A DNA stretch of 57,922 nt, the filler included, from Sphacelaria rigidula (Eukaryota): assembly GCA_964200075.2 (NCBI GenBank). It is 9 parts of 9 records of this genome, joined end to end, with 100 filler letters (N's around TTAATTAATTAA, not from the genome) between each part and the next. Parts side by side here need not be neighbours in the genome. Positions count along the whole stretch, not along the records: positions 25,789 to 32,135 come from CAXNAA020020626.1; 8 more parts are not named here. The stretch is one strand, 5' to 3'. Below are positions 1 through 57,922 of the stretch, in pieces. The position numbers and the translations under genes are program-made. The notes below the pieces were generated by a model. The model did no database searches. It saw only the letters and a program-made list of their open reading frames with translations, and was not told where the DNA came from. The first letter of the stretch is position 1. The number at the start of each line of letters is the position of its first letter.

Positions 1-82
1 TGTTATGCTCTTGCCCACCCCCCTTTTATGTGCCCCCCCGCTTCCTTTTTTTTTTTTTTCTCGTGTTTTTTGTGCTTCACAG

Positions 83-180
83 CCGCCGGTGACCCCTTGG
101 ACCTGTCCACGATGCAGGGATGGGCGTCGGAAACAAGTCAAGGTCGGCCGATCGCCACACAGCACGAAAAAGAGCACTAG
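83..180 (+). CDS. Possible terminal exon of an unknown gene (AGDPLDLSTMQGWASETSQGRPIATQHEKEH*)
   Basis: Long pyrimidine tract and CAG acceptor at 80-82, open to TAG at 178-180. No homology recognised. Confidence 0.3.
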
Positions 181-2497
181 ATAGAGAGCATCACTTTTGA
201 TGAACACACGGGAATAGTGCTCGTCTTCTTGTCGTTCATTTCTTGATCGTTGACTTTCTTCGTTATATTTTTCTTCTTAGTTTTTCTTTTTTTCATTGTG
301 TGTATGTGAATACGTGTGTGTATTTTTTTTCCGCCGTTTTTCACCGTTCAGGTACACTTTTACGAAATCGTACCTTTCTCTGGTAGGAAGTACAAAAGTC
401 TTGTACAGTATTCGACTGACGAGAGGCCATTTTAGACAGCTGTAATACCATCGCCACTTGCAGCATTAGGCCCGAACAGGTGTTGGGAGGTATATGGAAG
501 GGCGGGGGGGGGGGGGGGGGGGGAGCGTGCTACGAACAATTCTGGAGGGAAGACAAATACACACCCCGTTCAGTGGATAATTCAGTTGATATGTTGGAAC
601 ATAACGTTTGTGTTCATGAAAATGTTTGTGGGTGTTTGAAAAATAAAACGTTTGATTCCCTCGAAAGTGCTGTACGATAACTTCCGTCATATGATCAGGA
701 TATATCAGGAGATTGAAGGCGGGGTGTGAGGAAACCTGCTATCCATCCTTTCGGGACTGGAGGTTTGCCCATAATGACTGACTGAATGAAACCTGTGTTG
801 AACATTGACCGTTAATTTATTCATGATGTATATCATGACAATAATTGGAAATATACATGTATGACTGTCGCAAAAAAGTGTGCACGTGTGAGAGGACTCG
901 AGTCGCTCATTTCCGGGCAGGTGTGTGTGTGTGTGTTTGTTTGTGTGTCTTGTGTGGGAAGGGGGGTTGGCGGCGAGAGGAGTCCGATGTTGCTCGGTGG
1001 TCGTTAGCACAGCTAAAAGTAACTTACTGGTTTTTAGTTAGCTGACGCCACTTTTGTGACTCCGTGGTGTATATACACCAAGCTATTTTTAGAAACGACG
1101 CATGCTATTTTTCTCGAAGGTGGAGGCAGTAAATAACAACCTCGAAACATTTTCTCCTCATTGACACTTTCGCGTGCTGGCAACGTCGAAAGGAAGAGGA
1201 CATACATGGTTTCTTGCCGGTGTTCTAGATCGCTCCCCTCCCCCCTGCGTACTCCCCCCCCGGGTACGTCGATCCGGGAGCAATGATGGATTCTGTCGGG
1301 TCGTCGGGGATGTGAGCGTACCCGATTTGGGAGGGGCCGCACTGGCGCCGTCACTGTGACAGTGTGCCTCCGGTAGCTGAAAGATACAGCCAATTTGTCG
1401 GCATTTGGGGACACAAGTTGGCGTGCCTCGGCATGAAGTGGTGTGTCTGTGAACGTGGCGGATCAAAATTGCGTAGCGGGAGAGAGCTCGAATACAATGG
1501 CGTCGCCACCTATCTCTTGGCGTCATCTTTCCCTCCTCTCTCCTACTCCCCCTCCCTGCCTACCCCCCGGCCCAAGCTTGCGGTCGACATGATATGTCGG
1601 GCAGAGCGAGGCTGCAAAAGAACACTTCCTCGTTCGTGGTTACTCTGTAATATACCAGCGTCCCATTTCTAAGACACATGGGCACATTACTTTTATCTGC
1701 TTTGGGGTGTGCAGGGTCGGTCCGTAATCACGGTTTGGTGTTGAAGTGATTACACAAGAGGAGACCGACCGATAATGATGGTCAAGTGGAGGCTGTTGAT
1801 CATCTGCGCGTGGGGTAGGGAGGAGGGGGGTTGTTTGCATTGTTATTTTGTATTGAGCTCTGAGTTTTCAACGTACGGAATGTACGGGGGTGACGGAGGA
1901 TGATGAATCAACGATTCGTAGTGTCGTATGGAATATTTTGTTTGTAATTTTGTTTGGAGAAGGAGGGGCTGGGGGGGGTTTTAAGCAGGGGAGGGCCGAT
2001 GCAGTCATTGGTGATGAATGGCGATTGCTGTAATTTCGTACACATGGAGTAAGTGGGGTAGATCATAGGGGGTCATTGTCGTGGAGTTTTGTGTTGCATG
2101 TTGTGGCATCACGATGAGCCATAAATTGGTTGCATACCGCGCGATTCATGTGGCTGAAGAAAAATACTCTCAACTCTGTACTACTGTAGGAGAACCGCCA
2201 CTTGGGAGGTTTGTGTGACGGTGCTCACTTTAAAATTTGCGTACGTAGTGAACAACCGTTTCGAGGAAAGAAAATGAGACTTTTTAATCCAAAATGAGGG
2301 CGTGTCCCGCTCTTCGCATCGCCGCGCGCTGGCGCCACGCACTGGCGAAATGTATGGCGTGTTCGGTCTTGACGCGTGACTCCACCGTCCATGTTCGCAG
2401 TGATGGGTGCTGTGCTGTCCTCCACTGCTGTACTGATCCGACACTGATTGTACTAAATGGCCGTCTTCCGATGTTGGATAACAACAAAGGGGAAGAA

Positions 2498-2921
2498 CAC
2501 GGGATTTTACAAGGTGGGGATGGATCTTTCAATTGGGGATGAAAACCCGGATAATTAAAATCTTCGTATCCACACCAAATCTTCGAAGTATGCTTCCATT
2601 TCTTCACTTGCTGGGAGCTATTGACAACTACTACACGCAATACAAATCTAGATTTCGATAACCGAAATGTCGGGGTCTCAGATGAAGAAATATTTATGGG
2701 GGATTTCAGGTACCCGGACGCCAAAATTGGTTTTTCACCCAGGACGCCGATATTTCGGTTATCGAAATCCAAATTACTATGGCGTGTAGTAGTGGTCAAA
2801 AGCTATCAGCAAGTGGAGAAATTGAAGCATACTTCGAAAATTCGGTGTGGATACGAAGATTTTAATTCTCCGGGTTTTCATCCCCAATTAAGGATCCATC
2901 CCCTATTTGTGAAATCCCGTA
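2498..2921. mobile_element. Fold-back MITE, ~190-bp imperfect inverted arms, terminus CACGGGATT
   Basis: The left arm from 2498 is the reverse complement of the arm ending at 2921 (about 85% by eye). A related terminus (cacgggagttcacacattagggatggatc) lies at 14441 on another contig. Confidence 0.85.
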
Positions 2922-4056
2922 CCGAAGGCTGTCCACACCACACGACAAACTCGTAAAATAACTAGTGCATGGTTTACATGTACAAAATGCTCATGCTGCT
3001 GACCTGTACCGTAAGCGAAATCCAACACGAAATCCGAGGGAGACCAAGAAACCTTGCCCAATGGGCAAGGAGGACCCTAAGGGCAGCACACAAACCTGCG
3101 CCGTGCGGCGGCGATTTGAGCAAAAATGCGTGCTACGTCCATGCTGTCGACTGCTTGTGGCCGTCAGGCCTCCAGATATGGGAATCTCGAAGGCAATATA
3201 TTCAAGTGCGAGTAAGGGTCGTCATAAAAGGCATTCGTTTTTCATCCGTTTTCATCCATGTGGATGTGGACGAAAACTGTGATAGTGAAGCCCATTTAAC
3301 CCTTTGACCGCGAGGGTATGCCACCTGCTGAATCGCCATCAATGTTCGCTTGGAAAAAGTATGCGTGATCCAGATGGACTACCCGCAACGCAGTCTAGAA
3401 GTCAACGACCCCAAACGGGGTGGTTGGTACAGTGCTGCCCATCTTTTGAAATATTCAGGAAATGAGGGAATCGTCTAAGCTAGAATCGTCTAGAAATCGG
3501 AGGACCATTTTTCACTCGCTGCCATCATTCTCCTATTTTTTCAGTCAACTTCCCCTTGTTCAAGCGTTTCTCGCGATTCTCCCACGGGAGGGCTCCGGCA
3601 CGTTCCAGCGGCGGTTGTGCTGTTTTCATGCATGATGTACAAATAAGGCCACATTTTTTCATCGGGTCACCGCACACTTGTCATTTTGCTTGTAGTGCGA
3701 GGGAACAGTCATCAATGTGATAGATTGCTGACTGACTGCGTGACTCGGTCAATGAAAGGAAGGGTGTGCTGTGTGAGTGTTAGTGTTACTACCTGGATGC
3801 CCTGCTCAAGACGCGCATGGGATGAAACCAGATCTTTTCAAAAACGTGACTTTCCATCAAAGAAAAATATCCTACATCATTTGCACACCAAACAATACCC
3901 TTGTTGAAACATGAGTTTGACAGGTAGTGGGTTAGATGATTTTGCATGATATAAATCATGGGTGGAGTAAGGAGCCTATTTGGCCGCCACCATCGCCGGT
4001 GCTTATCTTATTTTCGAAATGATCGAGATTGACTGTTGACAGGCTCTTGACATAAT

Positions 4057-4434
4057 CACGAGATTAGGAACGTTTTTTTTTCGAAATGGGAGGTTTTTGC
4101 CGACTTACACCACGACGGTCAATCGTTCGAAACGGCCGTCACCCCCTGAAAGCCCGTGATATGGCGGGAATTTTGGCGCAAGCAGATTTGGAGACAGTGA
4201 CGCCAACCCATATACGGCCGAAAATGTGCAAGTCTTTTTTCTTCTTGTACACATCCTCCCTCATAATAGCGCTGCGATGAATACGTCGATTTCAAATATT
4301 TTTGCACGATCATGCCCGTCAGATGGCAGGATTTCAGGGGAGTGACGGTCATTTCGGACGATTCGACCGTCTGGCGTCAAATGCGAAAAACCTCCCGTTT
4401 CGAAAAAAAATGTGTTCCCACGAATAATCTCACG
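4057..4434. mobile_element. Fold-back MITE with CACGAGATT-type termini
   Basis: ttttttcgaaatgggaggtttttgc...gacggtcaatcgttcgaaa pairs with tttcggacgattcgaccgtc...gcgaaaaacctcccgtttcgaaaaaa. Confidence 0.75.
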
Positions 4435-5030
4435 AACATGTTTTGAATGCTGCGTGTTTGTTTCCCGCCTCAATCACGTACGGTCACTATATTGTCCCGC
4501 ATGCCCAATTGCACCGCAAAAAGGGAGTTGCAGTCGTGGTGAGAAGGGGTGTAAAGTGTTGCATGAGATGAGTGGAGGGCATGATGGAGGTGATGATCAA
4601 CAGAGGTACAGCGGTAGGAGGAGGAAGAATGGGTGAGAAGGGGTGGGCGGGAGCAGAGGGCGCCGGAGTACAAGGAACACCAGATGTGTCGAGGTTTGTT
4701 TGGTGCATGGTCTCCGTTGAAAACGAACTGATTCTTGTAGTTGCAACTCAAACAGAGCATTATCCGTGTCCGGGACGCCCGCACGATCATAGCATGTAGA
4801 CACCGGGAGCGATACTATTACAGCTCTGCCATTCCGGCGTCTAAACCGTCAGTAATTATGCAATTACTGTGAGATTACCAGTCCAACCGGTAACTCCTGC
4901 GAGGAAAAACGAAAACAACCGGATGTGTGAACGAGGGACAGATTTGAGCCGCAGATGTGTTTTTTGTACACTTGTCTCAATTGAGCAGAAGAAGTAGTAC
5001 ATTCCAAAAGTTTCACACGTAGGACAGCTC

Positions 5031-5598
5031 ATGAGCTAGCTCATCTGCGGGCGGTAGCTCATTTATTGTCAAACATGTACATGTGAGCTACGTCCGATAG
5101 CTCAACACAAGGTAAACGTGCGCTGACGAGCTACGAGTTGGTAGCTCACCCAGGACAAACATGCGTAGCTCATGCAGCTCTCATAGCTCACCCAGGGCGA
5201 ATATGAGCTGATGAGCCACGGGTTGGTAGCTCAGTCAGGGCAAACATGCACAGCTCATGCAGCTCTCATAGCTCACTCAGGACGAATCTGCGCTGATGTG
5301 CTACGGGTTGGTAGCTCACCTGTCGCAAACGTGCGTAGCTCATACAGCTCCCATAGCTTACCCAGGGCGAATATGAGCTGATGAGCTACGGGTTGGTAGC
5401 TCACCCAGGGCAAACATGTACAGCTCATGTAGCTCTCACAGCTCATCCAGAGAAAACATGCGCGGATCAGCCACGTCCGGTAGCTCACCCCAGGCAAACA
5501 TGTGTAGCTCACCTAGCTCTTGTAGCTCCCTCCGGAAACATATGTGTAGCTCACGCCGCTCTTCCAGCTCACCCAGGGAAAACATATGCCCATGAGCT
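5031..5598. repeat. 85-bp minisatellite (~6 copies) rich in AGCTCA/TGAGCT
   Basis: Units start at 5128, 5213, 5298, 5383 and 5468. Each is made of two related ~42-bp halves. Confidence 0.9.
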
Positions 5599-6273
5599 AA
5601 AACACAGACACAGGATCAACCGCGAACGCCTCTGCGGTCGCGCGCCCCCTCAAATCGTTGCCGCATGAACTGCTTGCTGTCTGACACCCTCGGTTCTACC
5701 GATATGTGGGCTGCCACAAGCGAATGCTTCAAGCCTTTGCTGTATAACGAGGCATATTTTCCCGACTTTTCGGGCTTCCCCGATAAAAATTATTGTTCCC
5801 CTTACCCCCCCGCCCCCGCCCCGATGTTTCTAAAATACAAATAGTGCTGAAAAATATGTCCGACGGTCGAGTTTTGGAGCACAACAGTAGTAGAAATGTA
5901 GTAGGGGTCCCGATACATGAGTGTCCTCACGGTTGAGGGGACTCTTGTTGTGCTTCTAGCCTGGTTATCAGGTCAGCTTGAGAGGGCGAGACTTAATTGT
6001 TGAAGCTTTTTTTCTGCATTTTTTTACGGCGGGCGGGATGGCCAAAATCTGTCACCGTTTGCACTTTCTTCAGATTCAGGGCTAGTTCTTGATCTACTCT
6101 TCTTGGAACCAATCTCAAGCGTTTGCAGATACCGCACGTGCAGTGTCTGCCGCCTTATTTTTGCCCAAAGTCCGCTCTCGAAACCTCGGAGCCAAGCGAA
6201 CCGGAAGAGTGAGCTAGGCTTTCTTTCGGTCGGGCTTCGCAAAGTGTCCCAAGACGTGTGATGACGACGTTCA

Positions 6274-6347
6274 ACAGTGTTTTCGTGAGATTGAGAGTAG
6301 ATGATACGATTGAGAGTGAAGAGCGGTCAATGAGTGAATGAATCATT
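6274..6347 (+). repeat. Arm of the fold-back family also seen at 57110-57415, cut by the contig end
   Basis: ttttcgtgagattgagagtagatgatacgattgagagtgaagagcggtcaa matches 57120-57170. Confidence 0.75.
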
Positions 6348-6447
6348 NNNNNNNNNNNNNNNNNNNNNNNNNNNNNNNNNNNNNNNNNNNNTTAATTAAT
6401 TAANNNNNNNNNNNNNNNNNNNNNNNNNNNNNNNNNNNNNNNNNNNN
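6348..6447. other. Artificial contig spacer (44N-TTAATTAATTAA-44N); identical spacers at 12795-12894, 19242-19341, 25689-25788, 32136-32235, 38583-38682, 45030-45129, 51477-51576
   Basis: Eight identical 100-bp spacers occur exactly every 6447 bp. TTAATTAATTAA gives stop codons in all six frames. Confidence 0.98.
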
Positions 6448-6604
6448 TATTACTATTACTATTACTATTACTATTACTATTACTATTACTATTACTATTA
6501 CTATTACTATTACTATTACTATTACTATTACTATTACTATTACTATTACTATTACTATTACTATTACTATTACTTTTACTATTACTATTACTATTACTAT
6601 TATT
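6448..6604. repeat. (TACTAT)n microsatellite
   Basis: About 25 near-perfect hexamers at the contig start. Confidence 0.97.
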
Positions 6605-6761
6605 GTGGTCGTCACATTAGCTCCATCTCTCGAACCCGTGGTCACAGAGTGCAAGGGTCACCGTTTGTTATTTCTCTTCTCGGATGCCGTGCAATGAAAT
6701 GACAAACCTTGGCATGGTTCATTTGACTGATATCGATTAATTGTCATTTTCCATTTAAGTG

Positions 6762-6855
6762 ATCCCCCAGGTAGTCATGATCCAGTCGTAGTCATTGTCC
6801 ATAAGATAGACGTACGCGAGACAAAACAAAGCTGAAAAACTCGCTGAAGAAAAGT
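6762..6855 (+). repeat. Dispersed repeat; second copy at ~9839-9925
   Basis: ccccagg..gtcatgatc.ag.cgt...acgtac...agac.aaacaaa.ctgaa..actcgctg.aga is shared by both loci. Confidence 0.65.
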
Positions 6856-7527
6856 GAAGAAGAGAAGCGGTGGCATATATCTGCTCAATCACTTCAAGAT
6901 GTGGTGGGTATGTGTTGCGTCATATTCAGAAAACTTTTCACCACGCAAGTGGCAATCGAGATTTGAGGTTTGGGGTTTGGGGTTTGGCAGTTCGGCATTA
7001 AGCGTCCTGCCCGTATGTAAGTCTATCTTTATTTTTTTTCATTTTTCGTCATTCGATGGCCAGCCGTCGACCTACACGCTATGATCGAAATACGGAAAAT
7101 TAGGGCTGGGCTGGGGTGTGAAGTTGAAACGTTTGCACTACGGTAGAGTGTAGAGCTCAGTGTACAGTAGAGTGGTATATAATGGTATGAGCATCTCTGT
7201 CTTATGGCCGCCATAATGAAATTGGTGGAAACTATAGCCGGTAACGGCAAAGCGCGAATAAACTGGATTACTGACGCCGCCGTCGTCAGTTCCAGTTTAA
7301 TTCCATTTCCAGTTTAAACGGCATTATTAACTGGTCCAGTTCACAGCCCTTTTTTCGTTTATTTTCCTATTTTCATGTCTGTTCTTGTTGGTGTTTTATT
7401 TTCTTGTGCTACGAATCGCCGTGCCCCGGCGGTTGAACTGGTCCAATATGGAAAGCCGATTTTTGGCGGTGCAGTAGTACTGTAGTGGGTTTGAATTGAT
7501 TTCTCGCTACCGTGGTGGACAGCATGA

Positions 7528-8798
7528 GGCCGCTCCTTATAACAGACGAAAATAAAAATAAGGAAAAGTGCTCTCTTGGTGCGTCTACATCGTTTTATGC
7601 CCTACAAGAGAGCTAGGCAGAGTTTGACACCTCGGAATGACTTGCTCTACTAGTTGAGGCGGTTCCAGGACATCTTCCCGTTTTCCGGTGGCCGCAGTTT
7701 TAATCTTGGCCAAACAAGTTTTTTTTGTGACGGTCAAGGTCAGAGAAAAATGGCGATTTTTTCTAGATTTGGCCGTTGTTGAACGTTCTTGGACAAAAAA
7801 TCTTGTTATGCCAAAATACAAACTGCGGCAGCTGGAGAACGGGAAGATGTCCTGGAACTACCTCAACGAGTAGAGCAAGTTATTTCAAGGCGTCAAACTC
7901 CGCCTAACTCTCTTGTAGGGTGTAAAACGACGTAAAAGCTCTGAAAAAGCACTTTTCCAGATTTTTGTTTATCTGTTTGACGACCTTGTATGGCAACCAA
8001 TCCGTGTTTGTACAAGTATGAAGGGACCTGAAGAAATGTACTTATACAACTGTTGGTACTATGGAGATGCCGCCAACCCTAACGCTAACCCTAATCCTAA
8101 CCCCTACCAAGGCATACCGAGAACCCTCGGGGTAGGGGGGTGCAAAGTGTTCCCCAGGCGAAGTGTGCGTTGCCAGAGCTCAAATCGACGCATTTCAGCC
8201 GATTTGGGGCCAAAACACGTGCTGGACGAGCTGAATCTATTGCCCACCACTATTCACCTGCCCCAGATCATAAATTTCTCATAAATTTCTTCATTCTGAA
8301 ATCAAGTAAAATCGAGTACCAACCATTGTTGACGTACATTTCGTAAGGTCTACTGAAGTATGAGGATTTCAGCCCGTCTACAGCGGATTTTCTCCCGTCG
8401 ATTGATTTTTCGGACCCCAGTTTGTTGGGCAGTGTTTTTTGCCTAGCTCTGAGGAAAGTAGATTGATGCTCTGATAATCTGTGCGGTGCCGTTTCGTTCA
8501 TCATCACCTCTCTCCTCAGATCGGGAGACTCCCGCATCTCCCCCGATTTTGGTCCCAGATTCGGGGGAGATGCGGGAGTCTCCCGATCTGAGCAGAAAGG
8601 GGATGAGCCAAAAGTCATCGCCCAAAGAATCGGAGAGTTAATCTGGCTTTCTCAGAGCTAGGCGAAAAACATTGCCCAACAAACTGGGGTCCGAAAAAAC
8701 CATCCACGGGAGAAAATCCGCTGTAAACGGGCTGAAATCCTCATATTTGTACAAATACGGATTGGTTGCCATACAAGCTGGTCTCATAAGGAGCGGCC
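7528..8798. mobile_element. Composite PIF/Harbinger-like non-autonomous element (13-bp TIR GGCCGCTCCTTAT, TGA TSD) containing two long hairpins and a nested MITE
   Basis: tga|ggccgctccttat ... ataaggagcggcc|tga. Hairpin A spans 7541-7977. Hairpin B arms are 7986-8020 plus 8356-8550 versus 8556-8778. Superfamily assignment rests on the 3-bp TNA TSD only. Confidence 0.75.
8021..8355. mobile_element. MITE nested in hairpin B; 8-bp TSD AAGTATGA (hAT-like); internal telomere-like tract
   Basis: aagtatga at 8013-8020 and 8356-8363. Imperfect ~35-bp TIRs gacctgaagaaatgtac...gttggtact / agtaccaac...gtacatttcgtaaggtc. aaccctaacgctaaccctaatcctaacccc at 8075-8104. Confidence 0.75.
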
Positions 8799-8902
8799 TG
8801 AGGATGTGATATAACGGGAACATCGGCGATGGAACGACGACGGGCCGCGAGAGTGATGAGTCATGATATACGATGCCTGTTGAAACGTTGCAAGGGAGGT
8901 AC

Positions 8903-8990
8903 TGTTGTTGTTGTTGTTGTTGTTGTCTTCACATTAAAACCCGTTCCGATATCTGCGCAGTACTCTGTACCAGGCATCTGATGCGGACGC
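8903..8990 (-). mobile_element. 3' end of a (CAA)n-tailed non-LTR retroposon (RTE-like LINE/SINE)
   Basis: Minus strand reads ...gatatcggaacgggttttaatgtgaagac(aac)n. A near-identical end lies at 44957-45029. Confidence 0.65.
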
Positions 8991-10504
8991 CTTCCGTGGT
9001 CACAGGCTAACTACCCCAAGCTAGGGTACAAGAAAAATCTTGAAAATATATCGGGCCCAAAAACAATTCACACAGGTGCGATAAAATAGAAAAAAACAAA
9101 CACAAATCAAAAAAAAATACCAAGGAAAAAAAAAAAAAAGGAACGAAAAGGGAATACTGCTTAATTTGGGTTTTTTGGGTTTCATTTTTTCTTTTACAAG
9201 CTGAAGGCGAGCTTAAAAATTGTGACAAGCTCATGATGTGCTTGAAACGAGCAGAAAGTTGCGATACATTTTTATGCGCCTCCTCCAGCCATTGCAGCAG
9301 CTGTCTGAAAGTGCCCCCTATGGCCTATGGCGTGACTCGTCACCCGTCAACAGACAGGTTTCAATACTCCAAACTGCCATGGTTGCGGGTCTGATCCGAA
9401 AACGTTCAATGATTAGAAAAAAAAGTCATATTTTTCAATAAAAAAACAGTTTTTGAACATCGAACACCCAAAATTGTCACCCTCTCCTCGTGCTTGAAGG
9501 CTCGCCTCGTGAGGGGATACTGCCACAACGCCACAACAAGGACGCGAAGTAAGCGCATAAAGTGGGGCTTGAAATAAGGTGGCAAAGCATATTTATATTT
9601 GAAAAAAAGAAGGAGTATAGCGGAAGGGAAAAAAACGCGCATACGAAGCTAAAGCCTAACTGCCAGCCCTCTAAGTTCCGATGTCATATGCGACCATTCG
9701 GGCTGCTGGAGGCAGGGCACATTGGCCCACTCAACACGCGAGGCCAAACTGGAAGTGAACCAAACTCGAGAGCCACGATCACCAGTAGGTACTATGATTT
9801 GATTCGATTTTGATCATTTAATTGTTACACTTTAAGTAGCTCCCCAGGGGTCATGATCTAGCCGTGATCACATGATACACGTACTCAAGACCAAACAAAA
9901 CTGAATCACTCGCTGCAGAAAAAAAAAAAAAAACTAGAACAGAACAACAGAATAGCCCAAGGCGTGAAAAAAAAAAATACTGCATACCGGACAAGAAATG
10001 AGGTTCATTAGTTTGGACTGCAGGCTCGTCCTGAAGAAGGAAAGACGGGTGGAGGAACGGGGATGTACTCATTTGTTGCTTGCCTTGGTCATTTGACCGT
10101 TGACCACGCATCCCACTCGAGACGGGGGAAGGGGGAATATGATGGCAAATATATATATATATATATGACATGAGATATTTTTTTACAATGGTGCTTTTTA
10201 ACGCTTCGAACGCCGCCAGATGAACACAATGGATGGTCGAAAGCGGTCAAGTCGTTGTGAATTATGACGAAAAGCCTTCGATGATCAATTAATACGTGGA
10301 GGTCATCATCCATTGCCTTGTTCTTTGTTCATAAGGGTTGGAGTCCCCGTTCCCCCTACTACCCCAGCAACCGTGGGCATCAGACGCGCGCGTCATCAAA
10401 ACCGTGGTTTTTTCGTGTGTAAAAAAATAGTCAGTACAGCTTTCTTTGAGTTTTATTCATTTCTTGTTCATTTATTATTCATTTTTTTTTTTGTCGCACT
10501 TTGA

Positions 10505-10570
10505 ACCCCTTCCCTTCCTCGGGACGAGTCCGTGGCCTAAAAGCGATCAACTCATCCATCCCCGGTACAG
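10505..10570 (+). repeat. Short dispersed repeat; copies at ~37752-37812, ~48441-48503 and ~54498-54563
   Basis: Shared pattern ccctt/cc...gacgagtccgt....gggatcaacccatc.ctcc..ggtac on four contigs. Confidence 0.6.
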
Positions 10571-11330
10571 TACAGTAACAAAATATAATTCATCACGCCT
10601 GGGTTCCTCGGGGATCAATCAGTTAATGTGCAACGCACCCTAAACAATCAATGACATTGTGAAAAAATGTACTGCGTATATGTCTAGGATTACGTGTGAA
10701 CGCTCCCGTGCAAGCGGGTCAATTAGACCTACTCTTGAAACAGTACACTTCACAAAACCCTTCAGCTCTACTTCACCCTGCGACATATTTCATTTTCGAA
10801 AGCTTGATGACACAGTGCAATGTTTTTCCATCACCGGTCACCATCGACAAGGGCGAGATTCGACATTGTAAAAGACTGTACTGCTTATAGTATGAAATGT
10901 ATTGTCTAATTCAATAGATGCAATACGATACTGTACGCAGTATCCTTTTTGGCGAACAATAGAAACCAAATCGGTGGTATCAATTGATCAGCCATTGCCC
11001 GTTTGTCCCCTGCTGCGTTGTTGCGTTGCTTTTTTCTGCTCTTTTTTTGGGAGGGGAATCGTGACGTGGTGTCCGTTACAGAAAGCCTTTTATAGACAGT
11101 GACGGATGGGTCGACTGTACGATGATTGATTATATCGATCCTTGGGGTCATAATCCAATTCTCTGATGCTTTAACGGGGTTGGTGGTTCGCCCATGGGCG
11201 TAGGTATTGTACACCGTGCCAATAAATCATCGCATATTGCAAACCGCCCCGTGTCTTAATCCCTGATCAATGGGGTATCCCTTCTCTGCCCTTGCTTGCA
11301 AGCTCCCCCCCACCCCCACCCCCACCCCCA

Positions 11331-11374
11331 CGAGGTCAATGGTGTTATGACTATGACAATCATGATCATGAGTA
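11331..11374 (+). mobile_element. 5'-truncated copy of the C-tract-targeting family (3' end CATGATCATGAGTA)
   Basis: cgaggtcaatggtgttatgactatgacaatcatgatcatgagta matches 25334-25377. C-rich on both sides. Confidence 0.8.
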
Positions 11375-11435
11375 CTCCTCCCTTCCTCCCCACGCCGCCG
11401 GTGCCTTTCCCAAACTGTCTCTGGTTTGTGAGCAG

Positions 11436-11526
11436 TGCGGATGGCACAGAAACGGTCAAGATTACTTATTCGTTGAGGAGGCAGGACGTGGTGCGCATCG
11501 ACGCCAAGTCGCTCAAGAAGGCGAAG
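11436..11526 (+). CDS. Internal exon of an unknown protein (ADGTETVKITYSLRRQDVVRIDAKSLKKAK)
   Basis: CAG acceptor, AAG|gtag donor, coding-like codon use. Phase 0 matches the next exon. Confidence 0.55.
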
Positions 11527-12455
11527 GTAGCACCCAAGGTGATTTTTCGCTAACCTTCCCTGAAATATAAAGGTACAAGGAGAAATATGTGTTGGTAGTA
11601 CCTACTCCCGGTGTCCCCCCCAAAAAATAAAGAAAAAATAAGGATAAGGGCTAGAGTGATGCTGCGCTACGAGTGCACGAATATTTTCTGGGGTTGGAAT
11701 TGTTAGGAGCCCTGTATCTCCTCCAAACACAACTTCTGGAATATGTTAGAGTACGCCAGGATTACTCTTCCAACAACGTGCTATACTAGGAATATCCCGA
11801 ATGAATTTGCAAACGGGGATACCCTGACCCATGTTCTTGTGCACCTAAAATCCTCAGGAGCCCCTGAACCAGACAAAAATCTGCGCAAAAAGGGCACCCC
11901 TACCGTACCATTGCTCGTTGGTTAGGTAGGAGAATAGTGAGAACTAGAAACTAGGGTCATTATCCAAAGCAATATCTGTGGGCGAAGGGTTGGTTGCTCT
12001 ATTGGCGGACGATAGCATTATGTGCGACAGAAATAAACGTTCGTGTTAGATTGTCAGTCAACACGTTTTTGTGCACGGAACTGTTGATCAATTCCCCCAC
12101 GTTTTTGGTGTAAAATGGAACATCCAAGGACAGGTCGAGTAGAGTACAATCCATCACGGGGTATTTCGAAAGACGCACTTGAGGTACTGTAATCAAATTA
12201 GGGTAGAGTGGTAGGAATCGTACCCGAAAAGTAACTGGAAAGCGATCCCTAAATACTCCCTACTCCCCGTTTATGCACTTTAAATACGACTTTCAAAATA
12301 CCCAGCAATTGAGTGTACTCTACTCGACCTGCCCTTGGAAACATCGGTGCAGGCAGTTTCTTTTCTTGAGATTCTGCAAGTGATCCCCCGTCTCCCTCCC
12401 CCCCCTCCCGGCCCTGCACTATCTTTCCCCGCCTCATCTCTCCTGCGTTACCAAG

Positions 12456-12566
12456 GTGGTGTCGAGCAGCGCTGGTCCGGCGGGGGGAACGGAGAATGTG
12501 AGCCCGCTCGGGTTCTTCCTGCCTAGACCACCAGAGTCGGTCATGAAGAAAGCAGATTCCGCAGAG
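12456..12566 (+). CDS. Next internal exon of the same unknown protein (VVSSSAGPAGGTENVSPLGFFLPRPPESVMKKADSAE)
   Basis: Pyrimidine tract plus AAG acceptor, GAG|gtgcgc donor, 111 nt, phase 0-0. Confidence 0.5.
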
Positions 12567-12739
12567 GTGCGCGATTTTTAATGGACCACGGGGTGGCTGA
12601 TATTGTGTTCCTTTTTTCCCCCCCAAAAAACAATTCGCCCCCAACATCCATCCTCTAACAATCTTTAATTAATTAATATTATTGTTTTCCCCCTGTCCAA
12701 AAAATAAAAATCATATCCCAAAAAACATAAATTAATCAA

Positions 12740-12794
12740 TTAACCCTTTTGGGACTGGGCCTCCAGAACGACCAACGAGGCTGGTTAGGAGTGA
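12740..12794 (+). mobile_element. piggyBac-like terminus (TTAA|CCCTTTTGGGACTG)
   Basis: TTAA followed by CCC. The same terminus occurs at 38843 (minus) and 50896. Confidence 0.6.
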
Positions 12795-13545
12795 NNNNNN
12801 NNNNNNNNNNNNNNNNNNNNNNNNNNNNNNNNNNNNNNTTAATTAATTAANNNNNNNNNNNNNNNNNNNNNNNNNNNNNNNNNNNNNNNNNNNNACACTA
12901 TGCAGTGCGCACACCACCGCGCTCCGGTGCTCTGATGGTACGACTGATACCATCAGGGTGGGAAAAAGCAAAAAACGCGCTCGGGTCTTTGTTTTTTCTT
13001 CCAAGTGCTTGATCTCCGCCGTTACAACCATGAGCATGTGATTGGCAGGCAGCGTTTGACTGAGTTTGTCGGGCGAGAGTTGATTTCGTTCGGTAGTGCT
13101 GATCTAATCCACGAGACCAAAAACTCAAGGCGTGTGCCGAGGCAGAGACGGTTCGATCCCTTGCAACCGCGGGTACATCCCGAGTGAATAGAGCGGGTTA
13201 AAAGTGTCGAGAAAAAACATAAAAACGTCGATTTTTTCCTTCTTGCGAACGAACTGCAACATCTTGTGGCATTTCACGAGGCGAAGTAAGACAAAACGTA
13301 ATATTTTACTGACGAAAACCCAAACTTTACCACAGATGCGATACTCTGATGACAATGGACGTGATTTCCGGTTTCAAGGTATGTGAACCTAGGGCAATTG
13401 TTGTTGACGCACGCTGCTGCTCCCCGTTGGCGCTACGACCTTTCTGACACGGCAATTACTGACAACGATCAGACGTTCTTCAGACGCTTCAAACGTCAAA
13501 GTACGAAAGGTTCCCAACTTTCGACAAGAAGGACATCGGTCTCAC

Positions 13546-13641
13546 CCTCACGGGCTCGGGCAGGTCCGTCCTCATGTTGCCTGGGTTCAAGAAAACACGC
13601 TGTGCACTGCCGTCCGTCGCTGTCCGGTAAGTGAGACGCCT
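13546..13641 (-). CDS. Probable protein kinase exon, subdomain X region (RRLTYRTATDGSAQRVFLNPGNMRTDLPEPVR)
   Basis: CAG acceptor, AGG|gtgaga donor, 96 nt phase 0-0. Same strand and contig as the kinase exons. Confidence 0.5.
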
Positions 13642-14960
13642 CTGTGGAGATATTGCGTTCGGCAGTAAGTGGGAGAGAGAGTAGATATACCCATACTGTA
13701 ACACAAGGTAGCTTGACATCTGAGCTGCTAGCGAACTTCAGAGTATCGTCCATTAGGCGTTATACTGTGTGCTCATGCGTGAACATGGCGTTACGCAGCA
13801 GCACACGTACAGTGAACGATAAAAAGTATACAAGACGACCATGGCGTTCGGTTCACTTATGATGTGATCGGAATGATGACATCGCAAGTGCAATAATTCG
13901 CCCGCCAGTTAACCCGCTAGGTGGTACTGTCTAGCTTTTTGTATGCCGATATTATTGTTCACGTACATCACATTCGCTAATGATTTCCTGTATTCAGACA
14001 CTGCGATTCATGCATAGTGGGCGCTTCCACACGCGTTATCTCTACCGTTGTTTCGCAGCATTCCAACAGTGTGAGAGCATAATCGTTTCTTCTTGTGGCA
14101 CCGCTTACAAAGTAATTCAGATTTTGGAAAAATAGCTTCGTACGCCAGCATCCTTCTCCCATTTTACCACGCACCGAGTCCAACCCCTTTGTACGGTGCC
14201 CCAATGCTAACCCCCAAAACACTCAAGAGGACACGGGAAGACGAATAGACCCCTTACACTGAATGCGCTACCCATCACAGGGTCCTGGCTTCGGATGACC
14301 GCCTGTCGCTCGTCGCTGTCCATCTGGTCGTCCAGAATCTGGGATAACGGCGGAAAATTGGGAAGGTTCGGAAAGTAGAGGTGAGGGAGTGCGGATATAC
14401 TTGGTATACTAGTTGCGGTAATCGGCGATCTTGCATGAAACACGGGAGTTCACACATTAGGGATGGATCTGCTTGTAGGAATGGATCCTGGGAACCTTCA
14501 CGAGCATCGAAATATTGTCGGGAAAGGAAAATGGAAATGCACACTCTCCGGTTGCCATGTATGGCCTCGCTCATCCTCCAAAGAATCAACCCGCGATGGG
14601 TAGAATCTCGTGTTAATACCGGACGCGTTCGACCTCCATTCATTCCCGTTGTAATACTGTTCTTATTTGTCAGAAATTCCTGGTGATGCCGCGGGATTCT
14701 ACAAATTGCGGGAGTCATGCTAGGATATTAGGGGGGGGGGGGGGGGGGGGGGGGGTATTACTTACACAAACGTCCGCTTCAAATCGCCGCTGAAAGCAGC
14801 AATGGTTGTCCGAACGCACTCGTCATCACTAAATGACCCTCATTCACACTGCTTGGCACCACTTTTACCCAAATTCGAGCGCACCGCGAGTGTGTTACGT
14901 CGCATGGCATACTCATGAGCACATCGTTTCATAAAACCACCCCCCCCCCCTTCCCCCATC

Positions 14961-14996
14961 ATGGTCTGATGACTATGGCATGCATGATGATGAGTA
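14961..14996 (+). mobile_element. 36-nt 5'-truncated copy of the C-tract-targeting family
   Basis: atggtctgatgactatggcatgcatgatgatgagta, flanked by the imperfect duplication cccttcccccatc / ccctccccccatc. Confidence 0.8.
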
Positions 14997-16808
14997 CACC
15001 CCTCCCCCCATCGTAACATGACTTGCGGATGGGTTTTGTATGGGAAGATGAGCGAGGTCACACATCATGGCTGCAGAGGATAGTTTCATTTTGGGTGCGA
15101 GAATAATTCGATGCCTACGAAGGTCCCCAAGGTCATACTCAAAAACTGGTCCATCTTTGTTATGTAAGATCCCGTGTTTGAATATATGATAATATAGAGG
15201 ATGATATTCACGCTGACACATCGCCCGGCATATTACCCATGTTACTGTCATCTGATTCGCAAGTCCAATACAGAGCAAGACACGAGCAAGTAGTAAGCCG
15301 AACAAGGCAAGCGGGAGAATCTGGCTTGTGATATTCATGGTTCAAGTCCAATCCGCTTCGTAGCCAAACCTTCCCTGAAAAACGACCACATACAGATGCA
15401 GTCACTTTCGTGGTAACTCACGCTGAGCGTGTGCTTTTTCCTGCTTCTGTTTTCGTCGTGCCTCTCTACTACCTGAAGCGTTTTAACGCTGTAACATGCA
15501 TACGATTCCCGAGCTGCGTCGGTAGCTGGCTGAGTTACCCATTGTATATACTAAAGCACGTTCGCATCAACAAAAAGACCCTGTCATCGGAAAGATAGGC
15601 AAGACTTATCGATTCGCTTTTACTTACATTATTCTCAGACTAGACCGCGGATAAATCAGTCGTACAGTAGGTGACGAATGTAGCAGCACGGTTGGTGTGG
15701 ATGATATTCCCATCTGAATCGTTTCCGCCAGAAACAGGGTCTCTCGCAGTCGAGGAACCTTGCTTGTCCACAGAAACCGTCCCGGCAAGACGCTCGTCAT
15801 GAGGCGCAGCTTCAACAACTCATCACCAGAGAGGGATGGTATATCTCGCTACCGAGCTACACTCTTACACGGTACCCTTGGGCACACACCGCAAGGGTTG
15901 GATTTCTCGACAGTTTCGTATTTTTATTCGGGCACAGCGCTACACTAGCGCTAATGTTTCGTCCTGAACCTTTGGGGTGGGGGGATGGTGGTAATACAAC
16001 GCTTTTTCCTTAGCGTCGTTTTGCTTGGCCTAAGATTTACACGGGCGCCTCGCTCTGTGCGATTTGGGGTCCTGGTTGAACGCCTGTCTGTGTTCTAACC
16101 GGTTGGCCTCTTCTGGCTCGGAATGACCTCCGCCGTTACCTTTGAATATTTGTTCCAAGCTTCGAAATTCCGTCGTGCTATAGGGCAATATGCGATGAAT
16201 TGTTCGGCGCGCGCGCGCGCGGGGGGGGGGGGGGGGAGTGTTCAGGTTTTTTTGGATGAAACAACGCGTCTTCGGAACGNNNNNNNNNNTTTAATTTTTT
16301 CTTCCGTTTCTGAAGTCCCGGTGGTGGAGGGGGGGTAGGTGGTTTTGTTGTTGGGGGGCGGGGGGGGGGGGGGGGGGGGGGGGGGGTATTGTTGACAGTA
16401 TTTTTCGATGAAATAAGCGATCTCCTGACGTAGTAAGAATACCATAAACCATTCGTCAACATCCCGAATTCAAGCATCATGCCGATGTCTTCAGATCCTG
16501 AAGCAATGGCGGAATTCGACACACGAAAACAAACGAGCCTGTTGAGCCGAAAACCAGGAACGGTAGACCTTGCACATCTTGTTCTAGTGGATACACGCCC
16601 TACCCGTCAGTAGGAATCAGAACGTCGAAAACCTGACCGCGTGATGGAAAAATACATCAGGATTCCGCACGAGAAGTAGGGATCTATTGTAGGCCTCGTA
16701 GCAATTGTTTCATCATGTACGTGATCGTTTCAGCACCCCAACAAGTTGAGCGAGATGGGAGTATCGACCCAAACAAGGATCACTTTCGCTGATCAGCAGG
16801 CCGAGTAC

Positions 16809-16844
16809 CTGGACACTCCTTGGACCACCCCCTCCACCTTCCTT
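16809..16844 (-). CDS. Possible 36-nt kinase mini-exon (KEGGGGGPRSVQ)
   Basis: CAG acceptor, CAG|gtactc donor, phase 0-0. Confidence 0.4.
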
Positions 16845-17086
16845 CTGTTGTTGCAGCGCACAACACACCACAGCACCGTGAAGGCGTCCAATACAGATGA
16901 ATAGCATAGATACAGATATGCTTACAAAGCTGCGCGACGAAGCTGCGTGACAGATCAAGATACGAGTAGACAGTAAATGTGTGCTTAATGGCGCAAAACC
17001 AACCCAGCATACAAGCATAGATATGCGCACGTAGTGACGTAGTTATGTGGTGAGAGACAGATGGACAAGCCAAAGGCGCGACTTGC

Positions 17087-17274
17087 CTTGTGGCAAAAGA
17101 TGTTGTCGATGTAGAGCTCTCCTTGGCGGAGGCTCTCGTCGACAAAAATGACCCCTGCCATCGCCCCCAGCGCGAAGGTGTCCTGGGTTTCGTCAGCAAT
17201 CCCACCGACGTGGAATACTTCCGGAGGAATAGTCCCCACTGTGCCCGTCAGGCGAGCGCGACTTGACCCGGACA
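17087..17274 (-). CDS. Protein kinase exon, subdomains VIII-IX (LTGTVGTIPPEVF...QDTFALG), GC donor
   Basis: GT..PPE and D.FALG motifs. The phase-1 start matches the previous exon. Ends AAG|gcaagt. Confidence 0.75.
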
Positions 17275-17886
17275 CTGTTTGTCGGCAATAAGCAAGTAAC
17301 AAGAACAGAGATATGTCAGGTGCGATGTTGGTACTGTGCGATGATCACATTTTCATGCATCCTGTTACTATATATGGGTACTGCAATGATGGTGTGAGCG
17401 TTGAAATCCCGTAACTTCGTGTTGTGGCGTCTAGTGACAGAGCTATCGCGCGTCCCGAGCATTCGTCGCTTGAAACAGGATAGAATTCCGCCACGATTCC
17501 CTGGGCTCGTACGGCACTAGACCTCTCTCGACGCCGGGGAGCCGAAATATGGAAATTAAACCTCGAGGGTGATGGTTAGATACTAGTCCTAGTTTAGCTC
17601 TGTCCCCTAGAAAACAAAAGACCTTGTTTTCGAGTGAAAGGCTCACTCTCCTAGTAGAACGAATCACTCCGTATTGCATTCTCGTGCAAGCTCCATTTCG
17701 CATACACATATCTACGCTGAATTTCTGTCTGGAACGCGGACATGCACCTAGATAGGATATCAATGTGAGATCTCGGATCCATCTGTAACACCCATCTGAG
17801 ATATGACAGGTGGATGCTAACAATGATAGGAGCTGGAATATTACTCATGAACATTCGGCACGGGCATTCATACCCCAAATCGTTAG

Positions 17887-18018
17887 TATACTCCAGACGG
17901 ATATCCATATTCCAGATGTCTAGCCATATGTCAGACGGATAGGCATACTCTAGACGAACATCCATTTTCCAGATGAATATCCGTATTTCAGACGGATAGA
18001 CATATTCCAGATGGATGT
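17887..18018. repeat. 19-bp minisatellite (catattccagacggatatc, ~7 copies) in a kinase intron
   Basis: Degenerate tandem units read directly. Confidence 0.8.
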
Positions 18019-18761
18019 TCGGGATGAACCTCAGGACCTAGATGGGTACGAAAGATGGGTACGCAAGTCCCACACGAATGCGAGATCCCACATGGGCGTC
18101 GTCCCAGGTGGGTACCTAAACCTCAGATGCAGATTGCATGGTAATGCAGACCTGCCGCGATTTTGTAGACCTTTGCTTTAGAAGGCGGGGTTGCGGGTTG
18201 TATTAAGACGGAAGCAAGACGCCAACAGCTCCTGGCATACGGTCGGTTCAGCGATGACGTGTTCATCTTCGATGTTTTGTACTCCCGTTGATTGCTACAT
18301 GCGGAGACACGCATTCTATATCGCCATTGGTTTCTGATTTGGTGCACGTCTCGTCGAGGTATTTTGAGGGGTAGGCTCTGCTTGAGCTTCAGGATACTTT
18401 TCACTGGGAAGATCGCGGATGGAAAACGTTTTTTTACCGGAAAATATGCTCTGCTTCCTATTATACTGCGATAAATATTGTGAAAACACCCGCCACTCGG
18501 TGTCTACACTAGCTGTAGGTTGACTAACACTCGATAGCTCCTACTTCATCAGGTATCTTGAATGAACCCTGTTGTCAGGCAAGACGGCCTCTCAATAATA
18601 CCCCCGTGATGTGCACCGTTTCTTGCAAGTAGTTTGCGGAGACGTTGGCCTTCTGTTTCCCACTCGATCTATATGCCTCAATAGTGTCAATAGGTTCCTA
18701 CATATATACATAAATACTGTTTCTACGCAGTATGTAGTACACTGCGCTGGCTTGAACTCAC

Positions 18762-18907
18762 GCAGCGCCAGCCCCAAGTCGGCGACCTTTGCGCACTTGT
18801 TTCCATCAGGAAGTACTGCTATAAAAACGTTTGAGGCTTTCATGTCCACATGCACTATGTTGTGCTGGTGCATGTGGTCCAGACCTTCCGCCGCTTCACC
18901 CGTGAGC
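18762..18907 (-). CDS. Ser/Thr protein kinase exon, subdomains VIa-VII (GLDHMHQHNIVHVDMKASNVF...AKVADLGLAL)
   Basis: HxDxKxxN catalytic loop and DLG motif. CAG acceptor, gtgagt donor. Confidence 0.9.
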
Positions 18908-19808
18908 CTGCATGAGTTAGAGTCATCAACATCAACATCACCAACGACACCAACAACAACAGCAACGACGACGAGAAACGCATCATCACGTAGGAAATCA
19001 ACACGCAAGAGCAAAGCCCTCCCCAGGACAGCTGCCACCCCATACCGATGGGAGAAGCACGTCGGCGATGGGCAGAATCGGTATACCGTCAACATCATAG
19101 ATGGGGCTATGGTGGGCGGTACACACTAGTTCGAGCGAGCCCGTTCAATCAACTCGTTGACAGCGGGCGAATGGATCAGTATGGGTAGCTGAAACAGTGC
19201 CTCCTCCAACATCGTATAAACGGATGCCAATTCAACCGATGNNNNNNNNNNNNNNNNNNNNNNNNNNNNNNNNNNNNNNNNNNNNTTAATTAATTAANNN
19301 NNNNNNNNNNNNNNNNNNNNNNNNNNNNNNNNNNNNNNNNNCGTGCAAGAGAGAAATGCCACTTCAACCCCATATTTTGTATGAACCCAAAAATTTAAAA
19401 TCGGCTGTTTGAAGCTGATGCATAATGTATACAGTCCGTGTTCAGGTTCTAAAATACTCTGCAGAATTGTTTTGTGTTCAGTGTAGTACCCTGTACTCCA
19501 TATGATGGGGTCACGCTTTGGGCAGTTTTTCGGAAGCTCTGCTTGTTTTTTCAAAAGTATTCTGAAAAAACAAGACAGTTTTCTGTCATAGAAATCCAAC
19601 GCCGAATCTGGAATAGCCTGAGACAACAACCAATTTGAAAATTGGAATGCACGTGAGAGAATCAAAGTTATTCCATCAAGGCACTGCGTCCGTTGTATCT
19701 TGCGCACACCGCAGTCTCACTCTGAAGGACGAGGATATTACCGTCAGCGTATCCCCCCAAACATGCTTGTTCCGAAACTTCGAAGTTTCCACGAGTTCTG
19801 CCAGGGGA

Positions 19809-19958
19809 AGTCCCGCCCAAAGGTTTCCATACATGGCTGATTCAAAGCACCGGCACTACGCACGAGTTCCACCCGGAGGTTTACATATATAGCCGATTCA
19901 AAGAACCGGCACCACGCACGAGTCCCGCCCGGAGGTTTCCATACATGAACATTTCAAA
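19809..19958. repeat. 56-bp tandem repeat (~2.7 copies)
   Basis: Units start at 19809, 19865 and 19921. Confidence 0.85.
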
Positions 19959-20387
19959 AATTCCAACTCGACCTCAGCTCGTTACAAGTAGGCCGAAAGA
20001 AGATTATAACACCGAATAATTGAAAGAGTTGGATGAGCTAACATGCAATGGTTTGAACGGCCTCGACTCCCTCGGGCGGGCATCATGCCAAAACTCATTA
20101 TGCTTCACAAAGCAGCGCTTCGCCGGGCGGAACAAAATTGCGATCCCCGAATCAACAAAACTCAACAACATAAGGACGCGAGGGCCGCACGCCCGAGCAC
20201 AGCGGGCAGGGGGGTCGCGCCGGTAACACCAATTGCCCGTTATCCGCATACCGCCGCAAAAATGAACATGAATGCGCTATGCTCTGCGAAACAGAGACCA
20301 AGAGGCTTTGCGTTGAACCATTCCCTGCGCCACCCTCGGCCGATTGTTAAACGGGTCCGCGAGACTGGTGTCGCGTTCGCTGGTCCT

Positions 20388-20420
20388 TTACCCCGGCGGC
20401 CACTTGAGCTGCCGTCCACC
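20388..20420 (-). CDS. HINT: HINT histidine-triad nucleotide-binding protein, last exon (GGRQLKWPPG*)
   Basis: Canonical HINT C-terminus GGRxxxWPPG. CAG acceptor, TAA at 20390-20388. Confidence 0.93.
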   Translation of the reverse strand, partial: GGRQLKWPPG

Positions 20421-21532
20421 CTGACAAAATCAGAGTTTGAAGAAAAACATATGGGGGTACAACGACGCGCGAGGTTTCTCTGTGAGCCCGCGTGTGTAGT
20501 GGCGTGTTGTGAAAATGGGCGGAAAGAGCACAATTACGAGCCGGTCGCACAGTCTCATACCAACACTTGTGTGTGCATAAGAGAGAGAGAGAGAGAGGGA
20601 GAGAGGGAGAGAGAGATTACGTGCATACAGAACTGCGAGGCAACCTGGAGATTCTTCTCGTCGTATCCGGCTCAACACGGCCATGCAGTTCGTCTTTTGT
20701 GCAAGTAATAATTGTTGACGCGCTACCTACAGCCCAAGTCTTCGCCTTCAGTAACCAACGTAGACATTGCCCATTTTCCCGGCTGCTTCACTTGTAGTTG
20801 TAGCTGAAGTAAACGGCAGTATGCGGATAGCAAAAAAAAACCCCGACGATGTACTTCTACTAATACCATTGAATGGATAGGTCGCGTTCTCTTTACAGAA
20901 TCTTCTTCGTCCCATATCATCAACGGGGCTATCCAACATCCCCCAACATGACACGCTACACGTGTGTGCAACGCCTTGGTGTGCGGACTGATGAATCAAG
21001 ACGGCAACGCATGTGTGCACTGCGGAGAATATGCCGCATACGAGAGGGTACAACGACGTCGCTCTCGCGGTTGTACGCCGAACTTTCTCAAGCACGTTTA
21101 GCGCAAGGCAGTTCACATAAACTCACAGACGCCCAGCAAGATACCGTCTGAAGAGAGTACCTGAACCCACAACGAAGAGAAACGCTTGAATTGAAGCCAC
21201 GATCCCCTCGCCCCCGGGGACAACCAACAGTTGACACGTCGGTCAGATCATGATTCGTCTGAAAATTACTTCTTCTCTGTATGCTGATTCGGATCATGAC
21301 GCGGATCATTTGGCCCCCCTCTTCCATGTTTGCCCCTTATAGCGCTGGACGCTGAGCTTGCCGAGTAGCGCAAAGGTTGCGCTTTGGCTTTTCTGACTCT
21401 CGCGGTCACATATTTTGTGTTTTTGGGCCAACGGACTCGAGAGTTTTCTTTGATGAGTTCTTTCAGCACATCATGATCTGTCCGACGTGTGCAACAGCTT
21501 AATAGCTCCCCCCAAAGGCGGCGTGAACTCAC

Positions 21533-21616
21533 GATGACGTGCAGATGTAGGTGATAGACGCTTTGACATCCCTGAACTCCGTCGTTCACCACCACCCGGA
21601 ATCCTTCGTCAAGCCC
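21533..21616 (-). CDS. HINT: HINT exon with the histidine triad (GLDEGFRVVVNDGVQGCQSVYHLHLHVI)
   Basis: QSVYHLHLH triad. AG/GT boundaries, phase 0. Confidence 0.95.
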
Positions 21617-22747
21617 CTGTGTTCAAAACACAAGAGAAACGCGGAGATGGCATCAATTTGACGGCAAAAAGCATAGAGTACCCGAGCGGGGCAGGGCCCC
21701 TTGATAGTTCTTACTATTTCCCTTAGTGTACGGCTCTCTCTCTTATTCATGTCATGGTCTGAGAGTAATCGAGCGGCCTGGTTGCTGTGACGGGGAAATA
21801 CTGTCTTCTTACTTCCCGGACAAATTGCCAAACGCCCGACAAGCCCGTGTCTTCCAACATCCGGAAAGCCTTACAAGTACTCGGCCGTTCCATCGTCCGG
21901 TCCTTAGGAACGATTTAACGGAGGGAACGGACGCCTACGACATACACATACACACACACACAAGAAAGAGGAATACGTCATTGCTCTCGCTTGTATCAAG
22001 CGGTCCACCTCTCCAAGACAAAATCCAAATTGGTCATGAAATGAGTAGTTTCACTTGTGCTGCATGAAAGCTTTCACTCTGGAAACCTTTCTGCGACTTC
22101 ACTCATCCTGAACACTTCAAAGGTGGTCAGAGTATGGAACGTACCGTGGACTACGCTGGCTTTTCAAGGGACTTGGAATGCAGAGTCCTTCAGAGTACGC
22201 GGGGTGTCAACTGCCGAAAACACCAATATTTCAGGGGAGCAAGGGTATCGATTGTCGAAGATGCTCGTCATCACAGGGTACCAACGGCAGCCAGCACACT
22301 CAGTACTCCAGCGTAACCTAGGTATCAAAACCGCCAAAATACCCAACCTCACCACATATCCTACCGCCCCCGCCCCCGCCCCCCAACACATTTAGAATAT
22401 TTCACACGACAGACGACACAACTCATATGACTCATTTTCGTATAACTCCGCTGCTGAGATATACGGTATAACCCAGCGGTGCCTAATTCCACTGGCCGAG
22501 TTATACTGTACATGGTCGAGTTGTACTGTATAGCTCAGCTATACCATTTGTCACTGGATGGGTTATACCGCACAACTGAGCCAACTTGTGACTTGTCCGA
22601 CGTCTTGAATATTTGGACGAAACGTTCATGTCCAACGCTATGAACCCCTCGCAATCAACGCTGCACCGTAAAATCACCGCTCCTCCTCATTGTCTAGGAG
22701 CCCCATCCCGACGATGCCATAAACACAGCAATTACGCCCATGCTCAC

Positions 22748-22876
22748 CTGCTCCTTAGCAACCTGTTGCGCCACGAACATCAGGTGCCCCAGCAGCGCCT
22801 TATTGCTCTCCACGGCCTTGCTTAGCTGGGTCAATCCATCACGGCTTTTCGGAATTACCAAGAAGTGGGTTGGCGC
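22748..22876 (-). CDS. HINT: HINT exon (APTHFLVIPKSRDGLTQLSKAVESNKALLGHLMFVAQQVAKEQ)
   Basis: APxHFLVIPK motif. 129 nt, phase 0-0. Confidence 0.95.
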
Positions 22877-23372
22877 CTGCCGTCAACAAAAAGGCGCGGT
22901 ACAGATCTTTCTCGATGTAGACAGTATGTCACTTTCCATTACAATATCATACTCTATTGTGACACAATCTATTCACCCTAGTATTTTATGTTCTCCCATG
23001 AACAAAAAAGTTTAATATTAAAACATAAAATAAAATATTCAAGTGCCGCTGGTTACGTTCGTGGAAAGCCATCATAGCATCACAAAAAACGTGCGTAATT
23101 CGCACACTTCGAAATGCGCCGCCCTCGGGACAAGGACAACACGGGAAGGTATGCCGCACTATCACCATTGAAAAATGTCGTCTGGGGTAAAGGCCTAGGC
23201 GAATACCACAAATCACACAACTAGCATTGCCGAATCAGGAAGGCAGAGCTACTCGTATGAACCCCATGAATTATAAACACCAACCAAACGAATTAGTACA
23301 CTGCGGTTCACGACTAAATGTCATCTCTGCCATGCCGCGCCCGCGTCGTCAAACTGGCGTATCAACAATCGA

Positions 23373-23440
23373 CAATCAGCAATCAGCAATCAGCATCACA
23401 ATTAGCAATCAGCAATCAGCAATCAGCAATCAGCAATCAA
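23373..23440. repeat. (CAGCAAT)n heptamer; (CT)n follows at ~23510-23547
   Basis: Read directly, inside a HINT intron. Confidence 0.9.
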
Positions 23441-23507
23441 CGATCAGCGCTACTGTAGGTGGGTTTATGTGGAATTCAATCCCGAATTGAGTTTTTTTTT
23501 CTCTTTT

Positions 23508-23552
<45 letters not shown>

Positions 23553-23953
23553 CAAAACTCAACCATACCAGAAAGCGTGCGTGCGGCCGAGCTTGGTAAC
23601 ACCTCCGACGTTTGAACGAGCGAGCACTGAATCGAAAACAAGCTCACGAGAAGAAGCCGTGTTTGCCTGCCGCGCTCCCAAGATGCAGCAACGCGAAGGC
23701 CACTGCATCTAACCTTCGATCGGCACGGCTACTACATACCAAATATACCAGTCAGTGCAAACACGAGCACACGACAAGAATAATTGTTGGGCAGTGATGA
23801 CCTGATCTCCATCGAAACACATCCTGCTCTCCCTCGACATTTTCGCGATTTCCGTTCGCAGGCGGGATCACCTTCACCACACACGGATGCTCCCGTGCCG
23901 TACCGCATCTCACCGGATTGGACTTAACGCCGACAAGAAAGTCTCCAACTCAC

Positions 23954-24404
23954 CTGAGGATTAATATCCTTGAACGCAAGGCAGAGGTCGTCTTCGTGGA
24001 CGATGTCCGCGGGGATCTCCTTGGATACGATCTTGTCAAAGATCGTTACGGTGTCGGCGTTTATTTCCTGAGCCGCTGCTGCTCTGGCCGCGGCTTCCAC
24101 TTCGCCCCCGCCTCCGCCGTCCGACATGTGTCTGACTAGTCGCGCAATACGGCGCCTAGCGCTTGAAGGGTTGCTCCTCGGGGTGAAACTGCGGCGGTCG
24201 AAGCTTCGGCTAGTGGGAGCTTGCGTTGTTGTCGCCGCTACTGGTGCGGCGTGGAAGCTTCTGGCGGTAGCACGAGTTATCGAGCGGCCTAGCGTGGATG
24301 CTCTTCCTGAGGATGAGGCGGGGTTGAAGGATAAGGAGAGCGTCCTCGAGGATGTTCCTGCTGCTGCCACTGCTGCTCGGACGAAGCTTGCGGTGATAGC
24401 CGCT
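23954..24404 (-). CDS. HINT: HINT exon: R/S/A/T-rich transit-peptide-like extension followed by MSDG...[31 protein letters not shown] (AUG at 24127)
   Basis: TIFDKI..EIPA..V.EDD.CLAF.DINPQ motif. gtgagt donor, pyrimidine tract plus CAG acceptor at 24407-24405. The 5' boundary is less certain than the core. Confidence 0.88.
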
Positions 24405-25074
24405 CTGACAGTCGATGGGGAAAGAAGGGAGACAAAACAGGTGAGCGGACAAACGGCACGTGTCTTACTGGTACTCCGGAGTACCAGTATATGCGAGCTG
24501 GTTTTTCTACAGTAGGAAAATAAGAATTCGAACCCCGACAGGGAAATAACTACAGACTCGAGCAAAAGGTACCTGCGAATCAATTTCCAACACTGGCGCA
24601 CGCATAAGCTGAAGGATGATGCCCGCAAGGCTCATCAGGTCTAAACCGGCGACGAATTGTGCACGTCGAACTTGAATTCTAGCCGGGCCTAGCCAATTGA
24701 GGAGCCCGGCCTGAATTTTTCACCACATGGCAGCGTTTGAACTGTGTTTCCGCCGAAACAACAGCAGTCTTCTTTTCTTAGCTCCGAGAGCTCGGTATCC
24801 ACTTTCTTTTGCTTGGGGACTTTTCCGTTAGGATCCCCCCGATTTCATTTTCCTACGTGAATTTCTTTTCCCCACGGGGTTGGCATCGACTGGTGATGAC
24901 GCTGCTAAAAATGTCTCTCACTGCGTAAGCTAGGCAGCCAGGTTACCGACTTTTTTCTGCGCGCTTGCGTTTTTTTCGCGGCAGCCATGATGGTGGTCGA
25001 ACTGAATCATAATGTGCGGGGTGGGAGAACCCTAGTTCTGCGCAGAGGGGATGATCATTCTGCGTAGCGTTGGA

Positions 25075-25377
25075 ATGGTGAAACACCCGGTGAGGCAGTG
25101 TGGAACCTGCGGCTGTCTCTGAAAGTGGTGATCGCAAAAAATGAAGCAACTCATTGGACGCTGTCAACCATTCGCAAGACAACCAGTACGCTTCGGGTCG
25201 AATAATCCGAGCAGGATGCAGCTCGCATTTCATGCGACTCGCCGAACTCATCACGGCGCTTCGCGCTTGGCGATAGATTGCCAAACTGCTTCGGCGAAAA
25301 CCCGGCGTGCTCCGTCCCGGCTTTGTAGGGATGCGAGGTCAATGGTGATATGACTATGGCATGCAAGATCATGAGTA
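25075..25377 (+). mobile_element. Longest copy of the C-tract-targeting family (5' end not defined)
   Basis: 25075-25190 matches 57808-57922. 25234-25336 matches 32925-33027 and, in part, 45446-45490. The 3' end matches five other loci. Confidence 0.8.
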
Positions 25378-25859
25378 CACCCCCTCCCGGTATCCCTGCT
25401 CCGATATTTGTGAAACTCTGCTGCCTCTCGACAAATCATCGGCAGGTGGGCAGGTGAAATTGATCCTCAAATCGCTTACGGTAGGCGTGGTTGGCTTGTG
25501 GCTCCCCATTATTTTTAGACGGTAAGGAGAAATTGACTTCCAAATTGTTTTCAGCAGGCGTGGTGGCCGACCCCTCCCTCTCTTTCGGCAGAGCGTAACC
25601 TCTCCCCCCCCCCCCCCCCCCCCCCCCTCCCATCGTCTCTTCTGGGCGGCCCGGGCGGTGTGGGGGCTCGGCCAGGACCTCGGGTCGTNNNNNNNNNNNN
25701 NNNNNNNNNNNNNNNNNNNNNNNNNNNNNNNNTTAATTAATTAANNNNNNNNNNNNNNNNNNNNNNNNNNNNNNNNNNNNNNNNNNNNCAGTCAACGGTC
25801 ATCATCCTGCTGATCACTACATAGCACATCATGTAGGCGATATTTCGTCACAAAGCCCA

Positions 25860-26095
25860 CCATACCCTTACCCGACAGTTGTGTGAGTTCTGTACATCAT
25901 GTTTACCCGTGCCCGGAGCGCGCATATGCTCTTGAAGGAGAACCCGATTGTCTGTAAGCCTCCCATAACATACCCGACAAGTTCTGCAAGTTCTGTAAGA
26001 CTTTTATCCAGTACAGGTACCCGACAGTTCTGTGAGCTCTGTAAGCCTCCCATACCCCTACCCGGGGTAAGGGTATACCGTTGTAAATATACCTG
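25860..26095. mobile_element. Fragment of the MITE family with TACCCGACAGTTCTGTGAG sub-repeats
   Basis: Same sub-repeats as 26761-27379 and 32345-32683. Confidence 0.7.
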
Positions 26096-26401
26096 ATTGC
26101 AGGTACAGCACAGGTATACACGTTAGAGAGGTATGGATATGGGCTCAATCCAAACACAACCTCATGACCTGGACATGTACCTCCCATCGAGCAACCCACC
26201 CTACTCCTTCATTCAACACTGCACACCAACAAAAAATCAATGTTGGAAAGTTCTTCAGCTTATAATTTGACGGGATACGAGGTACTGCTGAGTGGAAACA
26301 CGAAACATGAGCAGCACTGCAGACCGTCTGAATGAATCACCCCCAAACTCGAGTGGTTGCTCGAGCGGGGGCGGTTCACCTGCGCCACCAGGGGATCAAG
26401 T

Positions 26402-26677
26402 AGCAAGACGCACGCCATCGACGCTGATGGTGGTTGTGTCGTGGTCATCGAACCCCAGGCCGTTATCGACATGCACAGCAGAGAATATTAGCTGCTACCG
26501 GAACTCATCAAGGCCGTCGATGATTTTGTCGTGCCGAAGGACTTTCATAGAGCGGGCAGCCGTGAATGCTCCTTCATGTACACCGTGGGGATGTACGTGA
26601 AGCCGATAGATGTTGACGATCTCGTGCACATGTACTACTGCGAGTGTTCGTGTAATATTTCTCTATCAGCCCCGTAA
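26402..26677 (+). pseudogene. Decayed ORF (..LLPELIKAVDDFVVPKDF..SFMYTVGMYVKP..HMYYC..), possibly the N-terminal zinc-finger region of a DNA transposase
   Basis: Coding-like codon bias in a frame broken by TAG near 26488. The family assignment is a weak recollection only. Confidence 0.3.
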
Positions 26678-26760
26678 AGCTGTTCAAAGTTTTCGGTAAC
26701 GGTCATCTATAGTTTGCCATGGTAGTGACGTAGGTCCCACCACAGGGGTGATGATAATAC

Positions 26761-27379
26761 CAAGGTCGTCTTTAGTAGAGTACGGTTTTTCTATATACCC
26801 GGGGTATTTTCCCGGGTATTTGCCGTACCTTACAGTTCTTTGACTTCTGTAAAACTTTTATACCGGTACCCGACAGTCCTGTGACTTCTGTAAGACGTTC
26901 ATACCGGTATCCGACAGTTGTATAATCTCTCCAAGACTTTCATACCCTTACCCGATAGTTCTGTGAGTTATGTAAGCCTCCTGTACCGTTATCGGGGGGC
27001 GCCGGTATGCTCTTGATAAGATGCCCGATTACGGGTACGGTTATCTGCGCGACCTCCATACCCTGCCCGACAGTTTCTGTGAGTTCTGTAAGCCCACCGT
27101 ACCCTTACCCGACGGTTCTGTGAGTTCTGTACATCATGTTTACCCGTACCCGGAGCGCGGGAGTGCTCTTAAAAAAGTCCCCGATTGCCGGTACGGTTTT
27201 TCTGTAAGCCGCCCATACCGTACCCGACAAGTTCTGCAATTTCTGACATATTTTAAAACCTGTACCTGGCAGTTTTTAATTTCTGTGAGACTTTCATACC
27301 GGTACCCTATATTTCTTCAAGTTCTGCAGGAGTCACATACCCTACAGAACATACCCGCACCCTACAGGACACAACCTTG
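26761..27379. mobile_element. hAT-like MITE with CAAGGT... TIRs and internal tandem sub-repeats
   Basis: caaggtcgtctttagtagagtac ... ccctacaggacacaaccttg, with many tacc(c/g)tacccgacagttctgtga units. No clear TSD. Confidence 0.7.
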
Positions 27380-28015
27380 CATGATTCTGCAAAGCACAAT
27401 TGCTTAATATAGCAGCATCTGACTTCTTGGCTCATGTGTGCGATCATGGTTGTGATTTCGATCGGAATCAATGGCGCCTACATTTGTGCTTTTCAGAGCT
27501 TGGCATGAGTAATCGACTCCGACGCTCCCAATTTTAAACCGACGAGACAGCTGACGTATTGCATCCATACATCAATTTATCTCATGTCCTCCGGACAGGT
27601 GGTGAAGCAACTGTATAGCTCGGGCCTCCATTCCGCCCAACTCGTGCCACATCCGTTGTTGAGAGTGGATCTCGACGGACAGACTCCGAATGAGTCAGCC
27701 GGATGGGGCGGGGTAGGAGCGGCGACGCCGCGGACGACGGCAACTGCAGCACGCGGAGGTTTCGACGGCAGAGGTTTCACAGGGCCGACACCACGGACAT
27801 CTCTTGCGGCGGTGACAGACGGACGGGGGAGCGGGGCTGCGTCGGTGCCGACGACGGTGCCAAGGGTGGGTGTTGGCACCCGCGCGGCGGTTCGGAAGAC
27901 TCCACCATCGCATATTGCAGTACTGACAGGCAGCGGGGAAACAACGGCGGCAGGGGACCTAGATCTGCGGTGCGGTGCTTCCCCAGCCTTCTAGTCTTGA
28001 CTACCACCCCCACCT

Positions 28016-28196
28016 AGTCACCAGCCACTGCTTCAAGTGCTTCTTTAACAACCTCTCGGAGTGGATGATGAAGTGGACTGTGGACATCTCACCCTAACCC
28101 ATCCCGGGTCCAGCTACGCTGTGGATACTCTGATCAGGCCCACTGCCATTACGCCACCACAGCAGGTTGAGGTGTACACATGCATGATCATGAGTA
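28016..28196 (+). mobile_element. Insertion between 11-bp TSDs: inverted copy of the downstream flank plus the last ~17 nt of the C-tract-targeting family
   Basis: CACCCCCACCT at 28005-28015 and 28197-28207. 28016-28179 is the reverse complement of ~28191-28354 with about 7 differences. Confidence 0.85.
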
Positions 28197-28207
28197 CACC
28201 CCCACCT

Positions 28208-29727
28208 GCTGTGGTGGCGTAATGGCAGTGGGCCTGATCAGAGTATCCACAGCGCAGCTGGACCCGGGATGGGTTAGGGTGAGATGTCCACAGTCCACTT
28301 CATATCCACTCCGAGAGGTTGTTAAAGAAGCACTTGAAGAAGTGGCTGGTGGCTTCGATCGATACTGATCAGTAGATTATTGTGTTGCTAGCAATGTCCT
28401 CCGGGTATATTACACCGCAGGGCTCCGACGCAGTTCAAGTCACTGTCAAACGATTGTGAGCGGTGGCCCCCGGGACATCCTCGAGGAGAGGGTGTACAGC
28501 TCCGCCGAGAATCTGACGGATGGGAGTGAGAGCGCTTGGCCGCCCGCCGGACAGTATACGTGGCTGACGCCATTTATGAAGGTAGCATTATTCGTGTTGA
28601 CCTACCTTTTGGCTGGATGCGACTTCTTACCATATGTATTTCGTGCTGAAGGCCCTGCGTACGCCAAATCTGTTTACAGCACCAATACTCACGGAATAGG
28701 ACGGCATCCTGAGAGTGGAGATCGACGAGAGCGTGAAGCTGCCGGCCGCCATATTCTTTTCCAGGCACGAAAACGCTTCTGCGCAAATCGCCACGCCGGG
28801 GCATCTCTTCGCCACGGGGGGGTGGGACTTGGGATCGTATGTCAACAAGATCCGCCTGTGTACCACCACAGTACATGATATGCCTTCCCGGTGCTGCTCA
28901 GACTTGGACGCCTGTCGGAAGCACGTAAGTAAGTCTGACGCGGTATTCGAACACCGGGGAGGGAGGTTTCAGAAGATGCCCACGGTGGACTTCAACGGCC
29001 GCGCTTGGGTTGTTGAACCACAGAAGAAGACTCATCACAAGCGGGACATAAAACTGGCGAGCAGAGAGGCAGAGGTGCTCACGCGGGACAACATCGTTAT
29101 TTATTTATCAAGCCACACGTATGTTGATGGGTCCGGGAACGTGCGAACCCTGAGGTGCTCATGTAACCCGGCATAGGCGCCACAAAGAGACCACCCCTGC
29201 AAAAAATGTAGGTGTCCGGGGAAACTGCACGCTGAGCTGCGGTTGCCAGGGTAGCTGCTTGCTACCCCCCGCCATCCTCCGGGGTAACCGAGGCGACTTC
29301 CAGTGGTGATGCTGACAGTGGAAATGGCGGTGCACGTGAACGGTCTATTTCTGCCAGGGGCGGATCTGCGGCGAACCGTGGGAGGCGCGGATCCACAGCG
29401 AAGCGCGGGAGGGGCGGATCCACGGCGAACCGTGGAAGGGTCAAGGCGAGTGGAGCAACCAACGCGTCGAGGATAGCAGTCAGCGTGAGGCTCGGCGATG
29501 AGCCGCGCCGGTTTGTCGACACGAGTGTGGTGGGAGAGGGATGGGGTCTAGGAATATCCCCGAATAATCGTTATTGTCGCGACGGTGGACATGAAGACTA
29601 CAACAGCGTCGGGTCAAGAAGTGCAGCCGGTATCTGGATTGGATATTCCGATGTGGAGTGCAGCGGGTCGGAGACAGATGACCCGGCAACGGAGGCAGAT
29701 AATAACTATGACGATTTCATGTTTTGA
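28208..29727 (+). pseudogene. Decayed C-terminal part of an AcademX-like transposon protein (XPG/FEN1-like nuclease + Cys-rich finger + acidic tail)
   Basis: YLLAGCDFLP, then DACRKHVSKS...NGRAW, then RCSC..PCKKCRC../NCTLSCGCQGSC. Intronless, with stops and frameshifts and an in-frame 27-bp x3 repeat at ~29357-29439. Confidence 0.55.
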
Positions 29728-31854
29728 TTGCGCCTGATGGACAAATTGTAAATATTCTTTCGGTTTGTAAAGTGGACTATTGCATTTGCGTTATTCAAGA
29801 TTGTCTTCTCCAGGAGGTGGTCACAGAGCTCGCCTCGTGTACATAGCAATGGTGCTCTTTGCATGGTGCAGTGCGCCCTTTGGGGCACAAGTGTGTTGAG
29901 GTTGGTGTGCTGACGCCCTTGGGCGAATCTCCGGTCGTGCGTGAGTGCAGGTATTAATGAACACCGGGCGAGTTTATATCACAGATGTCCATAGGTCCAA
30001 CTCTGAACCAAGCCACGATCTCCAAGTTTGTCTTTTGTTAATCCTACATGCGTCCACCATTTCATTGTCATCGGCGCTAGTCTGTGGCTGGAATGAACGG
30101 TGGTCTGACATCGAGCGAACCGCCGGCAATCGTTGCTTTGACGAGTTGTGGTGAAGGTGGGGGGAGGGAAGTCCGAACACGTTCTTCAATGCTTCCTCTT
30201 CAACAAGCTGACCCACTCTGCAGCGCAGCGGATGGTCGATGTGACCACCTTACCTCCAAATCGTACCACAGTTCCCCTTCGGCAGTACCGCGCCCTTTTG
30301 ATGCGGAGGAGTAACGGTATCGCAGACGGTGGAAGCTATTGGCGCAGTACAAATGGCAACATTACTTGAGAAGCTCTAATCTGAGGCGAGGCTCGTTTCT
30401 TATTCTTATCCACGAGCCACGTATATTTCTTGGAGCCATTTTCTTACTTTCCGCACACGTGCAGTCAATGATGAAGTTCTTATAGGTCAATTTATTATTT
30501 TTCCCGGACTCGTGAAAAAATGATGGAATTCTTGAAAACAAATGTCTTTCTTTGCTTTTCAAGGTTAGGTAATATATTAAATATTGTACGAAAATTGTAG
30601 TACTGTACAAGAGTACGTGCTGACTATTGTACCGTATTCGGCGGCGGGGGGGTAAAGAGGGGTGGGGCGTCGTTGCGTCGAGGGGCTCATGGGTCTGCCA
30701 CCAGTTTCTTATTCCCCAAGGCTGCGATGTCGATGACAGACTTCTTATTCGCCGAGCCTCTTGAATCTCTTGATATTTTATCCTTATTTTCGCCTTGATC
30801 TGAGCAAAAATTGTCATCATCACTTCTTGGAACCTGAAAAATCTGAGCCTCGATTTCTCAACTGGTGACTTCTGGAGCAGCTCGGAACTCCCGTCCTTGC
30901 ATTATTTTCGCCAGTATAGCTCACAGTTCACGCTTGTTGCAATCTAAAACCAGTTACCATGCGCTGCATGGCCGTATTCTTCGCGACAGCTTGGGGGGTG
31001 GTCTGGGGGGGGGGGGCTATCGACGCATCATTCGGGCGCCGATGCCCGCGATTTGAAAGTACCTGAACGCGGCGCAATTGCCGCCTGTTCATTTTGGATA
31101 CCCCCGACGGTTTGAAGCGCTTTTACACCGTATTCCACATGTTTCAACACCCCGCACCTAGATGGCAATATCTCGACACACACTGCGGGAACAGAGACAA
31201 AGCAAATTGCTTTGTGTAGCCAAAACGCATATCTATCAACGGGTCTGGGTTCCAGCTGCGCAGGTCCCTGCTGTTGAATAAAAGTTCGAGGTGAACCGAA
31301 GATCATCTACCACATATTTTGCGCTATACCGACAGTAGGTTGATGCGATCTTGGGCTTGAACGATGGCCAATAGATAGTTTTGCCTGCCTGTAGAGTTTC
31401 GGCTTCCATGTATTCGCGCAGCGTCAGTGATCTGCGATCGCGTGTCTGAGCGGCGTGTTGGAAAATGACTTTTTCAATTGTACAGATAGTAACAACTTTT
31501 CATAGGGCTATCCGTCGCTGGTTTGTGCGCTGTACTCGGTATAATTGAGTCAAACTGCGTTGAGAACATAGCTTCAGACATATATTACAGCTATGTATCA
31601 ATATCACCACCGTTTTGTGCTCTGTTCATATCTTTGACCCTGTGGAGTCCTCATTTTGGGGGGGTGGTGAAGAACGTGACACTAAACTGGGCGCAACACT
31701 GCTCATGCCCTCTTCTCACCTGTGCTATAGCTGCCGCTGTACTGTGGTGTGTTGAGACCTTGCGAAGACGGTTCGGTCTCCCCTGGGATTGCCTGAACTG
31801 TTGTACTGTTGTTGTGCTCCGCTGTGTACAAAGTAATTGTGGTTGGCACGCACA

Positions 31855-31886
31855 AGGGTTAGGGTTAGGGTTAGGGTTGGGGTTAG
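31855..31886 (+). repeat. Interstitial telomeric tract (AGGGTT)4-GGGGTTAG
   Basis: Read directly. It lies about 250 bp from the contig end but is not terminal. Confidence 0.85.
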
Positions 31887-32344
31887 TGTTTCACATAAAA
31901 TAAAATGAAAGCATACCAGGATGAATCTAGGGCGGGCTGGTGCATGATGGTCTCCATTTCGGATGAATACCCCCGCCCGACGAGGCACCCCTCTGCCCCC
32001 TCATTCCTTCCTGCTCCGTCGTCACAAGCGCTCCACCTCTCGGAGAAGTGTCAATGTAGTAGTTCTCCATTGAACAGCAAATTGTGAGAATTGAGGTTTA
32101 ACTCTGAATTGAGGCTCAAGTGGGCAACCCAACTTNNNNNNNNNNNNNNNNNNNNNNNNNNNNNNNNNNNNNNNNNNNNTTAATTAATTAANNNNNNNNN
32201 NNNNNNNNNNNNNNNNNNNNNNNNNNNNNNNNNNNCCTCACCGCCCCCGGGGGGGGGACGGGCGCGCCGGGCGCCGCCCGCGCGGCGTCGGGCACGCCGC
32301 GCGAAGGGGGGGGGGGGGGGGGGGGGGGGGTGTAGAAACAAATA

Positions 32345-32683
32345 CAAGGTTGTATCCTGTAGGGTACCATTTCTTGTATACGCAGGGTATTCACCTGGGT
32401 ATCGCCCCTACGCGACAGATCTGTGAGTTGTGTAAGTCTCTGATGTCGGTACCCCGACAGTTCTGTGAGATCTGTACGAAAGTTTTACTCTCGCTCGGGG
32501 TGCGGGTATACCTTCGTGAAAATACCCGGTTGCGAGTGGGGGCTCCTGTACGACATCCATACCATGCTGTAAGTTCTCTCAAGACTTCCATACCGGTACT
32601 TGACAGTTATGTAACTTCTGCAAGTTCTGCAAGAAAATGTCATGGCCTACCGAACATGCCCGTACCCTACAGAGTACAGGCCG
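32345..32683. mobile_element. Shorter copy of the CAAGGT-TIR MITE family
   Basis: caaggttgtatcctgtagggtacc ... cgtaccctacagagtacagg, with the same sub-repeats. Confidence 0.7.
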
Positions 32684-32894
32684 GTAGTAAAGTGCATGGC
32701 GTCGTTTTGGCATTTAAATACGCACAGGGCGTTATTTTTTCGCACGAGCTACACAGGGTCTTGACCAATACCCTCCCTACCCCAACGAGACTCTCATTTA
32801 TTGATTGGGTGATTCGACCCCTTCTTCTTTTCAGTTGTCTCCTTCGCGCCTAACTCAATAAACCCTATCCTGTAAGGGGAGAAGTGGAGGGGTG

Positions 32895-33027
32895 CACCCA
32901 TGATCTTGCATGCTGTAGTCATGGGCGACTCGCCGAACACATCACAACGCTTCGCGCTAGGTGATTGATTACGAGCCTGGTCCGGCGAAAACCCGGCGTG
33001 CTCCGTCTCGGCTTCATAGGAATGCGA
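32895..33027 (-). mobile_element. Copy of the C-tract-targeting family with an inverted 5' segment
   Basis: The 3' end is on the minus strand (32895-32923). The upstream segment (32925-33027) is in the opposite orientation relative to the 25234-25377 copy. Confidence 0.8.
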
Positions 33028-35626
33028 CGAAAGGGGCGAGGGCGGGCGGGCGGGCGGGGGTCTGAGATGAAATTTCAAACACGTCATGAGTAAATAATGA
33101 CACCAGCAGGCTTTTTTCGTTAGGTGTTTTACCTCCGGGGGGGGGGGGGGGGGGGGGTTCAGAATTGTTGGTTAAGTGGAAGATACAACGCCTGCATGGA
33201 CAGTCCGGCACTCGGTAGGCGATTACCACACGTGTATAGGTCGTACCCTCTCCTGGTGATGTGTTGCACATCACTACAGGTCGTAGCTGCTCTGCAATCG
33301 CGTATGCATCTCCGCTGCTGTAAACGTCACCGTTGACGCTGCTGAGCGGGATGCAGAGGCGTACAGGACACAGCCATTTCGCTTGCTATTATGCGTTGCA
33401 CAAACACAAGCTACGGTAGACCCCAACGGAAACTTTAACTCGGGCTGCTCGATTATGTCGGGCTACGAGCTCGGCCGGCCTACTACAACCTAAAAAACTT
33501 TCCACCACCAAAACTTATCTCAAAAACGGCGGCGACATCGACATATCGCCAGGCAAACATGTCCCTGTGATGGGGAGATCGCCATTCGTGTGCTTCGAGA
33601 ACTCTAAATGTGCTCACGAGTGTTGATGAAAAAATCCATATTTTGGACATGTGTCATTTCACATTTTTCACCACTTTTGCCGAGTTTTCTCTGGCAGCAA
33701 GGCATTTTATGCCGCGCTTTCTTTAGCAGTGCACGAAGAAGGCGCAGCGGTACATTACCGTTCAGGTTTGGGTGCCATCTGATACCTGTGGCGCGTGTTT
33801 TGGCCACACGAAAGTCGCCCAAACTGGCTCTTTCTCGCGGGGTGTCGATCCCGAACCACAAAAGCCTTTTCAAGATCGTGGAAAACTTCAAACAGGAACC
33901 CGAACCACAAAAGCATGTTCATGCCGGGGTATTTTTCCACCCTGATTCTTTTTGCGTTCTCGTTGATTTGGGAGCACGAAGACAGCGGTTATGTAGCGAA
34001 TATCACGAGAACATGAGAGAAAAGCAGTTGAAAACAGTTGAACATTGCCTTGGCCTTAGTCAGCAGCAAACACAAGTCGAATGATCTGGGGTCCCTTAAT
34101 ATTTAGTTTTGACGTGAAGCCTTCAACACCGTCATATCTGCGTAATGTGGGTCCCAGTCATGCGAACGCAACAGTCCACAAAAGCGTGTTCAAGATCACT
34201 CGAGAATGTGTAGATTGGTATTAGAGGAAGGTGCCACATTCACAGCTGCAGCAGGGGAAGTCGCTGATGGCCCGGTCTGCATTGATACGGTGGGTAACCA
34301 CGGTGCGTGGGATTATATTGTTTCAACACCCTGCTGTCTGATGACCAGTATGATGGGTACAGTGACAGTTGAGCACGGAGGCTGCGACGGATCCCGCCGG
34401 CCGCATCACCAATCTTCGCCCAGTCATAGATAAGCGCTCGAAGAAAACTGGCAAACAAGTATCGTTTATGGTTCGCTATATATGTGAGGGTTTGGAGCTG
34501 AACATTTCCGCTTGAAAAATCTCGACGGTAGAAGGTTACGCTCCTGTCGCGCGACCAGTGGGTATTGCCGCGGACCCTTGCCAGCGTACCTGGCACTGGG
34601 GGCGACATCCCGGTGCAGACAGTCTCATCACTGCCGGGACGGCTATACAAACAGGCCAGCAGCCGGGATGGCCGTTGCACTGGTGTTGCTCTAGCGTTAT
34701 CAACTTGGAGTACAGCCGCACAGGCTTTGCACGTCAATATTTCGGTGATTGCCTCACATCCACTTCGGCCATGTGCTGTGGATTATTTCACGATCTCACC
34801 GCCTAATATGTATGGAAATGTTTTACACCCTGGACAAGAGCTTTCTACAGTCAGCATACAAGTGAAAAGAATGTACTGTGCACAGTATGGAAGATGCTGC
34901 CTACTGCAACGTGCGCAATACGCGTGGTGAGAACTGCGCACACATCACTTCGAGACAGGGTAGAAATCTCCACGCGGTATGAGTTGTTACAGCCCGCTTG
35001 CGCGCCGTAGCGGCTGCGTTACCATACAGCTCCGCTCAAGATACAGGGGGCAATTATAGCGGCAGAGGCGGCTTATTACTCCTGCTTGCGCCACACAGTG
35101 TAAATACACGCTTGGCTGCAACACCGACCGCTGTACTAGATGTGGCGGAGCGAGGGGTAGTACACCACGTACACACAGACAGCAAGCAGTATCATACATA
35201 TATACTGTATACAAGTGTGATTTGAAACCCGTGCGCGCCGGATGGGGCAGGCATGTAGAGAACCCTCCATAAGTTCGCCGTGTACTACCGGCACGCGACC
35301 TTTTTTCGTTAGCAATCACTTGCGATGTGTGCTGTGACGAGTCTCGTGCGTGGTGGTCCTTTTTACACCTCCGCACACCGCCCGTGAAGCGAGCTCTCCA
35401 TGCCGGAAGTACCCACCCCTCTTCCCGTGGTGATCTTCACTCTTGGTCTGAGACAAATGAAACTGCGGAATATGACAGTATCTACTGGAAGATACATATT
35501 CTCCCACACAAATGCCTCCATTATATTAAAGAGGAATAACACTGATATATTTTCGACTTGCGTCACCCCCGGGAGGCCAGTACCAACCTCCCGAAGGGGA
35601 ACCTTATGCATAAAAATAATATGCTC

Positions 35627-35747
35627 AATAGATGCAATAGACAAAAATGTACTGGGTACAGGATAGGCCTATTGCAACTTTTGTCGACCGATACAGCTGC
35701 GCTAGGCCTATACTTCACCCAGTACATTTTTGTCTATGGCATCTATT
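35627..35747. repeat. 121-bp hairpin (31-bp arms with 1 mismatch)
   Basis: aatagatgcaatagacaaaaatgtactgggt / acccagtacatttttgtctatggcatctatt. Confidence 0.85.
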
Positions 35748-36300
35748 TACCATATATTGTCGTTGTCCATGGATGTGAAAAAGTCATACAAATATTTCGA
35801 GGAATAAAATACCTCTAGGCGGGAATCGAATCGGTGTTGTACACTCTAATGCTGACAGTCTGACCGTGAAACATGCCGCTGATATGATCACGCGAAAATG
35901 ACGATGCGTGGCGCAATTGTTCGAATCTCGCGGTGAAATTCGGACGCCAGAAAAGAACATACAGGCCTGCGCTGTCCCTGGAATCAACTGCTGTCTTATT
36001 GTTTTCTTCTCTTCACTTACTTTGACCCTGAGACCGCGAGGGTAGCCCATCTGGACCATACATCCTCTTGATTCATTAATGGCTTCTCAAGTGAAATTGA
36101 TACCGATTCAACAAATAATCTACTCTCGCCGTCCAAGTGTCAGAAGATAAGCTGAAGACAGCCCAAAATTTCGCAACCCCCGGAGTTGGGGCAAAGCACA
36201 AAGCCTCTTTACAGAGGATGCTGCGCTCTCGTAAGCCGACAGCATCTTGTTCAGTCTTATGATTAAAAATTGCGCCTGCGTATGCCGCACCACAAAACAG

Positions 36301-36777
36301 GGTAGTGCTGGCGGCCATTGGGACATTCGTCAAAGGCTGTTTCCGCGGGCGAGACGTGCCGATATCCACGGCTTTCGACGCTATCCAGGCCAAGCTCGAG
36401 GAGGCTCAGGCCACCTCCGCAGCCCTACGACAAGGTCGAACCTCCGCCTCATCCTCAACCGCCGCAAACTCCTCATCTATCTCTCAAACGGGACACAGCC
36501 GGGCTGGTACACGTGGTGCTGCATCCGCGCCCGCCGAAGGGGCCACGACCGCATCGGCGGTGGGGGCGGATGCCGCGGCCGGAGGCGGCGCGCGGCCGCC
36601 GACGCGAGTTGACTATACAACGAAGATCAAAGAACGCAGAGGGGGTCAGGGGCTAAAACCACCATTTGCGCCAGGCGCGTTGGCTTCGCGGAGCGTGTGG
36701 AAGAACCCGGCCGAGCAGAGGCAGCATGACGGGACGGCGTACAGGTTATCCTCCGGTGCGGATGGGACGCAGGCTAG
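36301..36777 (+). CDS. Internal exon of an unknown protein (VVLAAIGTFVKGCFRGRDVPISTAFDAIQAKLEEAQA...)
   Basis: 477-nt GC-rich open exon, CAG acceptor, AG|gtgaga donor, phase 2-2. Confidence 0.65.
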
Positions 36778-37371
36778 GTGAGACGTGATGTGTGTCGTGT
36801 ATGTGGTGTGTCGTGTGTGTGTGATATGTTGTGACATGATGTAATGTGCTTGCTGAGTACTGTATGTGGTGTGCCCTCAAGAAGGAACGGAAGAGGTGGT
36901 CTTTCTTGGGTTTTGGGAGGGGGCAGCGGGGGCGGGAGGAAATGATGATATTTTATTTTGCACAAAGACATGCGAGATATCTTTCAGTAGTAGTTCTGTG
37001 CACAACGTCGATGCGATATTTCCCCACACCCGCTCACGTCGTGTCCTCGCACAAACTTCACCGTGACTCCCCTCCCCCCCCCCCCACCTGCTAGAGGGGA
37101 AATGGGGAACGTAAACGAAGATAGCTTTAAATCGTTTGATGCAATAGACAGTAGCGAGAAAACGATGGCTATACTAGGGAATAGATGTTGGCCAGAGACG
37201 GCGAAACAGGACGGGGGATAAGATATATAAAGGGTTTTTGTGTGCTGTACGGAAGGAACGTAATGAGCGCCGGACAGTTGGAGGTGGCTCTAATAGGAGT
37301 AGGAACGGTGCTCCGTCTCGAAAGGGATGCGTGGTGAATGGTCAAATGACTGAGGCAAATAACAAATAAGT

Positions 37372-37402
<31 letters not shown>

Positions 37403-38710
37403 ACTACCCGCTCTCGCCGACTACCGTCGCGTCATGTNNNNNNNNNNGCCGAAGGGGGTGGCGGTGGGATGTTTAAATGCCTGAGCCAAAAAACAAAAAA
37501 AGCCCCCCCCCCCCCCCCCCTCCCGCGCACCAGACTGTGATTTGGAAACTTGTTCGTTTCACTCCCCTTACATCTAACCCATATCTTGTGAGGGGAGTGG
37601 CCGGTGACGTGTGCGCGCTACTTTTTTGTGATTTTGTATTTCGAGGCTTACGCTATTTTTGTCGTGTTTCGGTGCTTCGCTGAGGGGGCCTTGGATGGGT
37701 GTTTGTGGGTGTGTCGGACATGCAGTTTATTTTATTTTTCTTCTCACTTCTAACTCCTTCCCTTCGAGTCCGTGATCTCAAGGGATCAACCCATCTCTCC
37801 ACCAGCACAAGCCTTACATTCTCGTATCGCCGATTGGACCATGACTATCAGCAGTCCCGCACCGCATCGAATGTCGTCCAGCAAATTCATCCAAACATAA
37901 TATATATTTTTTGCTGCTCGCGTTCTCACTTACGACAAAAATCAGATCCAAGTACTTGAGAGGAAAAAGCCAAACTTGAGACCCGCGAATGTCCTGCCCC
38001 GATGGCATTAGTTGTACCGTTAGATCACCGGGACGCGGCATGAGCTGTGGATACATAGCTGGATACAGGGACAATTAGATATGGGCAATGTTTCATGTTA
38101 TGATCTAATTTTTTCGTCTTTTCAATTCATATTTGGACTCTTTCGAGCTTAGTTTGATGGATGGCTGTCGCGTAAAGAGTTTTCTTTTTTTTGTCGGGAT
38201 CAGAGGATCCCTCTGTTTTTTCTTGTGGTGTATTTATTGGCTGATGATTCCGTTGTATCATTCAATGACGGTGCCCCTGAGCTCATCTTCAGATATGTGT
38301 CGAACGTTACATGTCCGCCGTGCGTTGACTGATGCTGATGAGATCCTTGTCTCTTTCTGCCCCTCCTCCTTCTCCCATCGCCTCCGCCATCGCTCCTTGT
38401 ACCGACGCATCCACTCCTGACCACGGTACCATGACATTATTGCTATATGCGGCGCCCCGACTCGGCTTGCACGGCGCACACGTGGATGTCAACATTTTTT
38501 TTTCTGGAAAATAACGACGCAAACATTTAATGGTATTTCCCACCCCCCCCCCCCCCCACCCCCCCCCCCCCACAAAACCCACNNNNNNNNNNNNNNNNNN
38601 NNNNNNNNNNNNNNNNNNNNNNNNNNTTAATTAATTAANNNNNNNNNNNNNNNNNNNNNNNNNNNNNNNNNNNNNNNNNNNNCACTCAAGCCCCCCCCCC
38701 CCCCCCCCCG

Positions 38711-38843
38711 ACTGGTCGTTTTGATGTGGTCGATAAATTTCGCCTCGCCCTGATTGGACAGGTCGCTCCCAGAATTTTTCATCATTATTTCACCAACACG
38801 TCGTGAAGGTGGTATTAGTGAGCTCCAGTCCCAAAAGGGTTAA
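38711..38843 (-). mobile_element. piggyBac-like MITE end running into a G-tract
   Basis: Reverse complement of 50896-51023. Ends ...cagtcccaaaaggg|ttaa. Confidence 0.7.
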
Positions 38844-40799
38844 CTGACCCCCCATGGATCCAGCCGTGGAGTGTGTCCCTGCTGTAGTGCAACATCACAC
38901 CGCAGCGGGTACCAGCTCATGGTGTTGCGCTAGACTGCCGCCCTCGCGCCACATCGATTTCTAAGCCAGGAAGGCGACGCCCATAACCTTGGGGTCGTCA
39001 GCATTCTATTGCAAAATTTTGGTGGGTTTACATGAACCTCGTCAGCCGCAACCCTTGGTTGCACGATCGCTCACGTGAAAAAATTGCCTCCAAAGTTGCA
39101 TTTGATTTGACTCGAGTATTGCAGCTACTTCCTGGATACCGCTGTGCTGATATCAGATGCACAAATCACCCATGCTACGTAGTCTACTGGAGCATGAGAG
39201 ATATGCATCTGATTCAGGGATCACGGCGGGTTCGTTGCAAAATGTTTGACGGATTGCATGAGTGTCGCAAATGTTGTGAGGTCAAAGCGTACCTACAGTA
39301 CTGTGCCTGAAAACAAAATCTAACCTGTTCTGGCTCCGTTGCGCGGTGCTGCAGCACGTAACTCGAGATCTATGGGCATGAGGTTGATGGCGGAGCTTCA
39401 GAGGACACGCGTGCAAAGTTTCAGTGCCTCCCAGCTCCGACAGCGCGCGTATGGTTGCACCGAGTAGGATCAGGAACTGTACATACGATACCCCGATAAC
39501 GATTTCTGCATAAAGTCATTATCCAGATAGTACCCCAGTACGGATCGATGTTGTTCGCCAGAGTAGGAGCTGCCCTGCTGCACATTATGTGAAAACTCTT
39601 GCAGCACCATGTCCACATGACTTTCAACTTCGGGTGAACGAGATTTCGTCCGCGAAGCGTGGTGTTCGACGGCGTTTCGATCGTTTTGCCATAAATTCGG
39701 CAACCACGTTAATCTTTCTGCGATTGCGCCGGCACCGCTTGGCACACTTGCTGCTTGTGTCATGTTGAACCAATGTGCCAAATTTCATGTTTGATCGTGG
39801 AGGTAGGGTGGAGATTTGCACCGTTAACTTGTTGTGAAATCACCGAAAACGGCAGTTTTGGGCGTTCGCAAGTTACTGCATGGGTTACTGCTGTAGTGTG
39901 ATATACTGTACGAAACGTAGAAGTTGTTGTCGAGAGACTCACTAGAAGCAAGAAAACGGTCGTGGCGATTTCGCCGCGTACGTCTCGAGTTGGCAAATGC
40001 AATCTCGCGGGGCCTGTTGCTACAGGTGTGGCGTGTTTTTACTTTTTGGCCATGTTATGTAAATAGTACGTGGTTGGTGTACTTGTTTGATGCTGGCGTC
40101 GTGTCTATAAGCCTCATTTTCGTGTTTTGAAGTCACAGTGACGCCACCATAAGAAACGGTTCGTGTTGGATATGGACTGTACTGAAGGAAGTTAGGCAGT
40201 GCTGTGCTGAAGAAAAAAAACACGCGTTTTTTTGTGCAATACCCGCTTGTAATAGTCATCGAACAAGATGTGAGGTAGGACCAGCTACAAGGGCACGCAG
40301 CTCACACGAGGCATGCGTCACAGACGAATGTTCCCTGGCCCAATTGGCGGCACCACTGGGAAGCTGTGTTCAATGCGGGACCGCGGATGCTACCTTGTCG
40401 CTCCACAGATTGCCCGTTCTCACGTTCGGTTGTTTTGACGCTGTTGCTCTGTCTGTATTGGTTTCTTGTGACACCAATGGTACGCCGATGGTGGCGGCCA
40501 CGCTATACGACCAGGCCTTCTGCGTTCCAACAATCGGCACGGAGTGTACGACAACTTTGCTCGCACAGCACTTACCGAGAAAACTCGACTTGCTCTGTAT
40601 AGCTACACATCGGACGACTGCCGCCGGTGCACCAAATTCCAACGTGATACACCGCCGTTATGTCACATCACGGGAACATCATCGTTTTCGGGTATAACTT
40701 GATTCCATACAGTTTTTATAGTCACCGCTTCCATTTTTCTCCATGTCAGATTCCTTTGCCAAGACCGACTCTAGTGGGAGCCATTTAAAACTCCTGTTC

Positions 40800-41020
40800 A
40801 AAACTGCCTTTTTGGCCCTTCTCCGTCGTTTTACGCCTGAAAAAGAGGGCTAGGCGGATGTTGACGCCTTGGAACGACTTGCTCTCCTCATAGAGACCGT
40901 TCCAGGGCAACTTTGCATTTCTCGCTGGCCGCCCTTTTAATTTTTGACCAAACACGGATTTTCAGTGAAAAACGGTCAGGCGATGAAAAAACAGGGAGAA
41001 ACTTTGATCACCTGACCGTT
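40800..41020 (+). repeat. Diverged single arm of hairpin A (7541-7977)
   Basis: cgttttacgcc...gctaggcgga..ttgacgcctt.gaacgacttgctct aligns with ~7590-7715. Confidence 0.65.
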
Positions 41021-42488
41021 TCGGCGATTTCGTGGTTTACGTCTTCATGGAATCCGTCGGCTGCATTATTCTTGTCTTGTTTTCGGGGGAGATGGTGACA
41101 AATGAGCTCACCTCGCACAGATAGGTGTAACTCGAAGTGAATTGAAATATTCTTGCGCGAAGCGCGATTATGGCCTAGCGTTTGAAAACCGCCACTGGGC
41201 AAAAATCAATGACCCACCCGAAATCAGAAAAAAAAACAATCGAATGGGACATGCCCTACATCACTCTGCTGCAGCACAAACACACTCATGCTCTGTTTTG
41301 CGTGCTGTAGTTGTCGCTTCACTGTGGCGTCTTCAGACCTTTGTGGAGACGGGTTGATCTCCGCTGGGAACGCCCGAGATGCTCTATTTTGTCATTCCGT
41401 TCGTCTTAATGAAAAACAATGTCGGCACACAGTGCTCTCTACACGCTCTTACAACGTTCACGGTGCGCTGGCTGTTTGTCTCGAGTCAAGCGAATAAGGC
41501 GCTTCCAAAACTCATCATTTTTATGCTGTAGTTGTCGCTGCGCTGTTGTGCATCTTCTTCGTAAACACTCTACGGCGATCACGGTGTGATGTACGCTGGA
41601 GAGTACCTGAGCAGTTGCACTGCTGCATTCTGTGTGTCAGTCTGCTAAATTGGGGTGGGATCAAAGTGCTGTCCAAACAAAGAAGGGTTGAAACAATCGT
41701 CACGTGACGGCTGTGTAGCTATCTGTTGCGTCTTCTCTGGCAGTTCAGTTGCAGTCGGGTGCTGTGATCGGGGAAGCGCGCAAGGCCGGTGCGGGCAGGT
41801 TGGGGCAAACAACCTGAGCCAGCACGGATCTGCTGTATCCTCATTTATTCACGGTAGCAGCTGTCTGCCTCACAGCGGCGCAATGTGTCGGCCAATCAAA
41901 GCTATTTTTCGACTCATATTCCACTCGTTTCTCTCATCTGATTGAAGAGAGGTCGCGGCATTTTGGCGCTGTTCAAAGACTACGGTCGACAAGCCTCTCC
42001 ACTCGTAACTCTTGCCCCTATTTGTCGATCCAATGCCGAAAAACGAGCTGCCAACTCGGGTGGAGTACAACAGCAGTTCTGACTGTTGTGCGCTGATTTG
42101 TATTTTCAAAATAATGCATGATGGCATACAACTTCGATCTATATTTTTTTCTACAAGTACGTCTACGTCTACAGGTGGGTATTATTGTATTCTGAAATGG
42201 AGTTCAAGAACAACTGTCATGCGGAAATTTCAACCATGTGAAGGAGTAGATACAACAACAGTACAACGCAGTACAGTACAGTACAGTATAGTAGTATTAA
42301 TAGTAACGAAGTCACTGTGCTCCCTAGTTGATGACAGAAGGTCGTGAGTAACGATAGCCATTGCGATGAAAATGTGGGAGCAACTAGTGTACCCTCTCGA
42401 GCTCTCGTGGTGCCGCTGTGAGCCAAACCCACACAGGGATGCGGGGACTCGTACACTTGGTTACAACGCGCGACACGCACGTTCTTAC

Positions 42489-42552
42489 TTCGGATCCAGC
42501 CACGTCAAGAACGTCTGGACTAGTTCCCACGACTTTGCGGCCACGCTAGCGA
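42489..42552 (-). CDS. Probable downstream exon (VASVAAKSWELVQTFLTWLDP) of the gene starting at 43363
   Basis: Strong pyrimidine tract plus TAG acceptor, gtaaga donor. The phase-1 start matches the upstream exon. Confidence 0.45.
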
Positions 42553-43182
42553 CTAAGACACGAGGGTAGCCGGGAAAAGAGTTGAAACGGTGCAGCGAGC
42601 GTTAATTATGCCCCCGGATCAAGCCGCGAAACGAGCATGGGAGTACATCGCGCGTTCTACGAGTTTACTCTAGGGAGACATCCCGACAGTCAGTGTAGGC
42701 ATACAGGTGGTCTCCAATCGGTGATGTGGGCTCGGGTCCCGTGTTGCCTCAAGTCCAAAAAAGCTCAAGAGTTCAAGATCGGGAGGAAGAGCAGCCTTAT
42801 TACAGAAGCAACGCGAAAAGGTGAACGTCCTCGCGGTATCACTTCTGAAACGTCAGGTCATTTTAGCCTGAAGGGAGGGGAGGGGGCACCAGGCAGCACC
42901 AGCTGCAGGTGACTACCGCCCTCGACCCCTTTAGTGCCTATAAGGTTGCTTCGACTATTCTTCCCATCCTCAGCCCTATGCTCCTGTTGGTTCAATGATC
43001 TGGGCTCATCGGTCCGACGGGACAAAAAGGCAAACCAAAATCTCCGTGAAATGAAGCGACGACGAAAAACACGGTGTAATTGGGGAGAAAAATAACGGGC
43101 CTGCGAACAAGCGTGAGCAAATCTCTGACAATATTGAAAGCGCGAATACACATATGTTTTCGCTGATGCCAACAGTATTCAC

Positions 43183-43363
43183 CTGGTGTGCATGGCGGTG
43201 CACGAGAGCGGCCGAAGTGGCCCTGCCCCGGCCCCACCAAAGATGACACAGCCCTGGCCGATGACATGGATGAACAGCTGTGCGTCGCAGCCCTTCTCCT
43301 ACTGGTACAGGCAACTCGACTCCCCACATCCACCCCCACTCGGCCTAAGGATCTCAGCGCCAT
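43183..43363 (-). CDS. First exon with a mitochondrial-presequence-like N-terminus (MALRSLGRVG...SRRRAA...)
   Basis: ATG at 43363, R/S/A-rich and acid-poor, CAG|gtgaat donor. Confidence 0.55.
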
Positions 43364-43873
43364 CTCCTGTGAGTTATACTTGTCTTGAATATGCTTGGTG
43401 CGCGATGCTGTGATGACTTCGACAGTACTGCGCTGAAGCTTGAGCAGATGGGAGAAAGTCGACTGCAACAATAACAAGTACAACAGTACCGCGCCGTAAT
43501 TTTGTTTTTTACATCAGAACCGTTTCTCACAGCTGACTCGTCGTGTCCGTTGATCGAGTATGACTACTTGGTGAATGTACGTAAAACCCTTACATGAGGT
43601 TGCTCTAGCTCGTTTTTCTGATTTTCTCGAAACGAAGGGTGATTTTTGAGTCACAGGAGACTTGCTTTTTACCATTAATACGGTAGTTGCCTTCCTTGGG
43701 GGACGCAAATTGGCTCCGAACACGGGAAATGTTTAAATGTTCCGAGATGATTGCGGATAAGCGACTTCACCAGGGTGCTATACACCGTCATGTACACGAC
43801 TGGATACATGACAGCAGCCAGCGCAGGCACAGCGGAACTCGGGCAACTGGGTTGGTTCAGTATAGCGGCTTGC

Positions 43874-44063
43874 ATGGCGCCGGTCGGCGTTCGCACTCCT
43901 CGTCCTCTTGAAATTTTCGCCATTGTGCTGCCGCTCATTCGTCAGGCCCAGGCGTTCAGTTTTCCGTCTATTTCTGCCGTTCGTCGGGCGGGTAGTGCAA
44001 GGAGGACTTCAAGGCCTGCAGCTATCATGGCAAAGGGAAACGAGGGACCCCACTTCGTCATAG
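43874..44063 (+). CDS. First exon of a plastid-targeted protein (signal peptide ending AQA-F, transit peptide, then MAKGNEGPHFVIG)
   Basis: Hydrophobic stretch IFAIVLPLI, AQA|FSF cleavage motif, R/S-rich transit peptide, AG|gtgtgt donor. Confidence 0.6.
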
Positions 44064-44956
44064 GTGTGTGACGAGTATGTGCATCAAGTATGCTGTGCAT
44101 GCGCGCGTGTGTATATGTGGTACGGAGTCTTGAAGAGAATATAGCTGTGCGTACCACCTCTTCGAAGGTTGGAGGTTGCATGCACAAGTGTTGATGTAGT
44201 ATGACAGCGTTATCTTCGAAGCACAGGGGGATCATGTGCCTTGTCCGTGCCGTTGCGAATCTTATTACCACTATTGAGACGCGCTTCTTGTGATACATAT
44301 TCTTAAATGACACTCTATGAATGGTGTAGAGCTGAAGTACTTCCAGCGTATTGTCCAACAGCGGTATGCTCTATGCAGCGCCCAGGATCTTGGACGATGT
44401 TGTGAAAGAAAATCCAGGTCGCAACGAGCCGTAAAAAACGAGGGAACAAGAAATAACGTATTTTCACCCCGTGGCATTCATGGGTACAGGTCGTTATGAG
44501 ATAATTAAACTCAAATCAGCTACTTTTCGTTGCTGTCCATCATTCTCAAACGGATTCGAGGGCAGCAGTGTTTCGCCCAGTTTAGTGTCATGTTTTTCAC
44601 CACCACCCCCAAAAAGCGACAAGCACACATTCTTTCAATACACATAGATAGCAGTACGAGGTCAGAAAACTGACAACTATGCCGATGCACAGCTGTAGTA
44701 CTCGTCCTACGCTACCCCTCCGTCGAAGTCCGGTTCAATTCCATCCAGTACAGCGCACGAACGATCGACGGATAACCGGGAAAAAAGCCACGGCAACCTG
44801 TACAAGCCGAAAAGTCATATTCCAATATGGCCGACCTACACGCGATCGCAGATAACTCGCTGTGCACGAATGGCAGCCAGCTGAAACTCAACAGACAGGT
44901 TATGATTGCCAATAGCTCTCGTTTAACATCAAAATCGCACCGAGTAGTTCTCGGTA

Positions 44957-45029
44957 TTGTTGTTGTTGTTGTCTTCACATTAAAAACCGTTCCGATATCT
45001 GCGCGGTACATTCGTACTGGGCATCTGAT
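44957..45029 (-). mobile_element. 3' end of the (CAA)n-tailed retroposon, second copy
   Basis: Near-identical to 8903-8982. Confidence 0.65.
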
Positions 45030-45445
45030 NNNNNNNNNNNNNNNNNNNNNNNNNNNNNNNNNNNNNNNNNNNNTTAATTAATTAANNNNNNNNNNNNNNN
45101 NNNNNNNNNNNNNNNNNNNNNNNNNNNNNTCTTGCATTTGGATAACAGCCTACAATGAGTTGCTTTATTATCTGGTATCGCCACTTCCAGAGACAGCCAC
45201 GGCTTATGCACTGCCTCATGGGTGCCTCACCATTTCAATATCACGTAAGATGCCCATCCCCTTTGTGCGGAATCGATGTTCTCCCACCCCGCACAAAACG
45301 ATCTAGCTCTACCACCACCATGATTACCGTAGAAAAAACGCAAGCGCGCAAAGACAAACCGGTAACCTGATTGCCTTCCTTACGCAATGAGTGGCGTGTT
45401 TTACAGCATCGTTGCCAACGGACGCCAACCCCATCGGGGGTCCGC

Positions 45446-45490
45446 CCCTACAAAGCCGGGACGGAGCACGCCGGGTTCTCGCCGGACCAG
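45446..45490 (-). mobile_element. Internal fragment of the C-tract-targeting family, starting at a C-tract
   Basis: ctggtccggcgagaacccggcgtgctccgtcccggctttgtaggg. It lacks the usual 3' end. Confidence 0.7.
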
Positions 45491-45928
45491 AGGGGGGGGA
45501 GGCTTCCACGAAAAACAGGGGCTGACAGGTTCGTCAGACGACCTAACCACTCGCGGTGCAATTGTACTTGGGTGCAAACGGTGTCGAGTGGTATGAATGA
45601 CTGTGTCGTAGTGGTAACAAGCGCGTTGGGACAAACGTTTCTGCTTGCAACGACGATTTGAACTCGAAGTTCGTGGAAGATATGGCCCAAAAGACATCCT
45701 TCCCCCCCATTGTATAATCCCTCACGGGAAAAAAACCCCAGTGTAATACAGTAGGAAAGAAACGGAAGTGCGCCCAATATACAGGGGTCACGCGCGCCCA
45801 GCCCACGTAGCCGGCGTCTCTCTGTCGCTTGCCTGCATCTCATTGAATCAACATCACGATGAAAAATCACTTCAATAGACAAACACCACAGTGTCCTCCA
45901 TTTCGTCACACTTTCATCCCCCCGGCAT

Positions 45929-45997
45929 GGCTTTGAAGGGATGCGAGGCCAATGGTTTCATGTCTCATGACTACGGAATGCAAGATCATGATGAGTA
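45929..45997 (+). mobile_element. 5'-truncated copy of the C-tract-targeting family
   Basis: ggctttgaagggatgcgaggccaatgg...catgatgagta, with catcccccc on both sides. Confidence 0.8.
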
Positions 45998-46287
45998 CAC
46001 CCCATCCCCCCTCCTCCCCAGCTTGACCAATTCAACCCTCGACCTGAACAATTTCGGGAACAGCTTCTCATATTAACTCGGGACGACTTTCCTAGCGTAT
46101 CTATCATTATGAATCATACGGTTTCGAAAACCTTTTTTTTTTAGCAGAGACACTCATGATCCGGAGACGCCCGACACGTTGTTTTTTATCGATAATATGA
46201 GATATTCAAACAGAGAATTGTTAAGCAGATAAACTTCACCATTTCAAAAGTAAGAACTGTCGAATATGAACATACGGATTCGCATAC

Positions 46288-46386
46288 CTGCGGGTGCAGC
46301 CGCTGGTTAACCAGCTGCTCCGCCTCCCTCAGCAGCTCCCCGCACAGTACCGTCACGCTTGTAGTGCCATCACCAACCTCATCGTC
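46288..46386 (-). CDS. CCT2: T-complex protein 1 subunit beta exon ([33 protein letters not shown])
   Basis: GDGTTS chaperonin motif, 99 nt phase 0-0. The gene continues off the contig. Confidence 0.95.
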
Positions 46387-48236
46387 CTGATCATCGAAAA
46401 ATAATCGAACAAGTCAACGTGAATGTATCAACCCAGGTAGACACACACTTTTTAATGGGACTTGAAATAAAGGTCGTTCACAACCCTCATTTTTTCCCCT
46501 TTTTTTTCGAACTGAAGCAGAGAAAAAACAAAACAAAACGAAATTAAATTCAGAAAACATGCACTTTACGGGTTCGCAGGTGAGGATTATTGTCGCCACG
46601 GTAGAGCTAAACGCCTGAAAAACGACAAAACAAAAAACAGAAACACACTGCACAGCAAAATACGCGTGCCGGCGGTGAAAACTCGATAGCTATCGGACCA
46701 CATTCTCTGATCCACAAAGGGCGGGGCGTTGCTGAAAAGGTGACGTTCTTCACAGCTTGCCATTCCCCATGGGAGATATTTACCATACCCCTAAATCCCG
46801 GCTGTTTATCAAACGCTGGGTCATAGCGGCAGAAGCTTTATTCATTCATCACAACATCATCAACCTGGGTCACAGCAACGGAAGCGTTACTCGTTCATCA
46901 CGGCTGAATAGCTGGCATGCCATCAAAACTTATTGCTTCACTTTTGCCCAACGACAGCACAAGCACGAAAGCACTCGTAATTCGGGCGCAGCAGATTCCT
47001 GCCAGAAGGCAGCGAGCTGACGATTGCCCCCGGTCCCCCATCTCTTCCTGATCGACTCTCCGCCAACATAATCACCCGTGCTATCGTTCTCGCATCAGCG
47101 CAAAGGACCCTCGCTATGGTCAAGAAACAGGTCGTTCAATTTTTCGCAAAAGAGAACAAACTCGGCAGTAACAACTCGCTTCGCCGGGCGACAATCAGAG
47201 AGCTATTTCCCTGATCATGCACCGAGAGATGAGTGTCTGCGGCACACCAGAAGGCAGGACTGTCGTTGTTCGAGGTTTGGCGAGAGTGACGCAACAACAA
47301 AGCACACGGCATTCCAGCGCATGCGTGATAGCTCCGAGACGATACGAGCCCCTCTTCAGCTAGACACACACGTGGACGCACGCACGCACGCACACGGGCA
47401 CACACACACAATCTATTGTCATTATCCATCACACCCTGGATAATGACAAAATATTACGATGCCAAGAAGTGCACTGCGTAAAGAATGGAATACTTTGTCG
47501 CATAAAAGACGCAATAGTCGATACTGTACACCGTACACCTTCTGAAAATGTAGTCTAATGTCCACGGTGTAGAATCTATACAGAAGATTTCAGCAACTAC
47601 GTCAAGCCGTGTCGATGGTACTACAACAGTGCTACTACACAACAATTGTCGTTCGGTGACCAAGATCGACAGAAGCCTCAAAGCAAGAGGGTGCTGCAAT
47701 GCAGAGTATAGTTCTGTTCCCGACAGCAGTACCGCCTTCGAGCTCATACCGTGCGCTAAAAGTAGCCAAGTGGACCCCCCCCTGGCGGCTTCTTTGAGAG
47801 CTGACGAACTGTCAGAGCTCAGCAATGTGCCAGTACAGCACTCGATACTGCTGCAATTGCCCCTCGTGTGTACCACTATCATCGGTGCAGAGCAAAAGTG
47901 TTGTGTGTCACATCTCGGACGATCTCTGCGTCGACAACGCAGCAGTGATTGGGTCATGACTCCACCGAGGCACAACACCAAAATACGGGGCGATACAGGA
48001 TCATTTTAGAACACCACCGTCTCATCATCGAAAATCATCACAAACGCCGGTCAGACACGGGAACACCATGATAAAGCCTTTTTTTTTTCTATTTGCTTAT
48101 CCTCGAAAGTCGTCACTGCAGAAATCACGTTTGGGGACGAGAGCCGGAAACTTGAAACTTCTGCGAAAACACAAAATTAAGGAAAGATCAAGAAAAAATA
48201 GGGAACGCGGATGCGCAAAAAAAAAACGATACTCGC

Positions 48237-48373
48237 CTGCGTCTTGGCGATGTTGACTAGAACCTTTGCCGCCGCGTTGTCGACCTGTATCGCTCTCAGG
48301 ATCGTGGCACCATCATTGGTGACAGAAATGCCTCCGTCCCGGCTGCCCACGGACTGCAAGATCTTGTCCATGC
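48237..48373 (-). CDS. CCT2: CCT2 exon (GMDKILQS...VTNDGATIL...[15 protein letters not shown]), GC donor
   Basis: GMDKILQS and TNDGATIL motifs. Ends CAG|gcgagt. Confidence 0.95.
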
Positions 48374-48974
48374 CTATAATAAATAGACAGCACAAGAAGA
48401 AGAAAAAAATCGTAGCACGTTTCGGTGTACTCGAGTACGAACCCTCCCCTTGTCGAGACGAGTCCGTTAGCAGGAGGGATGAACCGACCTCTCTCCCGGG
48501 TACTTATACATGCCTAATATTGCTCAATGGTAGGGGGTGTTATTGGGTTGGACCCCCACATTACCTTGCGCAAAGCTTGCGAACGCTCGAGGCACCTAAC
48601 CTACATGGCTGCCGCGGGGTGGTCCAACCGAGCTTCCGGGTAATCAGCACACGAACCCAATTGTGGAGTATGTGTTGAATCAGGTTTCCTCCCTTCTTTA
48701 TGGGCAACATAAAGAATGCTTCACATTTTGGCATTTAACCTATAAAAAATACGTCTCTTGCGGGTACACCGCTTTTGTTATCATGAATCAAGCTTTCGTG
48801 TGAAAATCTTTGAAAGAAGTATGGTGGATCACTTACATAAAAGGCATACTTTCAAAGATCGTGTTCCGTGGGGTATGTAGCCGGGAACGGGGGGATTTTT
48901 GGTTGGCACACTAGACCATACCGGAATTGATTGATTTTTCATATTGGATGATTGCAACAATCCAGCCCGTGGTC

Positions 48975-49140
48975 AGGAGCAAAAAAGAACAGGAGGAAAG
49001 AAAGAGAAGAAGACAGAAGCAACAGCCACAAAAAGAAAGAAGAAAGGAAACAACGACAACAACGACAATAACACCACAAACAAAAACAACGAACAAGAGC
49101 AACAACAACAACAACAACAACAAACAGAAACAACACAAGA
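48975..49140. repeat. A-rich / (CAA)n low-complexity tract in a CCT2 intron
   Basis: Read directly. Confidence 0.85.
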
Positions 49141-49740
49141 TGATTATCTCGCACTACGTAGCTGATTGCAACACTCCAGCTCGTGATCAGCAAAAAAAAA
49201 AGTGTTCCCAACAACCCGGGATGGTAAGGAAGGGTGCAGAGTCCTGTTCCAAACAACCCGGTATGGGTTGGAAGTGTATGTGCCGATAACCCATCCCTTT
49301 AAAACTTGCACAAATACCCGACTTTTCGCTGGCATACCATTCATAACACAACCTCGCATGTTTTTCCCTTCTGGAAACATAGATACTTCCAAACGTCGGA
49401 CAGGTCATGAGCTACCTAAATATTACTTCCTATCAGTGTACTGATCTGAATCATTGCTATAATAGATCACATATCCCCCTTTTTGCGAATTCCCTCCCTA
49501 CGGCGCTGGACGCCTAGCGCGCGGAGTAGCGCACAGGTAGCGCTTTGACTTCTCGAACCCTGCCATCACTTATTTCGGGATTTTGGGCACGGGGGGTTCT
49601 AAAAGACCTCTTGGATAAGTTATTTCGTGTGGCTGACGAGCAGTCCGACGTGCGGGTACTTCATACAGGTCCATCCAAGTACACTGAGAAGTAACCGAAT
49701 ATCTCCTGCCCGTGGCATTCATAACCTTATATACCGTTAC

Positions 49741-49852
49741 CTTTGGGGCCAAGCGTGGTCTTGACCAAGTCTGCGATCGCGATCGCTCCCACGAAAGAAC
49801 TCAACCGCGCATTGTCTCCCTTATCCACCTGGGCCATATCGTTCAACACCGC
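49741..49852 (-). CDS. CCT2: CCT2 exon ([38 protein letters not shown])
   Basis: [22 protein letters not shown] is characteristic of the beta subunit. The short ATG exon was not located. Confidence 0.95.
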
Positions 49853-50547
49853 CTGCAGACGCACATCGAACGGTCGTGAACCGACAGCACGTTGAAACAA
49901 ATACAAAGAGTGGAAACACAGGGAAAACGACGCTCTTAGATCTTCGCATCATCGCAAGGACACCTTCTAGGAATCGTTCTGCGGACCGTTGCATGTTCAA
50001 AATCTCATGTTGTAAAAACCTGACTGACTATCGACAGCTAGTACTTGGTCCTATTACGGTCGCGTGTAGTTAATAGAAGTAAATGTATAGGAAAACAAAT
50101 ATGCACACAAGTGGGGCCCTCCAACAAACACCTGTTTTGTAGCGCTACCAAAAGCTTCAAGCCCGCTGTAGACCCTATTATATTTATATCATCGCAGCAT
50201 ATTGGTATCTTGGATACATGAAAAAAAATTAAGAGTGTAGCTTTCGTCAGGTGCCGGTCGTATATTCAGAAAGCAAACACAAGTTGCGGTAGCGCACGTC
50301 GAAAACGAGCACTACGTCTTCAAGGGAATACTTTTTTCAAACCCATTTTTGAGCATCAAACCGTAGAACCAGTTCAAATAGATAGCCATGAATCAGGCGG
50401 TTCGAACGGTCCATTTAGACTTTAAATCAGCGCCCGCAATCTCGAGATATGGATAGTTGAAGAGGGGCACCTCGGGTAAACGAGCACTTGATTCGGCCCA
50501 AGGGTAATATGGTCATTTGCGCATAACTTGTTTTTTTTTGTTCTTCT

Positions 50548-50886
50548 CCCGTTTTGTTTTCTTCTGCGTGACACCCTTGTCCATACGGTTTTTTTAAGCC
50601 ATCGCTTGTTATAGTCCAACCAAAATGGACGATTCTACACGAAAATATTCGTTCAAAATTTCCTCTCGAGCCAGCCCAAGGGTTATGTCCAAAATCGTGG
50701 GTTAAAAGGCATAACTCATTACGAAAACATTTTTTTTCGTATTTGTTCTCTCCTGCGCGGCACCCTTATCCATACCGTTTTTTAAGCCATCATTTATTAT
50801 ATTCCAATCAAAATTGACGATTTCACAGTGCAATATTCGTTCAAAAGTTTACCCCGAGCCAGCCCAACCGTAACGTCCAAAATCAT
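50548..50886. repeat. Diverged ~189-bp tandem duplication
   Basis: caccctt.tccatac at 50572 and 50761, gagccagcccaa at 50668 and 50856. Confidence 0.8.
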
Positions 50887-50895
50887 CAACATAAA

Positions 50896-51023
50896 CCCTT
50901 TTGGGACTGAAGTTCACTAACACCACGCTCACGACGTGTTAGTAAAATAAGAATAAACAAGTTTGGGAGCGACCCGTCCAATCAAGGTGAGGCGAAATTT
51001 ATCCACCACATCAGAACGACCAG
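50896..51023 (+). mobile_element. piggyBac-like MITE end running into a G-tract
   Basis: cccttttgggactg...acgaccagt followed by poly-G. Matches 38711-38839. Confidence 0.7.
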
Positions 51024-52504
51024 TGGGGGGGGGGGGGGGGGGGGGTTTTGCGGGGATGAAGGTCCCTGCAAGTGGGGTCACCGCCTGCCTGGCCCGCAGA
51101 ANNNNNNNNNNATGTCACCGCAAAGTTGGTGCACCCTGTCCCTGGCCCACAGAAAAGCCTTCGAAGCAAAAGAAAGCCTACATTCTTGGGGCTCGGATTC
51201 CTGAATTTTTCATCATTTACTTGCAGTTCATGTAGGCCCGACCTCCCATCCCCCGAATTTTTGTTAGGTCACCATCCTATAGTAAACCCTAGTTGATAGC
51301 ACCAACATGAAATGCTCGGGGGAAATTCGGGAATAAATGTACCCCGCTATATAATACTGTATATGTGATCATGTTCACGAGGCATTTGACTCTGGCAACG
51401 CTATATAATACTCATGAGTTCTGCGTATCCCTCTGTCGAAGCGGTACAAGCGGCGGTGAGGTCGTATGTAGTCGACNNNNNNNNNNNNNNNNNNNNNNNN
51501 NNNNNNNNNNNNNNNNNNNNTTAATTAATTAANNNNNNNNNNNNNNNNNNNNNNNNNNNNNNNNNNNNNNNNNNNNATTACCAAACTCTCGAGAGACTGG
51601 CATCATCGATCTTACGAGCTTGTGCCAGTTTTTTCATGTGCCAGAACATCGACGTGCGGAGAGATTCCGTCGTCTCTTCTTGCCTTTCGAGCTCACGAAT
51701 GCGAAGATCGGATCCTCTCTGCCTCTCCTTTTGGACAGGACGCGCCTCTGACTAATGCCGAGATAGCACCCCCACAAAAAGTGCACCGGAGACCAGTCGA
51801 CAAACCGGCTGCGATCCCACTATTGGGCTCGTTTACAGCGATTTCGCTCACATGAAAGGCGTGTAGCAGTCCGAAATGAGCTATAACGCCCAAATGAGTT
51901 GAGTCGTGCAGCACGAAACCAGCTATAACGGCATTTATGATCATCGCCTCCGTGCACCTTTTTGGCCGGTTCGGGGGGGGGCTATCTCGGCAGCAGTCCT
52001 CTGTGCGCTGAAAAATATGTCCTTGAAAAATAGGGCAATGTTCCCGTCACCGCTACTACCGTTCTCTGTCACACACATGCCAGCAAGGGCGGTGCTGCGG
52101 CAATAACAGATATATCCAATTTGAACTTAGGCGGTGTTATTCATCATTGATATACGCCGACCTCCCCCAGCCCGGCGCTCGAGCAGAAGGGCCTGCCACA
52201 CGCCAGTTGAGGGGGGTGTATGAGAGATCAAACACTTGTAGAGGCCTTTTTGACATGCAGAGTGAAAAAGGATACCTATGGTGGTGACCTAACTGTTGCT
52301 AGCGTGGCGCATAGGCAATCTGCAGCACACGGTCGTCGCGTGGACAGCTCGGTACAATAGGAGTAGCTTCCCACAAGTAATAACTATTCCGATGTCAGGA
52401 TATCATGGATTATCACAACTTGGGAGGAGAGACGAGAGTACTCTACAACCAACCGCATGTCGTTTGCTCGACACCTCTCACTGGTCTGTCGTACAGTATT
52501 CAAA

Positions 52505-52712
52505 CAAAATTTTCGAATCGTGATCCAGGAGGCAAACCCGAGGTCGCCGATGTTCGGTTGGTCGGAGTTTTGATCAATTTGACTGGTTTCTTGGGGTGAC
52601 TGCAGCAGCCGGTAGTGGCTGGAGATCCAGGATTCCCGGAACATTTTTACGCTGACCAACTAGACACTGGCGACCTCCGGCTTGCCTTCAGAATCATGTA
52701 TGCAGAAATTCG
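52505..52712. repeat. Diverged fold-back element
   Basis: gatccaggaggcaaacccgaggtcgccgatgttcggttggtc versus the reverse complement gattctgaaggcaagccggaggtcgccagtgtctagttggtc. Confidence 0.65.
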
Positions 52713-53800
52713 CTTCCTTGCTCTGAACACCAGCGGGAGGTTTGGTCGGCGAGTCATGCTATGGTAGGGGTTGCACATTCGGGCCCAGATCTTTCTCTCT
52801 CAGGAGCTCTCAAAGTTACGAACTACACAAGGATATGAGTCAGGACATTTCCGTTTTCAAATCATTGGGGATACCCCTAGCCCATTCGAATGCTAATCTT
52901 GGCGTGGCGTGCTCTCAAATACTTTATGTGTCGTGTTTGGATGAAATGGAGGACTCCTAACAATTCGAACCTCATAAAATGTTTGTCCACCCCAACCGTA
53001 GAACCACTCCGGCGACTGAATATCTGTGTTTTCCCCGATGTTTACCTGTACTTCATTTCTACACTTTCTACGAACCCCCCCCCCCTCCGGAAAAAACCCC
53101 CCAAAAGTGTCACGAAAAAAATGGCCATACAGCGCCTGATGTTTGGGTTCAGGGTGCATGAAGCGCCTCATATTGGCGACATTGGCGAGAAAGAACCCAA
53201 GCATGGAAATTCCTAGCTGCTCGTTGTGCTCGGCTTTTTCCATTTCGCTTTACGTGAACATTTTGCCTCCCCAAACCAGGCACTAGTTTGAAGGGGGCTA
53301 TCGTAGAAAGTGTCTTTTCTTCTCTTCATGGGAGAGTTCCTCCGTCCCGACCTTGAGGAGAAAATTCTTCTTGTCAAATTCATTATAGGTGGAGTTAATA
53401 CTTACCAAATCATGCTACATATATTGGAAGCCTGCATGCGCGTGAATTTCGGATGATTGGCTGCAGGATCTGAATGGAACGGAGTCGAAGGCAATGATCC
53501 AAAAAGGGCTTGCTGTAGTTCTGTCCTGCTACATACGTGTCCGAAAGCCTTCGCGGGTGTGTTTTGTCTGGTGAAGAAACAAGAAGCATGCATAACTGTT
53601 TATTCGTCATGGCCGAGTTCTCCAGTCCCCGCTCCGGGGAGAAGAGTCTGCTTCAAAACCCTCGTCTATCTGAACGTGTCAAAATCATGAGATATATACG
53701 TCGGCAAAATTTTCCCTGACAAAAAAAACGCGTCTCCGAAATTATCTTATAACGCTTTAGAGCTTCCCTCCGCGACTAATTTCAACAACGCAAGGCGAAA

Positions 53801-54120
53801 ATGGCCAGCATCAGCAGCAACAGAGGAACCGCAGGACATAGCGGCACGCGCTCAACAAAACCAGCTTATTCAACTGTCCGTTCGACATCGACCGGTTTTG
53901 GTCAAAGTCACCGGGTCGACAGACCGGCGTCTAGTTTGGGTCCTGCCCTTGCCAAACCCTATTACCCTGTTCCGGGAGACATCAGCAGTTGGAGTGGTGG
54001 CGGCGAGGAATGGGACAAAGGCGTGGAGTTATCAAACGATGTTATACCGGCCGGCGCGACCACGGCTCAGGGCAGGAGGCCGCGTAGAGGTTCAATCCTA
54101 CCACCTAGGACACCGATGAG
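53801..54120 (+). CDS. Probable first exon of an unknown protein (MASISSNRGTAG...PPRTPMR)
   Basis: aaaATGG context, 106 open codons, AG|gtaggt donor. Confidence 0.5.
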
Positions 54121-57109
54121 GTAGGTATACCAAGTTGAGTTGAGCAACGTCCTCTGTAAGTCCTCGACACTGTGTTCGAGTTCCTACGTACTGCCCAGAT
54201 GGTTCTGTTTCGTCGGCACCCGAGCCATGTTGTACATATTATGATGCCATGAGTACCCATAGCACACATGCGAGGAATACGTGCGTAAGGTAAACACGCC
54301 ACCATGTCACATGCTACGGATTGTGCCTTCAGCAGCCAGTCACTTTCTCGTACGCTGTAGCAAACAAAGGTTAGAAACTAGTGTACTCCATGTGACGTCT
54401 GTTTCATATTCCTCCGGCAACGCCAAGTCTCCCCCGCTTCTATCACCTCAGTGCGTGTCATGACGGACCATATATCCTTTCCCTCGCCACACTTTCAACC
54501 CTCCCTCTTCCTCCTGACGAGTGTGTAGTCTCGAGGGATCAACCCATCCCTCCCTCGGTGCACGCCTTGCATTTTGGTACCGCGGGTTGGATAATGACTA
54601 CTCCCACACCGCGTCGATTCTTTTCGAATAAGCTCTCCTTGCTTCTCACGTCCCCACGTGTTCAACGATGGAAATCAGATTCTCCTCGGAAAAACACACA
54701 AGTGCATCTGCGGGGCGTCGAACCCTCAATATTTCACCCTGGCCAGTTTGACACACCGGGGGCCAAACTATGCAGGGCGCGAAATTTCGCTGTTGCTGCC
54801 CCGCTTCATGACTCGGACTGCATATTCTCCTCATGCCCCGCCACCAACAATTGCAAGATTGTACACAATCAACGAGTGCAGGGCGACCGACCCCAGAAAT
54901 AATATTAAATGGAAACGGAAAATTGAAAATTGTATCGTGTGGCTCGTTACACCTCTTTATTCGTTGTCATGGGGAGCCTGGGATTGCGACATAATTGTTC
55001 GGGTGATGACTCTTCGTCCTCTCCCGCGTATCACACCCAGGTTGTGCGCCAAATACTGCACCTCAGGCTCGATGCCACTCCATGTATGAACGTTTTGTTT
55101 CACCTTTGGCTCCCTCTACTCGAAGTTCGATGGTGCGGCAGCATGCTGTGGCAACATGGAGCAAGAACAAGACAAGCGCCCCACCCATCGTAAACCCGAG
55201 TATTCATATGCTACAGTGAGTACGCTCGCCGATTTGTACCTTAATGCAGAAATTCCTCGGACGTTTCTGGTGCCACCATTACATTTCTCTTACACTGAAT
55301 TCGTCGCTTTGTCCGATTGCGCTCAACCGGTGGTACTATGAAGCAGGATGATCAAGCCCTTGCGTATGGTCAAACAGCCGCATCGATCCCTGCGGTCCTA
55401 TACCACTGGAATGCCTCGACGCATCGGAGGAGGAGAGAATAACCAACCCGGCACTTCGAATGCTAGCGTTGACAAACAGTCGTCGTCAGGTATGACATAG
55501 AGTGGATTGAATAATAACACTTCGTGCTCTTGGAAGCAACATCCATGGCATGAACTGCAGTAGAAACGAGAGGCGAAACGTGGCCGTAACGAACCGCTAG
55601 GCAGTGCCCGATAGTCGAAAAGCGGTTCTTGTTGGATCAAACGGTGACTGAATGGTGGGATATATGTGTATATATGCTGCGTATAGTAGTACTACTTTTT
55701 TTTAAACCTTCTGAAACGAGGGCTCTCAGTCATCATCCCGTAGACAGACATTAGCTTTCCCGCTGAGGATGGTGACGAAACAACAAGCTCTCTCTCTAGC
55801 TACTGCATGTAGAACACAGTATATTTTCTTAGCATGTGACTGTTCTCTTTTTCATTCCTTTCAGTTTTTCTTATCTCCTCTTGTCGCCTGCTCTGTCTGT
55901 TCTACATTTCCGTTTTCGTTACTTCTTCTCTTCAGCGAGTGTTTCCATTTCTTTTTATCTCGGGTGTGTCTATCATGCGACCACGTCTGGATTCCTGGGA
56001 ATCACTTAAGGTGCGACGATCAATCAATGTACCAATCATTGGCGGTGGCGATAGGCGGTACGTGGCACGGGCGGTACCGACCTCGAGAGGGCCGGCCACG
56101 ACCGTGGTGCACTGTGCAACCCCCTGCAACGCTTCGCCGCTTGACTGTTCTCGAACACTGACCACTCGAGGACACTCGGGTATCGAGCACCCCAAGACAC
56201 CATGGTCATGTGCGATGACGTAGAAAAATACACGATAGTCGTTCCAAGGGACGTTTCCCTTTGTGGGTTGAGCCGTCTGCGTCGTTAAAAACAAATATCA
56301 CTTATTTTGCTTCTCGAACACTCCCATTCAGAGTGCCCCCCCTCGCCATCCCAAATTTCCCTACTCCCCTCTCTCCCATTCGCCAGTTTCGGTTGATTGT
56401 TCGGGGCGTGTGTGTGTGTGTCCAGGTAAGACTATTGCGTTTCCAGAGTGACTGCAAGTATCTCGGACTTCAGTCTAGACGCCATCATTAGGAATCATTT
56501 TATATTTATTTATAATGTGTATATCACCTGCACGGACCTCATTTTCTTCCTTTTGCTGGATTCACCTCCGGTCGCAACGCAGACTCCAACAACTGGCTCA
56601 GTGTTTCAAGGGTCGGACGAATGAATGATTCGTCTGGAAGTTACTTGATTCTCGCGTAATTGGTTCGTACCGTACGAATCGATCCTCAGGCCTTGTTTTC
56701 AGCGTTGAATGCCAGGTACGCGCAGCCCAGGCACGTACGCGGAATGGCGCAAAAATTGCGTGGAGATCTTTTTGACCAGCGGTCGACTATTTTTTCTCTT
56801 TCGAGCAATCAGGCCTGAAAAATAAAAAATCGTAGATTTGGTGGTTCGAACCGGCAATGATGCATCCGAACCGTGCGGTGTTTCCCTCTCTCAACTCCTC
56901 CTTCTTCTCCCGCACGCCTTCCCCGGGGGCGTCTACACCCGCCCCAACTTCCAGCGCGTCGTGCACCTGCGCTGGATTTGTCCCACAACATCGGTGTGGG
57001 GGGTGCGGGTTGGCCTCAGCTGGAGAACCCTTGGTCGAGTAGATACATGGAGAGACGAAGATCCAACACCGTGAGTCCCCTGTCAATGACAGCACCATGC
57101 TTTAGTACT

Positions 57110-57415
57110 TACAAAAACGTTTTCGTGAAATTGAGAGTTGAAGGTATGATTGAGAGTGAAAAGCGGTCAACTAGTGAATAAACCGTTTCAGTTCGGAAAT
57201 GCACCTCCACCAGGCCCAATATTCTCTCTGTCGTATTTTGCCACTGAGACCCTCGATACCCCTGAGTGAGATATGAAAGTGCAGCTATAAGCAGATGGCA
57301 GTGATGAGACGACGAAAAGCACATACGGAATGGAAAAATGGCCAAGTTGAAGCGAATGATCAAAGCCACTCTCAATCCGCACTCGACTCTCAATCTCATG
57401 AACACCTTGTTTGAC
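57110..57415. mobile_element. Fold-back MITE (ttgagagt-rich arms)
   Basis: ttcgtgaaattgagagttgaaggtatgattgagagtg versus cactctcaatccgcactcgactctcaatctcatgaa. A family copy lies at 6274-6347. Confidence 0.7.
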
Positions 57416-57807
57416 GTGCAACCGAGAGGAGTGTCGAACTAGGCGGGGATCACGACCTTTAGCAGGACGTTCAGTGCTAAGGAAATCTGCGGGAGCGAGG
57501 GCACCGCACGCACTCCACGCTTTCCTTCTGAGACGTTGAATTGCTCGATCGCTCGAGTGTTTCGTACGGAGGCATGGTCGTGAAACTGCCCCTGCATCCC
57601 AAGCTATCGCAGGTAGCTTCGTATGCGCTGTGTGTTCGTGGGGAACGTGGATTGTCCCAAGTATCGTGATGTTGCTCTCCTAAATGGATTGGTCGACGTT
57701 GAATGCGTTGAAAGCCCTTCCTTGCGTACTTTTCAATGACTTAAAGGTGCCGTACGGTGTGCATATCACTTTTGAAATGATCGCCCCCTGCCCCCCCCCC
57801 CCCCCAT

Positions 57808-57922
57808 GATGGTGAGGCACCTGTGAGGCAGTGTAAAAGCTGTGGCTGTCTCGGGAAGTGGCAATACCAGATAATAAAGTAACTCATTGGAAGCTGTCAT
57901 CCAAATGCAAGATAATCAGTAG
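57808..57922 (+). mobile_element. 5'-truncated copy of the C-tract-targeting family, beginning right after poly-C and cut by the window end
   Basis: Aligns with 25075-25190. Confidence 0.75.

Follow-up and report, generated by a model that had tools for sequence, protein, structure and literature searches.

The window analysed here, a stretch of 57,922 nucleotides of Sphacelaria rigidula DNA, is made up of nine stretches of 6,347 nt each (6,346 nt for the last) with N44-TTAATTAATTAA-N44 spacers between them and three extra 10-N gaps inside, leaving a non-N total of 57,092 nt. Positions 24870 to 25379 on its plus strand hold the longest copy of a repeat family, which is ~510 nt long, old and diverged, and without an ORF of any known family. 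This main copy ends in ...CATGAGTACA and is immediately followed by the C-rich run CCCCCTCCC (25380 to 25388, plus strand), which by its sequence could be either a (C)n tail or a target duplication. The copy lies ~750 nt upstream of a HIT-family gene, and a 58-aa exon at 23954 to 24127 on the minus strand matches a 139-aa HIT-family protein of Sphacelaria rigidula at 100% identity. Pfam matches in the window were limited to such pieces of host genes, namely protein kinase, HIT, TCP-1 and a weak CLN3.

A preliminary description of this DNA had listed eight related fragments and estimated their density at one per 7 kb. Comparing the repeat region with the window by blastn (word size 7), we recovered all eight and added 10059-10122 (minus), 37305-37372 (plus), 32925-33027 (plus) and a weak match at 37460-37502 (plus); the main copy also proved to reach further 5', as far as 24870. 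The family therefore counts 13 fragments over seven of the nine records, covering 1,474 of the 57,092 non-N nucleotides (2.6%); the reported abundance holds, while the density is higher than estimated, at one fragment per 4.4 kb.

The second long copy, on the minus strand at 45130 to 45438, has the same 5' start as the first and is cut at the start of its record; 24870-25179 and 45438-45130 are 73.5% identical by blastn. Seven nucleotides upstream of it, in head-to-tail arrangement and preceded by a C run, sits an internal fragment (45446 to 45490, minus strand) that corresponds to 25286-25330 with 93% identity over 45 nt and has no 3' end. Four plus-strand copies are truncated at the 5' side. 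One, equivalent to 25075-25188, lies at 57809 to 57921, beginning after a 22-nt C tract (57784-57805) and cut by the window end; the others, at 45929 to 46000, 11331 to 11375 and 14961 to 14998, retain the 3' end. The copy at 11331 is preceded by a 25-nt C-rich tract (11305-11329), and the remaining two are flanked on both sides by short direct repeats that are taken up below. Merely the last 20 nt of the element are found at 28179 to 28198 (plus strand), at the centre of a palindrome, and two further pieces, at 32893 to 32924 (minus) and 32925 to 33027 (plus), form a composite. The rest belong to a diverged subfamily. Its copy at 10063 to 10122 (minus strand) is 80.7% identical to the reference over 57 nt, ends in ...ATGAGTACA as elsewhere in the family, and has C-rich DNA on both sides, and the copy at 37305 to 37402 (plus strand) consists of 37305-37372, 74.5% identical to the reference, and then a pure (C)30 at 37373-37402. 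A probable third member at 37460 to 37520 (plus strand), which is the weakest assignment of the census, is 75% identical to 37295-37387, runs into (C)18, and lies 155 nt downstream of the 37305 copy in identical orientation.

Nine of the 13 fragments bear a constant end, ...ATGAGTAC(A). Of the other four, two are interrupted by record ends, one forms the composite's inverted half, and only 45446-45490 truly lacks it, such that the constant end was present in nine of ten assessable insertions, and its orientation to the C strand never varied. The 28-nt 3' motif of the preliminary description, scanned with at most three mismatches, gave three matches in the window (11347, 14969 and 25350) and none in 100 shuffles. 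The 5' ends, by comparison, fall all along the unit, at reference positions 24870 (twice), ~25072, 25234 (inverted), 25282, 25303, 25309, 25319, 25325, 25334, 25342, 25350 and 25360. These are 12 distinct ends for 13 fragments, and the sole coincidence is that of the two long copies at 24870. A fixed 3' end combined with 5' truncation, as originally proposed, is thus borne out within the window.

At the 3' side, the core of the main copy ends at 25379 and gives way to the C-rich run; the terminus of the element reads GAGTACA, followed by C runs. Applying a threshold of at least 8 C within the next 12 nt, we found C-rich DNA behind eight of the nine 3' ends (the ninth has 7), compared with 1,322 of 113,934 background positions (1.16%; binomial P = 2.9e-15), which confirms the reported C-rich surroundings. 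The C runs at both junctions lie on the same strand and are often unequal: the 37305 copy has none upstream and (C)30 downstream, and the 11331 copy has 25 nt of C-rich DNA upstream against a degenerate 16 nt downstream. Because of this inequality, the shares of tail and of target in a C run are inseparable in these data. The 3' region also contains short self-complementary hexamers (GCATGC, TCATGA and, in some copies, CATGATCATG), from which a palindromic 3' end had been described. The predicted folds of the last 67-89 nt in four copies were no more stable than those of shuffles (z -0.27 to +0.19) and lend no support to a structural role of the 3' palindrome.

Three insertions lie between direct repeats, which are 11, 9 and 8 nt long: CACCCCCACCT at 28005 and 28197, CCCCCATC at 14953 and 15005, and CATCCCCCC at 45915 and 46003. 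For the eight insertions with both junctions, we searched 30 nt of upstream and 36 nt of downstream flank for common words, using 56 mismatched flank pairs as control. The longest common word averaged 6.6 nt in own pairs and 5.8 nt in cross pairs (permutation p = 0.079), and words of at least 8 nt (8-11 nt), containing letters other than C, occurred in three of eight own pairs versus four of 56 mismatched pairs. Target-site duplications (TSDs) in the C-rich DNA of the window are plausible, though not significantly enriched over C-rich controls. All three previously reported duplications exist as repeats; the CACCCCCACCT pair brackets a composite of the element end and an inverted copy of the downstream flank.

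To view the family genome-wide, we examined Logan contigs of four public runs from three studies (X1, X3 and X4, probably DNA, and X6, guessed to be RNA), taking those with at least 80% likeness to 24720-25540; the best-matching runs may be the assembly's own sample. The four runs held 71,415, 38,160, 54,373 and 3,076 matching contigs. In X1, summed contig depth, which is not equivalent to copy number, stood at the single-copy level on the 5' side (79 at 24832-24859), climbed to ~1.1 million at 24916-24943, peaked at 29.7 million at 25308-25335, and then dropped from 6.45 million (25364-25391) to 332 (25392-25419). This cliff at the 3' edge was present at 25384-25392 in all four runs. Depth at 25308-25335 exceeded that at 24916-24943 by 27, 23, 25 and 100 times in X1, X3, X4 and X6, respectively. 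Since depth falls to the single-copy level by 24832-24859, the 5' boundary lies ~470-515 nt from the end with no repeated DNA upstream of it. More precisely, it falls between 24870, where two window copies start, and 24917, where the depth step and the contig joints are found, giving a unit of ~470-515 nt.

The depth profile was not monotonic. It dipped to ~10^4 at 25028-25083 in X1, and at many positions more than 85% of the matching depth carried a letter other than that of the main copy; part of the unevenness can be attributed to the age of this copy. The last bin in X1 (25364-25391) was 4.6 times below the peak bin at 25308-25335, so that some copies may also lack the extreme 3' end, as the window fragment 45446-45490 does. 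Behind 25382-25388, loose contig ends had a consensus of ~17-20 C (in the three larger runs, 261 to 1,019 contigs at each listed place). Before 25292, loose ends read poly-C followed by ~17 nt of the element, which suggests that copies preferentially begin near 25275-25285, and the window copy 45490-45446 begins there. Other contigs joined 25384 to 25292 through short C-rich linkers (19, 18 and 14 contigs), or 25322, 25330 and 25331 to 24869 or 24917, the type of joint seen in the window between 45446-45490 and the second long copy, or 25330 and 25388 to 24917. Joints running from the 3' end back to 25292 and 24917 show that copies form head-to-tail arrays, and tandem occurrence is seen in the window as well, where 45490-45446 lies beside 45438-45130 and the 37305 copy is followed by the one at 37460.

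We then considered what the unit might encode. Among 159 ORFs of at least 90 aa and 59 ORFs of 60-89 aa upstream of C tracts, Pfam detected no reverse transcriptase, endonuclease or transposase in the window, and the open frames of the unit itself had no Pfam match. A 131-aa minus-strand frame of the element had one unnamed match among 5.8 billion proteins (70% identity over 40% of the query); the repeat family is not annotated as protein. Metagenome contigs scanned for exact patterns of the element returned 0 stretches, and a viral-contig scan returned three loci with 19-20 nt in common with it, which are chance matches. A scan of 24800-25450 for sigma-70 promoters and terminators gave nothing, a result with no bearing on a eukaryote. 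Rfam had no match at the gathering score in the whole window and, at thresholds up to E = 5, a sole match to the Hatchet ribozyme in 24700-25688 (E = 1.3, minus strand). ARAGORN found no tRNA gene, and the unit has no terminal inverted repeats (TIRs) at its ends but only two internal inverted pairs of 11-13 nt. In these respects the earlier statement that TIR, tRNA head and coding ORF are absent agrees with our searches. The family is real and very abundant, with a constant 3' end, variable 5' ends and tandem joints, and it is non-coding.

Several known classes can be set aside on this basis. With no tRNA found by ARAGORN and no Rfam match at the gathering score, the element has no detectable Pol III head from tRNA, 5S or 7SL RNA and is not a canonical SINE; without inverted repeats at the unit ends, it is not a TIR DNA transposon or MITE. 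Helitrons have 5' TC...CTRR 3' ends with a subterminal hairpin and insert between A and T. This element ends in GAGTACA and C runs, its flanks are C-rich, and its 3' region folds no better than shuffles, and it was rejected as a Helitron. The copies could alternatively be retro-copies of an abundant cellular non-coding RNA, that is, processed pseudogenes, which would likewise show a constant 3' end and 5' truncation with no ORF, and the 5' head of the unit is of unknown origin. We regard such an origin as most unlikely, given that neither Rfam nor ARAGORN recognised an RNA family or tRNA, that the 3' 70-90 nt show no excess of folding, and that the diverged subfamily, the variant letters in most of the depth at many positions and the tens of thousands of contigs indicate a family amplifying from its own copies.

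Closely similar elements have been catalogued in another brown alga. The curated transposable element library of Ectocarpus sp. 7 (Genome Biol 2025; PMC12477816) describes RTEX-1_Ec32, a 5,867-bp LINE with 'single EN-RT ORF; (C)n 3'' and a 'C-rich' TSD, and RTEX-2_Ec32, with '(C)n termini/TSD'. It also describes RTEX-N1_Ec32, a non-autonomous element of 604-607 bp with '5' head unknown' that 'can be present in tandem', and that is the most abundant single family, with 3,812 + 2,304 copies and 2.48 Mb. Tails of other LINE clades in this library are different: (CAA)n for RTE, (CA)n for CRE and (A)n for Chlamys (PMC12477816). An unclassified repeat named 'Sower' is given in a review as the most abundant of Ectocarpus, at 1.2% or ~2.5 Mb (PMC3145265). 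Since the figures of ~2.5 Mb and 1.2% agree, Sower, reportedly a repeat from the 2010 genome paper, is probably RTEX-N1_Ec32.

Compared by their annotated features, the Sphacelaria element and RTEX-N1_Ec32 share a brown-algal host, a short non-autonomous unit with a head of unknown origin, tandem occurrence, a (C)n end with C-rich flanks, the lack of an ORF and very high abundance. They differ in that the host here belongs to the Sphacelariales and the visible unit is 90-140 nt shorter (~470-515 versus 604-607). Density also differs: 2.6%, or one fragment per 4.4 kb, in the sample given by our window, against 1.2%, or roughly one copy per 33 kb, for RTEX-N1 in Ectocarpus. RTEX-1 and RTEX-2, whose annotated hallmarks are the (C)n 3' end and C-rich TSDs, are the type of driver that we propose, but they are 5.5-5.9 kb long with an EN-RT ORF, and none such is present in the window. 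A literature search on Sower, on RTE-X with poly-C and on transposable elements of Sphacelaria rigidula, with the supplements of the Phaeoexplorer preprint outside its scope, found no account of this repeat in Sphacelaria. Papers on Blepharisma and Saccharina mention RTE-X or RTEX without (C)n tails in their available parts.

The window fragments might alternatively be no more than 5'-truncated copies of a long autonomous LINE, representing its 3' UTR, with no separate short element at all. Most copies consist of just the last 20-110 nt, a part that would be common to a LINE and an element dependent on it; the last 60 bp of RTEX-N1_Ec32 are 83% like those of RTEX-1/2 (PMC12477816); and the window also has a diverged subfamily that keeps this end (10063-10122 and 37305-37372). 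Yet the two long copies have a common starting point (24870 and 45438), each behind a C run, and the fall in X1 depth from 1.1 million to 79 leaves nothing repeated upstream of that start, which makes this explanation quite unlikely. It is instead likely, in our judgement, that the repeat is a non-autonomous, (C)n-tailed and probably RTE-X-dependent retroposon, the Sphacelaria counterpart of Ectocarpus RTEX-N1 ('Sower').

No reverse-transcriptase partner turned up: the window has no gene for such an enzyme or an endonuclease that bears the element's 3' end, and the collection scans gave nothing related. Retroposition is therefore an inference, as are the RNA intermediate, the geometry of priming, the dependence on an RTE-X LINE and the reading of the C run as a templated tail instead of the target alone. 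The RNA of the element would end in ...AUGAGUACA, followed by C's. An endonuclease/reverse transcriptase encoded by a LINE, most likely of the RTE-X clade by analogy with Ectocarpus, would nick a C/G homopolymer tract, and the exposed G-rich 3' end could pair with the C-rich end of the RNA and prime cDNA synthesis there (target-primed reverse transcription). Synthesis would usually stop early, which could explain why most copies are limited to the last 20-110 nt. Each insertion would end in, or regenerate, a C tract usable by later copies, giving rise to head-to-tail arrays. The core of the preliminary description, a non-autonomous retroposon inserted through target-primed reverse transcription at C/G tracts, fits the evidence. 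Its term 'tail-less' is probably wrong because ~17-20 C follow the end genome-wide; the Ectocarpus annotation treats the corresponding C run as a (C)n tail.

Pairs of SINEs and LINEs with a common 3' tail are known, among them Bov-tA with Bov-B/RTE and UnaSINE1 with UnaL2. The proposed arrangement resembles these pairs in that a non-autonomous element borrows the reverse transcriptase of a LINE via a common 3' end and leaves 5'-truncated copies. It is unlike them in that their heads are tRNA-derived and transcribed by Pol III, of which nothing is detectable here, and in that their tails are short repeats or A-rich rather than (C)n.

Two copies depart from simple truncation. The composite at 32893-33027, read on the minus strand, runs from C-rich DNA into the antisense of reference positions 25336 to 25234, in descending order, next into a sense piece from 25350 to the end of the element, and finally into C-rich DNA. 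The inverted upstream piece is the 84.5% match at 32925 to 33027, and the direct 3' piece (equivalent to ~25350-25379, followed by CCCCTCC) is the one at 32893 to 32924. The junction lacks ~11 nt, and CCCCTT is found on both sides (AAGGGG in the window, at 32874 and 33031). Twin priming of L1 yields an antisense upstream piece and a sense 3' piece, and such 5' inversions of human L1 were reportedly described by Ostertag and Kazazian in 2001. An inverted 5' and a direct 3' segment would be the layout expected from twin priming, and the order and polarity of the pieces would be difficult to explain unless both target strands had primed on an RNA. The composite is like the human L1 inversions in having an inverted upstream and a direct 3' segment, a small junction deletion and a flanking repeat. 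It is unlike them in being a single example from a short non-autonomous element, with a flanking repeat of just 6 nt that is C-rich.

The other departure is the 339-nt palindrome at 28016 to 28354, whose arms are 95-97% complementary and meet around TGATCA within the end of the element. The left arm repeats, in inverted form, the element end, the C run and 147 nt of the flank downstream, and the 11-nt direct repeat noted above (28005 and 28197) brackets the inserted composite. One possible route is that a nascent cDNA, still joined to the downstream flank, snapped back at CATGATCATG and copied itself and the flank. This copy is suggestive only, since fold-back DNA repair would yield the same arrangement.

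Such repair raises the broader prospect that the family originated at the DNA level, either through capture of repeat pieces during break repair at G/C tracts that stall replication or as a DNA transposon or Helitron-like element. The palindrome with its copied flank is of a kind that fold-back repair can make, the fragments do sit in C tracts, the piece at 45446-45490 lacks the 3' end, and the flanking repeats fell short of statistical support as TSDs. Repair capture, though, would not produce a constant 3' end in nine of ten insertions with one orientation versus the C strand, nor is a genome-wide cliff at one position expected from it, and the missing TIRs, the ends that differ from those of Helitrons and the flanks rich in C instead of A/T speak against a transposon. 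We therefore consider a DNA-level origin very improbable and retain retroposition as the preferred explanation.

The window contains 22 C/G tracts of at least 10 nt in 57 kb, and the repeat fragments touch just six of them. No 3' motif shared at E of 0.05 or below was found upstream of the other long C tracts. As only six tracts are touched and the sequences upstream of the others have nothing detectable in common, this repeat family cannot by itself account for the C tracts; the remaining ones may represent target sites, other families' tails, or insertions of which truncation has left hardly anything. Another (C)n-linked repeat, of 154 nt, begins right behind (C)19-21 at 38688 and at 51047 (minus strand). 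C/G tracts also break the assembly.

Tentatively, we raise the possibility that (C)n-tailed retroposition is a self-feeding process that makes the unusual C/G homopolymer load of this genome, with the C tract of each insertion serving as the next landing site. If true, this would account for the tandem arrays and for a density several times the Ectocarpus figure. A bolder variant would have the C runs at one or both junctions added untemplated by the reverse transcriptase and used for annealing, as opposed to being copies of an RNA tail or duplications of target DNA.

The family with its C tracts covers a few per cent of the sampled DNA and lies close to genes, and copies and tracts alike fall at record ends and gaps; assembly and gene calling in Sphacelaria should therefore benefit once the family is masked and its ends are known. 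Copies of the twin-priming and snap-back types offer natural material on the behaviour of a reverse transcriptase. To our knowledge, few described LINE/SINE pairs retropose into poly-C/G targets. The finding overturns no current knowledge, as this kind of element is already catalogued in Ectocarpus. If the homology to RTEX-N1 is true, a (C)n-tailed pair of an RTE-X LINE and its non-autonomous partner, present in both Sphacelariales and Ectocarpales, would be an old and very successful brown-algal system.

Two exons of a HIT-family (HINT) gene were recognized at 23954-24127(-) and 21269-21622(-), and the start codon of this gene has the main copy of the (C)n-associated retroposon (the element; 24870-25379, + strand) about 750 nt upstream. 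Further pieces of host genes were a protein-kinase exon at 18595-19125(-) and a TCP-1 chaperonin exon at 48180-48503(-). Among the public sequencing runs compared with 19342-25688, X10, from a second, differently coded organism, contained 6% of the words sampled from this record, which may reflect either the element or the gene.

Several other repeats had no relation to the element. These included tandem or locally repeated DNA at 5053-5597, 19809-19946, 25853-27343 and 50553-50884, with units 66-83% alike, and, besides the palindrome at 28016-28354, five large palindromes of unrelated sequence (2499-2920, 7550-7970, 8356-8748, 12123-12339 and 35619-35755; 137-422 nt, arms 69-83% alike), which resemble repeats of the foldback or long-TIR MITE type. 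Part of the second palindrome (7813-7956) was also similar to 40944-40800, and 7979-8021 resembled 8783-8741.

C runs also accompanied sequences other than the element. A distinct 154-nt repeat, present at 38688-38841 and 51047-50894(-) with 87% likeness, starts directly after C runs in both copies, (C)19 and (C)21 respectively; it may belong to another (C)n-associated element, as its 5' end. At 16237-16265(-) and 16387-16420(-), two neighbouring C runs, (C)16 and one of 34 nt, each follow a similar A-rich end reading ...TTTCATC.AAAAA..CTG.ACA..., a likeness below blastn-short significance; these ends and their runs possibly constitute a second (C)n-tailed family.

Each of the three 10-N gaps in the window (16280-16289, 37438-37447 and 51102-51111) had a long C/G tract nearby (16221-16236, 37373-37402 and 51025-51045, respectively), at a distance of about 60 nt or less. 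Record ends at 32236, 38582 and 38683 were likewise at C/G runs or no more than about 11 nt away, and two further ends, 45130 and 57922, lay inside copies of the element. The assembly seems to have been broken by homopolymers and by the element.

Follow-up and report, generated by a model that had tools for sequence, protein, structure and literature searches.

A hairpin of copied host flank at a truncated retroposon tail in Sphacelaria rigidula: a probable cDNA snap-back during insertion

Snap-back 5' junctions have been described for transgene insertion by R2 proteins (PRINT; Zhang et al. 2024, PMC11371274; PMC11331408), and L1 insertions carrying an inverted duplication of adjacent genomic DNA, in which a self-annealed hairpin of 2 bp served as primer, have been reported in a preprint (bioRxiv 10.1101/2024.12.14.628481). 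In tumours, L1-mediated fold-back inversions were described by Rodriguez-Martin et al. (2020, PMC7058536). The mechanism is not new; it has been published both for insertions by R2 proteins and for L1 in human cells. Records of snap-back and inverted duplication during target-primed reverse transcription (TPRT) have so far come from engineered insertions and from tumour or cell-culture genomes, and a non-exhaustive search of the literature found no natural, fixed example of a snap-back insertion. Here we analyse a hairpin in Sphacelaria rigidula (GCA_964200075.2), within a stretch of 57,922 nucleotides composed of joined genome parts and referred to below as the window. We consider it probable that the hairpin is the result of one old insertion of a non-LTR-type retroposon by TPRT that went wrong through snap-back of the cDNA. 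If so, the locus is such an accident fixed in a wild genome, with both junctions, the microhomology and the duplication still readable.

Geometry of the hairpin

The hairpin is a palindrome of 339 bp at 28016-28354, in which about 147-150 nt of host flank are copied in reverse and whose apex falls on 17-20 nt from the 3' tail of a retroposon. A repeat search of the window returned its arms as two inverted pairs, 28016-28066 with 28304-28354 (96%) and 28068-28182 with 28189-28303 (97%), the spacer being 6 nt. Self-BLAST of 28016-28354 against its own inverse gave 95.0% identity over 341 columns (E 5e-149). Folded as RNA, 28005-28366 has a predicted energy of -336 kcal/mol (z -34.9), and none of 100 shuffles folded equally well. 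From left to right the parts follow in the order target-site duplication (TSD), inverted flank, inverted copy of the TSD, inverted tail end, loop, tail, second TSD and flank (Table 1). Taken together, tail end, 11-mer and flank (28189-28354) match 28016-28182 in reverse complement with 7 differences, and this is the feature by which PMC11331408 recognises a snap-back 5' junction. The two CATG words at 28179-28182 and 28189-28192 pair with each other, and the tail contains a perfect 10-nt palindrome, CATGATCATG, at 28183-28192.

Every part of the hairpin lies at the position that a preliminary description of this locus had assigned to it. Its count of about seven arm differences became exactly 7 in the arm alignment, namely 6 substitutions and 1 indel (28018, 28030, 28067 (1-nt indel), 28116, 28168, 28170 and 28178). 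The claim that the apex lies on the CATG-rich palindrome of the element was borne out by a CATG/CATG stem with a 6-nt loop, and the claimed 11-bp direct repeat around the added material is exact, with 2 occurrences in the window. The inverted copy of the flank is present as described, but it extends past the flank into the inverted 11-mer and 8 nt of the tail. Differences between the arms affect 3 of the 19 apex-proximal positions versus 4 of 148 elsewhere (Fisher p = 0.033). Since the two direct 11-mers agree with each other, the inverted 11-mer is the altered copy. No microhomology was found at the left junction, 28015/28016.

We also considered a pre-existing palindrome that was later struck by the tail element. 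This candidate was rejected because 8 nt of the tail recur in inverted form within the left arm, so that the duplication must have arisen with the tail or after it.

Table 1. Positions of the hairpin parts and of the tail-family copies in the window.
Feature	Positions	Strand	Description	Evidence
Left 11-mer	28005..28015	+	CACCCCCACCT, read as upstream TSD; adjoins outer edge of left arm	repeat search
Left arm, outer part	28016..28163	-	inverse of downstream flank 28208-28354; 3 substitutions, 1 extra base at 28067	self-BLAST, arm alignment
Degenerate inverted 11-mer	28164..28174	-	aggttgaggtg; mismatches 28168 and 28170	arm alignment
Inverted retroposon tail end	28175..28182	-	mirrors 28189-28196 at 7/8	arm alignment, folding
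Apex loop	28183..28188	.	catgat, 6 nt	repeat search and predicted fold
5'-truncated retroposon 3' tail piece (copy H)	28180..28199	+	ATGCATGATCATGAGTA plus CAC common to the 11-mer; flanking repeat 11 nt, exact	exact motif, nhmmer, alignment to other copies
Right 11-mer	28197..28207	+	read as downstream TSD; overlaps element/target microhomology CAC(CCC)	repeat search
Right arm	28208..28354	+	original downstream flank	contiguous with sequence past 28354 in paralogues
Copy A	24870..25383	+	longest in window; body and tail contiguous; 5' end may be near 24800; flanking repeat 10 nt, 1 mismatch	
Copy B	32889..33027	-	32-34-nt tail after inverted body segment; ~15 nt missing at junction; no usable flanking repeat	
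Copy C	45929..46003	+	~75 nt; direct repeat CATCCCCCC of 9-10 nt on both sides (10 nt, 1 mismatch; 9 exact)	
Copy E	11331..11378	+	~46 nt, within C-rich tract; flanking repeat weak	
Copy F	14961..15002	+	~37 nt; flanking direct repeat 14 nt, 1 mismatch	
Copy G	10060..10114	-	diverged subfamily; flanking repeat 10 nt, 1 mismatch	
Copy I	37323..37378	+	diverged subfamily; poly-C run after; no usable flanking repeat	

The tail family and the 11-nt duplication

The tail family has 8 copies in the window, which share a constant 3' end, ATGAGTAC(AC), and vary in 5' truncation (~20 to at least 500 nt). Its motif CATGATCATGAGTACAC, allowing up to 3 mismatches, was found 6 times in the window versus 0.17 expected, and none of 100 shuffles reached 6. 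An nhmmer profile built from 6 of the 8 copies yielded G and I as new matches; it also matched the tail at the hairpin apex (28179-28202, E 3.6e-6), a copy that is itself part of the profile. None of the copies carries poly-A, and C-rich sequence follows every one. The flanking repeats are short and C-rich. Because the C-rich stretch behind the tail is repeated upstream of F, C and G without the tail bases, it belongs to the target. The 106 ORFs of 100 aa or more that we scanned in the window (25 + 81; 15 of 121 ORFs were omitted for touching N runs) gave no Pfam match to reverse transcriptase, endonuclease, integrase or transposase, and the window may hold no full-length family member. These features fit a non-LTR-type retroposon that uses TPRT, the class being read from structure, and copy B has a twin-priming-like 5' inversion. 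A 21-nt pattern for the tail had no match in public metagenome, genome and viral contigs.

Only one of the 8 family copies, the one at the hairpin, has upstream sequence that is the inverse of its downstream sequence (score 139 versus at most 13 for shuffles). In this copy the added material, 28016-28196, is bracketed exactly by the direct 11-mer. An exact CACCCCCACCT occurs at no other site on either strand of the 57.9-kb window, and its chance per position from composition is 2.4e-7. The likely TSDs of the family are 9-14 nt long and C-rich, and the 11-mer fits both the length and the composition. Of the 6 long palindromes in the window, this one has an 11-nt direct repeat between its outer left end and the right side of its apex, versus at most 6 nt in the others.

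The upstream 11-mer is preceded by TTGACTAC, a stretch similar to the tail end ATGAGTAC, and the left 11-mer may for this reason derive from the element and not from the target. We therefore weighed a snap-back that made no TSD. Here the 11-mer would come from the 3' end of the element RNA, the upstream GACTAC-CACCCCCACCT would be a template-jump copy and the target would read tagtcttg/ctgtgg. Read by eye, the left context TTGACTACCACCCCCACCT equals the right context ATGAGTACACCCCCACCT at 16 of 19 positions, 11-mer included, and extra-template junctions have been reported for the R2 protein (PMC11371274 / PMC11331408). A single public contig from run X6 points the same way: in it, 27996 is followed by 'CT' and then by 28207, so that 'CT' replaces 27997-28206, the left arm and the tail are skipped, and the 11-mer and its neighbours are lacking. 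This contig is a paralogue with other differences too, and its shorter side measures 35 letters. However, the C-rich sequence repeated upstream of the truncated copies F, C and G without tail bases is target, a target that is not C-rich would be unlike that of all other window copies, and 3 differences in the 8 leftmost bases are many compared with the 4% between the arms. We regard an origin without TSD as improbable. The preliminary description had predicted an empty site of the form gactac-CACCCCCACCT-gctgtgg. This prediction did not hold for the X6 contig, the sole empty-site-like contig, which lacks the 11-mer and thereby leaves a pre-insertion site with CACCCCCACCT unconfirmed; the predicted 24-mer, searched with up to 3 mismatches, had no match in the window.

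The surrounding repeat in public contigs

Among the matches listed, two runs supply at least 3 contigs that cross the outer right end of the hairpin at 28354 (X2 record 11 spans 28244-28633; X2 record 12 and X5 record 20 span 28304-28608). Since contigs cross this end and the X6 contig skips the left arm, it is the right arm that stands in its original context, as ordinary repeat sequence, and what was added is the left arm together with the tail. At 28096 and 28100 every mapped contig differs from the window (in X1, for example, 10 contigs with a depth of 834.7 of 834.7). The fact that the two arms agree with each other at these positions against all contigs indicates that this locus, rather than another paralogue, was the template of the left arm. 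Among the 32 pieces listed (31,712 further), none spans the apex or 28015/28016.

Palindromic chimeras are a common artefact, and the absence of the window's letters at 28096 and 28100 from all mapped contigs would also be in keeping with a chimera of assembly or amplification, formed from a fold-back read or from a de Bruijn hairpin that arises where a word is palindromic. The preliminary description had disfavoured such a chimera on account of the arm differences. Against a chimera stand the 7 differences found, 6 of which are substitutions, and the second junction, 28015/28016, which shares no word that could mislead an assembler yet falls just where an exact 11-nt repeat ends. A chimeric origin is very unlikely in our judgement.

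Diverged multicopy contigs lie on both sides of the hairpin and one contig links the two sides, so that the hairpin probably lies within a larger dispersed repeat. This repeat spans about 27287-30290. The preliminary description had placed the hairpin on the 5' margin of a transposon relic; this could not be upheld, since the contigs of both sides are linked and the repeat has no recognisable transposon protein domain. The label of transposon relic was likewise dropped for the repeat as a whole, as neither Pfam nor structure matches support it. The ORF at 28369-28878 has 29 protein relatives, 10 of which were scanned with no meaningful Pfam family among them: 9 gave no Pfam match or one below the cut-off, and the tenth (P0016), which is repetitive, gave scattered Pfam matches with no matched stretch. 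No solved structure matched this ORF. A protein-guided search of metagenome contigs for paralogues of the neighbouring ORF returned 122 pattern matches, none of which was confirmed.

Long inverted arms with a short loop are also the mark of foldback elements and MITEs, and we asked how well the hairpin would pass for a multicopy mobile unit with long terminal inverted repeats. The genome does carry foldback-like repeats, since five further long palindromes lie in the window (2499-2920, 7550-7970, 8356-8748, 12123-12339 and 35619-35755), and the arms are covered by many contigs. The outer ends of the hairpin, however, show no flanking duplication, the longest common word being 3 nt; contigs run past the right outer edge to 28608-28633; the apex holds a piece of an unrelated family with a dispersal of its own; and self-BLAST detected the arms nowhere else in the window. 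A mobile unit of this kind is thus extremely improbable.

In the bin 28121-28331 the summed contig depth lies above that of its neighbours; such depth cannot rank the parts and may reflect the high-copy tail. Contigs show an extra C behind 28303, which could polarise the indel or stem from left-arm contigs placed on the right arm. In runs X6-X9, whose RNA origin is a guess, 0.05-0.07 of the sampled words were present, as contigs that are mute on strand, level and small RNAs. No Rfam match was obtained at gathering thresholds in the whole window, which therefore contains no known ribozyme or miRNA family.

Order of events and comparison with known systems

The left arm contains not only the inverted flank but also the inverted 11-mer and tail end, so its template was one continuous strand running through flank, TSD and cDNA. 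Before integration ends, the bottom strand with its attached cDNA alone unites flank, TSD and tail, and this points to a fold-back of that end. Top-strand (twin) priming on flank DNA was rejected, because no continuous template of tail, TSD and flank exists in that sense before integration and because 28015/28355 shows no microhomology.

In the reading that we favour, the bottom strand of the C-rich target CACCCCCACCT would have been nicked, and its 3' end would have primed cDNA synthesis on the element RNA. At about 20 nt, the 3' end of the cDNA (...CATG-3') would have folded onto the CATG lying 6 nt behind. The folded end would then have been extended on its own strand by a polymerase that could be either the reverse transcriptase of the element or a host repair polymerase, and this synthesis would have copied the cDNA bases made first, the 11 nt of the target and ~147 nt of host DNA downstream. 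Finally, the elongated strand would have been joined to the upstream target end, and second-strand synthesis would have opened the hairpin into a duplex. We infer this order of events and the priming by CATG, and the join at the TSD edge suggests that the snap-back took place within the insertion itself. The minimum free energy structure of the postulated cDNA end is exactly a 4-bp CATG/CATG stem with a 6-nt loop. The predicted energy of this hairpin is a weak -1.1 kcal/mol, reached by 156 of 200 shuffles, and the first base past the proposed primer (28178/28193) is a mismatch. The arms have diverged by ~4% since the event, which must therefore be old. The preliminary description had already put forward a cDNA snap-back through CATG/CATG pairing. 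Its geometry and the TPRT hallmarks fit, but the mechanism it presented was already in print.

The same parts could have been assembled in two events. A plain, short tail insertion would have come first, and a break inside it would later have been repaired through CATG fold-back priming by host polymerases and rejoined upstream. Repair in which resected DNA folds back and primes at short inverted repeats is known and is discussed in bioRxiv 10.1101/2024.12.14.628481, and the tail offers the perfect palindrome CATGATCATG for it. If the fold-back had followed insertion, though, the element sequence 5' of the apex would have to have been lost precisely to the TSD edge, where the left junction lies exactly at the end of the 11-mer. 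That coincidence is superfluous in a one-step model, and 28015/28016 has no microhomology that could account for it. Two separate events are unlikely.

A single snap-back during TPRT suffices to make a near-perfect hairpin of 340 nt out of ordinary host DNA. Inverted duplications are a proposed raw material of new small-RNA genes in the plant miRNA literature. Were such events recurrent in the high-copy tail family, inverted duplications would have a concrete origin that can be counted. A stronger version holds that the CATG-CATG-N2-CATG tail self-primes early-terminated cDNAs, and that the family would thus repeatedly make long hairpins from arbitrary host flanks, inside insertions that are normal in other respects, and supply hairpin-RNA or siRNA loci. 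The preliminary description had likewise seen the family as a generator of hairpins, which a single folded-back flank among 8 window copies does not support. We consider the stronger version improbable; if true, it would be a retroposon-driven route to small-RNA genes that begin as inverted duplications. As a single case, found at one of 8 copies in the window, the hairpin is a tidy natural illustration.

In PRINT, as here, reverse-complemented sequence lies upstream of a 5'-truncated insert. The PRINT insertions are de novo events at an rDNA target, made by bird R2 proteins in cultured human cells, whereas the hairpin belongs to an old fixed copy of an unclassified family with C-rich targets. 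Unlike those insertions, the hairpin copy reaches ~147 nt into the host flank and keeps an 11-nt duplication. The L1 insertions share with our locus a TSD-like overlap, inverted neighbouring genomic sequence and a small self-annealed hairpin as primer. Both of the L1 inverted-duplication examples lie at the reciprocal (upstream) end and are ascribed to resection and host synthesis. At our locus, by contrast, the cDNA-bearing end of primary reverse transcription would have folded, the CATG repeat of the element itself supplies the microhomology, and the host lies outside the animals. The tumour fold-backs likewise place a retroposon piece at the junction of host DNA duplicated head to head, but they are chromosome-scale events (isochromosome, breakage-fusion-bridge) that bridge sister chromatids, whereas this is a local hairpin of 340 bp in an otherwise intact locus.

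In L1 twin priming, a single TSD encloses inverted material followed by a direct 3' piece, and copy B shows the same structure. Twin priming inverts element sequence copied from RNA, however, whereas the hairpin inverts host flank and TSD, which is impossible from RNA. The hairpin also differs from MITEs, in that its outer ends carry no duplication, its right arm continues into the larger repeat and its apex comes from another family.

Architecture of the hairpin

A repeat search and self-BLAST of the window delineated a palindrome of 339 bp at 28016-28354, in which the repeat search paired 28016-28066 with 28304-28354 and 28068-28182 with 28189-28303 around a 6-nt spacer. Against its own inverse the palindrome was 95.0% identical over 341 columns (self-BLAST), and alignment of the arms placed exactly 7 differences, at 28018, 28030, 28067 (an indel), 28116, 28168, 28170 and 28178. 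The 11-mer CACCCCCACCT occurs at 28005-28015 and 28197-28207 and at no other site in the window on either strand. The RNA of the region is predicted to fold at -336 kcal/mol (z -34.9). By these measures the hairpin reported in the preliminary description is real. Its reading of the left arm as inverted downstream flank was correct for the flank copy but incomplete, since the arm also holds an inverted 11-mer with 2 mismatches (28164-28174, arm alignment) and, at 28175-28182, mirrors the final 8 nt of the tail piece (7/8 match), the fragment of a retroposon family's 3' end at the apex. Only catgat (28183-28188) is left as unpaired apex loop. An older palindrome into which the element inserted afterwards is ruled out, since the left arm mirrors the tail itself. 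A chimera is very unlikely: the arms differ, mainly by substitutions, and there are two junctions, the second without a shared word yet at a repeat edge. Just past the right arm and the end of the fold-back copy lies a perfect 8-nt palindrome, TCGATCGA (28355-28362); that it stopped the polymerase is speculation.

Self-BLAST found six long palindromes in the window, and a direct repeat between outer left end and right side of the apex was present only in this one (11 nt); all 15 other comparisons gave at most 6 nt. No convincing duplication across both outer ends was seen in any of the six, this one included. The other five have apexes unrelated to the tail family, and neither their outer ends nor their apexes show a clear duplication (at most 6 nt). 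Within one of them, 7813-7956 also matches 40800-40944 in inverted orientation, so at least one palindrome is a dispersed foldback-type repeat. That the hairpin itself is a foldback MITE is extremely improbable: the outer duplication is absent, a fragment of a different family occupies the apex, and the right outer edge is bridged by at least three contigs of public sequencing runs (X2 record 11, 28244-28633; X2 record 12 and X5 record 20, 28304-28608), so that the right arm belongs to a larger repeat unit and is no terminus.

Features of the window discussed in the text
Feature	Position	Strand	Length	Remark
Tail piece of the hairpin			about 20 nt	shortest 5'-truncated copy
Copy F	14961-15002		37 nt	5'-truncated
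Copy E	11331-11378		about 46 nt	5'-truncated
Copy G	10060-10114	-	60 nt	profile match, diverged
Copy C	45929-46003		75 nt	5'-truncated
Copy A	24870-25383		at least 500 nt	longest listed
Copy I	37323-37378	+		profile match, diverged
Copy B	32889-33027	- (tail)		32-34-nt tail plus inverted element-body piece
Other long palindromes	2499-2920, 7550-7970, 8356-8748, 12123-12339, 35619-35755			arms 69-83% identical
Exon-like fragments: protein kinase, HIT domain, TCP-1/cpn60 chaperonin	18592-19125, 21266-21622, 23924-24631, 48177-48503	-		Pfam
ORF directly after hairpin	28369-28878	+		member of dispersed repeat around hairpin

The tail element family

With up to 3 mismatches the apex motif occurs 6 times in the window against 0.17 expected, a count reached in 0 of 100 shuffles. 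A family profile built from these 6 copies and run over the window added two diverged ones, bringing the total to 8 within 58 kb. Every copy has the 3' end ...ATGAGTAC(AC) with a C-rich stretch behind it, and the 5' truncation points vary, leaving between about 20 nt and at least 500 nt of element. Copies F, C, G and A and the hairpin's tail piece lie between direct repeats of 9-14 nt, which are short, C-rich and without a shuffle control. In copy B, flanked by C/G-rich simple sequence, the inverted body piece is the equivalent of 25234-25336, with about 15 nt absent at the join; the signature, a 5' inversion, is the same as in L1 twin priming. The constant 3' end, 5' truncation, flanking repeats and inverted copy B are hallmarks of target-primed reverse transcription (TPRT). 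Scanning 106 window ORFs gave 0 matches to an RT or endonuclease, so the element class rests on structure. Copy I is followed, shortly before a 10-N gap, by a poly-C stretch of 26 bases or more (37375-37437), which indicates that the C-rich target or tail of this family can reach great length. The upstream side is the inverse of the downstream flank in 1 of the 8 copies, the hairpin (score 139; the others 8-11, within the shuffle range). The suggestion that the family repeatedly generates hairpins feeding small-RNA loci, resting on that one copy, is quite doubtful.

Relatives in public runs and genomic setting

Nine public runs, one labelled 'algae metagenome', contain part of 25800-32100 (best share 0.23-0.40 of sampled words). 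When contigs of X1, X2, X5 and X6 were aligned at 85% likeness, 8,755-9,833 aligned per DNA run, mostly 85-95% alike, which marks the whole stretch as dispersed repeats. Neither the apex nor the left junction (28015/28016) is crossed by any of the pieces listed. At 28096 and 28100 every aligned contig differs from the window while the two arms agree; this indicates that the left arm was copied from its own locus, and also that these runs do not confirm the exact locus. A single X6 contig (depth 316.9, shorter side 35 letters) reads 27996-'CT'-28207, skipping left arm and tail. It reveals a relative in which the left flank adjoins the start of the right arm, and supports the orientation of the right arm as the original one. 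The predicted empty site, joining 28015 to 28208 with the 11-mer kept once, was not borne out, since this contig lacks 27997-28206 and hence the 11-mer. Two readings follow: a 17-18-nt indel in that paralogue, or an 11-mer that is not target. The latter reading, which assigns the 11-mer to another short copy of the element's 3' end made by a template jump, would fit this contig and the resemblance of TTGACTAC-11-mer to ATGAGTAC-11-mer (16/19 positions), but the C-rich sequence after the tail in copies F, C and G is clearly duplicated target, and we regard it as quite unlikely.

The window is eukaryotic and intron-bearing (GC about 49%); the HIT domain lies in two pieces, indicating introns, and the surroundings of the repeats are genic. 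For the ORF directly after the hairpin, a 1.84-billion-protein library yielded 29 protein relatives (E down to 2e-23, conserved core about residues 26-92), and there was no solved-structure match. A Pfam scan of 10 relatives gave no meaningful family: 9 had no match or one below cut-off, and the repetitive relative P0016 had scattered matches with no matched stretch. The block 25853-27343 is a high-copy repeat, satellite-like or dispersed, whose internal repetition includes a 41-nt tandem unit at 26825-26976. Contigs of the public runs fall on it in very large numbers, and many contig joints skip or step back inside it. At 31855-31890 lies (AGGGTT)x6, an interstitial, telomere-like repeat of the TTAGGG type. 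Paired 44-N blocks with an exact 6447-nt period from 6348-6447 look like masking, not biology, and 10-N runs at 16280-16289, 37438-37447 and 51102-51111 look like scaffold gaps.

Probable snap-back mechanism and known events

In the left arm, flank, 11-mer and tail end follow one another without interruption, all inverted. Its template would be the nicked bottom strand extended by cDNA, the sole pre-integration molecule holding flank, target and tail together. From the snapped-back cDNA 3' end a complementary strand, still tethered via the 6-nt loop, would be made by the element's RT or by a host polymerase on a resected TPRT end. Synthesis of the second strand, starting at the upstream target end (28015), would then give the observed order of TSD, inverted flank, inverted TSD, inverted tail end, loop, tail, TSD and flank. 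In the minimum-energy fold of the postulated cDNA end (reverse complement of 28179-28207), the terminal CATG pairs with exactly the CATG 6 nt behind; this fold is weak (-1.1 kcal/mol, equalled in 156 of 200 shuffles), and the pairing is microhomology, not a stable hairpin. Fold-back through CATG/CATG pairing, as first proposed, is probable, fitting the continuous left arm, the loop and this fold. The join at 28015/28016 coincides exactly with the end of the upstream repeat, as a one-step TPRT accident explains with no extra assumptions; for a later, independent break-repair event, separate from the insertion, it would be coincidence, and such an event is unlikely. The structure is real, and we consider it probable that it arose by a TPRT snap-back accident, which would make it an old case, from nature, of a type of event already described.

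Substitutions separate the arms at 6 of 166 aligned positions, so the event is old and an empty allele in the species unlikely. Differences cluster near the apex (3 in 19 positions of the left arm vs 4 among the remaining 148; Fisher p = 0.033). Since both direct 11-mers agree and the base corresponding to 28193 is A in the family, these three are all left-arm changes; low accuracy of synthesis immediately past a 4-bp primer could account for them, as could later selection against a perfect palindrome centre.

The snap-back mechanism is already published and is not new here. Keyword searches of the open-access literature, which cannot show absence, found no naturally occurring, fixed case outside animal genomes. 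Zhang et al. 2024 define a 'snap-back' class of 5' junctions in R2-protein-mediated insertion (PMC11371274), a definition repeated in PMC11331408, and tumour-scale L1 fold-back inversions have been described (PMC7058536). An L1 preprint (10.1101/2024.12.14.628481) reports insertions that combine TSD-like overlap with an inverted duplication of adjacent genomic DNA primed from a 2-bp self-annealed hairpin; in its examples the inverted duplication lies on the reciprocal end.
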